In this document: positions 1 through 37,938 of the stretch, piece by piece
How positions within the stretch are numbered: the first letter of the stretch is position 1
Layout: the number at the start of each line of letters is the position of its first letter
Source of the DNA: a virus
Taxonomy: Duplodnaviria > Heunggongvirae > Uroviricota > Caudoviricetes
Virus record (IMG/VR): IMGVR_UViG_2529292758_000013
Length of the DNA stretch: 37,938 nucleotides
Reading direction: 5' to 3' (one strand)
Made by a program: the position numbers and the translations under genes
Notes under the pieces: generated by a model
Told to the model about the DNA's origin: nothing
What the model saw: only the letters and a program-made list of their open reading frames with translations
Databases searched by the model: none

Positions 1-1053
1 TTACGGGGTAATGCCAACCGCTGCCGCCACTTTGTCGCCACTTGGCAGCGTTGCCAGAGGATTGAAACGGAGCGCCGTTTCCAGATGATCCGGTGCCAGA
101 TGTGCGTAACGCATAGTCATTTTTATATCGTGGTGTCCGAGAATTTTTTGTAAGGCCAGAATGTTTCCACCCGACATCATGAAGTGCGCCGCAAACGTAT
201 GGCGCAGAACGTGTGTGAGTTGACCGCGAGGGAGCACGATAGACGTTTTTTCCATCACGGATAAAAATTGAAAATAGCAGTCTGTGAAGAAATTGAACCC
301 ATCAAGCGCCATGATCTCTTCGTAAAGCTCTTTACTGATAGGGATGCTTCTGTTTTTCTTCCCCTTCGTTCTTACAAAGGTAATTCGGTATTTGGTCACC
401 TGTGAGCGGGTAAGATTTACGGCTTCTCGCCAGCGTGCGCCTGTGCTTAAGCATATCTTAACTACCAGTGCCAGAATTGGGTCCTGACGTTTGCAATCAG
501 CCAGTAATTCAACAATCTGCTCATGGGTAAGCCATGCCATCTCTTTTTCTGCGATGGTGAATTTTCGCATGTTCTCCAGTGGGTTCGGATACGACCATTC
601 GCCCAGGCGGGATAGTTCGCTAAAAACACTACTTAGATAGCTTTGCTCCAGGTTAATGGTGACCGGGCTTGCTCCTTTCTTCCATTTCTCGCTGAAGTAG
701 ATCTCACCTGTCAGGCGTTTATCTCGATAGTGGGCAAACATTTTAGAGGTTAGATCAGTTGCAAGGGGATTGCCCAGAGCGTCAACCATCAGCAGCAATT
801 TGTCATAGACATGCTGCCCAGCAGTCAGAGATTTACCATGTAGTTTGAACCATAGCTCAACCACGTCTTTCAGTGTTCGACGATCCACTGATTCACCCAG
901 CCAGGGCTTTGCTTCGGTTTCTTCCATCGTGTGACGCTCAAAAGCCAGTGCTTCGCCTTTGGTGGCGAATTGTTTACGCACACGACGCCCACTACGTCCG
1001 GCGGGGTAACATTCGCAAAGCCATTTTCCTGTGGTGAGTTTTCGTACAGCCAT
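1..1053 (-). CDS. int: Phage tyrosine integrase (P2/186 family); reading frame runs to the window edge, so the C-terminal end/stop may lie outside
   Basis: Translation from the Met at 1053 (MAVRKLTTGKW...) resembles P2-type Int N-terminus from memory; tyrosine-recombinase boxes present (LSTGARWREA; HVLRHTFAAHF...GHHDIKMTMRYAHL). The 6-frame ORF start at 1131 is probably an upstream extension. Confidence 0.88.
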   Translation of the reverse strand: MAVRKLTTGKWLCECYPAGRSGRRVRKQFATKGEALAFERHTMEETEAKPWLGESVDRRTLKDVVELWFKLHGKSLTAGQHVYDKLLLMVDALGNPLATDLTSKMFAHYRDKRLTGEIYFSEKWKKGASPVTINLEQSYLSSVFSELSRLGEWSYPNPLENMRKFTIAEKEMAWLTHEQIVELLADCKRQDPILALVVKICLSTGARWREAVNLTRSQVTKYRITFVRTKGKKNRSIPISKELYEEIMALDGFNFFTDCYFQFLSVMEKTSIVLPRGQLTHVLRHTFAAHFMMSGGNILALQKILGHHDIKMTMRYAHLAPDHLETALRFNPLATLPSGDKVAAAVGITP

Positions 1054-1132
1054 AAAAAATGCCCTCCAGTGGAGAGCATTTTTACTGTATATATAACCAG
1101 TGTCAATGTATGAATTTGTATAGCCATACATA

Positions 1133-2464
1133 TCACTGAAGTAAAAAAACTTTTAAAGCATCTTTCACAATATTTGTTGGTTCACCAATACCGCCACCAC
1201 CTTTTAAAAAATGGTATTCACTCATTTCTGCCCATTGTCTTTTTATATTTTCCTCAGCAGGTAAAAGAGATGAGTTTTCAGATAAGTATTTGTAAACTAT
1301 TCCAAATATAGCATATTCATAATTATCTACATTATATTCACTTGTTTGATATGAAAATTTAGATAAACCAAACAATTTCATGATTGATTGAGCATCAACT
1401 TTATCTTCAAGAAAGTTGAGAGCTAACTCTCGGTTAAAAGTGTAGATTATTATCGCTAGAGTCCTGTAATAACAATATCCATAAATATATTTGTTGCTAA
1501 TTTTGTCGCCTGATAGTAGTTGGTATATTTCAACATATCTAGCAAGTGTTTCAACCTCACGTAATGATAATTTTCTACTTTCAATGAACTGTAAGAAAAT
1601 ATCTTCGCTGGCTTCTACTGCAGCGGTCAGCCTTTCAGATTGCTCACATAGCATCATCCAATGATTTTTGGAAGTTAAAGTGTCATTATAATTATCTTCC
1701 TTAAAGGTAACAGGAAGGCTGTATGTAAATTTTATAAATTTGTCAAGATAACGGTTGGAGTCTACAGAAGAGCCATAGATATGATTTATGGATGCTTTTA
1801 GTTGAGTTGTGTTTGCAATTAATAAAAAGTTAATGTTTTTTATATCAAAAACATGTTTTATATTTTCAATAATAGAAATGGCAAAACTAGGCTTACATCT
1901 GTCTAACTCATCTATAATTATTGTTAGTTTACTTTCTCCAGCTAATTTGGTTAGTACTTCTTTTAGAGCAAGAACGTTCTTTTGTGCCTCGATATGATCT
2001 TCTAACAGAGCCTCGATGGTTCCATCGATAGCTGAATTTGCAGCGTCTTTGATAACCTCTTCAAATTCCTCATTAATTTCATCCGCATTTTGTTTTAATA
2101 CCCAACCAGCACCAGCTTTGAGTACAGTCTTAAGTCCGAATCTGAGGGCTGGCAATGCCTTAGATATTAATTCCTTTTTTTCATCGCTATTATATAGAGC
2201 TGCAATTGCGGCCATTATTGTAAGTATGGGAGCATCGTTGTGATCTTCAGTAAAAGCATCTATATAAACTACTTTATGATTGGTCGAGTTTATTTCAATT
2301 AAGGATGCTAACTTTTTTGAAAACTCTGTTTTTCCAGTCCCCCAGTCCCCATCTATGACCATAGGTGAAACAGGAATATTAGACTCTAGCAAACTTATTA
2401 TTTTTTCTGCAATGGCTTTTCTTTTATATTCATCACGTATATCGAAAGTTATATCTGTGCTCAT
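1133..2464 (-). CDS. KAP-family P-loop NTPase (accessory cargo gene)
   Basis: Walker A GDWGTGKT and KAP-type Walker B IIIDELDRC seen in translation; SD-like AAGGA upstream of ATG at 2464; visibly AT-rich compared with the phage backbone. Confidence 0.75.
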   Translation of the reverse strand: MSTDITFDIRDEYKRKAIAEKIISLLESNIPVSPMVIDGDWGTGKTEFSKKLASLIEINSTNHKVVYIDAFTEDHNDAPILTIMAAIAALYNSDEKKELISKALPALRFGLKTVLKAGAGWVLKQNADEINEEFEEVIKDAANSAIDGTIEALLEDHIEAQKNVLALKEVLTKLAGESKLTIIIDELDRCKPSFAISIIENIKHVFDIKNINFLLIANTTQLKASINHIYGSSVDSNRYLDKFIKFTYSLPVTFKEDNYNDTLTSKNHWMMLCEQSERLTAAVEASEDIFLQFIESRKLSLREVETLARYVEIYQLLSGDKISNKYIYGYCYYRTLAIIIYTFNRELALNFLEDKVDAQSIMKLFGLSKFSYQTSEYNVDNYEYAIFGIVYKYLSENSSLLPAEENIKRQWAEMSEYHFLKGGGGIGEPTNIVKDALKVFLLQ

Positions 2465-2477
2465 TCATATTTCCTTA

Positions 2478-2660
2478 TTATTTGATGCATGTTTTTTTGG
2501 ATTTACTGATGGTTCCATCATTGCAAACAAATTTTCCATCAGAGGTACAGTGAGAGACACCTCCCTTTTTCCCAGAACAAGGATAATTTTTAGCATAGGT
2601 AGTTAGTGGGTTTAATAACAAAGAGCATGATAAAACCACAAAAAAAAACTTACCAAGCAT
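2478..2660 (-). CDS. Small secreted Cys-rich protein (60 aa) with predicted signal peptide, co-oriented with and 14 bp upstream of the KAP NTPase
   Basis: Hydrophobic N-terminus ([23 protein letters not shown]) followed by a 37-aa mature part with 4 Cys; strong SD GGAGGA 4 nt before ATG at 2660. Confidence 0.55.
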
Positions 2661-2675
2661 AGTTTCCTCCAGGTA

Positions 2676-3332
2676 TTATCTAACATACTTAACTGTTAAG
2701 CTTATAATTTTTCCAATTATTTCAACATCTTCTATCTTGCACTCGAAGGCTCTGTTTCCACCTTCAACGAAAATTCTTCCACCGGGTAAACGAGTGATGT
2801 CGCGGATTGTTATTTCGCCATCAATACTTATTACCCATTTACCATCACGTATATCATCAAATTCTTTATCACAAATAAATTCAGAATTGTTATCTGTGAT
2901 GACAAAAGGTTTTTTAAACGTAGAGGGTAGAAATCCCTTATCAAAAATATAAAAACCGTCTTCCTGCAATGCTCCATCAGACAATAAATATTTTACTACT
3001 TCTATAGTATTTGTATTTGCTGATGCTTGCTTTGAACCATGCCCTGTTGTTAGCCAATTAAGCGAGGTACCCGTTTCAAGGGCGCACTGGATTACCCAAT
3101 CTGCCGGAAAAATATCACGCATATAACGCGTTGCCATGGTGCTCTTAGAAACACCTAAATGATCACAGAGAGCCTGACGGGTACCGAACCCGTATGCTTC
3201 AACCAAACGTTCTATGGCTTTCTTACCGCCGCTATTGAAATCCACAAATCCTCCAAAGAAATCCAAAATTCGTTGACAGATTCCAAAAGCGATCTTAAAG
3301 TTGAACCAGAAGTCTTCTTTTGGAGCCTTCAC
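2676..3332 (-). CDS. cI: Phage immunity repressor, 186 CI-like (start codon uncertain, true start probably downstream of 3332)
   Basis: HTH-like segment (ALCDHLGVSKSTMATRYMRD...CALETGTSLNWLTTGHG) resembling the 186 CI N-terminal domain from memory; sits between int cargo and the Apl/CII operon on the opposite strand. Confidence 0.7.
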   Translation of the reverse strand: MKAPKEDFWFNFKIAFGICQRILDFFGGFVDFNSGGKKAIERLVEAYGFGTRQALCDHLGVSKSTMATRYMRDIFPADWVIQCALETGTSLNWLTTGHGSKQASANTNTIEVVKYLLSDGALQEDGFYIFDKGFLPSTFKKPFVITDNNSEFICDKEFDDIRDGKWVISIDGEITIRDITRLPGGRIFVEGGNRAFECKIEDVEIIGKIISLTVKYVR

Positions 3333-3390
3333 TACTAATCACGACAAACAACGGCTCGCCACAAGCCATATCTAGAAGGAATGTTGCCTT
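3333..3390. promoter_or_regulatory. Lysis-lysogeny switch intergenic region between the repressor and the early lytic operon (operators and promoters not resolved)
   Basis: Short intergenic region between a leftward repressor gene and the rightward apl/cII genes; assignment by position only. Confidence 0.35.
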
Positions 3391-3594
3391 ATGACACCTA
3401 ACATTTCAATTACTCTGAATACACCACATGTCACAATCGAACGTTATAGCGAACTGACTGGCCTTTCTATTGATACGATTAACGACATGTTGGCTGATGG
3501 CCGACTACCTCGTCATCGTCTTCGTAAAGACAAAAAACGTGAAAAGGTAATGATTAACCTGGCTGCTCTGACTGTTGATGCTTTGTCTGCTTAA
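3391..3594 (+). CDS. apl: Small HTH protein, Apl/Cox-like (first gene of the early lytic operon)
   Basis: 67-aa ORF with SD GAAGGA 9 nt upstream; HTH-like [25 protein letters not shown]; position immediately upstream of cII. Confidence 0.55.
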
Positions 3595-3658
3595 TAGACG
3601 TCTATTTTCGCAATAAGACGCTGAGTTCGATTTTGCGATAAGTTCGGAATTGAAAACC

Positions 3659-4168
3659 ATGTTTGATTACCAAGTTTCCAAACATCCACATTTTGATGAA
3701 GCCTGTCGTGCATTCGCACTGCGCCACAACCTGGTGCAGCTGGCAGGACGTGCAGGAATGAATGTGCAGATTCTGCGAAACAAGTTGAACCCTGCTCAAC
3801 CTCATTTATTAACCGCACCAGAAATTTGGCTGCTTACCGATCTGACTGAAGATTCGACGCTGGTAGATGGCTTTCTGGCTCAGATTCACTGTCTGCCATG
3901 TGTACCGATTAATGAGGTAGCAAAAGAGAAACTGCCACATTACGTCATGAGTGCAACCGCAGAGATCGGACGTGTTGCTGCAGGTGCGGTATCTGGCGAT
4001 GTAAAAACCAGTGCAGGTCGTCGTGATGCTATCAGCAGCATTAACTCTGTAACACGACTGATGGCGCTGGCTGCTGTTTCATTGCAGGCCCGTTTACAGG
4101 CTAATCCTGCGATGGCGAGTGCAGTTGATACCGTGACTGGCCTCGGTGCTTCATTCGGTTTGCTGTGA
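3659..4168 (+). CDS. cII: Phage 186-type CII regulatory protein
   Basis: Translation [24 protein letters not shown]...[24 protein letters not shown] matches the 186 CII protein as I recall it; ATG at 3659 (an in-frame TTG at 3650 is an alternative). Confidence 0.8.
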
Positions 4169-4175
4169 GGTGCTT

Positions 4176-4409
4176 ATGCTGACGAAAGAACCATCATTTG
4201 CATCGCTGCTGGTAAAACAAAGTCCGGCAATGCACTACGGTCACGGCTGGATTTATTTACCTTGTGGGAAAAAGTGGCATCCAAGTTTTGAATTACAACC
4301 CCGGCAACAGGCTTACCGGGGAAGAAATAAAAAGCGATTCCTACAAAGATTTATGGTTAACGTGGCAAACAACCTGCGAACCAAGCGAAAAGTTTTTCTT
4401 GGAAGCTGA
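4176..4409 (+). CDS. Hypothetical early protein (77 aa); its N-terminal segment is duplicated at 4996-5055
   Basis: SD GAGGTG 3 nt before ATG 4176, directly after the cII stop; C-terminal part overlaps the reverse-strand ORF 4357-4815. Confidence 0.4.
   Translation: MLTKEPSFASLLVKQSPAMHYGHGWIYLPCGKKWHPSFELQPRQQAYRGRNKKRFLQRFMVNVANNLRTKRKVFLGS
4193..4252. repeat. 60-bp direct repeat, copy 1 (59/60 identical to 4996-5055)
   Basis: ATCATTTGCATCGCTGCTGGTAAAACAAAG[T/C]CCGGCAATGCACTACGGTCACGGCTGGAT read at both positions. Confidence 0.9.
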
Positions 4410-4815
4410 GGTTTACATCGTCAACCCGACCACAGGCAATAGCAGCTCTTTTGTAGGCAGGGTTTAACAAAGATCCGAATGTTGTGGAGTCAGAGTGATG
4501 CAAAGCTTTCAATTTTTGTGCAATGAACTGTGGAGACAATTCATCCTCGGCGTAAAGCAACTCACCATATTGTCGGCTTTGTACGCTTGCTCGTTCCGCA
4601 ATAATAGCTGGTTGCCATACAAGTTGGATTGTTGCGATTACAACAACAGGAAAAGCGAACAACCATTCCAGACCTGTATTAGCAAATACAGCTGTTCCGC
4701 TTATAAGTTGGATTGCTGTCATTAATTTATCAGCTCGACCATGGAACGTTGCTGTCATTAGTTCAAGGTAATAACAGTAGTGTAATTGGAAGTATTCGGA
4801 GCTTTGTTTAGTCAT
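4357..4815 (-). CDS. Hypothetical protein with a hydrophobic (probably membrane) segment; reverse-strand cargo inside the early region
   Basis: 152-aa ORF on the opposite strand to the early operon; hydrophobic stretch LISGTAVFANTGLEWLFAFPVVVIATIQLVW; bounded by the 60-bp direct repeats. Confidence 0.45.
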   Translation of the reverse strand: MTKQSSEYFQLHYCYYLELMTATFHGRADKLMTAIQLISGTAVFANTGLEWLFAFPVVVIATIQLVWQPAIIAERASVQSRQYGELLYAEDELSPQFIAQKLKALHHSDSTTFGSLLNPAYKRAAIACGRVDDVNLSFQEKLFAWFAGCLPR

Positions 4816-4824
4816 GCCGGATTC

Positions 4825-4905
4825 CTATTTCTTCTCTTGCCCCGGTTCAGGCTGAGGTGCTGGAGCCGGGCGAGGGAGTACATGAAAGTTGTCTGTTTCT
4901 GACAT
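4825..4905 (-). CDS. Possible 26-aa Pro-rich peptide (MSETDNFHVLPRPAPAPQPEPGQEKK) immediately upstream of the 152-aa reverse-strand ORF
   Basis: ATG at 4903-4905 preceded on the minus strand by AAAGGAGAAAA; stop at 4825-4827; 9 bp before the next reverse-strand start. Confidence 0.25.
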   Translation of the reverse strand: MSETDNFHVLPRPAPAPQPEPGQEKK

Positions 4906-4995
4906 CAGTTTTCTCCTTTGAGGGGTAGATGATTGTTAGCACAAATAGTCTACCACTGAGGCACGCGCCGGGCGTGTAGAAAAATTCCCGGCACA

Positions 4996-5055
4996 ATCAT
5001 TTGCATCGCTGCTGGTAAAACAAAGCCCGGCAATGCACTACGGTCACGGCTGGAT
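4996..5055. repeat. 60-bp direct repeat, copy 2
   Basis: See copy 1; the two copies bracket the reverse-strand cassette 4357-4905. Confidence 0.9.
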
Positions 5056-5275
5056 CATGGGTGAGGATGGTAAACGCTGGCATCCATGTTATTCACAAGA
5101 TGAATTGCTGTCTGAAGTGACCACGAGGAAACGGAGAAAGTCCAAATGTATGCGGCAGAAAGTGAAGTGGTTTATCAGTTTCGTTACAGAGGGGATAGTT
5201 ATTCAGTACCTGAAGATGATTTGCTCTGTTGTTATCCGTCGTTGTCGGGCGATGGCAGTTACTTTTTCACACTAA
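5033..5275 (+). other. Diverged second copy of the gene begun at 4176 (shares MHYGHGWI...GK[KR]WHP); lacks an obvious RBS, coding status uncertain
   Basis: Upstream in-frame stop at 4946-4948 and no SD before ATG 5033; overlaps the 5146-5370 ORF in another frame. Confidence 0.3.
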
Positions 5276-5370
5276 AGGATGGGACGTTTTTACGGGGAGA
5301 GCAGGTTAAAGAGACGGTACGAAAAAATGTATCTCCCCTTGAGCGTTACCGTAAGAACAAAGAACGATAG
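5146..5370 (+). CDS. Hypothetical early protein (74 aa)
   Basis: ORF with SD-like GGAGAAAG upstream of ATG 5146; same orientation as the early operon. Confidence 0.4.
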   Translation: MYAAESEVVYQFRYRGDSYSVPEDDLLCCYPSLSGDGSYFFTLKDGTFLRGEQVKETVRKNVSPLERYRKNKER

Positions 5371-5392
5371 TTGCGTTTTGGGGATATGAATT

Positions 5393-5734
5393 ATGGCAAT
5401 TAATGGCGCTGCGGCGACTGTTCCATTAAGCCCCGGTGAACGCCTGAATGGACTTAATCACATTGCGGAATTAAGAGCGAAAGTTTTTGGCCTGAATATT
5501 GAGTCAGAGCTTGAGCGGTTTATTAAAGATATGCGTGATCCACGGGATATCAATAATGAACAAAATAAACGGGCACTGGCTGCCATATTCTTTATGGCAA
5601 AAATTCCAGCTGAACGTCATAGCATCAGCATTAATGAGCTGACCACTGACGAAAAGCGGGAGCTGATTAAAGCAATGAATCATTTTCGTGCAGTGGTGAG
5701 CTTATTTCCCAGACGGCTAACCATGCCGAATTAA
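5393..5734 (+). CDS. Hypothetical early protein (113 aa)
   Basis: ORF in early-operon orientation between cII and the replication gene; no motif recognised. Confidence 0.5.
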   Translation: MAINGAAATVPLSPGERLNGLNHIAELRAKVFGLNIESELERFIKDMRDPRDINNEQNKRALAAIFFMAKIPAERHSISINELTTDEKRELIKAMNHFRAVVSLFPRRLTMPN

Positions 5735-5801
5735 CCAACTAATGAAATTCATGGCGTAAACCCGCCAGGCATCCCTTTATCTAAATTCAGGAGAATTGAT
5801 T

Positions 5802-6035
5802 ATGCGTAATATTGAAACCCTCACGACTAAAACCGGACCGGATGATGCAGGGCTTAATATTTTACTGACAGAGGCTCGTCTGGAAGAACGCCGGGCAAGG
5901 GCTGAAGCAATGGCAGCTCGCCTTGATAGCCTGGCGTGTCATATCACATCCCGCCAGCTAAACCACGTCGAAGCGGCAGAACTGCTGCGTGTGACTGCTG
6001 AAGCAATCCAGAACGAAGCGCAGGAGATCCACTGA
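5802..6035 (+). CDS. Hypothetical early protein (77 aa)
   Basis: SD CAGGAG 8 nt before ATG 5802; stop overlaps the next start (TGATG). Confidence 0.5.
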   Translation: MRNIETLTTKTGPDDAGLNILLTEARLEERRARAEAMAARLDSLACHITSRQLNHVEAAELLRVTAEAIQNEAQEIH

Positions 6036-6262
6036 TGGCTGATGCAATGGATCTCGTACAGCAGCGCGTTGAAGAAGAACGCCAGCGTCATATCCGTGCT
6101 GCCCGCGCCAAAACGCCGGGCGTATCCCGCGTGCTTTGCATTGAGTGCGAAGCACCAATTCCGCCAGCACGACGTCGCGCCATTCCGGGTGTGCAGCTTT
6201 GCATTACCTGTCAGGAAATCGCAGAGCTGAAAGGCAAACATTACAACGGAGGTGCTGTATGA
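6035..6262 (+). CDS. TraR/DksA-family C4 zinc-finger protein
   Basis: CIECEAPIPPARRRAIPGVQLCITCQ: CxxC-N17-CxxC spacing typical of TraR/DksA-type zinc fingers found in P2-like early operons. Confidence 0.75.
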   Translation: MADAMDLVQQRVEEERQRHIRAARAKTPGVSRVLCIECEAPIPPARRRAIPGVQLCITCQEIAELKGKHYNGGAV

Positions 6263-7116
6263 GCACCATCCTGAAATGGGCGGGTAATAAAACCGCCATT
6301 ATGCCGGAACTGAAAAAATACCTTCCTGCTGGCCCGCGACTGGTTGAACCTTTCGCGGGTTCTTGTGCTGTGATGATAGAGACGGATTACCCCAGCTATC
6401 TTGTTGCGGATATTAATCCTGATTTAATCAACCTCTATAAAAAGGTTGCTGCTGATTGCGAGGCGTTTATATCTCGTGCCAGAGCTTTATTTGAGGAAGC
6501 AAACAGGGAGGTGGCTTATTACAACATAAGGCAGGAGTTTAATTACTCCACTGAAATTACTGATTTCATGAAAGCGGTATATTTCCTGTATCTCAATCGT
6601 CATGGTTACCGTGGGTTATGTCGCTATAACAAGAGCGGGCATTTCAACATTCCCTACGGGAATTATAAAAATCCGTATTTCCCTGAAAAAGAAATTCGCA
6701 AATTTGCAGAAAAAGCCCAGCGAGCAACGTTTATCTGCGCCAGCTTTGATGAAACGCTGGCGATGTTGAAGGCGGGGGATGTGGTGTATTGCGATCCGCC
6801 TTATGACGGTACGTTTTCCGGCTATCACACTGATGGCTTCACTGAGGATGACCAGTATCACCTGGCATCCGTTCTTGAACATCGATCATCTGAAGGTCAT
6901 CCGGTCATTGTTTCTAACAGTGACACATCCCTGATTCGTTCGCTGTATCGCAATTTCACTCACCACTACATCAAGGCAAAACGCAGCATCGGCGTGTCGG
7001 CTGGCGAGAGTAAATCTGCAACAGAAATCATTGCTGTTTCCGGGGCGCGCTGCTGGGTGGGATTTGATCCTTCGCGTGGCGTGGATAGTTCTGCTGTGTA
7101 CGAGGTGCGTGTATGA
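6259..7116 (+). CDS. dam: DNA adenine (N6) methyltransferase, Dam-like
   Basis: DPPY catalytic motif ([10 protein letters not shown]), N-terminal KWAGNK and FAGSCAV SAM-binding-like motifs; ATG at 6259 overlaps the upstream stop (ATGA). Confidence 0.85.
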
Positions 7117-9527
7117 GTCATGACGATATGAGCAACTCTAGCGGCTTTAACGAGGCCGCTGCAGCATTTTCATGGAACGGCCCGAAAAAGGCCATTAACC
7201 CTTATCTGGACCCGGCGGAAGTTGCGCCGGAGTCTGCACTTTCAAACATGATCACTCTGTACGCTGCCGATAACGAGCAGGAACAGCTGCGCCGCGATGC
7301 ACTGAGTGAGCAGGTCTGGGAGCGTTATTTCTTTAATGAATCCCGTGATCCTGTCCAGCGCGAAATGGAGCAGGATAATCTCATTAGTCGGGCAAAGCTG
7401 GCGCATGAGCAGCAGCGTTTTAACCCGGACATGGTCATTCTGGCGGACGTCAGCGCCCAGCCCACCCACATCAGCAAGCCGCTGATGCAACGTATCGAAT
7501 ACTTCAGCAGCCTGGGCAGGCCAAAGGCTTATTCCCGCTATTTGCGTGAGACGATTAAGCCATGTCTGGAGCGACTGGAGTATGTACGCGACAGTCAGCT
7601 ATCCGCTTCTTTCCGTTTTATGGCAAGCCATCAAGGGCTTGAGGGCCTGCTGATCCTGCCTGAAATGAGTCAGGATCAGGTAAAACGCCTGTCCACCCTG
7701 GTAGCAGCGCATATGAGCATGTGTCTTGAGGCCGCTTGTGGTGATTTGTATGCCTCCGATGACGTTAAGCCAGAAGAAATCCGCAAGACATGGGAAAAGG
7801 TGGCAGCGGAAACCCTGCGTCTGGATGTTATCCCGCCTGCGTTTGAGAAACTCCGTCGGAAAAGAAACCGCCGCAAACCCGTGCCCTATGAACTCATACC
7901 GGGTTCGCTGGCACGTATGCTTTGCGCCGACTGGTGGTATCGAAAATTGTGGAAGATACGTTGCGAATGGCGGGAAGAGCAGTTGCGTGCTGTCTGCCTG
8001 GTCAGCAAAAAAGCATCTCCCTATGTCAGCTATGAAGCAGTGACGCATAAACGTGAGCAGCGCCGCAAGTCGCTGGAGTTTTTCCGTTCTCATGAACTGG
8101 TGAACGAAGACGGCGACACGCTGGATATGGAAGACGTGGTAAACGCCAGCAGCAGCAACCCGGCGCACCGCCGCAATGAGATGATGGCCTGTGTTAAAGG
8201 TCTGGAGCTTATCGCGGAAATGCGTGGTGACTGCGCCGTTTTCTACACCATTACCTGTCCGTCACGTTTCCATTCTACGCTCAATAACGGCAGACCAAAC
8301 CCAACCTGGACAAATGCGACGGTAAGACAAAGCAGTGATTATCTGGTCGGCATGTTTGCTGCATTTCGTAAGGCGATGCACAAAGCCGGATTGCGCTGGT
8401 ATGGCGTGCGGGTGGCTGAGCCGCATCATGACGGCACAGTTCACTGGCACCTGTTGTGTTTTATGCGCAAAAAAGACCGCCGCGCCATTACTGCTTTGTT
8501 GCGTAAGTTTGCCATTCGTGAAGACCGCGAGGAGCTGGGTAATAACACGGGGCCACGCTTTAAGTCTGAGCTGATAAACCCGCGCAAAGGAACGCCGACA
8601 AGCTACATCGCGAAATATATCAGCAAGAACATTGACGGGCGTGGTCTGGCTGGCGAGATCAGCAAGGAAACGGGTAAATCTCTGCGTGATAACGCTGAAT
8701 ACGTGAATGCCTGGGCGTCTTTGCATCGTGTTCAGCAATTCCGCTTCTTTGGTATTCCGGGACGTCAGGCTTACCGTGAACTTCGCTTGCTGGCTGGTCA
8801 GGCGGCAAGGCAACAGGGTGACAAAAAAGCAGGTGCGCCGGTACTGGATAACCCGCGTCTTGATGCCATTCTGGCTGCTGCTGATGCTGGTTGTTTTGCC
8901 ACCTACATCATGAAGCAGGGCGGCGTACTGGTTCCCCGTAAATATCACCTCATCAGAACCGCTTATGAAATCAACGAAGAGCCGACCGCCTATGGCGATC
9001 ACGGTATTCGTATTTATGGCATCTGGTCACCCATTGCAGAGGGCAAGATCTGCACTCATGCAGTGAAGTGGAAAATGGTTCGTAAAGCCGTTGACGTTCA
9101 GGAGGCGGCAGCCGACCAGGGCGCTTGCGCCCCTTGGACTCGTGGCAATAACTGTCCCCTTGCTGAAAATTTGTACCAACAAGGGAAAGACAAATCAGCT
9201 GATGGAGATACCAGAACGGATATCACCCGTATGGATGACAAGGAGTTGCACGATTACCTGCACAGTATGAGCAAAAAAGAGCGCCGGGAACTGGCAGCAA
9301 GATTACGCCTGGTTAAACCGAAACGACGTAAAGACTACAAACAGCGAATTACAGAGTATCAGCGTCAGCAGCTCGTCTATGAACTGAAGTCCAGAGGATT
9401 TGATGGCAGCGAGAAAGAAGTCGATTTGCTCCTTCGCGGTGGCAGTATTCCATCAGGAGCAGGCCTGCGTATCTTCTATCGGAACCAGCGTCTGAAGGAA
9501 GATGATAAGTGGCGGAACCTGTATTAA
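7113..9527 (+). CDS. A: Replication initiation endonuclease, P2 gene A type (rolling-circle Rep, HUH class)
   Basis: HUH motif ([10 protein letters not shown]) and tyrosine motif [12 protein letters not shown]; 804 aa; ATGA overlap with dam; position after the early operon. Confidence 0.88.
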
Positions 9528-9619
9528 TTACGCGGGTTAACAATTCGTGCTCTTAATAATACCAGGCATATCAGGCTGATGAACGTAAAAAAACGTTTTA
9601 CATCAGTAAGATTATTATA

Positions 9620-9639
9620 TACTGCAAATATAAACAGTG
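9620..9639 (+). promoter_or_regulatory. LexA (SOS) box-like operator TACTGCAAATATAAACAGTG upstream of the Tum/DinI-like module
   Basis: CTG-N10-CAG with AT-rich centre, matching the LexA box consensus TACTGTATATATATACAGTA at most positions; a partial second half-site (ATGTATACAGTA) follows at about 9643-9654. Confidence 0.55.
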
Positions 9640-9680
9640 GTTATGTATACAGTATTGCTTGTGGTGTCATAGGAGGAAAG

Positions 9681-9869
9681 ATGCAGGACTATTTTTTGGA
9701 GTCTTTGAAGCTCCAGCGCATTGATTTTTTTCTTAAGCTTGTAGCGGCTAGTGAGTGTAGTGATGAAGAGAAGGGGCTGGCTCTGCAGTGGGTTTCTGAA
9801 CTGACAGATGAACTCATGGCAAAAATCAGAACCCACGAATACAACCGCTCAATGGATGTCATCAGCTGA
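9681..9869 (+). CDS. Small protein (62 aa), possible antirepressor (Tum-like N-terminal part)
   Basis: Strong SD AGGAGGA 6 nt before ATG 9681, just downstream of the LexA box; function inferred from position relative to phage 186 tum. Confidence 0.4.
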   Translation: MQDYFLESLKLQRIDFFLKLVAASECSDEEKGLALQWVSELTDELMAKIRTHEYNRSMDVIS

Positions 9870-9879
9870 GGTGACTTTT

Positions 9880-10113
9880 ATGCGCATTGAAATAATGATC
9901 GATAAAGAGCAGAAGATTAGCCAGTCTACCCTGGACGCCCTTGAATCCGAGCTTTACCGCAATCTGCGCCCCCTGTATCCCAAAACGGTAATTCGTATCC
10001 GCAAAGGTAGCTCTAACGGTGTGGAACTTACCGGATTGCAACTGGACGAAGAAAGAAAACAAGTGATGAAAATTATGCAGAAAGTGTGGGAAGACGACAG
10101 CTGGCTGCATTAA
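9880..10113 (+). CDS. DinI-family protein (77 aa)
   Basis: MRIEIMIDKEQ...LRPLYPKTVIRIRKGSSNGVELTG...QKVWEDDSWL resembles DinI (MRIEVTIAK...ETWESADDWF) from memory; SD GAGGTG before ATG 9880. Confidence 0.65.
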   Translation: MRIEIMIDKEQKISQSTLDALESELYRNLRPLYPKTVIRIRKGSSNGVELTGLQLDEERKQVMKIMQKVWEDDSWLH

Positions 10114-10319
10114 GAAACGTTGCCCCCAAGAGGATTCATTCGAATGGGGGCTAGTTTGGGCAATGAGTGAAATAAGGCGTAAGGTGGGTGGTCATTTTGA
10201 TAAATGATCGTCCGCTTTGTGCCAGAAGCGAACGTTTCTTCTGCTATCTTTCGTCAATTAACGAATGGCAGACTAATTTGCAACGGATAATCTGAATTTT
10301 GTAAGATTATGGGTATTCC

Positions 10320-10325
10320 TATAAT
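10320..10325 (+). promoter_or_regulatory. Candidate sigma70 -10 hexamer (TATAAT) in the AT-rich leader of the second KAP-like gene
   Basis: Perfect TATAAT at 10320-10325 with a TTGTAA -35-like hexamer 15 bp upstream; not verified. Confidence 0.3.
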
Positions 10326-10434
10326 ATTTACCAATAATAACCTTACAATGTACACTACCTATTGAATTTTCCATAGTTGGCCTTTGGCTCTACTTACCAT
10401 CTATGTTTATGTATTTTATCAAAATGGACTAAAA

Positions 10435-12327
10435 ATGCACAATACGTACATCAAAGACTATATAGAATATTACCTTAGCCTTAAAACTGAACCTCAATAC
10501 GCCATTATGCTTAAAGGTGCTTGGGGATCAGGTAAAACTTGGTTCATTGAACGAGTTCTTGAAGAATATAAGCAAAAGCATTCAGAGTTCAAATTTCTTA
10601 AAGTGAGTTTGTATGGCGTCAACTCTATTGAGCAGATTGAAGATGAGTTCTATCGTCAACTTCATCCTATTCTATCAAACAAAGCCCTTATCTTTGGTGC
10701 AAATGTACTAAAAAATACGCTTAAGGCTACTTTCAAGATCGATTTCAATGGCGATAATAAGTCTGACGTAGATGTCAATGCCAGTGTCCCCACTATTAAT
10801 CTTAGCGACTTTAGCAGAGAACCAGATGGTTTTGTGCTGGTCTTTGATGATATCGAGAGAGCTGGTATAGATTTACCAATCTTATTTGGATATATAAATC
10901 ACTTTGTAGAAGTAAACGGATACAAAGCGATCCTGGTTGCCAATGAAGAAGAAATAATCAACAGAGAAAAGCGAATAAATAATGATGATGAGAAATCTAG
11001 CAGTGAATACATAAGAACAAAAGAAAAGCTTGTAGGTAAAACATTTGAAGTAACGTCAGATTTACATAGTGCTTGTAATATTTTCTTGGGCGTAATTAGT
11101 AGTTTACACGTAGCTAATATATTTAAAGAAGATATGCAGACCATAGAACACCTCTATGTGTCGGCGAAATATAATAATCTAAGACATTTGAGGCAGTTCT
11201 TTCTTGATGTACAACGCATCATTTCCCTTTTGGGAGATAAATATGTCAGCAACGACGATTTTATGAAAGTATTTTTCCAGCAGTTATTAATTTTCTCGAT
11301 GGAGTACCGGGGAGGGAACCTTAACTACGAGGATTTCAATTCAATCGGCAATGTAAATTATAGTATGTTTTTAGATAAAGGGCGTGCCAAAACTAAGTAT
11401 GATATGATCGTCGAGAAATATTCATCACCTGTATTAACCGAGACGTTACTGGATGGTGCGTACTGGAGAGAGCTAATCTGTGATGGAAAGGTAACGCATG
11501 ATCTTCTCGCTCAGCTGGATATTACGCGATTTTTTAGAAGCACCGATGCCCAAGCATGGGAGTATTTGTGGAACTATCGAGAACTTAATGAAACTATTCT
11601 TAATGAACAGTACGCCATTGCCAAGGATAATCTATTTTCAGGTAAGATCACTTCCTTAGGTGAACTCCTGATGACCGCGAGTATTTTGCTGGCATTGGCG
11701 AAAGAAGGTTTAACCACAGATGCTGTTGATGACATTATAAATGAGACAAAACATCATATAGATATTTATTACAATGGATTAGGACCTGAAGATATACATC
11801 AGGAGTATGCGCAAAGACATTATAATGAGTTAATGGCATGGCGTGGCTTTGGTTTTCTTGACAGGGATAGCGATGAATTCAAACTCATTATTGAGCATAT
11901 TAAGATAGCGCAGAAGAAACGGTTTGATGAATCAATTCCGGAGTTTGCATTGAAGTTCAGCGATGAGTTGCAAAGAGGAAATTTATCGTTTGTATCTGAA
12001 TTGTGTCATTCTAATAATAGGCAGCTAAATCTTCATAACGTGCCTTTTTTACACTTGGTTTCTCCTGAAGTTTTCATTGAAAGCTATAGGAAACTTGACC
12101 CAATCATCATGAGGAAACTGGCATTTAGCTTGAGGGATCGTTATTCTGATAGGGATGCCAGAACCAGACTGACCGAAGAATACAACTGGTTGATTAGCCT
12201 AAAAGAGATAGCTGTAGATTTCACTCAAAACGCAGCCAATAACTCCTTTCAGGTTTTTCATGTAAAGTTTTTTATTGACTATGCACTAACTAATGCAATC
12301 AAATTATTTACTGAGGGAACTGATTAA
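10435..12327 (+). CDS. KAP-like P-loop NTPase, second divergent copy (630 aa from ATG 10435; an in-frame TTG at 10384 is possible)
   Basis: Walker A GAWGSGKT and Walker B-like VLVFDDIER in a layout parallel to the 1133-2464 protein; AT-rich; followed by a GC-rich hairpin terminator. Confidence 0.7.
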   Translation: MHNTYIKDYIEYYLSLKTEPQYAIMLKGAWGSGKTWFIERVLEEYKQKHSEFKFLKVSLYGVNSIEQIEDEFYRQLHPILSNKALIFGANVLKNTLKATFKIDFNGDNKSDVDVNASVPTINLSDFSREPDGFVLVFDDIERAGIDLPILFGYINHFVEVNGYKAILVANEEEIINREKRINNDDEKSSSEYIRTKEKLVGKTFEVTSDLHSACNIFLGVISSLHVANIFKEDMQTIEHLYVSAKYNNLRHLRQFFLDVQRIISLLGDKYVSNDDFMKVFFQQLLIFSMEYRGGNLNYEDFNSIGNVNYSMFLDKGRAKTKYDMIVEKYSSPVLTETLLDGAYWRELICDGKVTHDLLAQLDITRFFRSTDAQAWEYLWNYRELNETILNEQYAIAKDNLFSGKITSLGELLMTASILLALAKEGLTTDAVDDIINETKHHIDIYYNGLGPEDIHQEYAQRHYNELMAWRGFGFLDRDSDEFKLIIEHIKIAQKKRFDESIPEFALKFSDELQRGNLSFVSELCHSNNRQLNLHNVPFLHLVSPEVFIESYRKLDPIIMRKLAFSLRDRYSDRDARTRLTEEYNWLISLKEIAVDFTQNAANNSFQVFHVKFFIDYALTNAIKLFTEGTD

Positions 12328-12390
12328 CATTTTGTTGATTAACATAGGTAATATTATTAGAAGTACTAGACATGGTCAGTAAAATTATTA

Positions 12391-12420
12391 AAGTCCGCTT
12401 CGCTCGAAGCGGACTTTGTG
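12391..12420. terminator. Hairpin terminator after the KAP-like gene, T-rich on both sides
   Basis: AAGTCCGCTTCG...CGAAGCGGACTT perfect inverted repeat followed by TTTGTGCTTT. Confidence 0.5.
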
Positions 12421-12612
12421 CTTTATAAAAACGAGAGTTTTGTTTTTCAAGCGGTCATTCGGTTACGGGATTTCACTTCCCCCGTAAGTGCATGACTATG
12501 CCGCATGAGATCGCATGATCGTTTGCGGATCGTTTTTGCCAAGGTCCGCCAGAACTGGCGGGCTTTTGCGTAGATCATGCAGGTGCATGAAAACCACTAC
12601 ATAAAGTGGGCA

Positions 12613-12631
12613 GGCGTGGCGGGGATACGAG
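12613..12631. other. cos-like cohesive-end sequence (GGCGTGGCGGGGATACGAG) inside a GC-rich hairpin-dense non-coding region
   Basis: First 13 nt identical to the 186 cohesive end as I recall it (GGCGTGGCGGGGAAAGCAT; P2 GGCGAGGCGGGGAAAGCAC); located between the right-end genes and the portal gene. Confidence 0.5.
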
Positions 12632-12850
12632 CGCGCGCAACGAGGTGAAATAGCAAAACTCGGCACAGCCTACGGCCCGCTAGCGGCTTCAAATTGAAAT
12701 GGTGAGGTGCAGCAGCAAAAAAACCGCCCCACAGGAAGTTGTTGAGGTTGTTTATTGAGGGAATTGGCTTAAGCGGTAAAACACAAACATTGCAACTTGT
12801 GCATGAAATTGATACATTGTGCGTAATGTGTCTATATTGCGGGGTGTTTT

Positions 12851-13522
12851 ATGGCTTTCAGAGCGGAAGAAGCAGCAGCATCGAATTTCGAAAATGCTTA
12901 CAGATATCTAGTTCCACAAGGTTCAAATCAGGAGATGCGTTCGAAAGTTAGGGCGAAGCTCAAAGAAATTGTTGAAGAATGTGGGCCAGTAGTGGATGGG
13001 TATCCAGCATGGCATCCTTTTTTGCTGGAAAGAGATAAAGCTATTTGGGCGCCTATGACTCCCAATAATACTCCTAGCTTTAAATACCTGGACCACACGG
13101 TCTATTTCAGGAACGGCATTCTTACCTGTCCTTATGGTCATGGGGTTGATGAATTTATAGCTGGTATAAAACGTCTAAAGCACACGGATGCCCATTTCTC
13201 TATTGAGAAGATTGATGACGTTGTGCTTTATAATGACAACGCCGTCCCGTTGTTAATAAAATGCCATTGGCTTATTTCGGAAGATATGGAAGAGGATGGC
13301 ACCATTCCAGCAAAAGCAGCAATTGGATTGATGCTTGAAAGCGAGGTTCCTAACTGGCGGCATGCAGTTTATTGTGAAAATTGGGAAGATATGCGCGGGC
13401 AGTTGATGGGATATCCGCACGGTGCCAGATCATCTCTATTTGTTAATCAGCAGACAGGACAGAAAATGAAAAACTTCTGGAATCAGCTGATTAAGACCGG
13501 AATTCTTGGGGAAGAGCGATAA
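12851..13522 (+). CDS. Hypothetical protein (223 aa), cargo gene between cos and the portal gene
   Basis: Uninterrupted ORF with candidate promoter TTGATA-N18-TATATT at 12809-12838; no motif recognised; hairpin after the stop. Confidence 0.55.
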   Translation: MAFRAEEAAASNFENAYRYLVPQGSNQEMRSKVRAKLKEIVEECGPVVDGYPAWHPFLLERDKAIWAPMTPNNTPSFKYLDHTVYFRNGILTCPYGHGVDEFIAGIKRLKHTDAHFSIEKIDDVVLYNDNAVPLLIKCHWLISEDMEEDGTIPAKAAIGLMLESEVPNWRHAVYCENWEDMRGQLMGYPHGARSSLFVNQQTGQKMKNFWNQLIKTGILGEER

Positions 13523-13574
13523 TTTCTTGAGGCTTAGCTGCGCCTTTAACAAGCAGAGGCGCTGCTTTTTAAAT

Positions 13575-14624
13575 TTAGCTATCGTTGTTTGTGTCTATTC
13601 CCAGCGTGTAGGGCTCGAAGCGGATCACCTCTTTACCTAGCCAGTAATTCAGCTCCTGCAGCCGCTTTTGCAGCGGCATCAGTTCATTGCGGACGAAGAC
13701 ACGGCTCGCTTTTTCCACATCCCCAAAACCCCCAACATTATTCGGCATAATCCCCATCATTTGCGGTGGCACACGATGCGCCGCCATCATGTCATCCCGG
13801 CTCACGTTCTTGATGTTCAGAAACTCATCCTTCGCCGCGACTTCTGACAACGGGATGATCTGAAGCCCGTCCTTTTTGCCGTTAGGCGAGTACATAAACA
13901 GATTGCGGAAGTTACCTGGTCCTTTGGCGCTTTTCATCGCATTGCGGAGGTTGTTCACATCCTCCTGGTTTTGCGCGGCATCGGTCATGTACATGATGAA
14001 GCCTGCATGACTGCCGTTAATGTAATACTTTCGGCGGAACAGCGTGGCGGACTCGTTGAGCAGGGCTGACGGAATGGCAGAAAGATAACCTGGCAGGCCG
14101 TAGATCTCCTGGTTGATGTCCGGTTCCATCAGATGAAAGATGCTGCCTTTCGTAAACTGATACGGCTGCGTGGTCATGCCGTATTGCACAAACCAGTAGG
14201 TATCCAGGTCTAACCCGCGTCGGGTGTATTTTGCCAGGGCCGGTTCAAGGACGATAACTTCACCGAAGCGGTTCGTGCGTTTCTCCAGGTAGGCGTTACC
14301 AAATACCAGATAGTCCTGCACAAAACGTGAAAAAGCCTGCTGGCTGAGCAGCGGGTGAGGGATGTAGGTGCTGGTCAGAATGTTGCACTTTACTGCAATC
14401 GGTGAGCTGTGATGCACGGCGGCGCGAAAGGTGCGCGCCAGCCCGTCGAAACTCACTGGCGGCTCATACCAACGATCTGTCTGTACGCATTCCACATAGT
14501 CCAGCAGTTCGCGGCGGTCCAGAACAGGAACGGGATCACCGAAGCTGAATGCTTCGGCTGAAGTCTGGCTTTTATGCTGGATCTGGTTCGTCGACGCAGC
14601 GCGGTTCTTCTTACTCTTTCCCAT
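13575..14624 (-). CDS. Q: Portal protein, P2 gpQ type
   Basis: 349-aa ORF reading leftward away from the terminase gene with TGATG stop/start overlap; P2 Q-P gene order. Confidence 0.85.
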   Translation of the reverse strand: MGKSKKNRAASTNQIQHKSQTSAEAFSFGDPVPVLDRRELLDYVECVQTDRWYEPPVSFDGLARTFRAAVHHSSPIAVKCNILTSTYIPHPLLSQQAFSRFVQDYLVFGNAYLEKRTNRFGEVIVLEPALAKYTRRGLDLDTYWFVQYGMTTQPYQFTKGSIFHLMEPDINQEIYGLPGYLSAIPSALLNESATLFRRKYYINGSHAGFIMYMTDAAQNQEDVNNLRNAMKSAKGPGNFRNLFMYSPNGKKDGLQIIPLSEVAAKDEFLNIKNVSRDDMMAAHRVPPQMMGIMPNNVGGFGDVEKASRVFVRNELMPLQKRLQELNYWLGKEVIRFEPYTLGIDTNNDS

Positions 14625-16390
14625 CAAAAAATCTCCACAATATTGCTGGTATTGGCGGACTCGCCCTGCAGCGGTTCGTTAAACAGTGCGTGCATGGTTG
14701 CCCAGGCCAGATCGGCATGGCTGGCTTCTTCGCTGCGGCTGGCTTCATAGGTCGGGCGGTTGCCGCTGGCGGTGGTGGCGCGACGGATTGCCATAAATGA
14801 CTGCGCTATGTCGGTGTGTCCGGCGTCAAACTCCAGACGGCGGTGACTGATAATGTCGTAGGCCTTGAGTACCAGGGCGTTTTTAACGTTGGGGTTGTAG
14901 ACAAACTCCCGGACGGCTGGAAAAAACGCTTTCACGTTCTCGTAAACCCCGTGACCAACGCCGGTTGAGTCGATACCGATATAAGTCACGTTGTACTGTT
15001 CGGTAAGTTTTTTGATGGCGTCAGCCTGGGCGCGGAAGTCCATCCCGCGCCACTGGTGACGCTCAAGAATGCGGAACTTACCACCCGGCACGGCTGGCGG
15101 TGCCACCACCACGCATCCAGCGCTGTCGCCGTTTTGCGTACCTTTTGCCGGGTCATAACCGATCCACACTTCGCGCCAGCCAAACGGGCGCAGTGCCAGT
15201 GCATGAAAGTCGGTCCAGACTTCCCAACTGTCCACCATGCACGCCTGCAGCTCGCTGAGCGGAAACACGGACGCGAGATCGTCCACAAACTCGCACATCA
15301 GCAGGTTCTGGTATTCGTCCGGGCTGTACTCCATGCGTAGCTGGTCGAGGTCGAACAGGTTACAGCCGCCGCGCACCGCATCTTCCACGGTGACTATCTG
15401 GCGGTACTGCCCGTCTGCGCACAGCAGGCCGGGGGCCAGATTGCTGTGGGACAGGTCGATGTCCACCTTATCGGCTTTGTTGCGCCCACGGTTGAACAGC
15501 GCACCGGACCAGAACGGATAAGCACTGTGTGTCAGACTGGATGGCGTGGAAAAATAGGTTTGTCGCCATTTTTTGTGAATAGCCATACCGGAAGCCACTT
15601 TGCGCAGCTCCTGGAATTTCGGTATCCAGAAATATTCATCCAGATACAGGTTGCCGTGGTAACTCTGGGCCGTGCGGGCATTGGTGCCGAGGAAGTAAAG
15701 CGTGGCCCCGTTAGGAAGCACCATCGGATCGCCTTTCAGCTCCACCTCCACTTCTTTGGCAAAGTCGATGATGTACTGTTTAAAGACGTGGGCCTGAGCC
15801 TTGCTGGCAGAAAGGAAAATCTGGTTACGCCCGGTCAGCAGGGCGTCAATCAGGGCTTCACGGGCAAAGTAAAAGGTCGCGCCGATCTGGCGTGACTTCA
15901 GCAGGTTGCGGATGCGGTTGGTTTTTCCGGCTTCCCACCAGTGGCGCTGGTAGTTGAACATAGAGGAATTGAAGATTTCTTCCAGTTTCTCAATCTGTTC
16001 ATCGGTGAAAACATTCTTTTCCGGCTGACGACGTGGGCCTTTGTTGCGGTTGGCAACGTTAGGGTTTAAGTCGGCTTCGTTGCCGCCATTGTTAAACTTG
16101 CCGATCCGCGCGTGGCGCTCAGACTGGCGTGCCAGCAGGTCAATTTCTTTGAAATCTTTCCCTTCTTTGTGCTCCTTCATAATGAGCTGGCAGTAGCGTG
16201 CGGCGGTGGTGAGCTGCATCTGATCCAGCGGCCCATAGTCACCCCACTTGTCGCGTTTTTTCCAGCTGTGAACGGTTGCAACTTTCTCGCCCAGCATTTC
16301 AGCAATGCGGGCGACGCGGTATCCCTGAAAGTACAGCAGCATGGCCTGCCGACGGGGATCGAGGTCTGCGGGTGTCAGTGTGGTGTTCAT
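14624..16390 (-). CDS. P: Terminase large (ATPase) subunit, P2 gpP type
   Basis: 588-aa ORF with terminase-like segments (SRQIGATFYFAREA..., LYLDEYFWIP); divergent from the O-N-M-L operon as in P2. Confidence 0.88.
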   Translation of the reverse strand: MNTTLTPADLDPRRQAMLLYFQGYRVARIAEMLGEKVATVHSWKKRDKWGDYGPLDQMQLTTAARYCQLIMKEHKEGKDFKEIDLLARQSERHARIGKFNNGGNEADLNPNVANRNKGPRRQPEKNVFTDEQIEKLEEIFNSSMFNYQRHWWEAGKTNRIRNLLKSRQIGATFYFAREALIDALLTGRNQIFLSASKAQAHVFKQYIIDFAKEVEVELKGDPMVLPNGATLYFLGTNARTAQSYHGNLYLDEYFWIPKFQELRKVASGMAIHKKWRQTYFSTPSSLTHSAYPFWSGALFNRGRNKADKVDIDLSHSNLAPGLLCADGQYRQIVTVEDAVRGGCNLFDLDQLRMEYSPDEYQNLLMCEFVDDLASVFPLSELQACMVDSWEVWTDFHALALRPFGWREVWIGYDPAKGTQNGDSAGCVVVAPPAVPGGKFRILERHQWRGMDFRAQADAIKKLTEQYNVTYIGIDSTGVGHGVYENVKAFFPAVREFVYNPNVKNALVLKAYDIISHRRLEFDAGHTDIAQSFMAIRRATTASGNRPTYEASRSEEASHADLAWATMHALFNEPLQGESANTSNIVEIF

Positions 16391-16436
16391 GGCACAAACC
16401 TACAGCCTTGAATGAAGGCTTTCCCCGCCTGCGGTT

Positions 16437-16454
16437 TGTGTGGTTGTCGGTACA
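16437..16454 (+). promoter_or_regulatory. Late promoter element TGT-N12-ACA (Ogr/B activator site) in the P/O divergent promoter region
   Basis: TGTGTGGTTGTCGGTACA read directly; about 80 bp upstream of the O start. Confidence 0.5.
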
Positions 16455-16532
16455 AATACCGCGCATTGTTTCACTGCCCCCATCACCGCAACCATAAGGC
16501 TCCAGTAAGTTTTTTCTAACGGAGCACGGCTC

Positions 16533-17366
16533 ATGACAGTGAAAGCAAAGCGTTTTCGCATCGGGGTGGAAGGTGCCACCACCGACGGACGCGAAATCCA
16601 GCGTGAATGGCTGGAACAGATGGCAGCCAGCTACAACCCGGCGGTGTATACCGCGCTGATTAACCTTGAGCACATCAAGTCTTATCTTCCGGACAGCACC
16701 TTTAACCGCTACGGCAAGGTGACGGCGCTGTTTGCTGAAGAAATCACGGAAGGTCCGCTGGCAGGCAAGATGGCGCTGTATGCCGACGTTGAGCCAACGG
16801 AGTCCCTGGTGGAACTGGTGAAAAAAGGCCAGAAATTATTCACCTCTATGGAAGTCAGCCCGAAGTTCGCTGATACGGGCAAAGCCTATCTGGTCGGCCT
16901 GGCTGCCACTGATGACCCTGCCAGTCTGGGTACGGAAATGCTGACATTCAGCGCCAGTGCAGCCCATAACCCGCTGGCAAACCGCAAGCAGAATCCTGCC
17001 AATCTCTTTACCGCTGCAGAGGAAACGGTGATCGAACTGGAAGAAATCCAGGACGACAAACCGTCCCTGTTTGCCCGCGTCACGGCGCTGTTTACCAAAA
17101 AAGAGCAGTCCGATGACGCCCGGTTCTCTGATGTGCATAAGGCCGTGGAGCTGGTCGCCACTGAGCAGCAGAACCTGAGCGCACGCACCGAAAAATCCCT
17201 GTCTGAGCAGGAAGAACGCCTGTCTGAGCTGGAGACTGCCCTGCAGGCACAGCAAACCGCCTTTAACGAACTGGTGGACAAGCTGAGTCATGAAGACAGT
17301 CGCCAGGACTACCGCCAGCGTGCAACAGGCGGTAACGCCCCCGCTGACACTCTGACCAATTGCTGA
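16533..17366 (+). CDS. O: Capsid scaffolding protein, P2 gpO type
   Basis: 277-aa ORF, SD GGAG before ATG 16533; first gene of the rightward late head operon. Confidence 0.8.
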   Translation: MTVKAKRFRIGVEGATTDGREIQREWLEQMAASYNPAVYTALINLEHIKSYLPDSTFNRYGKVTALFAEEITEGPLAGKMALYADVEPTESLVELVKKGQKLFTSMEVSPKFADTGKAYLVGLAATDDPASLGTEMLTFSASAAHNPLANRKQNPANLFTAAEETVIELEEIQDDKPSLFARVTALFTKKEQSDDARFSDVHKAVELVATEQQNLSARTEKSLSEQEERLSELETALQAQQTAFNELVDKLSHEDSRQDYRQRATGGNAPADTLTNC

Positions 17367-17382
17367 TGGAGCACAAAACCCG

Positions 17383-18441
17383 ATGAAGAAGAATACCCGC
17401 TTTGCTTTTAACGCTTACCTGCAGCAGCTGGCGCGTCTGAACGGTGTGGCAGTTGAAGAACTGTCCAGCAAGTTCACCGTGGAGCCGTCTGTGCAGCAGA
17501 CGCTGGAAGACCAGATCCAGCAGTCCGCCGCTTTCCTGACGCTGATTAACGTCACGCCAGTGACTGAGCAGTCCGGTCAGCTGCTGGGGCTGGGAGTTGG
17601 CAGCACCATTGCCGGAACCACTGACACCACCGCGAAAGAGCGTGAACCTGTCGATCCGACGCTGATGGTCGATGTGGAATATAAATGCGAGCAGACCAAC
17701 TTTGACACGGTGCTGACCTACGCGAAGCTGGACCTGTGGGCGAAGTTTCAGGATTTCCAGGTGCGCATCCGTGACGCCATCGTGAAACGTCAGGCTCTGG
17801 ACCGCATCATGATCGGCTTTAACGGCGTGAAGCGTGCGAAAACCTCCAACCGTAGCGAAAACCCGCTGCTGCAGGATGTGAACAAAGGCTGGCTGCAGAA
17901 AATCCGTGAGGATGCACCGGATCACGTCATGGGCAGCACCACCACGGGCGGCGAAACCACACCGGGTGCGGTGAAAGTCGGGAAAGGTGGCGAATATGCC
18001 AACCTGGACGCCGTGGTGATGGATGCCGTCAATGAGCTTATCGATGTGGTCTACCAGGACGATGACGATCTGGTGGTGATTTGCGGTCGTGAACTGCTGT
18101 CTGACAAGTATTTCCCGCTGGTCAACAAAGAGCAGGAAAACAGTGAAAAACTGGCTGCCGATATGATCATCAGTCAGAAACGCATGGGTGGCCTGCAGGC
18201 CGTGCGTGCGCCGTTCTTCCCGCCGAATGCACTGCTGATCACCCGTCTGGATAACCTGTCCATCTACTGGCAGGAAGACACCCGCCGCCGCTCAGTTATC
18301 GACAACCCGAAACGTGACCGGATTGAAAACTTTGAATCCGTTAACGAAGCCTATGTGGTTGAGGACTACCGCTGCGCCGCACTGGTGGAAAACATCCAGA
18401 TTGGCGACTTCAGCGCCGCAGCAGCAGAAACCGGAGCGTAA
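17383..18441 (+). CDS. N: Major capsid protein, P2 gpN type
   Basis: 352-aa ORF following O; size and order as P2 N. Confidence 0.85.
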   Translation: MKKNTRFAFNAYLQQLARLNGVAVEELSSKFTVEPSVQQTLEDQIQQSAAFLTLINVTPVTEQSGQLLGLGVGSTIAGTTDTTAKEREPVDPTLMVDVEYKCEQTNFDTVLTYAKLDLWAKFQDFQVRIRDAIVKRQALDRIMIGFNGVKRAKTSNRSENPLLQDVNKGWLQKIREDAPDHVMGSTTTGGETTPGAVKVGKGGEYANLDAVVMDAVNELIDVVYQDDDDLVVICGRELLSDKYFPLVNKEQENSEKLAADMIISQKRMGGLQAVRAPFFPPNALLITRLDNLSIYWQEDTRRRSVIDNPKRDRIENFESVNEAYVVEDYRCAALVENIQIGDFSAAAAETGA

Positions 18442-18444
18442 TTC

Positions 18445-19095
18445 ATGAGTCTGAGTCCCGCACGGCAGCATCGCCTGCGCGTTCAGGCTGAACAGGCCGC
18501 TCGCGAGGGTGGCAGTGTTCGCCACGCGTCGGGCTATGACCTGATGCTGCTGCAACTGGCGGAAGACCGCCGCCGTCTCAAGGGCGTTCAGTCCACGGTC
18601 AAAAAAGCGGAAATCAAGGTGGAGCTGCTGCTGAAATATACCGCCTGGGCGGAGGGCGTTCTGGCTGCCGGAGGCGCTCAACAGGATGACGTGCTGATGT
18701 ACGTGATGCTGTGGCGCATTGATGCCGGAGATTATGCCGGGGCGCTGGAGATCGGGCGTCATGCCCTGCGTCATGGCTGGGTGATGCCGCTGGGTAACCG
18801 CAACGTGCAGACCGTGCTGGCAGAGGAAATGGCAGACGCGGCGCAGAGCGCAATGCTTGCCGCCACCGGCTTTGATGCCGATCTGTTGCTGCAGACGCTG
18901 GAGCTGACAGACGGTCTGGATATGCCGGACCAGTCACGGGCGCGTCTGCATAAAGCGATTGGCGCTGTCCTGAGTGAAAGCAACCCGGCTTCCGCCCTTA
19001 ATCATCTCAACCATGCGTTACAGCTCGATCCCCGCTGTGGCGTGAAAAAAGACAAACATCAGCTGGAGCGCAGACTGCGCAATGACAGCCGCTGA
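18445..19095 (+). CDS. M: Terminase small (endonuclease) subunit, P2 gpM type
   Basis: 216-aa ORF following N; P2 order O-N-M-L. Confidence 0.8.
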   Translation: MSLSPARQHRLRVQAEQAAREGGSVRHASGYDLMLLQLAEDRRRLKGVQSTVKKAEIKVELLLKYTAWAEGVLAAGGAQQDDVLMYVMLWRIDAGDYAGALEIGRHALRHGWVMPLGNRNVQTVLAEEMADAAQSAMLAATGFDADLLLQTLELTDGLDMPDQSRARLHKAIGAVLSESNPASALNHLNHALQLDPRCGVKKDKHQLERRLRNDSR

Positions 19096-19190
19096 CAGAA
19101 CGTGCCCCCGCGCACGGGCGGCACGGGGTGGCGAAAGGCACTGCCACATCAAAACCCCGTCCACCGCCCTCTATTTCAGGAGAAAGCAGC

Positions 19191-19655
19191 ATGAAGTTTG
19201 TTGCGCCAGAACAGGCACCGGAACAGGCGGAAATCATCAGAAACACGCCGTTCTGGCCTGATGTGGACCTGTCGGAATTTCGCAGTGTGATGCGCACTGA
19301 CGGTACGGTGACGCAGCCGCGTTTAAAGCAGGTTGCGCTGTCGGCAATTTCGGAGGTCAACGCAGAGCTGTATGAGTTTCGCAGATGCCAGCAGATGCTG
19401 GGGTATGCCTCGCTGGCAGAGGTTCCGGCGGAACAGCTGGACGGCAAAAGTGAGCGCGTTCAGCACTATTTCAACGCGGTTTACTGCTGGGCACGCGCCA
19501 TGCTCAACGAACGTTACCAGGACTATGACGCCACGGCATCCGGTGCGAAGCGGGGCGAGGAACTGGCGGAAGCCAGCGGTGATTTATGGCGTGACGCCCG
19601 CTGGGCCATCAGCCGGGTGCAGGATGCGCCGCACTGCACAGTGGAGCTTATCTGA
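19191..19655 (+). CDS. L: Head completion/stabilisation protein, P2 gpL type
   Basis: SD AGGAGAAAG before ATG 19191; 154 aa; order after M. Confidence 0.78.
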   Translation: MKFVAPEQAPEQAEIIRNTPFWPDVDLSEFRSVMRTDGTVTQPRLKQVALSAISEVNAELYEFRRCQQMLGYASLAEVPAEQLDGKSERVQHYFNAVYCWARAMLNERYQDYDATASGAKRGEELAEASGDLWRDARWAISRVQDAPHCTVELI

Positions 19656-19858
19656 TGAAAGTGCGTGCGCATCAGTATGACACGGTGGACGCACTTTGCT
19701 GGCGTCATTACGGGCGCACGCAGGGTGTCACGGAGCAGGTACTGAAGGCAAATCCGGGGCTTGCCGAATACGGCCCCTTTTTACCTCACGGGCTGCAGGT
19801 GGAGCTGCCGGACATTCCGACCACCACCACCGTGCAGACCGTCCAGCTATGGGACTGA
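19655..19858 (+). CDS. X: Tail protein X
   Basis: 67-aa ORF with ATGA overlap with L, as P2 gpX (67 aa). Confidence 0.72.
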   Translation: MKVRAHQYDTVDALCWRHYGRTQGVTEQVLKANPGLAEYGPFLPHGLQVELPDIPTTTTVQTVQLWD

Positions 19859-19861
19859 ATT

Positions 19862-20077
19862 ATGACGCTTGAGCGAATCAGCGCCTTTATCACGTATTGC
19901 ATCGCCGTCGTGCTGGCCTGGCTGGGCGATTTGTCCATCAAGGATGCCTCAACGCTGGGCGGCCTGATGATTGGTGTGCTGATGCTGGCTATCAACTGGT
20001 ACTACAAACACAAAGCCTACCAGCTTCTGCGCGACGGGCAGATCTCGCGGGAGGACTATGAATCCATCAATCGTTAA
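19862..20077 (+). CDS. Y: Holin (two predicted transmembrane segments)
   Basis: 71-aa ORF with two hydrophobic helices (ISAFITYCIAVVLAWLG; LGGLMIGVLMLAINWYY), directly upstream of the endolysin. Confidence 0.7.
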   Translation: MTLERISAFITYCIAVVLAWLGDLSIKDASTLGGLMIGVLMLAINWYYKHKAYQLLRDGQISREDYESINR

Positions 20078-20570
20078 ACGCTGCCTTGTCGGGGCCGTGC
20101 TGGCTATTGCTGCCACGCTGCCGGGTTTTCAGCAGCTTCACACCTCCGTGGAGGGGCTGAAACTGATTGCCGATTACGAAGGCTGTCGTCTGCAGCCGTA
20201 TCAGTGCAGCGCGGGTGTCTGGACCGACGGCATTGGTAATACATCTGGCGTCATTCCAGGCAAAACCATTACGGAACGACAGGCAGCGGAAGGGCTGATC
20301 TCCAACGTGCTGCGTGTGGAGCGGGCGCTGGAAAGGTGTGTGAAGCAACAGCCGCCACAAAAGGTGTATGACTCGGTGGTGTCGTTTGCCTTCAACGTGG
20401 GGACAGGCAATGCCTGCAGCTCCACGCTGGTGAAATTGCTCAATCAGCGGCGCTGGGCGGATGCGTGCCGACAGTTGCCGCGCTGGGTTTATGTGAAAGG
20501 TGTGTTTAATCAGGGGCTGGATAACCGCCGTGCGCGGGAGATGGCCTGGTGTTTACAGGGAGCAAACTGA
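20058..20570 (+). CDS. K: Endolysin, phage lysozyme (GH24-like), P2 gpK type
   Basis: EGLKLIADYEGCRLQPYQCSAGVWTDGIGNT lysozyme motif; SD GGGAGGA before ATG 20058. Confidence 0.85.
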   Translation: MNPSIVKRCLVGAVLAIAATLPGFQQLHTSVEGLKLIADYEGCRLQPYQCSAGVWTDGIGNTSGVIPGKTITERQAAEGLISNVLRVERALERCVKQQPPQKVYDSVVSFAFNVGTGNACSSTLVKLLNQRRWADACRQLPRWVYVKGVFNQGLDNRRAREMAWCLQGAN

Positions 20571-20571
20571 A

Positions 20572-20949
20572 ATGAAAAAGAAAGTAATCAGCGGGCTGTT
20601 TCTGATGTTATGGATGGGGCTGTTAATCGAAGCAATGGTGTATCCGCAGGGGATTTTTCCGGTACTGGCAGCGTCCGGTGTCTGGGTAGCCTGTCTGCTG
20701 ACATGGGCGGTAATTCCGGTAGCACTGGCTGCGTTAATTAAGAATGGCCCGCTCTGGCAGGAGTTGAGGGCATCTTTGCTGAAGACAATTACCCGAAAAG
20801 AAAACGTATTTATCAGCTGGGTGATGCGATTGCTGATTGTCGTAAGTCTCGCCTGGACGGGGTGGGCTATTACCCTGGTCTTTTATCTACTGACCGTTAT
20901 TGCCTTCTGGATCACCCGTAATCAGATGGCGCAACAGGTAGCAGCATGA
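20572..20949 (+). CDS. lysA: LysA-like membrane protein (lysis timing)
   Basis: 125-aa ORF with several hydrophobic helices immediately after the endolysin; SD GGGAG upstream. Confidence 0.6.
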   Translation: MKKKVISGLFLMLWMGLLIEAMVYPQGIFPVLAASGVWVACLLTWAVIPVALAALIKNGPLWQELRASLLKTITRKENVFISWVMRLLIVVSLAWTGWAITLVFYLLTVIAFWITRNQMAQQVAA

Positions 20950-21374
20950 ACCGGTTGCTGCTGGTTGTGCTGGCGTTATTACTGGCGGCGCTGGGCTGGC
21001 AGGCGTGGCGGCTGGCTGATGCCAGCCAGACCATTAGCACGCAGGCAGACGAGCTGCAGAGCAAAAGCCAGGCACTGGCAAAGAGCAACAGCCAGCTTAT
21101 CAGCCTGTCCATTCTGACTGAAACCAATAACCGGGAGCAGGCGCGGCTCTACGCCGAAGCAGAACAGACCAGCGCGCTGCTGAGACAACGACAACACCGG
21201 ATCGAGGAACTGAAACGTGAGAACGAGGATTTACGCCGCTGGGCTGATATTCCTTTGCCTGCTGACATTATCCGGCTGCGGGAACGTCCGGCACTCACCG
21301 GAGGTGCAGCTTACCGTCAGTGGTTGTCCGCGAGTGACGCCGTGTCGGCTGGATCAGACAGCGCTGCGCACTAA
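20946..21374 (+). CDS. lysB: LysB, Rz-like i-spanin
   Basis: 142-aa ORF with N-terminal TM (LLLVVLALLLAALGW) and coiled-coil-like Q/E/R-rich body. Confidence 0.7.
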   Translation: MNRLLLVVLALLLAALGWQAWRLADASQTISTQADELQSKSQALAKSNSQLISLSILTETNNREQARLYAEAEQTSALLRQRQHRIEELKRENEDLRRWADIPLPADIIRLRERPALTGGAAYRQWLSASDAVSAGSDSAAH

Positions 21375-21507
21375 CGGTGATCTGAACGCGTTGCTGGATG
21401 AAACGGAGGCCGCCTGGGCGGTCTGTGCAGACAAAGTGGACATGATTATTGCCTGTCAGGAGCGAAACAGTGAACAAACCACAATCCCTGCGCCACGCCC
21501 TCAATAA
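21217..21507 (+). CDS. lysC: LysC, Rz1-like o-spanin lipoprotein in an overlapping frame (GTG start)
   Basis: Signal peptide with lipobox LTLSGC; starts inside lysB in another frame and extends into the start of R. Confidence 0.55.
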   Translation: MRTRIYAAGLIFLCLLTLSGCGNVRHSPEVQLTVSGCPRVTPCRLDQTALRTNGDLNALLDETEAAWAVCADKVDMIIACQERNSEQTTIPAPRPQ

Positions 21508-21901
21508 AGCGGTGCCTTATGTCCGCAATAACCCGGACAAACTGCATCTGTTTGTGGATAACGGTTCGCTGGTTGCCACGGGGGCCAGCTCCATGTCATG
21601 GGAGTACCGTTACACCCTGAACGTGGTGATAGAAGATTTCAGCGGCGACCAGAATCTGCTGATGGCCCCGGTTTTGCTGTGGCTGCGGGATAACCAGCCC
21701 GATGCCATCAATAATCCGGCGTTACGGGAAAAGTTATTCACCTTTGAGGTGGATATTCTGCGCAATGATGTCTGTGATATCAGCCTGAACCTGCAACTGA
21801 CGGAGCGTGTGCTGGTCAGTACTGACGGCAGTGTGTCGAGCGTTGAAGCTATAGCGGAACCTGATGAACCTGAAGAAATGTGGACGGTGAAACGTGGCTG
21901 A
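21470..21901 (+). CDS. R: Tail completion protein R (start probably GTG 21470; the ORF track's 21449 start is an alternative)
   Basis: VNKPQSLRHALNKAVPYVRNNPDKLHLFVDNGS resembles P2 gpR N-terminus from memory. Confidence 0.78.
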   Translation: MNKPQSLRHALNKAVPYVRNNPDKLHLFVDNGSLVATGASSMSWEYRYTLNVVIEDFSGDQNLLMAPVLLWLRDNQPDAINNPALREKLFTFEVDILRNDVCDISLNLQLTERVLVSTDGSVSSVEAIAEPDEPEEMWTVKRG

Positions 21902-22346
21902 ATTGCAGAAGGTGGACGACTGGCTGAGTGCCTTGCTGGCGAATCTGGAGCCAGCCGCAAGAAGCCGCATGATGCGCCAGCTGGCGCAGGAACTGCGCCG
22001 GACACAGCAGCAGAACATCAGGATGCAGCGTAATCCTGATGGCAGCAGCTATGAACCGCGAAGGGTAACAGCACGTAGTAAAAAGGGGCGCATCAAACGT
22101 CAGATGTTTACAAAGCTTCGCACCACAAAATACCTGAAAACTGCCGCCAGCGCCGATTCTGCCAGCGTGCAGTTTGAAGGTAACGTACAGCGTATTGCCC
22201 GTGTTCACCATTACGGCCTGCGTGATCGCGTCAGTCGCAAAGGACCGGAGATCCGTTACGCAGAGCGCAAATTGTTGGGTTTCAGTTCAGTTTCAATAAA
22301 CGTAGTCCATGATATTATATATTCGAGGATATCCAATTTAGATTGA
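21894..22346 (+). CDS. S: Tail completion protein S
   Basis: 150-aa ORF (GTG start overlapping the R stop); the last 15-20 codons lie in AT-rich sequence. Confidence 0.8.
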   Translation: MAELQKVDDWLSALLANLEPAARSRMMRQLAQELRRTQQQNIRMQRNPDGSSYEPRRVTARSKKGRIKRQMFTKLRTTKYLKTAASADSASVQFEGNVQRIARVHHYGLRDRVSRKGPEIRYAERKLLGFSSVSINVVHDIIYSRISNLD

Positions 22347-22354
22347 AAGTTTGA

Positions 22355-22379
22355 AATGGCAGATGCTCTGCCATTTTTT
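22355..22379. terminator. Hairpin plus T-run between convergent S and the reverse-strand cargo gene
   Basis: ATGGCAGA-tgc-TCTGCCAT followed by TTTTTT. Confidence 0.5.
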
Positions 22380-22381
22380 AT

Positions 22382-23134
22382 TTAGATACTGAGATTTTTT
22401 TTACATAATAGTATAAATTCACAGTACATGTTATAGATTTTAGTCGCACATCTGTTAGCTTTTTTTATGGTTTCTATCTTTTCAGGGGGGAGGCTCAATA
22501 AGGCAATCTCTCTGTCGCTGAGCATTGAAATAAACTCGCTGCTGCCTAAATACCCGGAGTTGCAGGCTAAAAAATAATTAAAGTTAGTTAACTCTTTGTG
22601 TAGTTCGTTAGATTTTATTTCTATTTCATTATCATGAAAATGATGTATGGCCTTTCCCCATTCATGGCAGTATGTTGTCATGTCTTTAAGGTTTGAGTCA
22701 TGAAATCTATTGCCAAAGTCATGGCTTTTTAGAAAGTCTATTGAGTTTGAATCTGGTGGTAATAATTTTATAAACTCTTTATATAGATTAATGTCAGAGT
22801 TCCTTTGTCTTTCTTTCTTTTCTCTGTTTTCTTTAATTTTAATACTGTCAAAGAACCATTCTGGCACTTTACTTAATAAGTTATAGGTTAACCCCAAAGC
22901 AATTAGAGTGATGGCTACCATCGTGCTTGGATTACCATTATCTATTTTTATTATATCAATATCTGCATTGAATTTTTTATTATATATATCAATTATAAAA
23001 TTAAGTGCCATGAGATAATATGGAATTGGTAGCGCAATTATGCTTAGCCCAGTTATAACTAAAGCCCAAGTTATTTTATTACTAAACTCAGGAAATATTA
23101 CATTGATTATTTTTTTAACAATATACCTTTTCAT
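22382..23134 (-). CDS. Hypothetical protein with two N-terminal transmembrane helices (250 aa), AT-rich cargo gene between tail genes S and V
   Basis: SD AGGGAG 7 nt before ATG 23134 (minus strand); TM segments ITWALVITGLSIIALPIPYYLMALNFII and MVAITLIALGLTYNLL; long Lys/Asn/Ile-rich soluble domain. Confidence 0.6.
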   Translation of the reverse strand: MKRYIVKKIINVIFPEFSNKITWALVITGLSIIALPIPYYLMALNFIIDIYNKKFNADIDIIKIDNGNPSTMVAITLIALGLTYNLLSKVPEWFFDSIKIKENREKKERQRNSDINLYKEFIKLLPPDSNSIDFLKSHDFGNRFHDSNLKDMTTYCHEWGKAIHHFHDNEIEIKSNELHKELTNFNYFLACNSGYLGSSEFISMLSDREIALLSLPPEKIETIKKANRCATKIYNMYCEFILLCKKNLSI

Positions 23135-23162
23135 TACTTAACTCCCTGAAAAATATACTAAT

Positions 23163-23180
23163 TGTGCCATGATTCATACA
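23163..23180 (+). promoter_or_regulatory. Late promoter element TGT-N12-ACA upstream of V
   Basis: TGTGCCATGATTCATACA read directly; centred about 55 bp upstream of ATG 23227. Confidence 0.5.
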
Positions 23181-23226
23181 TTTTTATCTACTGGTTGATA
23201 ATGTGTGGGGGATTTATGTTAGTGAC

Positions 23227-23805
23227 ATGAACGCACAGCTAACTGAAATCATGCGCCTTATCACCAACCTGATCCGCACAGGGGTAGTCACCGAAGTAGA
23301 CAGGGAAAACTGGCTTTGCCGGGTGAAAACGGGCGACCTTGAAACCAACTGGATCAGCTGGCTGACGCTGCGTGCCGGGAATGCCCGCACATGGTGGCGA
23401 CCATCGGAAGGTGAGCAGGTGGTGCTGCTGAGTCTGGGAGGCAATCTGGAAACCGCCTTTGCGCTGCCCGCTGTCTATTCGAATCAGTTCGCACCACCGT
23501 CGACGTCGGCGGACGCCTGCGTGACAGAACATCCTGACGGTGGCTGGTTTGAATACGAACCCGCCACCGGGCGCTGGTATGTCAGGGGCATCAAATCAAT
23601 GGTCATTGAGGCTGCTGACAACATCACCATGAAAACCAGTGAGTTTGTACTGGAGGCTGACCGCACGCGCATTAACAGCGAAGTGGTGATCAATGGTGGC
23701 GTTACCCAGGGCGGCGGAGCGATGAGTTCTAACGGGATCGTGGTTGATGCGCATCAGCATACTGGCGTCCTGAAAGGCGGCGATACAACCGGAGGCCCGG
23801 TATGA
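23227..23805 (+). CDS. V: Baseplate spike/assembly protein V
   Basis: MNAQLTEIMRLITNLIRTGVVTEVD...WISWLTLRAGNARTWWRPSEGEQVVLL resembles P2 gpV from memory. Confidence 0.85.
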   Translation: MNAQLTEIMRLITNLIRTGVVTEVDRENWLCRVKTGDLETNWISWLTLRAGNARTWWRPSEGEQVVLLSLGGNLETAFALPAVYSNQFAPPSTSADACVTEHPDGGWFEYEPATGRWYVRGIKSMVIEAADNITMKTSEFVLEADRTRINSEVVINGGVTQGGGAMSSNGIVVDAHQHTGVLKGGDTTGGPV

Positions 23806-24161
23806 CGCTTTATAGCGGGATGAACAATACCAGCGGCAAAGTCATTACTGATATTGATCATCTGCGCCAGTCGGTGCGGGACATTCTGCTGACACCGCAG
23901 GGTAGCCGTATTGCCCGCCGGGAATATGGTTCCCTGCTGTCGGCACTGATAGATCAGCCACAAAATCCGGCATTACGCCTGCAGGTCATGTCGGCAGTGT
24001 ATGTGGCGCTGAGTCGCTGGGAGCCACGGTTGACGCTGGATTCCATCACCATCAACAGCAATTTTGACGGTTCAATGGTGGTGGAGCTGACCGGGCGGCG
24101 GAATAACGGTGTGCCTGTGTCCCTTTCCGTATCAACAGGAGCAGAGAATGGCAGTGATTGA
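23802..24161 (+). CDS. W: Baseplate protein W (gp25-like)
   Basis: 119-aa ORF overlapping the V stop; order V-W-J-I. Confidence 0.82.
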   Translation: MTLYSGMNNTSGKVITDIDHLRQSVRDILLTPQGSRIARREYGSLLSALIDQPQNPALRLQVMSAVYVALSRWEPRLTLDSITINSNFDGSMVVELTGRRNNGVPVSLSVSTGAENGSD

Positions 24162-25056
24162 CCTTTCGCAGTTGCCTGCACCGCAGATTGTGGATGTGCC
24201 GGACTTTGAGACGCTGCTTGCCGAACGCAAGGCAGAATTTGTGGCGCTTCATCCGAAAGATGAGCAGGAAGCAGTGATCCGCACGCTGGAACTGGAATCT
24301 GAACCCGCCACTAAATTGTTGCAGGAGAACGCTTACCGTGAGTTGCTTCTGCGCCAGCGCATTAACGAAGCCGCGCAGGCGGTGATGGTGGCTTACGCGA
24401 TGGGCGGCGATCTTGACCAGCTCGCCGCCAATTACAACGTGAAACGCCTGACGGTGACGCCTGCTGATAATGACGCTGTACCGCCCGTTGCAGCAGTGAT
24501 GGAAAGCGATGAAGCGTTACGCCTGCGTGTGCCTGCAGCCTTTGAAGGACTTTCAGTTGCGGGGCCAACTGCAGCTTATGAATTTCATGCCCGAAGCGCC
24601 GACGGTCGGGTGGCGGATGCCAGTGCAACCAGCCCGGCACCTGCAGAGGTGGTGCTGACAGTCCTTAGCCGCGAAGGCGACGGAACAGCAGAAAAAGACC
24701 TGCTGGATGTGGTGGAGAAAGCACTGAACAGTGAGAATGTCCGCCCGGTGGCTGACCGTCTGACGGTTCGCAGCGCGGAAATCATCCCGTACCGCGTGGA
24801 AGCCACCATTTTTCTCTATCCGGGACCGGAAGCAGAGCCGGTAATGGCAGCGGCAAAAGCCAGCCTGCAGAGGTACATTGCCAGTCAGACGCGGCTTGGT
24901 CGGGATATTCGCCGTAGCGCCATTTTTGCCGCGCTGCATGTTGAGGGTGTTCAGCGTGTGGAACTGGCTTCCCCGCAGGCGGACGTGGTCCTGAACAAAA
25001 CACAGGCGGCATCATGTACGCAGTGGAGCGTAACCAACGGAGGAACGGATGAATAG
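24148..25056 (+). CDS. J: Baseplate protein J
   Basis: 302-aa ORF, SD GGAGCAGAG before ATG 24148; P2 order. Confidence 0.82.
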   Translation: MAVIDLSQLPAPQIVDVPDFETLLAERKAEFVALHPKDEQEAVIRTLELESEPATKLLQENAYRELLLRQRINEAAQAVMVAYAMGGDLDQLAANYNVKRLTVTPADNDAVPPVAAVMESDEALRLRVPAAFEGLSVAGPTAAYEFHARSADGRVADASATSPAPAEVVLTVLSREGDGTAEKDLLDVVEKALNSENVRPVADRLTVRSAEIIPYRVEATIFLYPGPEAEPVMAAAKASLQRYIASQTRLGRDIRRSAIFAALHVEGVQRVELASPQADVVLNKTQAASCTQWSVTNGGTDE

Positions 25057-25654
25057 TCTGCTGCCACCGGGTTCAACTTCACTGGAGCGCCGACTGGCGC
25101 AAACCTGTAGCGGGATTTCTGATCTGCAGGTGCCGCTGCGTGACTTGTGGAATCCGGCTACCTGTCCGGTCAGCTTCCTGCCTTATCTCGCCTGGGCGTT
25201 CTCTGTGGATCGCTGGGACGAGGGCTGGACAGAAAGCGTCAAACGCCAGGTAGTGAAGGATGCTTTTTATATTCATCAGCATAAAGGAACCACCAGTGCC
25301 GTGCGGCGGGTGGTGGAACCGTTCGGATTCCTGATCCGCATTATTGAGTGGTGGCAGACCGGAGAAACACCGGGCACGTTTCGCCTGGATATCGGCGTGC
25401 AGGACCAGGGCATCACTGAAGATACCTATCTGGAACTTGAGCGGCTGATAAGCGATGCCAAACCATGTAGCCGTCACATGATCGGCATGTCCATCAACCT
25501 GCAGACCAGCGGCCCGCATTGGGTGGGAGCCGCCAGCTATCTTGGCGAAGAAATCACGATCTATCCGTATATCAACGAAACAATTATTTCCGGCGGCACC
25601 GCGCATGAAGGCGGGGCGGTCCATGTTATTGACACAATGAGAGTGAATCCATGA
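25049..25654 (+). CDS. I: Baseplate/tail protein I
   Basis: 201-aa ORF overlapping the J stop; P2 order. Confidence 0.8.
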   Translation: MNSLLPPGSTSLERRLAQTCSGISDLQVPLRDLWNPATCPVSFLPYLAWAFSVDRWDEGWTESVKRQVVKDAFYIHQHKGTTSAVRRVVEPFGFLIRIIEWWQTGETPGTFRLDIGVQDQGITEDTYLELERLISDAKPCSRHMIGMSINLQTSGPHWVGAASYLGEEITIYPYINETIISGGTAHEGGAVHVIDTMRVNP

Positions 25655-27198
25655 GCACAAAATTTTATACCCTGCTGACGGATATTGGCGCGGCGAAACT
25701 TGCCAGCGCCGCCGCGCTCGGTGTGCCGTTAAAAATTACCCATATGGCGGTAGGCGATGGCGGCGGAAGATTGCCAACGCCGGACGCAAAGCAGACAGCA
25801 TTAGTAAATGAGAAACGCCGGGCTGCGCTGAATATGCTCTATATCGACCCGCAAAACAGCAGCCAGATTATTGCTGAACAGGTGATCCCTGAAAACGAGG
25901 GTGGTTGGTGGATACGTGAAGTGGGCCTGTTTGATGAATCCGGGGCATTGATTGCCGTGGGCAACTGCCCGGAAAGCTATAAGCCGCAACTGGCTGAAGG
26001 CAGCGGGCGCACCCAGACCGTGCGCATGGTGCTGATTACCAGCAGCACGGACAATATCACCCTGAAAATCGATCCTGCTGTCGTGCTGGCAACCCGCAAG
26101 TATGTGGATGACAAGGTACTGGAGCTGAAGGTGTACGTGGATGATAAGATGGCAAAACATCTTGCCGCACCGGACCCGCATTCACAGTATGCACCCAAAG
26201 AAAGTCCGACGTTTACCGGGACACCCAAAGCGCCAACGCCAGCAGCAGGGAATAACACCACGCAGATTGCGACCACCGCGTTTGTTCAGGCGGCACTGAT
26301 GGCCCTTATTAATGGTGCGCCAGCCACACTGGATACGCTGAAAGAAATTGCCGCTGCCATTAATAATGACCCGAAATTCAGTACCACCATTAACAATGCG
26401 CTGGCACTAAAAGCACCGCTGTCGAGTCCGGCACTCACCGGAACGCCAACAGCACCTACTGCGGCACAGTCGGTCAACAATACACAGATTGCCACTACAG
26501 CTTTTGTGAAATCGGCGATTGCAGCAATGGTGGGTTCTGCACCTGCGGCACTGGATACACTGAACGAACTGGCAGCGGCGCTGGGGAATGATCCGAACTT
26601 TGCCACGACAATGCTGAATGCGCTGGCAGGTAAACAACCGCTGGACAATACGCTGACTAATTTGAGTGGAAAGGATGTAGCTGGTCTTCTCGCATACCTT
26701 GGTTTGGGAGAAGGTTCGGCATTACCCGTTGGTGTGCCTGTTCCGTGGCCTTCTGCAACACCGCCTACTGGCTGGCTGAAATGTAACGGTGCGGCTTTTT
26801 CTGCCGTTGAATATCCTAAGCTGGCGAAGGCTTACCCGACAAATAAATTGCCTGATTTACGCGGTGAGTTTATTCGTGGCTGGGATGATGGGCGTGGTGT
26901 AGATAATGGGCGAAGTCTTCTCACTGTTCAGGGGTATGCAACGGAGGATCATGCTCATGGATTACCGTCAAGATCCACGATTGTGACTGATGCAACGATT
27001 AATTTTTATTTTGATGAAACATGGGTAAACAGTGGTACTGATATTATCAAATGGGGGGATACAAGCGATGCCGGATTACCAGCCCCGAATTATGGAACCT
27101 TTAAAACATTTAAACAATCAGTGGCTGGTTTAGGTTCCGCAGCCTCAGAAACGCGTCCGCGTAATATTGCATTTAACTATATTGTGAGGGCTGCCTGA
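25651..27198 (+). CDS. H: Tail fiber protein H (515 aa) with an internal tandem repeat
   Basis: Conserved tail-fiber N-terminus (MSTKFYTLLTDIGAAKLA...); two copies of a roughly 75-aa unit containing NNTQIATTAFV...LDTL...NDP.F.TT..NALA.K.PL. Confidence 0.85.
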   Translation: MSTKFYTLLTDIGAAKLASAAALGVPLKITHMAVGDGGGRLPTPDAKQTALVNEKRRAALNMLYIDPQNSSQIIAEQVIPENEGGWWIREVGLFDESGALIAVGNCPESYKPQLAEGSGRTQTVRMVLITSSTDNITLKIDPAVVLATRKYVDDKVLELKVYVDDKMAKHLAAPDPHSQYAPKESPTFTGTPKAPTPAAGNNTTQIATTAFVQAALMALINGAPATLDTLKEIAAAINNDPKFSTTINNALALKAPLSSPALTGTPTAPTAAQSVNNTQIATTAFVKSAIAAMVGSAPAALDTLNELAAALGNDPNFATTMLNALAGKQPLDNTLTNLSGKDVAGLLAYLGLGEGSALPVGVPVPWPSATPPTGWLKCNGAAFSAVEYPKLAKAYPTNKLPDLRGEFIRGWDDGRGVDNGRSLLTVQGYATEDHAHGLPSRSTIVTDATINFYFDETWVNSGTDIIKWGDTSDAGLPAPNYGTFKTFKQSVAGLGSAASETRPRNIAFNYIVRAA

Positions 27199-27800
27199 TG
27201 AATGAAGCAGTATTAAATAGTGAGCTTATTGCTACAAAGGCGGGGGATATTACCGTTTATAATTATGATGGTGAGACGCAGGAATATATTTCAACATCAA
27301 CAGAATATCTTGCTGTCGGTGTCGGTATCCCGGCATGTTCTTGTTTAGATGCACCAGGTGCATCTAAAGCTGGTTATGCAATATGCCGCTCAACGGATTT
27401 GAACTCGTGGAAATATGTGCCAGACCATCGCGGTGAAATTGTTTATAGCACCGAAACAGGAGAACCAAAAGAAATCACAGAGCCAGGAGATTACCCTGAA
27501 AATACGAGCACTATCGCTCCGTTAACGCCATACGATAAATGGGATGGTGAGAAATGGGTGACAGATACTGAGGCACAATATGGTGCCGCAGTAAAAGCGG
27601 CAGAAGCACAGCGACAGTCACTAATTGATACTGCAATGGCTTCCATTAGTCTGATTCAACTGAAATTGCAGGCCGGGAGGAAGCTGACGCAGACAGAAAC
27701 CACCCGACTAAACGCTGTGCTGGATTACATTGACGCGGTGACGGCAACGGATACCAGCGCTGCACCTGACATTAACTGGCCCGAGATACCACAATTTTAA
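27198..27800 (+). CDS. G: Tail fiber assembly chaperone G
   Basis: 200-aa ORF with ATGA overlap with H. Confidence 0.72.
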   Translation: MNEAVLNSELIATKAGDITVYNYDGETQEYISTSTEYLAVGVGIPACSCLDAPGASKAGYAICRSTDLNSWKYVPDHRGEIVYSTETGEPKEITEPGDYPENTSTIAPLTPYDKWDGEKWVTDTEAQYGAAVKAAEAQRQSLIDTAMASISLIQLKLQAGRKLTQTETTRLNAVLDYIDAVTATDTSAAPDINWPEIPQF

Positions 27801-27808
27801 ATTCCTAC

Positions 27809-27834
27809 CCCCGCGTCTGCGGGGCTTATTTCAT
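27809..27834 (+). terminator. Hairpin plus T-rich tract after G
   Basis: CCCCGC-gtct-GCGGGG followed by CTTATTTCAT. Confidence 0.5.
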
Positions 27835-27843
27835 CCTGCCGTT

Positions 27844-27861
27844 GTACCATTCTCCATACAA
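27844..27861 (+). promoter_or_regulatory. Late promoter element TGT-N12-ACA upstream of FI
   Basis: TGTACCATTCTCCATACA read directly, about 80 bp upstream of ATG 27936. Confidence 0.5.
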
Positions 27862-27935
27862 AACCCAATTCGTGCATCCTGTGCGCATCAACCAGAACAT
27901 AGACAGACCTACTCTACAACCGGAGAGACTGCCTT

Positions 27936-29108
27936 ATGGCTCAGGATTACCACCACGGGGTGCGCGTTGTTGAAATCAACGAAGGCACCCGATCCATTAC
28001 CACGGTGAGCACCGCCATCGTGGGTATGGTCTGCACGGGCGATGATGCCGATGCAAAAATGTTTCCTCTTAATAAACCCGTGCTGATCACTGATGTGCTG
28101 ACTGCCAGCGGTAAAGCGGGTGAGTCAGGCACGCTGGCCCGTTCGCTGGATGCCATCGCTGACCAGGCAAAACCCGTAACCGTTGTTGTGCGTGTGCCGC
28201 AGGGTGAAACGGAAGAAGAAACCACGACGAATATCATCGGTGCAGTGACCGCTGAAGGTAAAAAAACTGGCATGAAAGCCCTGTTATCTGCACAGGCACA
28301 GCTCGGCGTTAAACCGCGCATTCTCGGCGTGCCAGGTCACGATAATAAAGCTGTTGCGACTGAGTTGCTGAGTGTGGCGCAAAGCCTGCGTGGATTTGCC
28401 TACCTGTCAGCGTATGGCTGCAAAACGGTGGAGGAGGCGCTGACTTACCGTGAAAACTTTAGTCAGCGTGAAGGGATGTTGATCTGGCCTGACTTTATCA
28501 GCTGGGACACCGTACTGAACGCCGAGACAACGGCGTATGTCACTGCCCGGGCGCTTGGTCTGCGCGCCAAAATTGACGAGCAGACCGGATGGCATAAAAC
28601 ACTGTCCAACGTGGGGGTGAATGGCGTCACCGGAATTTCTGCTGATGTGTTCTGGGATTTGCAGGATCCGGCAACTGATGCAGGTCTGCTGAACCAGAAC
28701 GATATCACCACGCTTGTGCGCAAGGATGGCTTCCGCTTCTGGGGTTCCCGCTGTCTGAGTGATGATCCGCTTTTTGCCTTTGAGAACTACACCCGCACAG
28801 CACAGGTTCTGATGGACACCATTGCAGAGGCGCATATGTGGGCGGTGGATGGTGTGCTTAACCCGTCGCTGGCACGCGACATTATCGAAGGGATTCGCGC
28901 CAAACTGCGCAGCCTGAAAACGCAGGGCTATATCATTGGTGCGGACTGCTGGCTGGATGAGTCGGTAAACGATAAAGACTCACTCAAAGCAGGGAAACTC
29001 GTGATTGATTATGACTACACGCCTGTGCCGCCACTTGAAAACCTGATGCTGCGCCAGCGCATCACCGATCAGTACCTGCTGGATTTCTCCAGCCAGGTCA
29101 GCGCGTAA
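27936..29108 (+). CDS. FI: Tail sheath protein FI
   Basis: 390-aa ORF, SD GGAGAG upstream; followed by the tube gene as in P2. Confidence 0.88.
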
Positions 29109-29117
29109 GGGGACAAC

Positions 29118-29633
29118 ATGGCTTTACCACGCAAATTAAAACACCTGAACCTGTTTAACGACGGGAACAACTGGCAGGGGATCGTTGAGTCGCTGACACT
29201 GCCGAAATTCACCCGCAAATATGAGAAGTATCGCGGTGGCGGAATGCCGGGTGCGGTGGATGTGGATCTGGGACTGGATGACGGCGCACTGGATACAGAA
29301 TTTTCCATTGGCGGTACTGAACTGCTGCTGTTTAAGCAGATGGGCAAAGCTACGGTGGATGGCATCCAGCTGCGCTTTACCGGCTCTATCCAGCGTGACG
29401 ATACCGGGGAAGTGCAGGCTGTGGAGCTTGTGGTGCGTGGACGTCACAAAGAAGTGGACTCCGGCGAGTGGAAGACGGGCGAAAGCAACACCACCAAAGT
29501 GACCAGTACCAACAGCTACGCGAAGCTGACTATCAATGGTGAGGTGCTCTATGAAGTGGACCTTATCAACATGGTGGAAATTGTGGACGGTGTGGACCTG
29601 ATGGAAGCGCACCGCAACGCCCTTGGCCTCTGA
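29118..29633 (+). CDS. FII: Tail tube protein FII
   Basis: 171-aa ORF directly after the sheath gene. Confidence 0.88.
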   Translation: MALPRKLKHLNLFNDGNNWQGIVESLTLPKFTRKYEKYRGGGMPGAVDVDLGLDDGALDTEFSIGGTELLLFKQMGKATVDGIQLRFTGSIQRDDTGEVQAVELVVRGRHKEVDSGEWKTGESNTTKVTSTNSYAKLTINGEVLYEVDLINMVEIVDGVDLMEAHRNALGL

Positions 29634-29687
29634 TGTATCTGAACGGCGCGGAATGCCGCGCCAGAACCCAATTTACAGGACAGCAAA

Positions 29688-29990
29688 ATGAGCGATAAGC
29701 AGACTGAAAAGACCATTCAACTGGACACCCCCATCATGCGCGGTAAAACGGAAATCACCGAAATTGTGCTGCGTAAACCGCAGTCTGGTGCGCTGCGCGG
29801 TACACGCCTGCAGGCCATTATGGATATGGATGTGAACGCGATGATGACCGTGATCCCCCGCATCTCCAGCCCGGCACTGACTGCACAGGAAATTGCAGAG
29901 ATGGACCCGGCAGATCTCACTGCCATGTCGGTTGAGGTTGTTACTTTTTTGTTGAAGAAGTCGGTACTTGCCGGTTTACCGACAGCCTGA
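29688..29990 (+). CDS. E: Tail assembly chaperone E
   Basis: 100-aa ORF preceding the tape measure gene; contains the TTTTTTG slippery site near its 3' end. Confidence 0.8.
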   Translation: MSDKQTEKTIQLDTPIMRGKTEITEIVLRKPQSGALRGTRLQAIMDMDVNAMMTVIPRISSPALTAQEIAEMDPADLTAMSVEVVTFLLKKSVLAGLPTA

Positions 29991-30124
29991 CGGTTGACGA
30001 TCTGGTGGCAGATATCGCCACCATTTTTCACTGGCCGCCATCCGTTACTGACGTTATGCCGCTGACCGAAGTGCTGGAATGGCGGTATAAAGCGATTCAG
30101 AGAAGCGGGGCAAACGATGAGTGA
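29688..30124 (+). CDS. E': E+E' frameshift product (programmed -1 frameshift at TTTTTTG, 29945-29951)
   Basis: After a -1 shift at T TTT TTG the frame stays open (FVEEVGTCRFTDSLTVDDLVADIATIFHWPPSVTDVMPLTEVLEWRYKAIQRSGANDE) to TGA at 30122-30124, overlapping the T start; the classical P2 E/E' arrangement. Confidence 0.6.
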
Positions 30125-33100
30125 TAATAACCTGCGCCTGCAGGTCATTCTTAATGCGGTTGACAAACTCACCCGCCCATTCCGTGCTGCACAGGCCAGT
30201 TCGAAAGAGCTGGCTGGCGCAATTCAGAATACCAGAAACAGCCTCAAAGAACTGAATAAGCAGGCTGGCAGAATTGATGAGTTTCGCAAGACGCGCTCGC
30301 AACTAGCCATAACAGCCAACAACCTGAACGCAGCCCGCGAAGAGGCGGCAAAACTCGCCACACAATTTGCTGCCACTAACAGGCCAACCGCCGCGCAGGC
30401 AAAGTTATTCAGTCAGGCCAAAACACGAGTACAGGAACTTCAGCAGACCTATAACGGCTTGTTGGGGGCGGTCCAGAGACAACGTCAGGCACTTAAAGAA
30501 TCAGGGATTGATACCAGGCAACTCAGTAGTGCCCAGCGAGAACTTAAGAAAAATGCTGAAGAAACAAGGCAGGCACTGGAGGGCCAGCAAAAAGCACTTA
30601 AACGTCTGGGTGAACAACAGGCACGGATGAACGCTGCCAGAGAACAATACTCAAGACGGCTTGAAGTGCGCGATCGTATCGCAGGAGCCGGAGCCACCAC
30701 CACGGCTGCAGGGCTGGCCATGGGCGCGCCAGTGATGGCGGCGGTAAAAAGCTATACCAGCATGGAAGATGCAATGAAAGGTGTGGCAAAGCAGGTCAAT
30801 GGTCTGCGTGACGATAATGGCAACCGCACTGCGCGTTTTTACGAAATGCAGGATGCCATCAAAGCTGCCAGTGAACAGCTGCCAATGGAAAACGGTGCTG
30901 TGGACTTCGCTGCACTGGTTGAAGGTGGTGCGCGCATGAATGTGGCAAACCCTGACGACAGCTGGGAAGACCAGAAACGTGACCTGCTGGCTTTCGCCAG
31001 CACGGCAGCAAAGGCGGCAACAGCCTTTGAGCTGCCAGCGGATGAACTGTCAGAAAGTCTGGGGAAAATCGCCCAGCTCTACAAAATACCTACCCGCAAT
31101 ATTGAACAGCTCGGCGATGCGCTGAACTATCTGGATGATAACGCAATGTCGAAAGGGGCAGACATCATCGATGTCATGCAACGTCTGGGCGGTGTGGCTG
31201 ACCGTCTGGATTATCGTAAAGCGGCGGCGCTGGGTTCCACCTTCCTGACTCTGGGTGCTGCGCCGGAGGTTGCAGCCAGTGCAGCAAACGCGATGGTGCG
31301 TGAATTGTCCATTGCCACCATGCAAAGCAAGAGTTTCTTTGAAGGGATGAATCTGCTGAAACTCAATCCTGAAGTGATTGAAAAGCAGATGACGAAGGAT
31401 GCGATGGGAACCATCCAGCGCGTGCTGGAGAAGGTGAACGCGCTGCCGCAGGATAAGCGCCTGTCTGCCATGACCATGTTGTTTGGTAAAGAGTTTGGCG
31501 ATGACGCGGCGAAACTGGCAAACAACCTGCCGGAACTGCAGCGCCAGCTAAAACTGACAGCGGGCAATGATGCGCTCGGTTCCATGCAGAAAGAATCCGA
31601 CATCAACAAAGACTCACTTTCTGCTCAGTGGTTGCTGGTCAAAACCGGAGCGCAGAACACCTTCAGCAGCCTGGGCGAAACGCTGCGCCAGCCGCTGATG
31701 GATATTCTGTACACGGTGAAAAGCGTCACGGGGGCGTTGCGTCGCTGGGTGGAAGCTAACCCGGAACTGACGGGCACACTGATGAAAGTAGCAGCGGTTG
31801 TGGCTGCCGTTACCGTGGGCCTCGGCACCTTAGCGGTGGCGCTGGCTGCAGTGCTGGGGCCGCTGGCAGTCATCCGTCTGGGATTCTCTGTGCTGGGTAT
31901 CAAAACGTTACCTTCCGTTACGGCAGCAGTAACTCGAACCAGCAACGCGTTGTCCTGGTTGGCTGGCGCTCCACTGGCACTGCTGCGACGCGGGCTTGCT
32001 TCATCGGGCAATGCCGCAGGTTTACTTACTGCGCCGTTGTCGTCTTTGCGGCGCACGGCATCACTGACGGGAAATGTCCTGAAAACTGTAGCAGGTGCGC
32101 CGGTTGCACTTTTGCGGTCTGGATTATCCGGTTTACGTGCTGTTGCTGTGATGTTTATGAATCCTCTGGCGATACTGCGCGGTGGACTGACCGCCGCAGG
32201 TACGGTGCTGCGTGTGCTGGCATCCGGTTCGCTGGCGATGCTGCGCGTTGCCCTGTATGCCGTATCAGGTCTGTTAGGTGCTCTGCTCAGTCCGATAGGT
32301 CTTGTGGTTACTGCACTGGCGGGTGTGGCGCTGGTTGTCTGGAAATACTGGCAACCCATTACCGCATTTCTCGGTGGCGTGGTGGAAGGATTCAAAGCTG
32401 CGGCTGGTCCCATCAGTGCTGCATTCGAACCACTTAAGCCTGTGTTCCAGTGGATTGGCGACAAAGTGCAGGCGCTGTGGGGCTGGTTTACTGACCTGCT
32501 GACGCCTGTTAAGTCGACCTCTGCCGAACTGCAGAGCGCAGCGGCAATGGGGCGACGATTCGGGGAGGCACTGGCGGAAGGGCTGAATATGGTCATGCAT
32601 CCGCTGGACTCCCTGAAATCCGGCGTTTCCTGGTTGCTGGAGAAACTCGGCATTGTCAGTAAAGAGGCTGCAAAAGCGAAACTGCCGGAAAGCGTGACGC
32701 GTCAGCAACCTGCGACGGTGAATGCAGACGGTAAAGTGATAATGCCATCGGGTGGTTTTCAGTCATGGGGATATGGCTTTGCGGGGATGTATGACAGCGG
32801 CGGGTATATCCCGCGCGGGCAGTTCGGCATTGTCGGTGAAAACGGGCCGGAAATTGTCAACGGTCCGGCAAACGTGACCAGCCGGAGAAATACCGCTGCA
32901 CTGGCTGCGGTTGTCGCCGGAATGATGGGCGTTGCTGCCGCGCCAGCAGAGCTTCCACCGTTGCATCCTTTGGCGCTTCCCGCGAAAGGCGGTGAAGTGA
33001 TGGTGAGTCGTGCAGCCACTGTGCCGCCCGTTCAACGGATTGAGGCACCGACGCAGATCATCATCCAGACGCAGCCAGGACAAAGTGCGCAGGATATTGC

Positions 33101-33194
33101 GCGGGAGGTGGCCCGCCAGCTTGATGAACGTGAACGCAGGCTGAAGGCAAAAGCCAGGAGTAACTACAGCGATCAGGGGGGATACGACGCATGA
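30117..33194 (+). CDS. T: Tail tape measure protein T
   Basis: 1025-aa ORF, Ala/Gly/Leu-rich with coiled-coil-like N-terminus and hydrophobic central region; position after E/E'. Confidence 0.88.
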   Translation: MSDNNLRLQVILNAVDKLTRPFRAAQASSKELAGAIQNTRNSLKELNKQAGRIDEFRKTRSQLAITANNLNAAREEAAKLATQFAATNRPTAAQAKLFSQAKTRVQELQQTYNGLLGAVQRQRQALKESGIDTRQLSSAQRELKKNAEETRQALEGQQKALKRLGEQQARMNAAREQYSRRLEVRDRIAGAGATTTAAGLAMGAPVMAAVKSYTSMEDAMKGVAKQVNGLRDDNGNRTARFYEMQDAIKAASEQLPMENGAVDFAALVEGGARMNVANPDDSWEDQKRDLLAFASTAAKAATAFELPADELSESLGKIAQLYKIPTRNIEQLGDALNYLDDNAMSKGADIIDVMQRLGGVADRLDYRKAAALGSTFLTLGAAPEVAASAANAMVRELSIATMQSKSFFEGMNLLKLNPEVIEKQMTKDAMGTIQRVLEKVNALPQDKRLSAMTMLFGKEFGDDAAKLANNLPELQRQLKLTAGNDALGSMQKESDINKDSLSAQWLLVKTGAQNTFSSLGETLRQPLMDILYTVKSVTGALRRWVEANPELTGTLMKVAAVVAAVTVGLGTLAVALAAVLGPLAVIRLGFSVLGIKTLPSVTAAVTRTSNALSWLAGAPLALLRRGLASSGNAAGLLTAPLSSLRRTASLTGNVLKTVAGAPVALLRSGLSGLRAVAVMFMNPLAILRGGLTAAGTVLRVLASGSLAMLRVALYAVSGLLGALLSPIGLVVTALAGVALVVWKYWQPITAFLGGVVEGFKAAAGPISAAFEPLKPVFQWIGDKVQALWGWFTDLLTPVKSTSAELQSAAAMGRRFGEALAEGLNMVMHPLDSLKSGVSWLLEKLGIVSKEAAKAKLPESVTRQQPATVNADGKVIMPSGGFQSWGYGFAGMYDSGGYIPRGQFGIVGENGPEIVNGPANVTSRRNTAALAAVVAGMMGVAAAPAELPPLHPLALPAKGGEVMVSRAATVPPVQRIEAPTQIIIQTQPGQSAQDIAREVARQLDERERRLKAKARSNYSDQGGYDA

Positions 33195-33676
33195 TGATGG
33201 TACTGGGATTGTACGTGTTTATGCTGCGCACCGTGCCGTATCAGGAGCTGCAGTATCAACGCAGCTGGCGACATGCGGCAAACAGTCGGGTAAATCGTCG
33301 TCCGTCCACGCAGTTTCTGGGACCGGACAACGACATGCTGACGCTTTCCGGTGTTCTTATGCCGGAGATAACAGGTGGCAGGCTGTCGTTGCTGGCACTT
33401 GAGCAGATGGCAGAACAGGGGAAAGCATGGCCCCTGATTGAAGGTAGCGGCACGATTTACGGCATGTATGTGATTGAGGGACTGAATCAGACTAAAACGG
33501 AGTTTTTCCGCGACGGTATGCCGCGCCGGATTGAGTTCACCCTGTCGCTCAAACGGGTGGATGAATCCCTGTCCGATATGTTCGGTGATCTCAGTGCGCA
33601 ACTGAATAATCTGCAGGGAACGGCAACATCTGCCTTAAGCGATATCAGTAAAACGGTGGGAGGGCTGCTGTCGTGA
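33191..33676 (+). CDS. U: Tail protein U
   Basis: 161-aa ORF overlapping the T stop; P2 order T-U-D. Confidence 0.82.
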   Translation: MMMVLGLYVFMLRTVPYQELQYQRSWRHAANSRVNRRPSTQFLGPDNDMLTLSGVLMPEITGGRLSLLALEQMAEQGKAWPLIEGSGTIYGMYVIEGLNQTKTEFFRDGMPRRIEFTLSLKRVDESLSDMFGDLSAQLNNLQGTATSALSDISKTVGGLLS

Positions 33677-34773
33677 ATTTCAGCTCTGAACTGCTTAACA
33701 AAGGCAACAAAACTCCGGCATTCAGCATCAGTATTGAAGGCAGGGATATCACCACTGTGCTGGACAACCGCCTGATGGGGCTGACGCTGACGGATAACCG
33801 GGGATTTGAAGCGGACCAGCTTGATCTGGAGTTGGACGACGCCGATGGAAAAATCGTGCTGCCGCGCCGTGGTGCGGTCATTACGCTGGCACTGGGCTGG
33901 AAGGGGCAGCCGCTTTTCCCGAAAGGGGCATTCACGGTGGACGAGATTGAACACACTGGCGCACCGGACCGCCTGACTATCCGGGCGCGAAGTGCTGATT
34001 TTCGGGAAACGCTGAATACCCGCCGTGAAAAATCGTGGCACAAGACCACGGTCGGGGAAGTGGTGAAGGAAATAGCCGCGCGTCACAAGCTGAAGATGGC
34101 ACTGGGTAAAGACCTGTCGGATAAGCCCGTGGAACATATAGACCAGACTAATGAGAGTGACGGCAGTTTTCTGATGCGGCTGGCGCGCCAGTACGGTGCT
34201 ATTGCGTCGGTGAAAAATGGCAATCTGTTATTCATTCGGCAGGGACAGGGTAAAAGTGCTAGCGGTAAACCACTGCCGGTGATCACTATCACACGTAAGG
34301 ACGGCGACAGTCACCGCTTTACCCTGGCAGATCGCGGAGCCTACACGGGCGTAATTGCCAGCTGGTTGCATACCCGCGAACCCGCGAAGAAAGAAAGCAC
34401 CACGGTGAAGCGTAAGCGCAGGACTAAGAAGCAGAAGAAAGAGCCGGAAGCGAAGCAGGGCGATTACCTGGTGGGTACAGATGAAAACGTGCTGGTACTT
34501 AATCGCACCTATGCCAACCGGAGCAACGCCGAACGGGCGGCGAAAATGCAGTGGGAACGCCTGCAACGCGGCGTTGCGTCATTCTCGCTACAACTGGCGG
34601 AAGGTCGGGCAGATCTCTACACGGAAATGCCAGTGAAAGTCAGTGGCTTTAAACAGCCGATAGATGATGCGGAATGGACTATTACCACCCTGACGCATAC
34701 TGTCAGCCCGGATAACGGTTTTACGACCAGTCTGGAGCTTGAAGTGAAGATTGATGATTTCGAAATGGAATGA
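33673..34773 (+). CDS. D: Tail protein D (late control gene D)
   Basis: 366-aa ORF (GTG start overlapping the U stop); last tail gene before ogr. Confidence 0.82.
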   Translation: MNFSSELLNKGNKTPAFSISIEGRDITTVLDNRLMGLTLTDNRGFEADQLDLELDDADGKIVLPRRGAVITLALGWKGQPLFPKGAFTVDEIEHTGAPDRLTIRARSADFRETLNTRREKSWHKTTVGEVVKEIAARHKLKMALGKDLSDKPVEHIDQTNESDGSFLMRLARQYGAIASVKNGNLLFIRQGQGKSASGKPLPVITITRKDGDSHRFTLADRGAYTGVIASWLHTREPAKKESTTVKRKRRTKKQKKEPEAKQGDYLVGTDENVLVLNRTYANRSNAERAAKMQWERLQRGVASFSLQLAEGRADLYTEMPVKVSGFKQPIDDAEWTITTLTHTVSPDNGFTTSLELEVKIDDFEME

Positions 34774-34863
34774 TTCTTCGCAATGGAGAACTTTTAAGTT
34801 TTCAAAATGGAATAATGCGGTATCATTATTGTGAATTTAGCAAAAATGGGGAGAACTCGAAAA

Positions 34864-35082
34864 ATGATGATTTGCCCACTGTGTGGAAGTGCCGCCCATA
34901 CTCGCAGCAGTTTTCAGGTATCTTCATTGACCAAAGAGCGTTACAACCAGTGCCAGAACATTAACTGCAGCCATACTTTTGTTACCCATGAAACTTTTGT
35001 TCGTTCGATTGCAACGCCAAAAGAGTCAAATCCGGTTCAGCCGCATCCAATGAAATCAGGACAGGTGGCGCTCTCTCTTTGA
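34864..35082 (+). CDS. ogr: Ogr/Delta-type zinc-finger late transcription activator
   Basis: MMICPLCGSAAHTRSSFQVSSLTKERYNQCQNINCSHTF matches Ogr (CPLCQHAAHARTS...TKERYHQCQNVNCSATF) from memory; SD GGGGAG upstream. Confidence 0.82.
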   Translation: MMICPLCGSAAHTRSSFQVSSLTKERYNQCQNINCSHTFVTHETFVRSIATPKESNPVQPHPMKSGQVALSL

Positions 35083-35162
35083 CGCTGCCGCCATTTTGTC
35101 GCCATCGTTAAAAAATAGTGCTTCTAACATCATGATTTTAAACAGCATAAATTTCAGGCAAC

Positions 35163-35205
35163 AAAAAACCCATCAACCTTGAACCGAAATGGCGGGGTTG
35201 ATGGG
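35163..35205 (-). terminator. Rho-independent terminator of host ybjL
   Basis: Inverted repeat CCCATCAACC...GGTTGATGGG with a T-run on the minus strand (A-run 35163-35168 on plus). Confidence 0.6.
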
Positions 35206-35318
35206 CTCCACAAAATGGGGACATCAAAGAAAAGCAGTGGCACTAATTAAGACTGGTGCCCTGCGGAAAAGTTCTGCGGTTGTGCAAAAAAAATTTCATT
35301 TTCAGGGCAACTTCAGTT

Positions 35319-37004
35319 TTATCCTAATCCTGGCCATACCATGACGATGATTGTCCCTGCCAGCGTCAGCAGGACGTTGGCGATTGCATAGGTGCCCGCA
35401 TAGCCCAGCGCCGGGATGTTACTGCGAGCTGTATCACTGATGATCTCCATTGCCGGCGCGCAGGTGCGTGCGCCCATCATTGCGCCGAATAACAGTGCGC
35501 GGTTCATTCGCAATACATAAGCACCGAACAAGAAACAGATAACCACTGGCACAAGACTGACAATCAATCCGGCAATCAACATCTGACCGCCAATCGCGCC
35601 CAGGCCGTTATTAATACCGCTACCGGCGCTCAGACCAACGCCTGCCATAAACACCATTAAGCCGAACTCTTTCACCATGCTTAATGCACCCTGCGGAATG
35701 TAACCGAAGGTCGGGTGGTTAGCGCGCATAAATCCCAGCATAATTCCGGCGAATAACAACCCGGCAGCGTTCCCCATGCCGAAACTGAATGTGCTGAACT
35801 GGAAGGTGATCATCCCGATCATCAGCCCAATAACAAAGAAGGCGCAGAATGCCAGCAAGTCAGTGACCTGGCTGTGAATCGAGATAAAGCCGATGCGATC
35901 GGCGATGGTTTTTACGCGACGGGCATCGCCGCTGACTTGTAAAACGTCACCTTTGTTAAGCACGACGTTGTCATCTATCGGCATCTCAATCTGGCTACGA
36001 ATGACGCGGTTAAGGAAGCAACCGTGATCGGTCAACTTCAGTTGTGCGAGACGTTTGCCCACGGCGTTATGGTTTTTAACGACCACTTCTTCAGTGACGA
36101 TACGCATGTCGAGAAGGTCACGATCGAAAACTTCTTTGCCGTTACGGAAGCTGGGATCGAGTCGGGCGTGGGCGTCGGGATAGCCTACCAACGCTATTTC
36201 ATCTCCCATTTGTAGCACAGCATCACCGTCTGGATTCGCCAGAATCCCGTTACGTCGAATACGTTCAATGTAGCAGCCGGTTTGTCGATAAATACCCAGT
36301 TCACGCAGATTTTTGCCGTCGGTCCAGGCCACCAGCTCCGGGCCGACGCGGTAGGCGCGGATCACCGGTAAATAAACCTTACGGTTGGCATCAGTGTCCA
36401 GGCCACGTTCGCGGGCGATTTGCTGGGCGCTGGTCTGTAAGTCCTGATGCTGCAATTTCGGCAAGTAACGCGCACCAACAATCAAACTCACCAGACCGAT
36501 TAAATAGGTTAAGGCATACCCGAGGCTCAGATTATCCAGTGCCAGTGAGAGCTGCCTGCTTTCCATGCCGGAATGACGCAGTGTATCGCCAGCACCGACC
36601 AGAACCGGTGTCGACGTCATAGAGCCAGCTAACATACCGGCCGTCAGGCCAATATCCCAGCCAAACAGCTTACCTAACCCTAAGGCGATCACCAGCGCAC
36701 TGCCAACCATCACCAGTGCTAACATTAGGTAATTTTTCCCATCGCGAAAAAAAATGGAAAAAAAGTTCGGTCCGGCTTCGACCCCGACGCAGAAAATAAA
36801 CAGCATAAAGCCAAGATTAAGCGCGTCGGTGTTAATGCTGAAATGTTGTTGGCCTAATAACAGCGATACGACTAAAACGCCAATGGAATTACCCAGTTGG
36901 ATCGAACCAAGTCGTAATTTCCCGAGACATAGCCCAAGCGCGAGGACCACAAATAATAACAGAATGTAATTCCCATTTAACAATTCGGCGACGTTTATAT
37001 TCAC
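35319..37004 (-). CDS. ybjL: Putative transport protein YbjL (YidE/YbjL family), host gene
   Basis: 561-aa polytopic membrane protein starting [29 protein letters not shown], recognised as E. coli YbjL from memory. Confidence 0.88.
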
Positions 37005-37273
37005 GGAGGCTAACTTCTTGTTTACTAGTAAGCTGTTGAAAGAAATGGTAATTTACGATAATGTTTTTTACCAGAATTCAGGGCGCAGATTCATTCAGCG
37101 CACCTAAACGATAGTAAAGTAACAATATATTTTACTAGTGTAATCACATTAGGTATCAACGGCTATATGAATTGCGTTGGCCTATATTAGCATGGAATGC
37201 GAAGCGGCTTTATCTTACTGAACGCCACACTGGCGAAAAATGTGTTCGATAGACGCAGTGTCAGGAGGAACGA

Positions 37274-37651
37274 GTGAAACATAAACAACGTTGGGCGGGG
37301 GCAATCTGCTGTTTTGTCCTCTTCATTGTGGTGTGTCTTTTTCTGGCGACGCACATGAAAGGCGCTTTTCGGGCTGCCGGGCATCCTGAAATCGGTTTGC
37401 TATTTTTCATTCTTCCTGGTGCAGTTGCCAGCTTCTTTTCACATCGTAGAGAAGTCCTGAAACCTCTGTTTGGCGCAATGCTGGCGGCACCCTGTTCGAT
37501 GCTCATTATGCGGCTGTTTTTTTCACCGACGCGCTCATTCTGGCAAGAGCTGGCATGGTTATTAAGTGCGGTGTTCTGGTGTGCGCTGGGGGCATTGTGT
37601 TTCTTATTTATCAGTAGCTTGTTTAAACCACAGCACAGAAAAAATCAATAA
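37274..37651 (+). CDS. ybjM: Inner membrane protein YbjM, host gene (GTG start)
   Basis: 125-aa hydrophobic ORF with SD AGGAGG before GTG 37274; between ybjL and grxA as in E. coli. Confidence 0.72.
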   Translation: MKHKQRWAGAICCFVLFIVVCLFLATHMKGAFRAAGHPEIGLLFFILPGAVASFFSHRREVLKPLFGAMLAAPCSMLIMRLFFSPTRSFWQELAWLLSAVFWCALGALCFLFISSLFKPQHRKNQ

Positions 37652-37672
37652 AGCCCTCAACGCGAGGGCTTG
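37650..37672. terminator. Hairpin terminator shared by convergent ybjM and grxA
   Basis: AGCCCTC...GAGGGCT inverted repeat with a T-run on the minus strand. Confidence 0.5.
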
Positions 37673-37680
37673 TCAGACGA

Positions 37681-37938
37681 TCAGGCGTCCAGATTCTCTT
37701 TCACCCATGCAGCAAAATCGGTATAGCCGCCGATATGTTGCTGATCGACAAAAATCTGCGGCACGGTTTCTACGGGTTTACCTGCCTTTTGTTGTAGATC
37801 TTCTTTAGTGATCCCTTCCGCACGAATATCTACATACTGATACTGGAAATCATCGCGTTCATTGCTCAATTTCTCAGCCAGATCTTTTGCACGCACACAG
37901 TAAGGGCAACCCGGACGACCAAAAATAACGGTTTGCAT
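37681..37938 (-). CDS. grxA: Glutaredoxin 1, host gene
   Basis: MQTVIFGRPGCPYCVRAKDLAEKLSNERDDFQYQYVDIRAEGITKEDLQQKAGKPVETVPQIFVDQQHIGGYTDFAAWVKENLDA; CPYC active site; recognised as E. coli GrxA. Confidence 0.92.
   Translation of the reverse strand: MQTVIFGRPGCPYCVRAKDLAEKLSNERDDFQYQYVDIRAEGITKEDLQQKAGKPVETVPQIFVDQQHIGGYTDFAAWVKENLDA

Follow-up and report, generated by a model that had tools for sequence, protein, structure and literature searches.

What are two AT-rich genes doing in a prophage between repressor and integrase, and do they work together? The question is raised by a 37,938-nucleotide stretch of viral DNA (the window), in which a gene for a small secreted peptide and a gene for a KAP-family NTPase occupy this position. 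A first-pass annotation had read them as a gene pair expressed in the lysogenic state, with a role in lysogenic conversion, superinfection exclusion or anti-phage defence. Expression in the lysogen with a role of this kind is still the most reasonable reading; the notion of a pair did not survive the survey of related genomes. Prophage cargo hotspots of this kind are known, and the locus is an unremarkable instance of one and not a new two-gene system. From sequence comparison, we favour with moderate confidence a slot that holds two independent accessory genes, the KAP gene and ydcA, with a proposed defence mechanism for the KAP protein.

The host prophage is a 186-like prophage of E. coli. 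Chromosomal prophages that lie beside rcdA in E. coli CI5, NC101, NGF1 and others match the window at 100% identity. The ORFs described earlier are all present on the minus strand (Table 1), and the two AT-rich genes between repressor and integrase have good Shine-Dalgarno sites. The integrase open frame reaches 1131, its likely true start being 1053 (RefSeq). The open frame of cI spans 2676-3332, with a likely GTG start at 3245 per RefSeq and GGAGG 8 nt upstream. The gap between cI and ydcA is 15 bp (2661-2675), as annotated, and that between ydcA and the KAP gene is 13 bp (2465-2477), not 14. GGAGGA lies ahead of ydcA and AAGGA ahead of the KAP gene. GC content is 32.7% in the KAP gene, 33.9% in the peptide gene and 38.6% in cI, against 51% in the rest of the prophage. 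Rfam models gave nothing at E <= 1 in a non-coding RNA search of positions 1-5000. In a different hotspot the same prophage encodes another KAP NTPase (PDC-S49), unrelated to this one.

Table 1. Features of the repressor-integrase region, in positions of the window.
Feature	Positions	Strand	Evidence
int, P2/186-type tyrosine integrase	1-1053	-	Pfam Int_N 3.8e-32, Phage_integrase 1.1e-21; RefSeq annotation in NC101
Hairpin, 13-bp stem then U-run, ending 1 nt ahead of the int ATG	1055-1083	-	Sequence; RNA fold
Promoter-like site upstream of int (weak), TTGACA-17-AAAAAT	1078-1106	-	Consensus scan, 10/12 matches
KAP-family P-loop NTPase, 443 aa	1133-2464	-	Pfam PF07693; PADLOC PDC-S20; phrog_8614
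Window-specific segment, 1,350 bp	1142-2491		blastn against ydcA-only prophages L005, L004, L007
YdcA-family signal-peptide protein, 60 aa, four Cys	2478-2660	-	NCBIfam NF007463 8e-32; phrog_6000
Mature peptide, 37 aa, basic, pI 9.5, four invariant Cys	2481-2591	-	Sequence, family alignment
Signal peptide, residues 1-23	2592-2660	-	Hydrophobic N-terminus, KD19 1.74
186-type CI repressor	2676-3245	-	Pfam Phage_CI_repr 3.3e-31, Phage_CI_C 1.6e-28; RefSeq
Promoter-like site toward lytic genes, TTGACA-17-TAAAGT	3273-3301	+	Consensus scan, 10/12 matches

The larger protein is a KAP-type P-loop NTPase, as its motifs had led the first-pass annotation to propose. Residues 15-316 match positions 1-291 of the 293-position Pfam KAP_NTPase profile (1.4e-53, 182.5 bits against a cut-off of 20), and both Walker motifs are intact. 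Walker A (GDWGTGKT, residues 39-46) lies within DGDWGTGKTEF (38-48), and Walker B is IIIDELDRC (182-190). G39, W41, G42, G44, K45, D185, E186, L187, D188, R189 and C190 are unchanged across 37 homologues, and a search at E <= 1e-10 returned 1,366 homologues. Judged by their profile matches and homologues, this gene and the peptide gene are real genes and not chance ORFs. The NTPase core (about residues 15-316) is followed by a variable helical C-terminal domain (317-443), in which relatives share 23% identity, against 51-62% in the core. An insert at residues 97-176 is amphipathic and is rendered as low-confidence helices in the AF2 model, which has a pLDDT of 81 and a pTM of 0.77 overall. Membrane segments are typical of many KAP members, though not universal (Aravind et al. 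2004, cited by PMC12632615). The hydropathy scan found none in this protein, whose top 19-residue Kyte-Doolittle mean of 0.93 is well under membrane-helix level, and the protein is predicted to be soluble and cytoplasmic. No effector domain was recognised in Pfam and PDB profile searches, and a PDB sequence search with the KAP family profile gave no match. Among solved structures, Foldseek placed the AF2 model nearest to RdrA, from the RADAR defence system (E = 5e-6, probability 1.0).

Though the first-pass annotation did not recognise a named system here, both products fall in named groups: the peptide is a YdcA-family member, and PADLOC places the KAP protein in PDC-S20 over its full length (profile PDLC04956, 2.4e-171, 569 bits, residues 1-441 on 1-447 of 450). 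PDC-S20 members are single-gene and mobile-element borne, and are of the same length class (about 440-450 aa) as the KAP protein; the neighbour survey found no constant partner gene. PADLOC 'PDC' entries are candidates only, a category assigned by guilt by association, and a literature search found no paper mentioning the name 'PDC-S20' and no published resistance test. PifA, QatA, Tmn, EF_KAP and Reve resemble the KAP protein in having a KAP P-loop core, Walker A GxWGxGKT, Walker B DELDR, a non-conserved C-terminal region and carriage on mobile elements. The match to PifA, the T7-exclusion protein of the F plasmid, is confined to the N-terminal NTPase part (residues 11-252 against positions 17-255 of a profile of ~720, 7e-16). 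The QatA model NF041923 gives 41 bits against a cut-off of 600, and the neighbours are ydcA and int with no QatBCD partner genes. Membership of PifA or Qat was rejected on these partial or sub-threshold matches. Identity with Reve, a validated KAP encoded by P4 satellites, was also rejected; its ORF, taken from preprint supplementary sequences, has only the Walker motifs in common (BLASTP E = 0.007 over 14 residues). Tmn and EF_KAP carry transmembrane helices, and a membrane-anchored KAP of their kind was discarded because the protein has no hydrophobic segment. RdrA (PDB 8HR8, 8FNU) has an AAA+-like ring-forming core and is the best structure match, but a weak one, with TM scores of ~0.4 (query) and 0.24 (target) at 11-16% identity. 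RdrA is also ~800 aa long and partners the deaminase RdrB, and there is no rdrB-like gene here.

The smaller protein was correctly described as a signal-peptide protein with four Cys. It scores 108.8 bits against a cut-off of 93 in NF007463 and matches phrog_6000 at 2e-32, and its homologues carry Pfam PF27300. The signal peptide is followed by a mature part that begins KNYPC. E. coli YdcA (b1419, PF27300, PRK10040) is of the same family, with a signal peptide, the shared mature sequence and the four invariant Cys. The cysteines are invariant among 64 homologues, and C28, C38, C46 and C58 among the sequences of a 25-member alignment. From Enterobacterales to Moraxella, Haemophilus and Herbaspirillum, the signal peptide is variable and the mature part near-invariant. 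The prophage gene has ~75% DNA identity to the chromosomal ydcA copy over part of its length. The peptide would exit by Sec and be cleaved after Thr-Tyr-Ala (residue 23), and the predicted product is a lysine-rich periplasmic peptide of 37 residues, probably pinned by two disulfides.

The top PDB sequence match of the YdcA profile is Dis2 (Lpg0823), an outer-membrane-cap protein of the Legionella Dot/Icm T4SS. Dis2 sits under the outer membrane and has two lobes and five disulfides. YdcA has the motif C-x-K-x-GG-x3-C-x4-G-x2-VCN-[DN]-G-x2-S in common with each of the two disulfide-pinned lobes. The profile match has E = 6.7e-5 with the signal peptide and E = 0.09 with the mature part alone. 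Dis2 ranked second in the Foldseek search with the YdcA model, which returned nothing significant. The two may be related, and the resemblance is a lead rather than demonstrated homology.

Repressor and integrase genes had been taken to be normally adjacent in phages of this type. In this lineage the slot between them is usually filled. Related prophages beside rcdA carry ydcA alone, ydcA with KAP, KAP alone, a DUF4041 protein of 558 aa, or an orphan of 488 or 349 aa; a 483-aa KAP is also found in the slot. The slot is flanked by int, which has 95-98% DNA identity across prophages with other cargo, and by cI/cII. Conserved flanks, unrelated and interchangeable content and a single chromosomal site are what is found in a cargo hotspot, and the layout supports the KAP gene and ydcA as AT-rich accessory cargo in the leftward cI-to-int unit. 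A cI-int hotspot has been published for P2-related Vibrio phages (PMC9122126, Rousset et al. 2022), and minor integrase-proximal hotspots for P2-like prophages (bioRxiv 10.64898/2026.02.27.708500). As in these hotspots of K139-like Vibrio phages and P2-like prophages, variable accessory or defence genes lie between repressor and integrase. The present case differs in its E. coli host, its 186-like phage, its common resident ydcA, and its cassettes that stand behind ydcA or replace it. In E. coli P2, the main hotspots studied so far are elsewhere, in the GpA-portal and tail regions. The locus overturns no current ideas and is another prophage hotspot carrying a defence candidate.

The int-cI intervals of related prophages also show what was inserted. 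Against three ydcA-only prophages, blastn homology is confined to positions 1-1141 (95-98%) and 2492-3218 (86-90%), breaking at 1141/1142 and 2491/2492. The intervening segment, which stands in place of 123 bp in those prophages, contains the final ydcA codons, the 13-bp spacer and all of the KAP gene except the last three codons. By these alignments, KAP makes up a cassette of one gene and 1.35 kb that entered between the int leader and ydcA.

The two genes were followed through 5,426 complete E. coli genomes and 80 IMG/VR KAP loci. The usual slot resident is ydcA, which is in the slot in ~11% of the complete E. coli genomes; this allele occurs in 628 of them. The KAP allele is present in 34 genomes, and KAP is a rare accessory gene, in 123 of 5,426. 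Ten of the IMG/VR loci have ydcA upstream of KAP, 18 lie in a cI-int slot without ydcA, and ~47 are beside the Q antiterminator of lambdoid prophages, the commonest site of KAP relatives. The upstream neighbour of KAP is ydcA, a 160-aa protein or none, and the downstream neighbour is int, lambdoid Q or a 223-aa gene. In Yersinia, a KAP relative follows the 160-aa protein, which is cytoplasmic, rather than ydcA. The order cI-KAP-int without ydcA occurs in E. coli, Serratia and IMG/VR contigs. The cI-ydcA arrangement draws attention to a very common secreted peptide.

Both cargo genes are probably co-transcribed with cI, in the lysogen from the promoter pL and at establishment from pE, since they lie on the same strand behind cI, separated by short gaps and no terminator. 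A strong hairpin with a U-run follows just downstream of the KAP gene (RNA fold of 1040-1125 on the minus strand, -24.8 kcal/mol, z = -5.1). The GGAGG of int sits in its 3' arm, and the hairpin would hide the int ribosome-binding site. It is probably terminator-like or attenuator-like, is kept in prophages that have no KAP gene, and marks the downstream boundary of the cargo slot.

The KAP protein is a defence candidate whose anti-phage role is likely, given its full-length PDC-S20 match, its weaker PifA and QatA matches, its AT-rich gene, its variable C-terminus, its RdrA match, its patchy distribution and its recurrence in two classical prophage moron slots. The Walker A/B core, intact and conserved, resembles the AAA+-like cores of RdrA, ORC and RFC and probably oligomerises. 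The fast-evolving helical C-terminal domain probably recognises a component of an incoming phage. Switching driven by NTP would follow and stop or abort the infection, as described for PifA, Tmn, EF_KAP and Reve. Defence by KAP-domain proteins has been validated experimentally for EF_KAP of Enterococcus (PMC12632615), Tmn and Reve. Reve protects against Drexlerviridae, and Walker B dependence was shown for EF_KAP (PMC12632615). On weaker grounds, YdcA would act separately at the envelope, either in exclusion of superinfecting phages or in the lysogen's tolerance of envelope or acid stress.

The first-pass pairing implies a two-component system, for example one in which the secreted peptide senses or gates at the envelope and the NTPase executes. 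The genes are adjacent on one strand with a short gap, and across E. coli and Enterobacter three KAP alleles (100%, 71% and 67%) preserve the ydcA-KAP order; ydcA is upstream of one 56% KAP allele too. Two diverged immunity modules (KAP 71% and 67%) both have ydcA next to KAP, with cI, ydcA and KAP diverged to a similar degree, so that some long-term linkage exists; the two genes might conceivably interact in function there. Against a joint system, all four combinations of presence and absence occur. The order cI-ydcA-int without KAP is found in ~594 of the 5,426 genomes, which makes ydcA by itself ~17-fold more frequent in E. coli than the two together, and 70 of the 80 IMG/VR KAP loci have no ydcA. 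The 55-56% identical KAP allele is seen both with and without the peptide gene. With no KAP gene present, ydcA also turns up in Moraxella phage tail modules and on chromosomes. The KAP protein has no membrane segment by which to receive a periplasmic signal, and PADLOC models it as a single-gene candidate. A two-gene system was rejected on the co-occurrence data, and we regard it as highly improbable. Another rival reading is that the KAP NTPase serves the prophage or host in some way other than defence. It might modulate lysogeny or induction, be an addiction-type selfish gene or ride as a neutral passenger: its PDC label is guilt by association, it lacks an effector domain, AAA+/ORC-like folds also serve replication and remodelling, and the second KAP of the prophage hints that KAP genes may be frequent cargo. 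We hold this to be unlikely. The gene is patchy (2.3% of E. coli genomes) and recurs in two classical prophage moron slots of unrelated phage types, the 186-like cI-int slot and the lambdoid Q-lysis slot, which argues against a lineage-specific life-cycle role. A conserved core with a hypervariable C-terminus is typical of arms-race sensors, and all KAP-domain proteins so far assayed from mobile-element hotspots conferred phage resistance.

The function of YdcA is the less certain part. A role as a host-fitness (lysogenic conversion) factor in envelope or acid stress, rather than in phage exclusion, is plausible but falls short of probable. The one phenotype on record for the chromosomal paralogue concerns organic-acid tolerance: E. 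coli W lost its tolerance of 300 mM 3-hydroxypropionate when this ydcA was deleted, and acid-induced ydcA expression is cited in the same paper (PMC7642389). A mature peptide that is near-invariant across distant hosts is more in keeping with a conserved target in the host than with a fast-changing one in a phage, and many E. coli strains keep a chromosomal copy. On the other side, ydcA recurs as a moron among phages from several genera, and twice, in E. coli and in Haemophilus HP2/S2, it lies directly behind the repressor of a P2-like phage. It also has a parallel in Glo, a periplasmic protein that Vibrio phage K139 encodes in its int-cI interval. Glo is reportedly implicated in exclusion. 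PMC4870250 places the protein in the periplasm and names it as a family immunity gene. The literature search found no relevant paper on prophage YdcA. A bolder reading, which we consider a long shot, makes YdcA a widespread prophage-encoded periplasmic effector that would bind a conserved envelope structure and exclude superinfecting phages or incoming DNA; the peptide may be related to the lobes of Dis2. With the cytoplasmic KAP protein it would form a two-layer defence, and YdcA would then be the more interesting of the two. To return to the favoured reading of a defensive KAP protein encoded independently of YdcA, protection by it would make PDC-S20 a validated single-gene defence, formed by a soluble KAP protein with no recognisable effector domain. 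Such a protein would be mechanistically informative for the KAP family, whose assayed members are all membrane-bound or larger. Prophages that have or lack the KAP cassette, near-identical in int and at ~90% identity in cI, offer a natural comparison.

The consensus scan for promoters found 8 promoter-like sites against 10.4 expected from shuffles, and an internal promoter is not claimed since the sites are not enriched. The site at 3273-3301 is a candidate pR of a face-to-face pR/pL switch region because of its location between cI and an apl/cox-like gene (3391-3594) together with the known biology of 186.

The window comprises a complete Escherichia coli prophage of 186-like type (Peduoviridae), inserted between rcdA and ybjL, and is 100% identical to prophages in strains CI5, NC101, NGF1 and others. 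At its left end, a 443-aa KAP-family NTPase and a 60-aa peptide are encoded between the repressor and integrase genes. Gaps of 15 and 13 bp separate cI from the peptide gene and the peptide gene from the KAP gene, each with a Shine-Dalgarno sequence (GGAGGA, AAGGA). The first-pass annotation had described this layout correctly apart from small corrections such as the second gap, given as 14 bp. Its motifs GDWGTGKT and IIIDELDRC, the signal peptide and the four Cys were all found, and both genes are AT-rich as it said (33-34% GC vs 51% for the prophage). The GC content of cI is 39%.

Features of the prophage discussed in the text
Feature	Coordinates	Strand	Remarks
int	1-1053	-	open frame to 1131; ATG at 1053 favoured by RefSeq and the P2/186 Int N-terminus
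Hairpin	1055-1083	-	13-bp stem and U-run; folding -24.8 kcal/mol, z = -5.1
KAP gene (443 aa)	1133-2464	-	
ydcA (60 aa)	2478-2660	-	
186-type cI	2676-3245	-	Pfam Phage_CI_repr and Phage_CI_C
152-aa orphan ORF	4357-4815	-	between Fil-family fragments 4176-4409 and 5033-5275 (+)
630-aa KAP-family NTPase	10435-12327	+	Pfam KAP_NTPase 3.6e-21; PADLOC PDC-S49 1.5e-160
223-aa orphan	12851-13522	+	
250-aa orphan	22382-23134	-	between virion-morphogenesis gene and baseplate gene V

As first proposed, the 443-aa protein belongs to the KAP family of P-loop NTPases (Pfam 1.4e-53), and its NTPase motifs are intact. The pairing had been considered unnamed; taken singly, both members belong to catalogued groups. 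In PADLOC, the KAP protein matches PDC-S20, a single-gene "phage defence candidate", over its full length (2.4e-171), and the peptide falls in the YdcA family. This match places the KAP gene in PDC-S20, a candidate category already catalogued. A literature search for PDC-S20 found no paper naming the candidate. Membership tests ruled out PifA, QatA, Tmn and the P4-encoded KAP defence Reve as its identity; PifA and QatA are each matched in part only.

Many KAP proteins have hydrophobic segments, whereas hydropathy of the full sequence gave none here, and the protein is soluble. An AlphaFold2 model built from 37 homologues (pLDDT 81, pTM 0.77) predicts a core of AAA+-like fold, a helical insert of low confidence at residues 109-151, where other KAP proteins have membrane helices, and, at the C-terminus, a helical domain. 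Among solved structures, RdrA, the ring ATPase of RADAR defence, is the model's best match (E = 5e-6, TM about 0.4), followed by ORC, Cdc6 and RFC. A PDB sequence search with the KAP family matched 0 entries. Mean identity across the family is 51-62% in the NTPase core and only 23% in the last 127 residues, and no effector domain is recognisable in the protein.

The two genes had been read as a gene pair, which the genome counts and IMG/VR loci contradict; either gene occurs without the other, and they are not a pair. This ydcA allele lies behind cI in 628 of 5,426 complete E. coli genomes, and the KAP gene in only 34. The order cI-ydcA-int, with a 63-aa YdcA, occupies the same rcdA site in E. 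coli B, AH19D088, S163-2 and other inspected examples. Some database entries label this 63-aa variant "conjugal transfer protein". Comparison of int-cI intervals by blastn placed break-points at 1141/1142 and 2491/2492, with a 1,350-bp window-specific segment in place of 123 bp. The segment starts inside the last ydcA codons, and the fourth Cys is retained in both versions. The KAP stop codon lies in sequence common to KAP-less prophages because the segment ends three codons earlier.

KAP genes also directly follow cI without ydcA (an E. coli 55% allele, Serratia and a 483-aa KAP). Relatives follow a 160-aa cytoplasmic protein in Yersinia, lie in islands in Photobacterium and in Salmonella, there adjoining a primase-helicase gene, and adjoin the Q antiterminator of lambdoid prophages in Citrobacter. 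Among 80 IMG/VR KAP loci, 28 occupy the 186-type cI-int slot (10 with ydcA, 18 without) and about 47 adjoin the Q gene of lambdoid prophages. A single KAP allele (55-56%) is seen both with and without ydcA. In L028, L029 and the roughly 47 Q-gene loci (L059-L112), KAP is convergent with Q, between Q and the lysis cassette, and ydcA is missing. The Q-lysis interval of lambdoid prophages is a classical moron site, and most phage-borne relatives of the KAP gene are found there. PDC-S20 alternates between two classical moron slots, 186-like cI-int and lambdoid Q-lysis, which is a modest addition to what was known.

Conversely, ydcA-like genes without KAP are found in Moraxella phage tail modules, on the E. 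coli chromosome and in Haemophilus phages HP2 and S2. In HP2 (NC_003315; 2920-3102 of locus L006), and likewise in S2, an unannotated 60-aa ORF of the YdcA family begins at the stop codon of cI, so the repressor-then-YdcA order recurs in a distant P2-family phage. The ORF in HP2 is followed by orf1, with a signal-peptide-like N-terminus, and then int. A further modest addition is that a large lineage of E. coli prophages has ydcA as the default gene after cI, as do HP2/S2. In two diverged immunity modules (KAP 71% and 67% identity), cI, ydcA and KAP have diverged similarly and int has not, so the ydcA-KAP arrangement is old in one lineage.

The cI-int slot is a hotspot. In related prophages that occupy this site and have int genes 92-98% identical, its cargo may instead be a 558-aa DUF4041 protein, a 488-aa orphan or, in Klebsiella phage 4LV2017, a 349-aa orphan. 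Loci L004, L007, L016, L017 and L020 show that related prophages also vary on the other side of int, between it and the attachment site towards rcdA. This second slot is occupied by a DUF2971 protein, by a Panacea-domain protein plus its 251-aa partner, or by orphans (89, 110 or 240 aa). It cannot be seen here, as the window begins with the stop codon of int. The cI-int interval is a hotspot in K139-like P2-related Vibrio phages (Rousset et al. 2022, PMC9122126), and integrase-primase and integrase-att are minor hotspots in P2-like prophages (2026 preprint, bioRxiv 10.64898/2026.02.27.708500). In its architecture the locus is one of the prophage hotspots of a kind already known. The first-pass interpretation is supported in part, and the observation behind it stands. 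KAP gene, peptide and architecture all fall within known kinds.

An anti-phage role of the KAP protein is moderately probable. In the lysogen, cI, ydcA and KAP would be co-transcribed from the lysogenic promoter pL. The KAP protein would oligomerise, recognise an infecting phage via its variable C-terminal domain, and block or abort infection in an NTP-dependent manner, a mode that would parallel the KAP-domain proteins PifA, Tmn, EF_KAP and Reve. What the analysis shows directly is how the genes are ordered, spaced and oriented, together with the intact NTPase motifs, solubility, the variable C-terminus and the mobile single-gene distribution. The strong hairpin stops one base 5' of the int ATG, its 3' arm contains and buries the int GGAGG Shine-Dalgarno, and it is kept in all cargo variants compared. 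It would restrict int expression and may do so by termination or attenuation of pL read-through, or by gating int translation.

The 60-aa protein scores above the cut-off of NCBIfam NF007463 and matches phrog_6000, with Pfam PF27300 on homologues. Across 25 family members the signal peptide is freely variable, and the mature 37-residue peptide (pI 9.5) is near-invariant, including its four Cys. The peptide is probably exported, cleaved after A23, disulfide-bonded and active on a conserved envelope target. Its role may be superinfection exclusion, by analogy with the periplasmic Glo protein of K139, which Nesper et al. reportedly implicated in exclusion in 1999. The Glo gene lies between int and cI of this Vibrio phage (PMC4870250). 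Alternatively it may serve stress tolerance, as deletion of chromosomal ydcA in E. coli W leads to sensitivity to an organic acid (PMC7642389). The sole PDB match of the YdcA profile (alignments A3/A4) is Legionella Dis2 (Lpg0823; PDB 7MUC chain AN), with the common motif CxKxGGxxxC...VCN[DN]GxxS. Dis2, which belongs to the Dot/Icm T4SS, has two lobes and five disulfides and lies beneath the outer membrane. The match is a lead only, because it loses significance without the signal peptide (E rises from 6.7e-5 to 0.09 on the mature part alone).

A third modest addition is that the same prophage encodes, in the main P2 hotspot, another KAP NTPase that is unrelated to the first (PADLOC candidate PDC-S49). 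The similarity of this 630-aa protein to the 443-aa protein and to Reve is confined to the Walker A region. Together with the 223-aa orphan it occupies the classical P2 hotspot, flanked by the replication and portal genes. The 152-aa orphan looks like another small early-region insertion, and the 250-aa orphan sits at the position of the P2-like tail-region accessory slot; neither matched Pfam or PADLOC. In 90%-identity clustering, the exact KAP sequence joins a cluster of 4,523 proteins, of which the representative and the members listed are integrases, and the homologue search lacked a KAP self-match because of this placement. Gene calls fused across the 1-bp KAP/int ORF junction presumably produced this grouping as an artefact.

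Follow-up and report, generated by a model that had tools for sequence, protein, structure and literature searches.

We found that the two 60-bp direct repeats in the early region of a 186-like (Peduoviridae) prophage of E. coli are, as judged by comparison with related phages, a recombination scar between two versions of the phage cell-division-inhibitor gene fil. The DNA between the repeats is a genuine, uncharacterised two-gene unit encoding a 26-residue proline-rich peptide and a pore-like membrane protein. In the genomes compared, many temperate phages carry this unit backwards inside their lytic operons. The window is the whole stretch of DNA analysed (37,938 nucleotides), and its features are listed in Table 1. 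The data described below directly support the anatomy of the region, the predicted fold, the way the unit is distributed, the recombination history, and the finding that both genes are under purifying selection. We think it rather likely that the region as a whole is best explained by a crossover between fil alleles combined with an autonomous membrane-effector cassette that would be expressed in the lysogen.

Table 1. Features of the fil-cassette region of the window
Feature	Position	Strand	Basis or remarks
fil allele 1	4176..4409	+	complete 77-aa ORF; ribosome-binding site GAGGTG; Pfam, phrog, Fels-2 collinearity
Direct repeat copy 1	4193..4252	+	fil codons 6-26; one mismatch to copy 2
Terminator-like hairpin	4299..4321	-	36 nt past 152-aa stop, within fil77 CDS; 9-pair stem, weak T tail
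152-aa inner-membrane protein gene	4357..4815	-	predicted two-TM helical hairpin; divergent SLATT_4-like family
26-aa hydrophilic proline-rich micro-protein gene, MSETDNFHVLPRPAPAPQPEPGQEKK	4825..4905	-	conservation, codon pattern, pN/pS
Ribosome-binding site of 26-aa ORF, AAGGAG	4913..4918	-	7 nt 5' of ATG; kept across 47 distinct upstream regions
Promoter-proximal element, cassette 5' edge	4947..4992	-	conservation, covariation; promoter action inferred
Right recombination junction	4993..4996	.	comparison with Fels-2-type arrangement and intact fil
Direct repeat copy 2	4996..5055	+	repeat search and base-by-base reading
fil allele 2 (98-aa type), truncated	4996..5275	+	Pfam PF10893, phrog_32377, PGAP call

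We conclude from its pattern of conservation that the 26-aa ORF is a real gene. The initial annotation had described two reverse-strand ORFs between the repeats as a pair; both are present in the ORF list, and the two-gene unit proved to be genuine. The 26-aa ORF was intact in 79 of 80 related loci, and both genes are under purifying selection: pN/pS of the 26-aa ORF was 0.08-0.28, comparable to that of the 152-aa gene (0.09-0.30). Variable columns in the 26-aa ORF were distributed 10/7/24 over the three codon positions, and in Pectobacterium the ORF has an in-frame insertion of two codons. The motif DFH[VI]L[HP][RK]PAP recurs upstream of 152-aa homologues that are just 36-37% identical. The stop codon of the small ORF (TAG) overlaps the ribosome-binding site of the 152-aa gene (AGGA) and lies 9 nt 5' of the ATG of that gene. 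PGAP does not annotate the 26-aa ORF. In at least 2 of the 80 loci the 152-aa ORF was cut short (L019, 85 aa; L081, 96 aa), with the small ORF intact in both; the larger gene can therefore be lost.

The family of the 152-aa protein seems to form a stand-alone branch within the SLATT superfamily of pore effectors. The literature describes SLATT proteins as effectors of CBASS and DRT systems that are predicted to form pores (10.64898/2026.04.29.721553; PMC11381338) and regards them as predicted suicide effectors (10.64898/2026.04.29.721553). The AlphaFold2 model of the 152-aa protein (pLDDT 93.2) has helices at residues 6-43, 50-67, and 69-88 and three C-terminal helices. The hydrophobic stretch (residues 31-75) contains two adjacent predicted transmembrane helices in a hairpin (TM1, about residues 31-48; TM2, about 49-68), with predicted cytoplasmic helices on either side. 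This is the structural arrangement of SLATT effectors such as SLATT_4 (PF18186) of type I CBASS and SLATT_5 of DRT10/UG17, which are likewise small proteins with a two-TM hairpin amid cytoplasmic helices. In the family alignment, Arg or Lys is found at both ends of the hydrophobic hairpin, and polar residues within it are conserved (Q36, S39, T41, T62, and Q64). When the model was compared with viral structures (Foldseek, BFVD), the best matches were SLATT proteins, which made up nine of the top 20 (probability 0.30-0.96; E-values 0.03-1.2), seven of them at a probability of at least 0.69. An earlier model built from 11 close sequences had a pLDDT of 67, and the fold search with that model was uninformative.

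Profile searches gave weak, recurrent matches to the same superfamily. NCBIfam SLATT_4 (NF033632) matched 32 of 90 family members (best E 2.2e-5, mostly weak at 0.001-0.1), and SLATT_1 (NCBIfam) matched 10 of the 90. Pfam SLATT_4 and PycTM matched one member each; the PADLOC models "2TM effector" and RTasSLATT matched 10 and 5 of the 90, respectively. In contrast to known SLATT effectors, the window protein itself gave no hit, to a SLATT model or any other, in Pfam (E<=1), NCBIfam (E<=0.1), or PADLOC (E<=1), and neither reverse-strand protein matched a Pfam model or a TA or defence model of PADLOC. The 152-aa protein matches phrog_6315 (E 4e-76) and is annotated by PGAP as WP_000166365.1. We found 170 cluster representatives of the family in 1.84 billion proteins, nearly all of them stand-alone proteins of 150-175 aa; a profile search of a collection of 5.8 billion proteins did not reach annotated relatives. 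The cassette defines a micro-protein gene that had escaped annotation and a protein family that is uncharacterised and has no Pfam family. The company kept by the family also differs from that of SLATT effectors. No SMODS/CD-NTase, SLOG, TIR, or RT partner was found in any of ~15 sampled genomic contexts. The constant partner is instead a hydrophilic or proline-rich peptide of 17-67 aa rather than an enzyme, and phages carry the unit antisense in their lytic operons.

We found the cassette without the repeat in six genera, always antisense and directly after cII or fil. These examples are in Fels-2, E. coli GPEC60-12-649, and Kosakonia, Yersinia, Hafnia, and Pectobacterium prophages. The Fels-2 cassette (STM2735/STM2733.1 region) is the same as that in the window, with 82% nucleotide identity; unlike the window, Fels-2 has a single copy of fil and lacks the repeat. 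Its record places the annotation of the cassette region on the wrong strand (STM2733.1, +) and leaves out the 26-aa ORF. The surroundings of the cassette in the window resemble the cII-fil region of phage 186 in gene order (cI, apl, cII, fil) and in membership of the Fil family; that fil follows cII in 186 is taken from the 186 literature rather than from the 186 sequence. In the wider family, the homologues are antisense and adjacent to a small hydrophilic or proline-rich ORF that ends 2-13 nt before their ATG. Such antisense pairs are present in a Mu-like prophage, in lambdoid prophages between Q and the holin gene, in another prophage, in a P2-like Yersinia phage, and in a Providencia phage.

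These contexts are similar to those of phage morons, which are accessory transcription units between genes of phage operons, as in the Q-S region of lambdoid phages. The cassette is present or absent among close relatives that are otherwise collinear, it has its own promoter-like element and is oriented against the flanking operon, and its relatives sit exactly in the lambdoid Q-holin slot. The extended -10 pattern is conserved but is not a consensus promoter, and the terminator hairpin is weak: it is kept in relatives of the fil77 type, and its tail in Fels-2 is not U-rich. Unlike the promoters of morons, the promoter element of the cassette is a conserved, portable, covarying structure common to unrelated cassettes. 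We found no description of such an element in the literature searched.

Conservation of the cassette starts exactly at this element. In an alignment of 47 distinct upstream regions, the conserved sequence begins at dyad A (GCCGGG-N14-CCCGGC, arms at 4992-4987 and 4972-4967). Dyad A overlaps dyad B (CACGC-N5-GCGTG, 4976-4962), and the element also contains a putative extended -10, TGGTAGACT (4955-4947). Of the cells in the dyad alignment, 95.5% were paired and 5/11 pairs changed on both sides, a result reached by 0/500 shuffles. The composite pattern gave 0 chance matches in 100 shuffles. The same element heads several unrelated cassettes in other phages, which suggests a common regulatory device for accessory genes of P2/186-like prophages. 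We infer that it acts as a promoter, a call based only on the conserved TGnTAnnnT pattern. A consensus scan found no sigma-70 promoter in 4100-5450, and Rfam gave no match at E<=1 within 4000-5500. Sigma-E, sigma-54, LexA-box, and P2 late-promoter (TGT-N12-ACA) signals, checked by eye, did not fit or were not conserved.

We also rejected the idea that the dyad is a 186 CII-dependent promoter of the pE type, that is, inverted 7-mers (ATGTTTG/CAAACAT) 20 bp apart, centre to centre, at -38/-58, where the half-sites of 186 pE are located (PMC6593788). The arms of the cassette dyad are 20 bp apart, at about -29.5/-49.5 relative to the putative -10, and differ from this type in sequence (GCCGGG/CCCGGC) and in position. 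The window has its own CII site elsewhere (ATGTTTG-N13-CAAACAT, 3659-3685).

We propose that the cassette encodes a membrane effector that would be expressed in the lysogen and controlled by the small peptide, and that the effector probably acts in exclusion or abortive infection. The initial annotation had offered a toxin-antitoxin-like or exclusion module as a possibility; on this the evidence is divided, with no PADLOC or Pfam hit for the pair but weak similarity of the family to SLATT effectors. Promoter activity, lysogen-specific expression, the role of the peptide, and a function in defence are inferred. The two genes would make up an autonomous accessory unit (a "moron"), oriented against the early lytic operon and headed by the conserved extended -10 promoter and the structured, GC-rich dyad element. 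The 26-aa micro-protein would be strongly translated, and the 152-aa gene, after its 9-nt gap, would probably be translationally coupled to it. Expression of the pair would take place in the lysogen, in which CI keeps the lytic promoter pR silent; after induction, convergent transcription from pR would turn it off. The 152-aa protein would be a SLATT-type pore or another membrane-perturbing effector that the small peptide either restrains or triggers, and superinfecting phages would be excluded or aborted. Literature searches (STM2734, STM2733.1, WP_000166365, SLATT and prophage small peptides) found no experimental or transcriptomic evidence on expression or function of the pair.

Small prophage-expressed inner-membrane proteins that act on superinfecting phages include lambda RexB, P22/lambda SieB, and HK97 gp15. 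The placement and orientation of the cassette suggest the same lifestyle. The 152-aa protein nevertheless matches none of them in sequence or fold, and in place of a sensor protein such as RexA it has a micro-peptide as partner.

A more specific form of this proposal is possible, if doubtful. The pair could be an undescribed minimal anti-phage or exclusion system, consisting of a stand-alone SLATT-like pore gated by a co-evolving proline-rich micro-protein, without an enzyme. At least four phage architectures (186-like, P2-like, Mu-like, and lambdoid) would carry this system antisense in lytic operons; because of this placement, the lysogen would express it and convergent transcription would silence it upon induction. 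A dedicated portable expression element common to several unrelated morons, made up of an extended -10 and two covarying hairpins that exclude each other, would drive it in P2/186-like phages. Activation of SLATT effectors in CBASS and DRT immunity is an open question (10.64898/2026.04.29.721553). A SLATT-like protein with a 26-residue peptide as its only partner would, if this idea is true, be the simplest system for studies of gating.

We consider it unlikely that the pair is a classical toxin-antitoxin (addiction) module, with the 152-aa protein as toxin and the 26-aa peptide as labile antitoxin, serving mainly to stabilise the prophage rather than to exclude other phages. The tight two-gene operon with the small gene first, the selection on both genes, and the co-inheritance of the pair across distant homologues are all consistent with such a module, and a membrane hairpin with conserved polar residues would suit a membrane-damaging toxin. 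However, the window proteins matched no TA or defence model, and the size relation is the reverse of that in known TA systems with membrane toxins, in which small hydrophobic peptides are paired with RNA antitoxins. The strictly phage-borne, antisense placement in lytic operons also suits a function in the lysogen better than it suits plain addiction. Truncation of the main ORF with the small ORF intact, as in L019 and L081, is by itself no argument against addiction.

The 26-aa ORF might instead be a leader (uORF) that tunes translation of the 152-aa gene, for example through slow decoding of proline codons, with a functionless peptide. The overlap of its stop codon with the downstream ribosome-binding site fits this idea. 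So do the gap, which in almost every family member sampled is 7-13 nt (2 nt in L092 and 6 nt in L091), and the proline-rich character of the peptides, some of which in relatives contain the EF-P-dependent motifs PPP, PPPP, PPD, or PPE. The window peptide, however, has no PP dipeptide, and the 152-aa gene is equipped with its own ribosome-binding site. The pN/pS of the small ORF equals that of the large protein, and its N-terminal D-F-H-[VI]-L-[HP]-[RK]-P-A-P is conserved despite the divergence of the large proteins. A functionless leader seems quite unlikely to us.

We give little credence to the idea that the pair serves the phage's own development, for example by modulating FtsH/RseP, CII stability, or the timing of lysis, and is not anti-phage. 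In 186-like phages the cassette comes immediately after cII, whose product in 186 is a substrate for degradation by the membrane proteases FtsH and RseP (PMC7708051), and in lambdoid and Mu-like relatives the pair is next to or near lysis genes. Nonetheless, the cassette is on the strand opposite cII and the lysis genes and is therefore not co-transcribed with them, and its dyad is not a CII site. Moreover, among E. coli prophages that have a related cII-fil region (about 1,240 genomes), about 97% do without the cassette, which is therefore dispensable for the life cycle.

The preferred account also holds that the tandem fil sequences arose by a crossover, and the repeats themselves bear on this. 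The repeat search gave 63 nt at 4190-4252 and 4993-5055 (97% identical, spacing 803). Base-by-base reading reduced this to 60 nt with a single mismatch (T4223 versus C5026), preceded by ACCA in copy 1 and ACAA in copy 2, as the initial annotation had reported for the length and the mismatch. A chance origin for a repeat of such length and identity is far from expected in 38 kb. Weaker similarity in the same register extends beyond the repeat (4265-4287 and 5068-5090, 78%). Both copies are in frame and encode SFASLLVKQSPAMHYGHGWI, and the proteins remain related onward (GK[KR]WHP). BLASTP aligned the two with 25/32 identities (E 2e-18), which agrees with the earlier description of a common N-terminal segment followed by diverged but related frames.

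The left copy belongs to a complete gene directly downstream of cII. Allele 1 starts with GAGGTG and then ATG, 8 nt past the cII stop, and it shares its final 53 nt with the 3' end of the convergent 152-aa gene. Its residues 5-58 align with model positions 1-51 of 56 of PF10893 (Phage_186_Fil; 83.6 bits, cut-off 25), and it matches positions 1-64 of 66 of phrog_816, "cell division inhibitor". It is collinear with Fels-2 STM2735, and it accompanies the cassette in Fels-2 and other phages. The right copy belongs to a truncated gene. Allele 2 is without codons 1-5, the ATG, and a ribosome-binding site, matches PF10893 (77.1 bits, cut-off 25) and positions 6-97 of 98 of phrog_32377 (PHROG "cell division inhibitor"), and is 97.4% identical to the intact fil of vB_EcoM-813R9. 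PGAP annotates an 80-aa "Fil family protein" that starts at an in-frame ATG at 5033, which has no obvious ribosome-binding site. The initial annotation had placed the cassette in the middle of one resident early gene. Its recombination origin and partial duplication of a resident gene stood; insertion into one gene did not, because the left copy is a complete, different fil allele and the truncated resident allele is the right copy alone.

The repeats had also been taken as the boundaries of the cassette. We found three arrangements among relatives. Comparison with related prophages, as originally suggested, identified a cII-fil region with no cassette (vB_EcoM-813R9 and Klebsiella 4LV2017). 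A second arrangement has the cassette after cII or fil without any repeat (Fels-2 and two E. coli), which was the outcome named beforehand as one that would refute the initial interpretation. The third is the hybrid seen in the window. Among 5,426 complete E. coli genomes, about 1,240-1,310 had a related cII-fil region, 38 had the hybrid, and 2 had the Fels-2-type arrangement. We therefore read the repeat as a scar left by illegitimate recombination, outside the cassette. As far as the sequences indicate, each 60-nt copy is the 5' end of one of the two fil alleles, a strongly conserved stretch, and not a mark of transposition. A mobile element that inserted into fil with a 60-bp target duplication could also leave an 803-bp unit bracketed by direct repeats, but we reject this as extremely improbable: past the repeat the copies are diverged homologues rather than one split gene; on the left, a full fil allele matches the Pfam model to position 51 of 56; neither a transposase or integrase gene nor terminal inverted repeats occur in 4253-4995; and many phages have the cassette without repeats.

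The junction is consistent with a single event. ACAA is the last sequence in common with the Fels-2-type arrangement, and the sequence from 4996 (TCATTTG...) is codon 6 of the resident fil. Fels-2 and L005 read ...GGCACAA|CTTCAAATAGG..., the window reads ...GGCACAA|TCATTTGC..., and intact fil at the equivalent position reads ...GAACCA|TCATTTGC...; microhomology at the junction is at most 4 nt. We propose that one illegitimate crossover took place between two related phages and that this is why the fil alleles are in tandem. One parent would have been a Fels-2-type phage (cII, fil77, reverse cassette, next early gene) and the other an 813R9-type phage (cII, fil98, next early gene), and the donor cassette edge (...GGCACAA) would have been fused to codon 6 of the resident fil98. 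The repeat itself is an ordinary product of mosaic recombination between phage alleles, and it provides a dated, precise example of the transfer of a moron between phages. No near-identical prophage lacking the 803-bp unit (a "popped-out" derivative) was among the top matches listed. Homologous recombination between the copies would delete 803 bp, comprising the cassette and the tail of fil77, and would regenerate intact fil98, and this restoration of fil is a testable prediction.

We found that the 60-bp direct repeats reported in the initial annotation are present, as are the two reverse-strand ORFs between them (152 and 26 aa; Table). A repeat search of the window gave a 63-nt repeat (4190-4252 and 4993-5055; 97%, spacing 803). 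Read in register, this is a 60-nt repeat (4193-4252 and 4996-5055) with a single mismatch, preceded by ACCA in copy 1 and ACAA in copy 2 and followed by weaker similarity (4265-4287 and 5068-5090). Both copies encode SFASLLVKQSPAMHYGHGWI in frame and then a related GK[KR]WHP segment (BLASTP of the two products, 25/32, E 2e-18).

The duplicated gene is fil. Both copies matched Phage_186_Fil (Pfam) well above threshold, and PHROG 'cell division inhibitor' families. Copy 1 is complete, belongs to phrog_816 and spans almost all of the Pfam model. Copy 2, of a different type (phrog_32377, profile positions 6-97 of 98), lacks codons 1-5, the ATG and the ribosome-binding site. The neighbourhood is a 186-type switch region. 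The perfect inverted repeat at the start of cII is the expected 186-type CII binding site for the establishment promoter pE. The 74-aa ORF, absent from the PGAP annotation, overlaps the final ~43 codons of the 98-aa fil frame (the copy 2 tail, to 5275). Against two relatives, 4/5 and 4/6 of the substitutions are at third codon positions of this ORF, equivalent to second positions in the fil frame, and so the 74-aa frame is apparently the one under selection.

Features of the window and of related loci
Feature	Location	Strand	Remarks
KAP-family P-loop NTPase	1133-2464	-	between integrase and cI; PADLOC candidate defence family PDC-S20, E 2e-171
60-aa ORF	2478-2660	-	between KAP NTPase gene and cI
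CI repressor	2676-3332	-
Apl/Cox-like gene	3391-3594
cII	3650-4168
ATGTTTG-N13-CAAACAT	3659-3685	+	very start of cII, inside coding sequence
fil copy 1 (fil77, 77 aa)	4176-4409		downstream of cII
152-aa membrane-protein gene	4357-4815	-
26-aa ORF	4825-4905	-
cis element	4947-4992	-	dyad A, dyad B, TGGTAnnnT
fil copy 2 (truncated fil98)	from 4996		downstream of cII
74-aa ORF	5146-5370	+	phrog_4312, E 2e-52; good GGAG ribosome-binding site
DUF5347 gene	5393-5734
TraR/DksA-type gene, Dam methylase, gpA-type replication gene	after DUF5347 gene
Second KAP NTPase (647 aa)	10384-12327	+	PADLOC candidate PDC-S49, E 1e-160
223-aa ORF	12851-13522	+	after second KAP NTPase
cis element	related locus L012, 4506-4543
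cis element, second copy	Pectobacterium loci
cis element, three in tandem	viral contig L095, 2474/3067/3795
cis element, two copies	contig L097, 10735/11620
cis element	L091, 25		upstream of distant homologue
cis element	further loci L096, L098, L100-L103
KwaA/KwaB (Kiwa defence) genes	Yersinia prophages L006/L007, 7715-8459		adjoin integrase; these 186-like prophages carry the cassette too
STM2733.1	Fels-2 (L001), 2341-2745		opposite-strand hypothetical CDS over membrane-protein gene
gp08	Yersinia phage L104, 2812-3477		opposite-strand hypothetical CDS over membrane-protein gene

Comparison with related phages placed the origin of the repeat in recombination. In type N phages (Escherichia phage vB_EcoM-813R9, Klebsiella phage 4LV2017) the order is cII, fil98, DUF5347, without the cassette; these align to window positions 3624-4252 and 4993-5800 at 94-97%. 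In type F (Fels-2, 82% over 3658-4996; E. coli GPEC60-12-649, 95%) the order is cII, fil77, reverse cassette, DUF5347, with a single fil and no repeat. The window represents type W. The cII gene and the fil 5' end on the left are common to all three types. At the sharp right junction, the type F sequence is ...GGCACAA|CTTCAAATAGG..., that of intact fil is ...GAACCA|TCATTTGC... and that of the window is ...GGCACAA|TCATTTGC.... Microhomology there is at most 4 nt and imperfect, and the join is therefore illegitimate. One crossover, with type F and type N phages as parents, accounts for the window structure. The initial annotation had pictured a cassette gained within a resident early gene, leaving a partial duplication. 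That picture was only partly right: the 'repeat' is the conserved fil 5' end, one per allele, and an ordinary recombination scar, and it is not part of the cassette, which occurs without it in type F relatives. Relatives lacking the repeat were the refuting outcome named in the initial annotation, and they count against the idea that the repeats belong to the cassette. Prophages of E. coli NGF-1, NC101 and others match the window at 100% identity. A related cII-fil region occurs in ~1,240-1,310 of 5,426 complete E. coli genomes, and the cassette in 40 (38 type W, at least 99% identical, and 2 type F). Recombination between the 60-nt copies would remove 803 bp and restore intact fil98; no near-identical derivative with this excision was among the top database matches listed.

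The cassette itself is an independent, conserved two-gene unit. The 26-aa ORF, absent from the PGAP annotation and from a Fels-2 record that annotates the region on the wrong strand, has the features of a gene. An AAGGAG ribosome-binding site precedes it, and it is intact in 79/80 loci (the other locus carries a two-base change within a run of A). Its variable columns number 10, 7 and 24 at the first, second and third codon positions, its pN/pS (0.08-0.28) is in the range of that of the 152-aa gene (0.09-0.30), and a two-codon insertion in Pectobacterium is in frame. The stop codon of this small ORF and the AGGA ribosome-binding site of the 152-aa gene overlap. All sampled contexts of the wider family had a small hydrophilic, usually proline-rich ORF whose end is 2-13 nt upstream of the large-gene ATG. 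The peptide motif (DNFHVLPRPAPAP in the window, ...TEKFHRVHKPAPAP... and ...NDFHILHKPAPP... in homologues) persists in two homologues with only 36-37% identity in the large protein. This persistence indicates that the peptide is a conserved partner of the large protein and not an accident of the upstream region. A role purely as a leader peptide is an alternative.

Conservation among relatives starts exactly at a GC-rich dyad at the cassette 5' edge, beyond which there are at least six unrelated classes of flank. Within this cis element, dyad A is GCCGGG-N13/14-CCCGGC, and dyad B is CACGC-N5-GCGTG, with the dyad A 3' arm as its loop. TGGTAnnnT follows dyad B by 6-8 nt; its invariant bases are those defining an extended -10 promoter (TG, T-12, A-11, T-7), and -10 to -8 vary. 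Across 18 distinct copies, 95.5% of cells were paired and 5/11 pairs had changed on both sides (for example GCCGAG/CTCGGC, ACCGGG/CCCGGT, and CACG/CGTG vs CATG/CATG). Pairing was as high in 0/500 shuffles, and slid controls paired at 23-43%. The element is portable: copies of it, sometimes arrayed in tandem, stand at the head of several unrelated small antisense cassettes from other phage contigs. It matched no Rfam family. We rejected it as a CII site; the CII-type site of the window is the inverted repeat in cII. Many copies have a T-rich tract after hairpin B, and so, speculatively, hairpin B may terminate or insulate transcription in the sense direction while hairpin A competes with it.

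All close relatives of the 152-aa protein (phrog_6315; PGAP WP_000166365.1) come from Enterobacterales, are 152 aa long and show 67-99% identity. In all contexts examined (Yersinia, Hafnia, Pectobacterium, Kosakonia, Salmonella, Klebsiella, Enterobacter and Citrobacter) the gene lies in a 186-like prophage, antisense and directly following cII or fil, and in Yersinia and Hafnia the stop codons of the gene and of cII adjoin each other. STM2733.1 and gp08, annotated over it, are probably mis-annotations. When 1.84 billion cluster representatives were searched with a profile, 170 relatives were found at E <=0.001 (91 at E <=1e-10); nearly all are stand-alone and 150-175 aa long, and none has a Pfam domain. 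The contexts sampled were temperate phages, with the gene antisense to its neighbours in most: a Mu-like prophage, lambdoid prophages of Klebsiella oxytoca and Serratia (between the Q antiterminator and holin genes), another integrase-bearing prophage, P2-like Yersinia phage vB_YenM_42.18 and Providencia phage PSTNGR2lys.

The AlphaFold2 model of the protein (90-sequence alignment; pLDDT 93.2, pTM 0.85) predicts a long helical hairpin (helices 6-43, 50-67 and 69-88, with the hydrophobic stretch 31-75 central) and then three short helices. Basic residues flank both sides of the hairpin, suggesting that both termini are cytoplasmic. Annotated SLATT proteins made up 9 of the top 20 Foldseek matches among viral models (probability 0.30-0.96, seven at least 0.69; query-normalised TM-score 0.35-0.55; E-values only 0.03-1.2). 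Among 90 family members, NCBIfam models matched 32 (SLATT_4, best E 2.2e-5) and 10 (SLATT_1), and PADLOC models matched 10 ('2TM effector') and 5 (RT-associated SLATT); the window protein itself matched none of these four. We conclude with moderate confidence that, within the SLATT superfamily, the family forms a divergent branch of stand-alone proteins. In type I CBASS (SLATT_4) and DRT10 (SLATT_5), SLATT proteins are the predicted pore-forming effectors (10.64898/2026.04.29.721553; PMC11381338). Unlike those effectors, the 152-aa family had no cyclase, RT, SLOG or TIR gene nearby in any context examined.

The cassette is a real, unannotated and uncharacterised phage accessory unit, best described as a SLATT-type membrane effector variant paired with a micro-protein. 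In a lysogen, silencing of pR by CI would allow leftward firing of the cassette promoter. Once the prophage is induced, or upon infection, strong pR transcription running towards that promoter would suppress it, in analogy with the convergent-promoter interference described for 186 pR and pE (PMC6593788). The same on/off logic extends to those relatives that lie antisense within the late operons of lambdoid and Mu-like phages. The pair would encode a SLATT-like membrane effector that the micro-protein either restrains or triggers, and the outcome would be exclusion or abortive infection of incoming phages. Alternatively, the cassette might be an addiction module, or might have a role in the phage's own development.

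The window has other ORFs. The 60-aa ORF has a hydrophobic N-terminus and several cysteines; it had no family match and is hypothetical in PGAP. The 223-aa ORF is likewise without a family match. The KAP NTPase near cI has weaker similarity to PifA and QatA. The second KAP NTPase gene occupies the P2 tin/old accessory position, with the replication gene on one side and the portal-side late genes on the other.

Follow-up and report, generated by a model that had tools for sequence, protein, structure and literature searches.

Single-gene phage defence by a KAP-family NTPase is exemplified by Reve, a validated system of the P4 satellite hotspot that lowers the EOP to as little as ~1e-6 on Drexlerviridae (bioRxiv 10.64898/2026.02.27.708500). 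PifA of the F plasmid is a KAP protein that lacks transmembrane helices, has a long C-terminal extension and excludes T7 (PMC13001434), and in Enterococcus KAP NTPases with an uncharacterised C-terminal region attached give a defence that depends on the Walker B motif (PMC12632615). The interval from gpA to the portal gene has been documented as a hotspot for defence genes, and in P2 it is occupied by tin and old (Rousset 2022); partition systems and toxins are found there as well (Rousset et al.). The exact locus described here is listed by Rousset et al. 2022, and was not among the systems evaluated there.

The window, by which we mean the whole stretch of DNA analysed, comprises 37,938 nucleotides of a Caudoviricetes virus. 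A reading made from the letters of the DNA (the sequence-only reading) had placed an AT-rich gene for a 630-aa KAP-like NTPase at the tin/old position, downstream of an SOS box and a DinI module. The analysis upholds this placement: the gene lies in the gpA-to-portal interval, between the LexA-box/DinI module and cos (Table 1). An ORF running from a TTG (10384–12327, + strand) encodes 630 uninterrupted amino acids from the ATG at 10435, and the product is the same protein as RefSeq WP_000552033.1 of E. coli NC101, annotated as 'P-loop NTPase fold protein'. The GC content is 0.36–0.38 across 10001–12500, compared with 0.50–0.60 in the phage core. Among the 25 CTG-N10-CAG sites of the window the LexA-box-like one ranks second, and it is one of only two that exceed 11/20. 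We put a probability of roughly 0.6 on the reading that this is a self-contained moron cassette of a 186/P2-like prophage, most likely giving one-protein protection of the lysogen against other phages.

Table 1. Features of the NTPase locus and related elements, in coordinates of the window
Feature	Position	Strand	Basis or remarks
Second KAP NTPase gene, 443 aa, PDC-S20	1133-2464	-	PF07693 E 1.4e-53; int-cI slot; independent cargo
Replication gene A	7113-9527		
LexA-box-like palindrome TACTGCAAATATAAACAGTG	9620-9639	.	16/20 to consensus, CTG-N10-CAG intact; upstream of tum-like module; context, outside cassette
62-aa conserved ORF	9681-9869	+	Left conserved flank of hotspot
DinI-like ORF	9880-10113	+	Pfam DinI E 6.6e-23; left conserved flank
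GC-rich hairpin GCCCCCA...TGGGGGC	10122-10151	+	Folding; directly 3' of DinI stop codon, then weak U-tract
Variable cargo cassette, tum-to-cos slot, 2.36 kb	10124-12486	+	Comparison with 'empty' 186-like prophage L002
Portable unit: ~220 bp leader, ORF and terminator	10214-12415	+	Continuous 83% nucleotide match, Serratia liquefaciens
Invariant leader block AATTAACGAATGG	10256-10268	+	Identical in E. coli (two alleles), Serratia and Edwardsiella cassettes
TATAAT	10320-10325	+	Present in window; ES8 has TATAAA, Serratia and Edwardsiella ACTAAA
Conserved -10-like hexamer TAnAAT (TACAAT here)	10344-10349	+	Four aligned cassettes
KAP-family NTPase gene, PADLOC candidate family PDC-S49	10435-12327	+	Pfam, PADLOC
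Terminator-like hairpin	12389-12418	.	13-bp stem, dG -20 kcal/mol, z -5.8; scored on both strands
Conserved right flank ending at cos	12487-12640	.	96% identity to empty prophage
cos-like sequence GGCGTGGCGGGGATACGAG	12613-12631		
Portal gene	13575-14627	-	

On the profile evidence the 630-aa protein is a KAP-family P-loop NTPase and a full-length member of PDC-S49. Its match to PF07693 scores 76.1 bits (cutoff 20; E = 3.6e-21) and aligns aa 4–262 with profile positions 3–289 of 293, in keeping with the KAP-like character proposed for it; the Pfam matches to nSTAND6, NACHT and NB-ARC were all below threshold. A PADLOC search, which had been suggested from the sequence, matched the whole length of the protein to a family of defence candidates. 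Three PDC-S49 models match (E = 1.5e-160, 2e-152 and 2.2e-88), the best of them aligning aa 2–624 with profile positions 5–615 of 624, and the protein fits the family as a single gene with no structural difference. We take PDC-S49 to stand in PADLOC-DB only as a computational, single-gene candidate for phage defence, and the literature that we searched makes no mention of the family. The gene is of a known type, candidate cargo that is already catalogued, and does not represent a novel type of system.

The features that define the KAP family were taken from Pfam, general knowledge and the summary in PMC13001434. The motif rule (Walker A GxxGxGK[ST]; Walker B hhhhD[DE] followed by x[DE]R) describes the Walker A GAWGSGKT (aa 28–35) and Walker B LVFDDIER (aa 134–141) that had been noted in the sequence, and W30, G31, G33, K34, D138, D139, E141 and R142 are all invariant in an alignment of 95 homologues. 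Transmembrane helices are typical for the family, but none is found in the 630-aa protein (maximum Kyte-Doolittle hydropathy over 19 residues 1.49). This does not rule out membership, since PifA also lacks them.

The AF2 model of the protein has a mean pLDDT of 84.3. Its NTPase fold of ~255 aa is, as modelled, closest to the ORC/Cdc6-type AAA+ proteins, and the top Foldseek match of the protein is the human ORC motor module. In this half the Walker A and B motifs are intact, N170 resembles a sensor 1 residue and R250 is a lid arginine. The insert between the Walker motifs (about aa 80–125) is conserved, lysine-rich (aa 83–100), not hydrophobic, and modelled with low confidence; initiator AAA+ proteins carry a DNA-contacting insert at this place. 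The C-terminal ~370 aa form an all-helical, solenoid-like domain fused to the NTPase, in which no enzyme fold, transmembrane segment or recognisable effector domain was found; its residues E290, W375 and R569 are invariant. An N-terminal effector is absent because the NTPase begins at residue ~4, and the longer members of PDC-S49 contain no extra Pfam domain. Is the C-terminal domain a sensor module shuffled between proteins? A search with it matched 2,625 clusters at 50% identity, and the best 150 of these are either proteins of ~600–650 aa with the domain at ~250–625 or truncated fragments. Since these best 150 matches keep one architecture, the idea was dropped.

How does the protein compare with the described systems? 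Reve, the sequence of which was taken from Dataset E1 of the preprint (bioRxiv 10.64898/2026.02.27.708500), is by profile alignment the nearest validated relative, related through the NTPase domain only. Both are single genes (586 and 630 aa, respectively) in a cos-adjacent P2/P4 hotspot, both have an N-terminal KAP NTPase (in Reve with GxWGxGKT and DDLER motifs) followed by a long uncharacterised C-terminal half and no transmembrane segments, and for both the top Foldseek match is the human ORC motor module. The only PADLOC match of Reve is PDC-S49 (E = 2.5e-11), and hhalign of Reve against the PDC-S49 family profile gives 96.1% probability over 205 NTPase columns. Yet BLASTP between the two proteins finds only 35% identity over 49 residues, and the profile of the C-terminal domain (A2) has no match in Reve, for which the full-profile score is 22 bits. 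The 630-aa protein is not Reve, as only the NTPase domain aligns. Reve is of another family and its C-terminal domain is not the same, and triggers and output may differ; its phenotype cannot simply be transferred, because the C-terminal halves do not detectably align.

PifA resembles the protein in having no transmembrane helices and a long C-terminal extension, and in being a single protein on a mobile element. However, the PADLOC PifA profile matches it at the Walker A region only (aa 18–57, E = 0.005), and is matched far better by the 443-aa KAP protein of the same window (E = 7e-16). The enterococcal EF_KAP is also, by description, a single gene for a KAP NTPase with an unannotated C-terminal region (PMC12632615), but it is described as having two N-terminal transmembrane helices where the 630-aa protein has none, and its host phylum differs. 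A Qat system would pair a QatA match with adjacent qatBCD genes; QatA has no match to the protein in PADLOC or NCBIfam, and the cassette holds no neighbouring genes. PADLOC profiles for Avs and RADAR gave no match, and both RdrA and the STAND/Avs NTPases have low TM-scores against it; RADAR is distinguished by an RdrB deaminase, which is not found beside the gene, and STAND/Avs by an N-terminal effector domain, which the protein lacks. P2 tin and old share the region (gpA to cos/portal) and the proposed role of prophage-borne exclusion genes (Rousset 2022), but they encode unrelated proteins, neither of which matches; Old is an ATPase-TOPRIM nuclease.

The second KAP protein of the window matches PDC-S20 (E = 2.4e-171) and QatA (E = 1.5e-11) in PADLOC, besides PifA. 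It had been said to share little sequence with the 630-aa protein, and this is correct. The BLASTP alignment is confined to Walker A (8/22 identities, E = 0.005), while hhalign gives 82.7% probability over 158 columns extending from Walker A to past Walker B, with LVFDDIER aligned to IIIDELDR. By these alignments the two proteins have only the NTPase core in common. The pairing had also been called unusual. It is certainly rare (14 of 5,426 E. coli genomes), but all 14 double carriers have essentially one and the same prophage, and each gene is commoner alone: the 443-aa gene is in 34 genomes, 20 of them without the other, and the 630-aa gene stands alone in 32. Functional linkage was dropped because the genes assort independently, and the pairing reflects independent cargo in one prophage lineage.

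The limits of the cassette are set by the 'empty' 186-like prophage L002, in which homology ends at 10123 and restarts at 12487, with 68 bp between. On the left, the region of the 62-aa and DinI-like ORFs matches phrog_698 and phrog_189 and, of the ~1,260 matching E. coli genomes, most carry it at 90–98% nucleotide identity; on the right, the matches stop at the conserved flank. A survey of the A-to-cos interval had been proposed, and it finds the gene far from universal: 46 of the ~1,260 genomes with these flanks carry it, and ~96% have other cargo or none. For this reason, and given the 68 bp of the empty prophage, the comparison indicates that the gene is cargo, not core, of the 186/P2-like prophage. 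Between the same flanks there may instead be GNAT, HNH, DUF2971 or DUF6575 genes, or nothing, and the neighbouring cos-portal slot contains another KAP relative besides SIR2, SEFIR and AIPR genes. A 223-aa ORF beyond cos was rejected as a partner, as it co-occurs with the NTPase gene in only 24/46 carriers and the same cassette in E. coli ES8 is followed by ParA and SIR2 genes instead.

Leader, ORF and terminator move as one piece among prophages of several genera, both P2-like and lambdoid. In Serratia liquefaciens the unit lies at the edge of a lambdoid prophage, adjoining the integrase gene, and the hairpin terminator proposed from the sequence is indeed present, marking the 3' end of the unit common to Serratia. 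The sequence-only reading gave the gene its own leader with a perfect TATAAT. The leader does travel with the ORF and the hexamer is there, but it is not conserved in homologous cassettes, and since a single hexamer in a 311-bp leader of 37% GC is near chance it has no meaning alone. The promoter scan did not report it, found no qualifying -35 and gave no convincing -35/-10 pair in the leader, and we have rejected it as a promoter. The conserved hexamer further downstream reads TACAAT, TACAAT, TATAAT and TAAAAT in the four aligned cassettes. A further hairpin lies at 10209–10234, between the DinI and NTPase genes. An Rfam scan of 9400–13700 gave a single sub-threshold chance match and nothing else.

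The NTPase gene is co-oriented with the LexA-box/DinI module and lies 321 bp downstream of it. Transcription of the LexA-controlled tum-like operon on SOS induction could in principle read through into the gene, which would then serve the lytic cycle of the phage itself, for example against host defences or a P4 satellite. The hairpin that follows the DinI gene (dG -17.8 kcal/mol and z -1.97 for the 56-nt fold 10110–10165) has only a weak U-tract, a point in favour of such read-through; the empty prophage has another, different hairpin at the equivalent position. We nevertheless consider a lytic role quite improbable. The gene is not needed for induction or growth, because ~96% of the prophages with the same flanks lack it. 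The same unit is found at unrelated positions in lambdoid prophages and in non-phage islands, where it is not preceded by a LexA module, and the leader that it brings along is conserved. Cargo in the tum-to-cos slot need not be co-oriented either, the GNAT gene being on the opposite strand.

The gene is rare, in 46/5,426 complete E. coli genomes (0.85%), and as AT-rich foreign DNA it would be expected to be silenced by H-NS. Inert or decaying hitch-hiking DNA might look like this, but we regard that explanation as very improbable indeed. The ORF is intact and its 630-codon alignments are gap-free across Escherichia, Serratia and Edwardsiella, with dN/dS of 0.26–0.30 against alleles from the three genera; the catalytic motifs are all invariant in the 95 homologues, and the homologues are numerous and, among the best 150 matches of the C-terminal domain, uniform in architecture. 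The two halves differ, with dN/dS of 0.16–0.21 for the NTPase and 0.34–0.38 for the C-terminal half. In distant homologues the NTPase segments around the insert are 41–48% identical, the insert itself 37% and the C-terminal half only 18–22%. By these figures, evolution is faster in the C-terminal half than in the NTPase.

How general is the family? PDC-S49 ranges over Enterobacterales, Pseudomonas, Burkholderia and many metagenomes; in INPHARED the gene is in no sequenced phage isolate. Lambdoid prophages (Serratia, Edwardsiella and Providencia) have homologues at three different positions, other homologues lie in small variable islands, and no partner gene is conserved, no neighbour recurring across eight contexts. 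A Pantoea homologue lies among antirestriction, RadC and PsiA genes, a region we read as the leading region of a conjugative element. Such a setting would suit an accessory gene outside defence, acting in plasmid or satellite exclusion or maintenance, or in regulation of a host complex, and leaving incoming phages unaffected. The lack of an effector domain would suit it too, and residence in the hotspot is not proof of defence, because partition systems and toxins share the region (Rousset et al.). We think this unlikely in the face of the full-length match to a defence-candidate family, a nearest validated relative that is a defence protein, neighbours elsewhere that are typical defence cargo (HNH, DUF2971, AbiTii and toxin-antitoxin genes) and the faster C-terminal divergence, as expected of a conflict gene. 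Protection of the lysogen is supported by the PDC-S49 match together with the finding that Reve has PDC-S49 as its only PADLOC match, and by a documented hotspot in which the same flanks hold other cargo. The mobility of the gene as a single unit, the selection acting on its two halves and the enterococcal precedent speak for it too.

The function of the gene is most likely single-gene anti-phage defence by a sensor-coupled NTPase, as far as can be inferred from the sequence. The helical C-terminal domain would recognise a phage-made protein or nucleic-acid structure, on which the NTP-bound NTPase may become oligomeric and hydrolysing, in the manner of ORC/Cdc6, STAND and RdrA rings. The activated state would then block infection by sequestration of a target, NTP drain or a PifA-like perturbation of the membrane; this step is a guess, as there is no recognisable effector domain. 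Expression in the lysogen would probably come from the leader of the cassette, and read-through from the tum-like operon on SOS induction may occur but is not needed. A more far-reaching proposal strikes us as rather improbable: that PDC-S49 is an immune protein of wide distribution that works without an effector domain. Its ORC/Cdc6-like KAP NTPase, with the conserved lysine-rich insert between Walker A and B, would assemble on phage DNA or a phage protein, the target being recognised by the fast-evolving helical domain, and would stop infection by sequestration or NTP exhaustion and not as a nuclease, pore or NADase. To our knowledge such an output is undescribed for KAP proteins.

At present the finding annotates, correctly and usefully, cargo that is already catalogued. 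It gives the cassette defined, portable boundaries, and in the 186-like prophages it resolves the tum-to-cos and cos-to-portal intervals into two cargo slots that can be exchanged separately. Should the gene prove active, PDC-S49 would pass from a computational candidate family to a validated one-gene defence system, and the NC101/NGF1 prophage would become a tractable E. coli model of how KAP NTPases without membrane anchors or effector domains stop phages.

The window is a 186-like prophage of the P2 family, and E. coli NC101 and NGF1 each carry a prophage identical to it. Between its DinI-like ORF and cos lies the gene for a 630-aa KAP-family NTPase, which we consider, with a probability of about 0.6, to be a one-component anti-phage NTPase that defends against phages. 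The protein has an intact catalytic core and a helical, faster-evolving C-terminal domain, and its gene is mobile together with its own regulatory DNA.

Features of the prophage discussed in the text, with window coordinates
Feature	Position	Strand	Remarks
Integrase	1-1053 (RefSeq CDS); longest ORF reaches 1131	-	RefSeq/ORF call
Other KAP NTPase	1133-2464	-	between integrase and CI repressor gene
CI repressor gene			between the 1133-2464 KAP gene and early operon
152-aa hypothetical ORF	4357-4815	-	within rightward early operon, a Fil-family gene on each side; no Pfam or PADLOC match
Replication gene A	7113-9527		last gene of early operon
62-aa ORF	9681-9869		after gene A, before DinI-like ORF
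DinI-like ORF	9880-10113		Pfam E 6.6e-23
First hairpin	10122-10151		GC-rich, weak U-tract; folded 56-nt stretch dG -17.8 kcal/mol
Second hairpin	10209-10234		between DinI stop codon and KAP gene
KAP NTPase gene under study	10435-12327	+	between DinI-like ORF and cos
cos	12613		3′ of the 10435-12327 gene
223-aa ORF	12851-13522	+	WP_000885505; between cos and portal gene
Portal gene	13575-14627	-	late genes next
250-aa ORF	22382-23134	-	WP_000833215; no Pfam or PADLOC match

All the sequence features listed in the sequence-only reading are found in the window. The ORF starts at the ATG at 10435 and corresponds to RefSeq WP_000552033.1, with Walker A GAWGSGKT at aa 28-35 and LVFDDIER at aa 134-141, in a region that is AT-rich as described (GC 0.36-0.38, compared with 0.50-0.60 in the phage core). 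The interpretation as a KAP protein within a hotspot was sound, given the match of aa 4-262 to the KAP family PF07693 (score 76 bits, cutoff 20) and the gpA-to-portal hotspot described by Rousset et al. 2022. The NTPase fold is ORC/Cdc6-like. The PADLOC candidate family PDC-S49 matches aa 2-624 (E 1.5e-160), and in PHROGs the protein matches one family of unknown function. An AlphaFold2 model built from 95 homologues has a mean pLDDT of 84.3 and is poorly defined only in the insert at aa 80-122, between Walker A and Walker B. A profile restricted to the C-terminal domain found 2,625 cluster representatives (50% identity) in the full database, 1,266 of them at E <= 1e-30. The best 150 of these 2,625 matches are proteins of ~600-650 aa with the domain at ~250-625, or shorter fragment-like proteins, and six slightly longer family members contain no added Pfam domain; the two-domain layout is therefore fixed. 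No effector domain, TM segment or partner gene was found for the 630-aa protein.

The Walker motifs, N170 and R250 are invariant in the homologues, and so, within the helical domain, are E290, W375 and R569. Identity to distant homologues is 41-48% for the NTPase segments on either side of the insert, 37% for the insert (aa 80-125) and 18-22% for the C-terminal half; for one E. coli allele it is 97-100% over the N-terminal half and 77-86% over the C-terminal half. Comparison with E. coli, Serratia and Edwardsiella alleles gives dN/dS of 0.26-0.30 overall, 0.16-0.21 for the NTPase half and 0.34-0.38 for the C-terminal half, and these alignments contain no gaps or stops. Purifying selection thus acts on the gene, whose C-terminal half is the more plastic.

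The unit moves between quite different settings. A stretch 83% identical to 10214-12415, comprising a ~220 bp leader, the ORF and the terminator hairpin, lies between HNH and integrase genes in a lambdoid prophage of Serratia liquefaciens, and the Edwardsiella tarda copy occupies the early-left region of another. A Providencia relative (28% identical) is found in a lambdoid prophage, between its replication and antiterminator-Q genes. More distant relatives occur in Pantoea among genes for antirestriction, RadC and PsiA (taken to be the leading region of a conjugative element), in Pseudomonas in an island with a serine recombinase, in Methylobacter in a toxin-antitoxin-rich island, and in Burkholderia flanked by housekeeping genes. 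No neighbouring gene recurs across these contexts and that in E. coli; the gene therefore acts on its own.

How is the cassette expressed? Its leader is conserved across genera, and it therefore very probably supplies its own expression signals, although no promoter could be assigned in it. The TATAAT of the sequence-only reading is present at 10320-10325; a promoter scan found no qualifying -35 partner, and such a hexamer is near chance expectation for a 311-bp AT-rich leader. Nor is it conserved: the aligned hexamer reads TATAAA in ES8 (an E. coli strain with a second allele of the cassette) and ACTAAA in the Serratia and Edwardsiella cassettes. The cross-genus alignment does conserve a TAnAAT hexamer at 10344-10349, and the 13-bp block AATTAACGAATGG (10256-10268) is invariant in the Serratia, Edwardsiella and both E. 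coli cassettes while the surrounding leader diverges; this block could be an operator or other regulatory site. A strong terminator hairpin lies at 12389-12418 (dG -20 kcal/mol, z -5.8). Upstream, the DinI identity is solid, and the LexA-box-like palindrome at 9620-9639 matches 16/20 of the consensus and is one of only two window sites scoring >11. Two hairpins lie between the DinI stop codon and the KAP gene. The suggested SOS read-through is not essential, because the same unit works at sites without an upstream LexA module. A second strong LexA-box-like palindrome, TACTGTATATATAACCAGTG at 1083-1102, is the best in the window (17/20 to the consensus). It sits in the 79-bp gap from the stop of the other KAP gene (1133) to the annotated integrase start (1053, minus strand), and suggests that the integrase, or else read-through out of the int-cI cargo slot, may be under SOS control.

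That other KAP protein belongs to PDC-S20, with weaker extra PADLOC matches to PifA and QatA. The description of the two proteins as laid out alike with little shared sequence was accurate: they are alignable through the NTPase core only, BLASTP giving 8/22 identities at Walker A and hhalign 82.7% probability over 158 columns. Could they form a coupled system? Among complete E. coli genomes 34 carry the 1133-2464 gene, 46 the gene under study and 14 both, leaving 20 and 32, respectively, with one gene alone. The double carriers have essentially one prophage in common, in which the genes always lie ~8 kb apart; NC101 copies account for six of the 14. Each gene is thus commoner alone. The pairing is not a coupled system but reflects two independent cargo slots of one lineage. 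A 60-aa ORF (2478-2660, minus strand; phrog_6000) lies between the 1133-2464 gene and the CI repressor gene. Its product has a hydrophobic, signal-peptide-like N-terminus, four cysteines and no Pfam match, and the ORF may belong to the int-cI cargo along with the KAP gene there.

Single-gene KAP defence is an emerging yet known kind, and PDC-S49 is a known candidate family at a locus already catalogued. Table S5 of Rousset et al. 2022 lists the NC101 locus as 'hypothetical + KAP_NTPase + hypothetical + DinI', including WP_000552033, and 'KAP_NTPase' at least 69 times; their table of evaluated systems has no KAP entry. The PD systems of Vassallo et al., who do not mention KAP proteins, gave no PADLOC match to the 630-aa protein, and no mention of PDC-S49 was found in the literature searched. 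Precedents are PifA, a protein without TM helices that depolarises the membrane and makes nucleotides leak out (PMC13001434), EF_KAP and related proteins, which are Walker B-dependent (PMC12632615), and Reve of the P4 hotspot, strongly active on Drexlerviridae (bioRxiv 10.64898/2026.02.27.708500). We took the Reve ORF (586 aa) from Dataset E1 of that preprint. Its sole PADLOC match is PDC-S49 (E 2.5e-11, N-terminal half only), and hhalign aligns 205 NTPase columns to the profile of the family with 96.1% probability. BLASTP aligns only 49 residues with the 630-aa protein and the C-terminal-domain profile does not detect Reve, so that membership of the same family is rejected. Reve is the nearest validated relative: it shares the architecture and the kind of genomic niche but falls outside the family. 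For a one-component defence NTPase, we envisage that the helical domain would sense a phage component, driving NTP-dependent assembly as in ORC, STAND and RdrA rings, and that the assembled state would stop the phage through sequestration, a drain on NTP or an effect on the membrane like that of PifA. This last, output step is the least secure element of the proposal, and each individual version of it is doubtful.

The cassette occupies one of several cargo sites. A 186-like prophage with an 'empty' site has 68 bp in place of 10124-12486, and both flanks (the 62-aa ORF plus DinI gene on the left, ~150 bp ending at cos on the right) are common to ~1,260 of 5,426 complete E. coli genomes, of which only 46 have the gene. 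Other occupants include an opposite-strand GNAT gene, an HNH endonuclease, DUF2971 and a hypothetical + DUF6575 pair. Homology ends at cos, and the cos-to-portal contents vary beside the same cassette, either the 223-aa ORF or a ParA + SIR2 pair; this interval is a second slot, exchanging independently, and holds SEFIR or AIPR genes in other prophages. Within it (12641-13574) WP_000885505, which has no match in Pfam, PHROG, NCBIfam or PADLOC, is preceded by a good promoter-like site at 12809-12838 (10/12) and followed by a hairpin resembling a terminator at 13540-13562. The late genes contain a third AT-rich cargo site (GC 0.31 at 22501-23000), which holds the 250-aa ORF WP_000833215 and is bordered by the virion morphogenesis gene and baseplate gene V. 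In a P2-like prophage of E. coli YD786 the cos-portal slot encodes a 614-aa 'P-loop NTPase fold protein' (WP_023147874.1; 4017-5861 of the stretch L016), adjoining the gene for an HsdR-N-terminal-domain protein. It is a distant relative of the PDC-S49 family (hhalign 98.6%, E 1.2e-15, 378 columns extending into the helical domain), so that each of the two slots of the hotspot is found to hold NTPases of the KAP type.

Follow-up and report, generated by a model that had tools for sequence, protein, structure and literature searches.

Results

A cassette between cos and the portal gene Q

The stretch of DNA analysed here (the window, 37,938 nucleotides) holds a P2-like E. coli prophage and carries, between a P2-type cos site and the portal gene Q, one gene for a 223-aa protein together with its predicted expression signals. 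The features of the locus, in window coordinates, are as follows.

7113-9527: replication gene A, left end of the gpA-gpQ hotspot
10384-12327, plus strand: P-loop NTPase of the KAP family (PADLOC candidate PDC-S49), a separate cargo outside the cassette, to the A side of cos
12613-12631, plus strand: P2-type cos cohesive end GGCGTGGCGGGGATACGAG, left boundary of the slot
12748-13608, plus strand: inserted cassette of predicted promoter/operator, gene and predicted terminator, delimited by blastn against the empty site
12790-12795, plus strand: conserved -35 TTGCAA (relatives: TTGAYn); TT invariant and position conserved in an alignment of 12 upstream regions
12797-12806, plus strand: predicted operator box 1, TTGTGCATGA (family palindrome TTRYGCRYAA), within the promoter spacer
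12809-12838, plus strand: promoter-like site TTGATA-N18-TATATT of the initial annotation (promoter scan, 10/12 matches)
12813-12818, plus strand: conserved -10 TACATT (relatives: TATTTT), from the same 12-region alignment and the family-wide consensus
12817-12826, plus strand: predicted operator box 2, TTGTGCGTAA, a perfect TTRYGCRYAA over the expected transcription start
12841-12846, plus strand: Shine-Dalgarno-like GGGGTG (relatives: GAGGT), 4 nt before the ATG, with a conserved GTGAGGT block
12851-13522, plus strand: coding sequence of the 223-aa protein (WP_000885505.1), ATG start; 25.5 kDa, pI 5.8, soluble
13540-13572, plus strand: terminator-like hairpin GCGCCT...AGGCGC with T run (terminator scan), between the convergent 223-aa gene and Q
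13575-14627, minus strand: portal gene Q (Pfam Phage_portal, E = 3e-18), right boundary of the slot

The initial annotation had placed cos at this position and had pointed to about 0.9 kb between it and the end of Q, unlike P2; both observations hold. The sequence GGCGTGGCGGGGATACGAG aligns with the P2 right-end (cosR) flank and cohesive end, and cos is conserved in eight related prophage loci, with divergence beginning within ~10 bp past CGCGCG. The interval between the last base of cos (12631) and the stop codon of Q (13575) measures 943 bp, compared with ~170 bp in P2 (cosL 1-19, Q stop 187). Comparison by blastn with the otherwise similar prophage L102, in which the slot is empty, gives homology at 12561-12747 and 13609-13700 only. 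A cassette of ~860 bp, whose span takes in the diverged last codons of Q, here stands in place of ~70 bp of the empty cos-Q site. Its G+C content is ~43%, against 52-60% for the structural genes. No flanking direct repeats that would point to transposition of the cassette were found, and Rfam searches over 12200-13700 returned no credible RNA.

The 223-aa gene is carried by 23 of 5,426 complete E. coli genomes, one additional copy being disrupted by IS30; related Q/cos sequence occurs in ~1,265 E. coli genomes. P2 lacks the gene, as do most E. coli P2-like prophages, and tblastn against 50,697 deposited phage genomes gave no match to the protein. Together with the empty slot in L102 and the low G+C content, these counts support the proposal that the gene is accessory cargo and no core component of P2 packaging or morphogenesis. 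A packaging component conserved in all relatives, the alternative named at the outset, does not agree with this pattern of absence.

Two compartments of the gpA-gpQ hotspot

The gpA-gpQ hotspot was defined by Rousset et al. 2022 (PMC9122126), and more than one third of the hotspot systems tested there were active against phages. WP_000885505 appears in Table S5A of that study, as part of the arrangement 'hypothetical + DinI + KAP_NTPase + hypothetical', so that the site and the protein, as 'hypothetical', were already known. In the prophage the cos-Q interval falls inside this hotspot. The 223-aa gene lies between A and Q, in the Q-proximal part, and its presence varies among related prophages. 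The site had been described as atypical for cargo, a view that gives way to the published hotspot and to the other P2-like elements that fill the same slot. The concern that cos might be wrongly assigned and the gene simply be part of the A-Q hotspot proves half right: cos is where it was placed, but the published hotspot spans cos and includes the gene.

Occupants of the cos-Q slot elsewhere are a DUF4145 protein in phage Cartapus and E. coli H22, which matches PD-T7-4 with E = 1.4e-6, a DUF2158-like protein plus DUF6953 in EC5502, a 332-aa protein plus an HNH endonuclease in Salmonella phage SEN8, and a PAAR/DUF4123/Imm52 cassette in Ralstonia phage RSA1. A Schlafen/STAND NTPase is found in the same slot beside a homologue 54% identical to the 223-aa protein.

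On the A side of cos, the KAP NTPase gene lies upstream of the 223-aa gene in all 23 E. coli carriers, and both appear in one Table S5A arrangement (Rousset 2022), as would be expected if the 223-aa protein and PDC-S49 together formed a two-gene system. The two genes are, however, 524 bp apart, with the KAP gene's own terminator hairpin (12389-12418) and cos between them. E. coli H22 (L103) has the same KAP NTPase but the DUF4145 gene in the slot, and Enterobacter relatives (80% identity) carry close homologues at the same spot beside Q with four different A-side cargos, among them GAPS4 and a type II restriction-modification system. The family as a whole has no conserved neighbour. Each gene is thus found without the other and the two are not linked in an operon; because they are separable, a joint system is largely refuted and we consider it highly improbable. 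The P2 hotspot is divided by cos into two compartments that can be exchanged separately.

An orphan protein family and fold

Sequence comparison indicates that the 223-aa ORF is a real gene under purifying selection, with a dN/dS of 0.14 against a relative of 92% identity. The start codon is fixed by the N-terminus MAFRAEEA, which agrees with the family consensus MAFRADEA. At 50% identity the family has 292 representatives in a set of 1.84 billion proteins; 203 full-length homologues were found, and the family is tallied in ~147 species representatives, 200 plasmids and 55 IMG/VR contigs. A sister subfamily of 311 aa aligns with an hhalign probability of 100% (E = 4e-58). Many polar residues stay invariant across the subfamilies. 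The invariant positions are F3, R4, G45, P52, W54, H55, P56, D81, T83, T92, C93, E176, W178, R182, G187, P189, G191, R193, S194 and S195. The family is mildly acidic (median pI 5.7).

In keeping with the earlier description of an ORF without recognised motifs, searches of Pfam, NCBIfam, PHROGs and PADLOC gave zero matches. In PADLOC-DB 2.0 (dated 2023) no family reached E <= 1, a plasmid homologue was likewise negative with PADLOC, and the top match of a profile search against PDB sequences, at E = 0.47, is noise. The AlphaFold2 model is of high confidence (pLDDT 93.6, pTM 0.90) and forms one compact domain, in which H82 and C93 flank a hairpin of strands 84-86 and 89-92; it has no structural neighbour in the PDB or BFVD. 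Neither Pfam nor the fold search detected an HTH, RHH or other DNA-binding domain. A ribbon-helix-helix N-terminus was considered and rejected, as Pfam support is absent and the model is a single compact domain. Both family and fold are orphans, with no characterised relatives in the databases searched. A literature search with the protein accession, which covered the supplementary tables of recent screens in part, returned nothing relevant.

A phased array of predicted operators over the conserved promoter

The near-consensus promoter of the initial annotation, TTGATA-N18-TATATT, is present in the sequence, but its TATATT is not conserved among relatives. As only 12 nt separate its -10 from the ATG, a transcript from this site would miss the GGGGTG Shine-Dalgarno sequence. 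It is therefore unlikely to be the functional promoter of the gene and possibly acts as a secondary one. A promoter scan gave 5 promoter-like sites in 1.4 kb, compared with 2.5 +/- 1.7 in shuffled sequences. The conserved promoter sits ~20 bp further upstream, its -35 and -10 elements being separated by a 17-nt spacer, and the family-wide anchored consensus tATTTT immediately precedes box 2. The hairpin described after the stop codon is recovered by the terminator scan at 13540-13562, followed by TGCTTTTT, but, folded as part of a 66-nt segment, it is no more stable than shuffled sequences (z = 0.07). The P2 terminator tQ occupies the equivalent place after Q.

Boxes 1 and 2 lie exactly 20 bp apart and overlap the positionally conserved promoter of the gene. 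This YGCRYRA-N13-YGCRYRA pair is the only one in the 37.9-kb window, where 0.13 would be expected. Across the family, the box YGCRYRA is found in 114 of 122 unique upstream regions compared with 357 of 2,520 background windows, and box pairs in 67/122 compared with 14/2,520. The boxes are spaced by 20 bp in 86 cases, by 40 bp in 31 and by 60 bp in 4. The 311-aa sister subfamily has a TTACGTAA-like box instead (YACGYRA in 50 of 52 regions, spaced by 18/36 bp), and the two box types almost never cross-occur. The phased palindrome array and its change between the subfamilies are newly observed here. The predicted operators overlap the gene's own promoter and co-vary with the protein clade, as expected for an autoregulated gene.

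The array and its change between subfamilies therefore point to autoregulation by the protein itself, and we infer from comparative genomics that the 223-aa protein binds these boxes and that the effect is repression. Its mildly acidic character and the lack of a recognisable DNA-binding domain argue against self-binding. Recognition of the boxes by a host factor would be the alternative, but each of the two subfamilies would then need a different factor. DnaA boxes, NsrR, PurR, MarA/SoxS and an extended -10 were each considered as the identity of the boxes and rejected, since the invariant positions do not fit. A literature search with the box sequences found nothing relevant. When IMG/VR was scanned for strict pairs of boxes, 9 matches were obtained, which is about chance level; only one is a family locus, the remainder are mostly short tandem or direct repeats, and the result carries no information on a regulon.

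An operator array that co-varies with the protein, and the position of the plasmid copies beside replication and partition genes, would also suit a protein that serves mainly as a transcription factor or maintenance protein of its element, for instance by modulating genes of the host or the element, with no direct role in immunity. The sole box pair in the window, however, belongs to the gene's own promoter. No conserved target or partner gene accompanies the family in hosts ranging from Alphaproteobacteria to Verrucomicrobia, a DNA-binding domain is not recognisable, and a regulator of itself alone would be of no evident use. We regard a purely regulatory role as unlikely.

A stand-alone gene of mobile elements

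Members of the family are carried by P2-like prophages, by an HK97-type and a lambda-type prophage, where the gene lies between the lysis genes and terminase, by ICEs, where it stands in a ParB_N + DUF932 backbone beside a Thoeris system, and by 200 plasmids, 158 of them conjugative. Neighbouring genes include ResIII, BrxC, MmeI, ThsA and integrases, and on viral contigs portal (12) and terminase (10) genes. No neighbour is conserved across 79 genome loci and no small upstream ORF across 120 unique regions; the two adjacent, co-transcribed genes of a type II toxin-antitoxin system are not found. The gene always stands alone and is confined to mobile genetic elements.

In the P2-like, HK97-like and lambda-like prophages the gene adjoins cos, and a second, exact copy of the box 1 10-mer GTGCATGAAA (12799-12808) is present in the conserved cos flank (12583-12592). 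The protein could accordingly bind beside cos and modulate packaging, or interfere with satellites or rival cos phages. Yet most P2-like prophages and all deposited phage genomes lack the gene, and it is frequent on plasmids and ICEs, elements without a cos. The element in the cos flank is retained with or without the gene and differs from the palindrome at three outer positions; this single box may thus be due to chance. A function at cos is in our view very improbable.

The same distribution bears on a role as an anti-defence or establishment factor, which would help the carrying phage, ICE or plasmid past the immunity of the host during entry; it might, for instance, bind a defence component or signal or neutralise it enzymatically. 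The family is found on every class of transmissible element (three prophage types, ICEs and the conjugative plasmids), abuts the ParB_N/DUF932 backbone genes in ICEs and sits at the genome end beside cos in phages, and the large number of invariant polar residues points to an enzyme that acts on a universal target. On IncFII-type plasmids, however, the gene directly follows repA, at the opposite end to the expected leading region. A self-repressed promoter of sigma-70 type would fit steady-state expression in a resident element, the slot and hotspot are otherwise occupied by defence-type genes, and the gene is missing from all 50,697 deposited phage genomes. Because defence and anti-defence genes share the same islands, association with defence islands cannot tell one from the other; on balance an anti-defence role seems decidedly unlikely. 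An argument for early expression from the polarity of P2 DNA injection was dropped, as that polarity is undocumented in the literature searched.

Discussion

The 223-aa gene is an accessory, stand-alone unit with the anatomy of a cassette, comprising its own predicted promoter, one gene and a predicted terminator in the Q-proximal sub-slot of the gpA-gpQ hotspot. The explanation we favour, tentatively, is a self-contained moron cassette encoding an uncharacterised, self-repressing protein with a role in conflict, most likely anti-phage or exclusion. The protein, probably as a dimer, would bind TTRYGCRYAA palindromes that, with a spacing of exactly 20 bp, would lie on one face of the helix. Binding over its own -35/-10 and transcription start would repress its own transcription and hold the protein at a low, steady level in the lysogen. 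From there it might act against incoming phages or other elements through DNA binding and/or a putative conserved site made up of His55/Asp81/His82/Cys93/Glu176/Arg193-Ser194-Ser195. The gene is a candidate for anti-phage defence or inter-element conflict because it belongs to an apparently self-repressing mobile-element family of no known fold or function, and its most likely role would be that of a single-gene anti-phage or exclusion system, comparable to the tin, old and PD-T7-4-like genes of the hotspot. By this analogy a defence function may reasonably be proposed, whereas the defence phenotype itself and the chemistry of the conserved site are speculative.

It is conceivable, though doubtful, that the family represents a new class of single-protein, self-repressing, sequence-specific DNA-binding effectors with an unseen fold that travel on phages, ICEs and plasmids and act in immunity or counter-immunity between elements. 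Operator specificity would then diversify together with the protein, with 10-bp palindromes in a 20-bp phase in one subfamily and 8-bp palindromes in an 18-bp phase in the other.

Since the hotspot is known and its genes are often active in anti-phage tests, the cassette, at 0.86 kb and with a single gene, is a cheap and well-defined candidate. It gives access to a widespread mobile-element family, with a larger sister subfamily, that lacks annotation, domain and structural neighbour, and the predicted operator and the invariant His/Asp/Cys/Arg-Ser-Ser residues provide a biochemical handle. The two compartments of the hotspot matter for how 'systems' are delimited in surveys, the 223-aa gene having been lumped with the KAP NTPase.

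Among the closest known systems are old and tin, which are cargo of the P2 hotspot (Rousset et al. 2022, PMC9122126; NAR 2026, PMC13586616). Like such cargo, the 223-aa gene lies between gpA and gpQ, is variable, has its own predicted expression signals and is low in G+C. Unlike old and tin, which are on the A side of cos, it is found on the Q side, and its product shows no relationship to Old, to Tin or to any PADLOC model.

Self-repressors that act on phased repeats include the ribbon-helix-helix proteins of the omega/CopG/Arc type, type II antitoxins and the controller proteins of restriction-modification systems. The 223-aa protein would resemble these in its way of working only, with short palindromes in helical phase over its own promoter and a box and spacing specific to the clade; it differs from them in that neither an RHH, HTH or other DNA-binding domain nor a partner toxin or enzyme gene was detected.

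PD-T7-4 (Vassallo et al. 2022; PADLOC PDLC04109) is reportedly a single-gene system. The PD-T7-4-like DUF4145 gene (232 aa) shares with the 223-aa gene the cos-Q slot, the convergent orientation to Q, a similar size and the single-gene format; the two proteins have no sequence relationship, and the DUF4145 occupant is itself only a distant relative of PD-T7-4.

The morons of temperate phages, a concept of Hendrix and Juhala exemplified by bor and lom of lambda, offer a description of the cassette as a unit. Unlike morons, the 223-aa family also resides on ICEs and plasmids and has its own conserved operator array. As in morons, a predicted promoter-gene-terminator unit of deviant composition lies between conserved genes, relatives have empty sites, with 12748-13608 replacing the ~70 bp of L102, and the lambdoid relatives of the gene occupy the classic moron slot between lysis genes and terminase.

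The 223-aa gene is accessory cargo between cos and Q

A P2-like prophage that E. coli NC101, NGF1 and their relatives carry beside rcdA matches the window at 100%. Its genes run int, KAP NTPase, CI and, further on, A, a small ORF, DinI, another KAP NTPase, the 223-aa ORF, Q, P, O, N, M, L and the tail genes.

Features of the window
1133-2464, minus: KAP NTPase, 443 aa, between integrase and CI repressor; PADLOC candidate PDC-S20, E = 2e-171
4357-4815, minus: 152-aa ORF on the opposite strand in the early region, flanked by two Fil-family genes; no match in Pfam or PADLOC
7113-9527: A
10384-12327, plus: 647-aa KAP-family P-loop NTPase, A-side cargo; PADLOC candidate PDC-S49, E = 1e-160, also phrog_4740
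12389-12418: bidirectional terminator hairpin of this KAP gene
12613-12631: cos, GGCGTGGCGGGGATACGAG
12790-12795: conserved -35, TTGCAA (TTGAYn across the upstream alignment)
12797-12806: box 1, TTGTGCATGA, inside the 17-nt promoter spacer
12813-12818: conserved -10, TACATT (TATTTT across the upstream alignment)
12817-12826: box 2, TTGTGCGTAA, directly after the -10
12851-13522, plus: 223-aa ORF, WP_000885505.1, database label 'hypothetical protein'
13540-13562: terminator-like hairpin followed by a T run
13575-14627, minus: portal gene Q, followed by P on the same strand
22382-23134, minus: 250-aa ORF on the opposite strand, between tail/virion morphogenesis genes and baseplate gene V

The coordinates and length of the 223-aa ORF in the initial annotation were borne out, and its cos assignment is right: the core and the flank upstream of it (AGGTGCATGAAAACC...) align with the P2 right end and are kept in eight related prophage loci. 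As it had also noted, the cos-Q gap is wider than in P2 (943 bp, compared with 187 bp from the left end to the Q stop in P2, where terminator tQ alone is found), and the hairpin lies between the convergent 223-aa ORF and Q. Compared with the empty site of E. coli 7_33_46A, homology spans the stretch between cos and 12747 and picks up again at 13609, so that ~860 bp stand in place of ~70 bp. The insert has a G+C content of ~43%, versus 52-60% in the structural genes. The gene is present in 23 of 5,426 complete E. coli genomes, while related Q/cos sequence occurs in ~1,265. The empty site, the few carriers and the deviant G+C support the proposed status as accessory cargo. One further copy is broken by IS30, the sole disrupted one among 24 E. 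coli carriers (MS20659, NZ_CP082073; locus L260, 3001-4895); the element is inserted after nucleotide 340. The gene is under purifying selection, with a dN/dS of 0.14 against a 92%-identical copy, more distant copies having saturated synonymous sites.

Loci with different cargo diverge within ~10 bp past the cos core, and in the enterobacterial slots among those below the cos-adjoining gene is oriented towards Q. Occupants include a 232-aa DUF4145 protein (E. coli H22 and the isolated phage Cartapus), which the PADLOC model of PD-T7-4 matches with E = 1.4e-6, a DUF2158-like and DUF6953 pair (EC5502), a 332-aa protein with an HNH endonuclease (Salmonella phage SEN8) and a PAAR/DUF4123/Imm52 cassette (Ralstonia phage RSA1, L172, NC_009382; 353-2917). 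The RSA1 cassette (PAAR, DUF4123, effector, immunity-52) is a phage-borne type VI secretion effector-immunity module. One viral contig carries a 54%-identical homologue of the 223-aa protein together with a 979-aa Schlafen/STAND NTPase in the same slot.

Cargo is also seen elsewhere in the prophage. The KAP NTPases at 1133-2464 and 10384-12327 are distinct and lie at two cargo sites of a single prophage; the former shows similarity to PifA and QatA that is weaker than its PDC-S20 match. The 250-aa ORF lies where P2 has its Z/fun cargo locus and, matching nothing in Pfam or PADLOC, is a candidate for further orphan cargo.

A phased array of palindromes overlies the predicted promoter

The promoter first proposed (TTGATA-N18-TATATT) is present at 12809-12838, but just 12 nt separate its -10 from the ATG, and this -10 is not conserved in relatives. 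Aligning the upstream DNA of enterobacterial loci that encode proteins of only 54-92% identity reveals islands of conservation in variable sequence, namely another -35 and -10, the two boxes and a GAGG-type Shine-Dalgarno. Across the family, 114 of the 122 unique upstream regions contain the strict core YGCRYRA and 67 contain box pairs; among 2,520 background windows the counts are 357 and 14. Spacings are 20 bp (n=86), 40 bp (n=31) and 60 bp (n=4). Extending the consensus gives the 10-bp palindrome TTRYGCRYAA with a T-run in front of it, and two to four such boxes make up an array. The pair in the window is the only one in 37.9 kb (chance expectation 0.13).

A sister subfamily of ~311 aa (699 proteins; hhalign probability 100%, E = 4e-58) carries a different box in 50 of 52 upstream regions: YACGYRA, a TTACGTAA-like palindrome of 8 bp, spaced at 18/36 bp. 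Each box type is essentially missing upstream of the other subfamily. These highly conserved relatives (L173-L178, L182-L259; 58-65% identity) range from Morganella, Aeromonas and Vibrio to Sphingomonas and Caulobacter and have an extra ~95-residue beta-rich C-terminal domain without known fold. They are found at the end of a Morganella island with a primase and on Aeromonas plasmids amid AbiTii and ParE genes.

The boxes thus differ in sequence and phase from one protein clade to the other, with no other linked gene. The simplest interpretation of these comparisons is that the protein binds and represses its own promoter. A search for a recognisable DNA-binding domain in the 223-aa protein found none.

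Box 1 shares the 10-mer GTGCATGAAA (12799-12808) exactly with the conserved cos flank (12583-12592), whose copy is kept in P2-like phages with or without the gene. This recurrence may be chance, or may hint that the protein binds beside cos too.

The protein belongs to an orphan family

Consistent with the initial annotation, which recognised no motifs, Pfam, NCBIfam, PHROGs and PADLOC gave no match; no relative was found among PDB sequences, and all database names for the family are 'hypothetical'. An exhaustive profile search retrieved just 292 representatives from 1.84 billion proteins, nearly all of them single-domain and ~220 aa long. Nearly all members begin with MAFRADEA. The invariant blocks G-P-V-V-x-x-Y-P-x-W-H-P, L-D-H-T, T-C-P-Y, E-x-W and G-x-P-H-G-x-R-S-S-L-F-V-N-Q-x-T-G are retained in insertion-bearing plasmid variants and in a sister subfamily.

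The 223-aa protein is soluble, mildly acidic (pI 5.8) and devoid of a hydrophobic segment. AlphaFold2 (121 sequences) yields a confident compact model (pLDDT 93.6, pTM 0.90) with two helices at the N-terminus and then an alpha/beta body; the predicted fold is an orphan. In the model a beta-hairpin (strands 84-86 and 89-92) has H82 and C93 on either side, which should make them cross-strand neighbours. Together with H55, D81, E176 and R193-S194-S195 they form a pattern that looks like a possible catalytic or metal/ligand site.

The gene is mobile and independent of the KAP NTPase

The family is present in 147 of 185,579 species representatives (Alpha-, Beta- and Gammaproteobacteria, Verrucomicrobiota, Bacteroidota), in 55 IMG/VR loci and on 200 plasmids, 158 of them conjugative. 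All 50,697 deposited phage genomes lack it. Flanking-ORF clustering found no conserved neighbour and a search for a conserved small upstream ORF was negative; family members are stand-alone genes. Neighbours include ResIII/DEAD helicases, BrxC, MmeI, DUF4917, integrases and TrbL.

In P2-like prophages the gene directly adjoins Q. Two other prophages, an HK97-type one of Klebsiella and a lambda-type one of Pectobacterium, have it between the lysis cassette and an HNH/TerS or Nu1-like gene, which is once more a cos-proximal moron slot. Further sites are a Marinobacter island, beside a pyocin-like module, IncFII-type plasmids, directly after repA, and betaproteobacterial ICEs, between a Thoeris system and ParB_N/DUF932 backbone genes. 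In loci L022, L024 and L029 (5243-6688) the Thoeris genes (ThsB TIR and ThsA Macro type; PADLOC E = 6e-80 and 1e-127) precede the homologue with one or two small ORFs in between, and ParB_N/DUF932 adjoin. A cos or packaging accessory would fit the 10-mer common to box 1 and the cos flank and the position beside cos in three phage families, but is contradicted by the plasmid and ICE copies and is very improbable.

The KAP gene at 10384-12327 has a very low G+C content (34-39%). Both genes occur together in all E. coli carriers of the 223-aa gene, yet E. coli H22 has the KAP gene with DUF4145 filling the slot, and Enterobacter prophages carry an 80%-identical homologue at the same spot adjoining Q with four different A-side cargos (two unknown pairs, a methylase with a type II restriction enzyme, and GAPS4). 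The separability of the two genes indicates a hotspot with two independently exchanging compartments, one on each side of cos, and largely refutes a role as partner of the KAP NTPase, which we regard as highly unlikely. The Enterobacter assemblies (L084-L087, 8001-8723) annotate the homologue as 240 aa from an upstream start; the family N-terminus, MAFRAEEA, at 8052 indicates a true product of 223 aa.

Proposed function and relation to the known hotspot

The gene is a mobile, apparently self-contained cassette under purifying selection, and its slot and hotspot otherwise house defence-type genes. We tentatively propose that the protein may be a single-gene exclusion or anti-phage factor. The phased palindromes would mediate negative autoregulation and hold the protein at a low steady level in the lysogen, and exclusion would proceed by sequence-specific DNA binding and/or through the conserved His/Asp/Cys/Arg-Ser-Ser site. 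Such a cassette could also encode a regulator or maintenance protein without an immune role, which we consider unlikely, or an anti-defence or establishment factor, which appears more doubtful still. The operator array is a new observation, and operator and active site are now testable predictions.

The literature searched, Rousset et al. 2022 (PMC9122126) included, gave no sign of any assay of the gene, and the protein family is wholly uncharacterised. The site, initially described as atypical, is so only relative to P2 itself. For Rousset et al. the P2 hotspot comprises the whole gpA-gpQ interval, which they explicitly describe as 'adjacent to the cos site', and their Table S5A has WP_000885505 within 'hypothetical + DinI + KAP_NTPase + hypothetical'. 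The gene is thus already catalogued, as 'hypothetical', in a known hotspot, and a 2026 survey (NAR 2026, PMC13586616) confirms the gpA-gpQ interval as the main P2 defence hotspot.

Follow-up and report, generated by a model that had tools for sequence, protein, structure and literature searches.

The locus considered here raises the question of what an AT-rich gene, read against the late operons, is doing between the tail genes S and V of a P2-like prophage of Escherichia coli. It lies within a stretch of 37,938 nucleotides, the whole of which is called the window below. A preliminary description, made from the sequence letters, had noted a reverse-strand reading frame of 250 codons with two N-terminal transmembrane (TM) helices, and had seen in it a prophage moron with the architecture of an abortive-infection or superinfection-exclusion gene. 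The features of the locus are collected in Table 1.

Table 1. Features of the S-V interval and its flanking genes, in window coordinates
Feature	Position	Strand	Basis
Gene S (tail completion / virion morphogenesis), 150 aa	21894..22346	+	PF05069 3.6e-40; RefSeq
Cassette-specific S tail, last 26 codons	22269..22346	+	GC 0.295
GC-rich hairpin, predicted intrinsic terminator of O operon	22353..22377	.	11-bp stem and T-run on + strand
Cargo gene, predicted 250-aa membrane protein	22382..23134	-	ATG start; RefSeq hypothetical protein WP_000833215.1
C-terminal helical-bundle domain, residues ~100-250 (about 145-150 aa)	22385..22837	-	AF2, conservation, fusions, hhalign
N-terminal membrane module, residues 1-90	22865..23134	-	Hydropathy, family conservation, AF2
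Shine-Dalgarno GGGAG of cargo gene	23142..23146	-	Sequence; 7 nt ahead of ATG
Candidate sigma-70 promoter of cargo gene	23161..23190	-	-35 TAGATA 23185-23190, 18-nt spacer, -10 CACAAT 23161-23166
TGT-N12-ACA dyad, putative Ogr/Delta activator box of late promoter PV	23163..23180	.	Sequence pattern
Gene V (baseplate spike), first of V operon	23227..23805	+	PF04717 and Apex motif; RefSeq start

The reading frame, which we call the cargo gene, is under purifying selection and is a real gene. The RefSeq annotation of WP_000833215.1 has identical coordinates, the chance of 250 stop-free codons at this composition is ~6e-10, and comparison with an 81%-identical allele gives a dN/dS of 0.18. Its Shine-Dalgarno sequence and ATG are kept in six homologous cassettes, homologues with 75%, 50% and 43% identity extend over the full length in the same S-V slot, and two P2 remnants with different deletions, of Pseudescherichia and Buttiauxella, both keep the gene intact. 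The GC content along the gene is 0.27-0.31, against 0.55-0.60 in the flanks (0.307 for the cassette, 0.565 for the body of S and 0.573 for V), and the protein is composed of 13% isoleucine, 10% leucine, 10% lysine and 9% asparagine. The ribosome-binding site, the strong AT bias and the Lys/Asn/Ile-rich character described at the outset are all borne out. A literature search for WP_000833215 returned nothing.

To define the limits of the acquired or variable segment, we aligned the locus with insert-free relatives, and this places it at 22269-23226, a longer segment than the 22347-23226 first proposed. The insert-free reference phage 500465-1, which is 97% identical and lacks the cargo gene, has an S-V gap of 68 nt, as do many E. 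coli prophages, with flanks ~95-97% identical. Homology to this phage stops after TACGCAGAGCG, and the conserved body of S ends at ~22268; homology to insert-free relatives returns exactly at the ATG of V, which RefSeq and the alignment support as the start of this gene in preference to the upstream GTG at 23203. The C-terminal codons of S had been seen to lie in the AT-rich DNA, and they do (Table 1); this S tail differs with every cargo type and, in the present cassette, retains the amphipathic pattern common to all S tails after the conserved RLLG.

The hairpin downstream of S, described earlier as a terminator shared by S and the reverse-strand gene, is stable on both strands (z of -3.76 on the plus strand and -4.42 on the minus strand), with a good U-tract on the plus strand only; at its 3' end the cargo transcript has this stem too, but with a poor U-tract. 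In P2, the annotated terminator 9397-9433 occupies the corresponding position. On the V side, the putative Ogr box lies at -64 from the V ATG and is centred 55.5 nt ahead of it; its distance to the cargo ATG is 29 nt. This geometry agrees with the annotated P2 activator site, although the latter does not fit the exact N12 pattern. Apart from P2, each of the 10 cassettes or empty slots inspected has the box at -64/-65, and CATGGCACAAT, in the region of the box, is invariant among homologous cassettes. A consensus promoter scan detected no minus-strand promoter upstream of the cargo ATG; the candidate promoter in Table 1 scores 8/12, under the scan threshold, and overlaps the conserved Ogr box. 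An Rfam search of the cassette found no RNA.

As read from its sequence, the cassette supplies its own last 26 codons of S, a predicted terminator of the O operon and a predicted Ogr-activated late promoter of V. The locus has the marks of a moron or accessory cassette, namely a gene absent from close relatives, a deviant GC content and its own terminator. The earlier term "inserted" is right in that the gene is accessory, but not as a simple insertion, since the cassette has put functional versions of its own in place of the S tail and of the promoter region of V. The possession of an own S C-terminus, a terminator and a precisely spaced Ogr box would explain how cargo can be swapped within an essential late-gene cluster and leave it unbroken.

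Sequence comparison marks 22269-23226 as a swappable cargo cassette, one of the alleles that fill the S-V (orf30) slot in P2-like phages. Of 5,426 complete E. coli genomes, ~1,074 carry the backbone and 20 the cargo gene, which is missing from ~98% of the prophages with this backbone. In a spread sample of 58 junction-spanning E. coli P2-like prophages the slot is occupied in about half (~27). The cargo types include AIPR, AAA+DUF4435, TIR, SIR2 and GmrSD genes, which are recognised defence genes, and also AAA ATPase, P-loop NTPase and FRG genes; DUF6216 is found in the slot as well, and several further cargos are plain hypotheticals or DUFs. Direct checks located these cargo genes between S and V, on the reverse strand except for the TIR gene. 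Hotspot slots also hold non-defence cargo, and association with a slot is not proof of defence.

The other S-V cargo (AIPR/AbiH-like, an AAA+DUF4435 PARIS-like pair, SIR2, GmrSD, TIR, FRG and DUF6216) shares the position and, mostly, the reverse orientation of our gene, and the cassettes likewise bring an S tail and a terminator of their own, with an Ogr box at -64/-65, whereas the proteins are unrelated to the 250-residue protein. One occupant had been named already: Orf30 of P2 (NP_046770, nonessential) is indeed in the same slot and on the same strand, with the terminator of the O operon on one side and the activator site of PV on the other, and is likewise an AT-rich gene, for a multi-TM protein of similar size (261 aa). 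It differs in having TM helices at both ends and in the lack of detectable homology, and common family membership was rejected (hhalign probability of 0.24% against the family profile; no tblastn match). That the TIR protein encoded in this slot (L022) carries the same C-terminal domain was rejected in a similar manner (hhalign, 0.25%).

The protein has two parts. Hydropathy gives two hydrophobic segments, at residues ~22-46 (TM1) and ~69-90 (TM2), in agreement with the two helices first noted, and the membrane module consists of a basic N-terminus, a conserved FPEFSNKITW motif, TM1 and TM2. This module is well conserved across the family (P15 in 90% and G29 in 89%), with a dN/dS of 0.13. In the C-terminal domain the conserved residues are D114, L117, H138-D139-F-G, W159, F166 and N227, while three polar residues of the wider family (E163, H237 and Q238) are absent in the clade of this protein. 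The AF2 model, from a run with a 110-sequence alignment, has a pLDDT of 90, and ~98 for the C-terminal domain (a 4-sequence alignment gave 59.9). It contains helices at residues 20-34, 37-55 and 71-124, the last of which joins TM2 and the first helix of the bundle into one continuous helix. Structure comparison of the C-terminal bundle gave no specific structural relative. The positive-inside rule and the existence of soluble fusions point to an inner-membrane protein with the N-terminus inside, two TM helices and a cytoplasmic C-terminal domain.

An exhaustive HMMER search (E<=1e-3) revealed at least 468 family representatives (clusters at 50% identity), from Enterobacterales to Aquificota, whereas a word-indexed search had given 3 clusters and its repetition with the deep alignment added almost nothing. 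Most members have 1-2 TM helices ahead of the C-terminal domain. In some relatives, the same domain follows a TIR_2, a CAP12-type TIR or an SLFN/AlbA_2 (Schlafen) domain instead, a relationship established by an hhalign comparison in which the close family was set against the fusion proteins only (99.65%, E 4e-25, 166 columns) and also by the motif alignment. Among 110 members, the PADLOC matches in the fusion relatives cover the TIR or SLFN parts and never the shared domain, and no Pfam family covers that domain.

The relatives occur in diverse contexts: between S and V in other P2-like phages (where identity is 43-50%), at the hotspot on the gene-A side (L036), on the int side, in the nin region of a lambdoid prophage, adjoining Shedu/TIR genes, type I R-M or HigBA/NTase, and within a BrxR-SNF2-DUF1156-DUF499 operon. 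One sampled short relative lies in an ordinary chromosomal neighbourhood. No conserved neighbour gene was seen across 15+ contexts, and in every S-V cassette the cargo gene is alone, flanked directly by phage core genes. The prophage of 14EC029 carries the same cargo family in S-V and different cargo in its other slots.

The 250-residue protein itself has no match in Pfam-A, NCBIfam or PHROGs, and a few relatives match PHROGs without an assigned function. Searches of the known and candidate defence HMMs of PADLOC-DB 2.0 gave no match (a lone one at E=0.035 is spurious), nor did sequence searches of the PDB, or tblastn in 50,697 phage records, P2 included, and in a plasmid collection. The preliminary description had named homology to a tail or lysis component as an observation that would speak against it; none was found in Pfam or PHROGs, and such a role was rejected given also the antisense orientation and the absence from most backbone prophages. 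A place in the HEPN superfamily was rejected too, as the protein lacks a conserved Rx4-6H on a four-helix HEPN fold.

The closest likeness in logic is to the 2TM/4TM effectors of CBASS and Pycsar, TM-type Thoeris and the SLATT proteins, which pair N-terminal TM helices, as a membrane-disrupting effector, with a cytoplasmic regulatory domain, the arrangement proposed here; as in the signalling TM effectors, the regulatory domain of the cargo family is alternatively joined to TIR-type effectors. The cargo gene has, however, no cyclase or other signal enzyme as a partner, and its product no SAVED, cNMP-binding, SLOG or SLATT match, which sets it outside the CBASS/Pycsar/Thoeris class; a further difference is its helical bundle, without a specific structural relative. 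TIR systems (ThsB-like, PADLOC PDC-S66/PDC-S35 and SpbK-like) are related through the TIR types found at the N-terminus of some relatives, but the protein has no TIR domain and the PADLOC models match the TIR halves of relatives only.

On the sequence evidence, the cargo gene is somewhat more probably than otherwise a defence gene of some kind. The earlier suggestion of a defence architecture is strengthened indirectly by the defence genes of the slot, the TIR- and Schlafen-fused homologues of the domain and the relatives in defence islands and other prophage cargo slots, while superinfection exclusion, one of the two options it offered, is disfavoured. The best explanation overall, with an even balance of confidence and doubt, is a single-gene candidate of the abortive-infection type, with a cytoplasmic sensor and a membrane effector. 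We infer sensing, membrane damage, phenotype and promoter logic, and put this specific mechanism forward more tentatively, at a little under an even chance. In a lysogen, the prophage would express the gene as a self-contained defence against phages. An infection cue would be answered by the cytoplasmic helical domain, as sensor or switch, and the conserved 2TM module, coupled to it through the continuous helix, would be the effector, damaging or depolarising the inner membrane. Abortive infection or growth arrest may follow, protecting against other phages. Since the cargo promoter would have to share DNA with the Ogr box of PV, expression of the cargo is probably occluded when the late genes of the prophage are on, and the layout of the cassette suggests a built-in switch that silences the cargo once the prophage turns lytic.

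It is unlikely, though the best placed of the alternatives, that the gene has a non-immune accessory role, in lysogenic conversion, host physiology, envelope modification, modulation of the phage's own lysis or injection, or anti-defence. Such a role would suit the non-defence cargo of variable slots, the hypotheticals and DUFs in S-V and the relative in an ordinary neighbourhood. The antisense orientation and the rarity among sister prophages imply, however, that the gene is not needed for morphogenesis or lysis, its intact retention in decayed prophages suggests that it is the host, not the phage, that benefits, and the TIR/SLFN fusions and recurrent defence-island contexts point to conflict systems.

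Superinfection exclusion, in which an inner-membrane protein blocks the entry of phage DNA and the cell survives, as with T4 Imm or HK97 gp15, is improbable. HK97 gp15, T4 Imm, P22 SieA/SieB and lambda RexB are membrane superinfection-exclusion morons of the prophage-encoded type, and the gene of gp15 is also located among tail genes; the cargo protein resembles them as a small inner-membrane protein of a prophage moron within the tail genes, probably made in the lysogen, and P2 Orf30 in the same slot is also multi-TM. Yet the family and phage-record searches gave no sequence match, its large conserved domain of ~150 aa is predicted to be cytoplasmic, and the same domain also occurs without TM helices on cytoplasmic TIR/SLFN effectors, which could not block entry at the membrane; the relatives in chromosomal defence islands and operons do not fit exclusion either. 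The predicted location of the shared domain and its occurrence in soluble TIR/SLFN proteins argue for sensing inside the cell, and are the reasons why we favour abortive infection or an effector-type mechanism.

Slightly less probable again is a partner-dependent module, in which the helical domain would be an EAD-type adaptor that links the membrane effector to a sensor from another locus, for example one of the prophage's KAP NTPases or a protein of the host. All-helical domains on interchangeable effectors are reportedly typical adaptors in NTPase-centred conflict systems (Kaur, Burroughs, Iyer and Aravind 2020), and the prophage encodes two KAP NTPases that match the PADLOC candidates PDC-S20 and PDC-S49. 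The solitary position of the gene in the S-V cassettes, the lack of a conserved neighbour and the absence of a Pfam match to EAD or death-like domains argue against it, and a partnership with a KAP NTPase was rejected because it does not co-vary with the cargo, the 14EC029 prophage having no KAP NTPase in its other slots. Finally, a chance ORF or decaying remnant in foreign AT-rich DNA, which the missing family annotation and the three clusters of the word-indexed search might suggest, is effectively refuted by the stop-free length, the purifying selection, the full-length homologues, the size of the family and the AF2 confidence.

Taken together, the reading of the gene as a sensor-effector defence may extend to the whole family and to the slot, a combined proposal to which we likewise give a little under an even chance. 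The C-terminal helical bundle (D114...HDFG...W159...F166...N227) would be a previously unrecognised infection-sensing or switch domain that drives interchangeable effectors (2TM/1TM, several TIR types and Schlafen/AlbA_2), and would define a new, widespread family of single-gene defences, while the S-V slot would be a fourth rich defence hotspot of P2-like phages, with cassettes that are complete plug-in units, each restoring how an essential tail gene ends together with a late promoter that depends on Ogr. So far, citations of the orf30 position have mostly called it a "variable region"; as about half of such E. coli prophages carry recognisable defence genes there, it is a cheap site for mining new systems. 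If the proposal is true, the cargo gene amounts to an immune system of one gene, compact at 753 bp and equipped with a new sensor domain, in prophages of host strains that include NC101 and NGF-1, widely used mouse-gut E. coli models, and the natural TM/TIR/SLFN domain swaps would allow sensing to be separated from killing.

The prophage is of P2-like (Wadgaonvirus) type, from E. coli, and over the stretch tested is identical to the NGF-1/NC101 prophage, which is integrated beside ybjL. The preliminary description had placed a 250-aa ORF antisense to the late genes, in sequence more AT-rich than the flanking tail genes, with its own Shine-Dalgarno sequence and a hairpin terminator shared with S, and all of these features were recovered. 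RefSeq lists a hypothetical protein at identical coordinates, the GC fraction across the ORF is 0.27-0.31 against about 0.57 in the surroundings, and the hairpin folds stably on either strand, with a proper U-tract for the S transcript only. In the cargo protein, a basic N-terminus is followed by two hydrophobic segments, at about residues 22-46 and 69-90, and by a C-terminal part rich in I, L, K and N, in line with the two N-terminal transmembrane (TM) helices and Lys/Asn/Ile-rich part described earlier.

Features of the S-V interval and other parts of the prophage
Feature	Position	Strand	Remarks
Tail-completion gene S	21894-22346		PF05069
GC-rich hairpin	22353-22377		T-run on + strand
Cargo ORF, 250 aa	22382-23134	-	opposite to S and V
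Shine-Dalgarno GGGAG of cargo ORF			7 nt upstream of ATG
TGT-N12-ACA dyad (Ogr box)	23163-23180		centre 55.5 nt from V ATG
Baseplate gene V	23227-23805		PF04717
TGT-N12-ACA dyads	16379, 16437		ahead of P/O divergent operons
TGT-N12-ACA dyad	27843		ahead of FI
KAP-family P-loop NTPase	1133-2464	-	between int and cI; PADLOC candidate system PDC-S20, E 2e-171
KAP-family P-loop NTPase	10384-12327	+	A-Q old/tin hotspot; PADLOC candidate system PDC-S49, E 1e-160
AT-rich islands	951-3150, 10051-12550		around the two KAP NTPases
ORF, 223 aa	12851-13522	+	A-Q hotspot, adjoining PDC-S49 NTPase; no Pfam or PADLOC match
ORF, 152 aa	4357-4815	-	antisense between two fil-like early-operon genes; no family match
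RybB sRNA	35160-35238	-	Rfam RF00110, 105 bits; about 80 nt past ogr

The cargo protein had no matches in Pfam-A, NCBIfam, PHROGs or PADLOC, none among PDB sequences, and no tblastn match in 50,697 phage records or in PLSDB plasmids. A word-indexed search of 5.8 billion proteins returned three clusters only, at 99%, 75% and 50% identity, while exhaustive HMMER against 1.84 billion cluster representatives returned 468 relatives at E<=1e-3, 82 of them at E<=1e-10. By these searches, the gene falls outside every described family. P2 Orf30, its positional counterpart in the slot, is not homologous to it. About 45 relatives, of about 250 aa, resemble the cargo protein over its full length; many have 170-210 aa, with one or two TM helices followed by the C-terminal ~145 residues, and in a minority this C-terminal domain is preceded by TIR_2, a CAP12/Pycsar-type TIR or Schlafen/AlbA_2. 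PADLOC matches of the fusion proteins (ThsB-like, PDC-S66, PDC-S35 and SpbK) are confined to the TIR part. As judged from sequence comparison, the homology of the C-terminal domain to the TIR and Schlafen (SLFN) fusions is robust, because a profile of four close sequences matches a fusion-only profile (99.65% probability, E 4e-25, 166 columns) and the motif D..LF..F...PS...FL..HDFG..F...W..AE..F.D..LE...LN is discernible by eye.

The AlphaFold model, built on a 110-sequence alignment, is all-helical, with a mean pLDDT of 90.4 (about 98 over residues 100-250), and has TM2 and the first bundle helix as a single helix (residues 71-124). The N-terminal 2TM module is conserved (P15 and G29 about 90% across the family; dN/dS 0.13). 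The enterobacterial clade lacks E163, H237 and Q238, three polar residues that most family members conserve. The basic N-terminus and a very basic stretch beyond TM2 are both predicted to be cytoplasmic by the positive-inside rule and, since TM-less TIR and SLFN fusions also exist, the C-terminal domain is probably cytoplasmic as well. Bacterial immune systems (CBASS, Pycsar, Thoeris and related ones) are known to use TM helices, TIR and Schlafen domains as effector modules. On the simplest reading, therefore, sensing or switching would fall to the shared helical bundle and the effector would be the N-terminal module, here the conserved 2TM module, acting on the inner membrane.

Overall, the cargo protein is predicted to work most like a single-protein sensor-effector defence of the abortive-infection type, with a putative new sensor domain. 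A non-immune accessory function is a conceivable alternative. The preliminary description had called a membrane-anchored moron product a typical architecture of abortive infection or superinfection exclusion. This interpretation is supported in part and refined: the former is favoured, and superinfection exclusion is less likely because the predicted cytoplasmic domain is shared with soluble effectors. Neither gene neighbourhoods nor co-variation support a role as adaptor for a partner encoded elsewhere: the gene is a single one flanked by phage core genes, does not co-vary with the prophage's other cargo and is therefore probably self-contained. A non-functional ORF is excluded by the number of relatives, the confident model, a probability of about 6e-10 for 250 stop-free codons by chance at the same composition, and a dN/dS of 0.18 against an 81%-identical allele, the last two of which mark the ORF as a real gene.

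Relatives at 43-50% identity occupy the S-V slot in a MAG (L004), which also has the AT trough, in Pseudescherichia (L006), in Buttiauxella (L007) and in a more distant P2-like phage of 45% GC (L033), where the relative adjoins S. L006 and L007 are heavily and differently deleted P2 remnants, with the relative intact in both. These remnants (a Pseudescherichia MAG and Buttiauxella, around 5950-6750) adjoin ybjL and have lost capsid and tail genes, and the homologue is kept along with the control region. Further relatives are located in the old/tin hotspot, downstream of gene A (L036), beside the integrase in P2-like elements, in a P2 remnant alongside HNH and RT genes, in a lambdoid prophage of Proteus (nin region), next to type I R-M genes, and inside a BrxR-SNF2-DUF1156-DUF499 operon (L039, GCA_009857885.1 contig, 1-10690). 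The L039 relative sits between the DUF1156 methylase-like and DUF499 ATPase genes, i.e. within another putative defence system. An SLFN-fusion relative adjoins HigBA and a nucleotidyltransferase pair, and a TIR-fusion relative adjoins Shedu and further TIR genes. A phage-like region of JGI 3300034026 (contig L013, 5871-17079) holds NinG genes, Shedu SduA_C and pentapeptide-repeat/TIR genes; one of its three TIR_2 genes carries the cargo protein's C-terminal domain, in a dense TIR-rich island. Three or four contexts are short or uninformative.

To define the cassette, the window was aligned with Escherichia phage 500465-1 (flanks about 97% identical, S-V gap 68 nt). Homology ends within S at about 22268 and restarts at 23227, precisely with the V start codon; the AT-rich segment therefore takes in the final 26 codons of S (GC 0.295), as had been proposed for the last S codons. 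Among eleven loci with differing slot contents, every cassette has its own S tail beyond the conserved ...RLLG (the sequences vary, the amphipathic pattern is constant), its own terminator region and its own V upstream region. Amid otherwise unrelated sequence, a TGT-N12-ACA dyad lies at -64 or -65 from the V ATG in 10/10 E. coli-type loci. The exact pattern is not matched in P2 itself, though the P2 record annotates an activator site, and the dyad in the window has the geometry of the annotated activator-binding site of the P2 PV promoter. The homology breaks, per-cassette flanks and dyad geometry indicate a cassette ordered as S tail, O-operon terminator, reverse-strand cargo and putative Ogr-dependent V promoter. 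The four dyads of the window form the full set of P2-type Ogr-dependent late promoters. In the P2 record (NC_001895) the V operon transcription start is annotated at 10308, the very nucleotide with which the V coding sequence begins; with equal box-to-ATG spacing in both, the V mRNA would be leaderless, or the true V start would lie further downstream.

The AAA ATPase plus DUF4435 combination found among the slot cargo is a PARIS-type domain pair. Joining both flanks as a query, we found the backbone in 1,074 of 5,426 complete E. coli genomes. Among 58 evenly spaced junction-spanning matches, ranked and not random, the slot was empty in about 29, occupied in about 27 and unclear in 2. By RefSeq annotation, the cargo includes AIPR, AAA ATPase with DUF4435, other AAA ATPases, TIR, SIR2, GmrSD, P-loop NTPase, FRG, DUF2971, DUF5677, DUF6216, PcfJ and several hypotheticals. 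Direct inspection verified the location between S and V for FRG, TIR, GmrSD, AIPR, DUF4435 with AAA, SIR2 and DUF6216, all on the reverse strand except the TIR gene. The cargo gene of the window occurs in 20/5,426 genomes (16 near-identical, 4 with the 81%-identical allele). The S-V slot, known as variable, is rich in diverse, recognised defence genes. DUF6216 cargo occurs even in BL21-type laboratory strains (matches H138 and H139). The earlier claim of a moron position agrees with the literature, in which the orf30 position is one of three variable regions in P2-like phages (PMC3091744; see also PMC6823313). Defence hotspots of these phages have been described elsewhere in the genome, at A-Q (old/tin), Z/fun and the int/cI side (PMC9122126, PMC9519451, bioRxiv 10.1101/2024.10.15.618418), and a 2026 preprint places defence genes 'within the late genes' and 'downstream of GpL', with the S-V slot not resolved (10.64898/2026.02.27.708500).

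With the S-V cassette included, three cargo slots of this single prophage hold AT-rich DNA. The 223-aa ORF may be a second component of the PDC-S49 candidate system, or separate cargo; the 152-aa ORF, also found in the 14EC029 prophage, may be another small moron. Given the position of RybB past ogr, the prophage right end abuts rybB, which suggests an attachment site at or beside this sRNA gene.

Only 29 nt separate the cargo ATG from the Ogr box, and CATGGCACAAT does not vary among six homologous cassettes, so any cargo promoter would have to overlap the box; the candidate TAGATA-18-CACAAT scores below the scan threshold. Rather than activate such a promoter, for which its position is wrong, Ogr at the box would probably occlude it, which suggests that the cargo gene is expressed in the lysogen and shut off in the prophage's own late phase.
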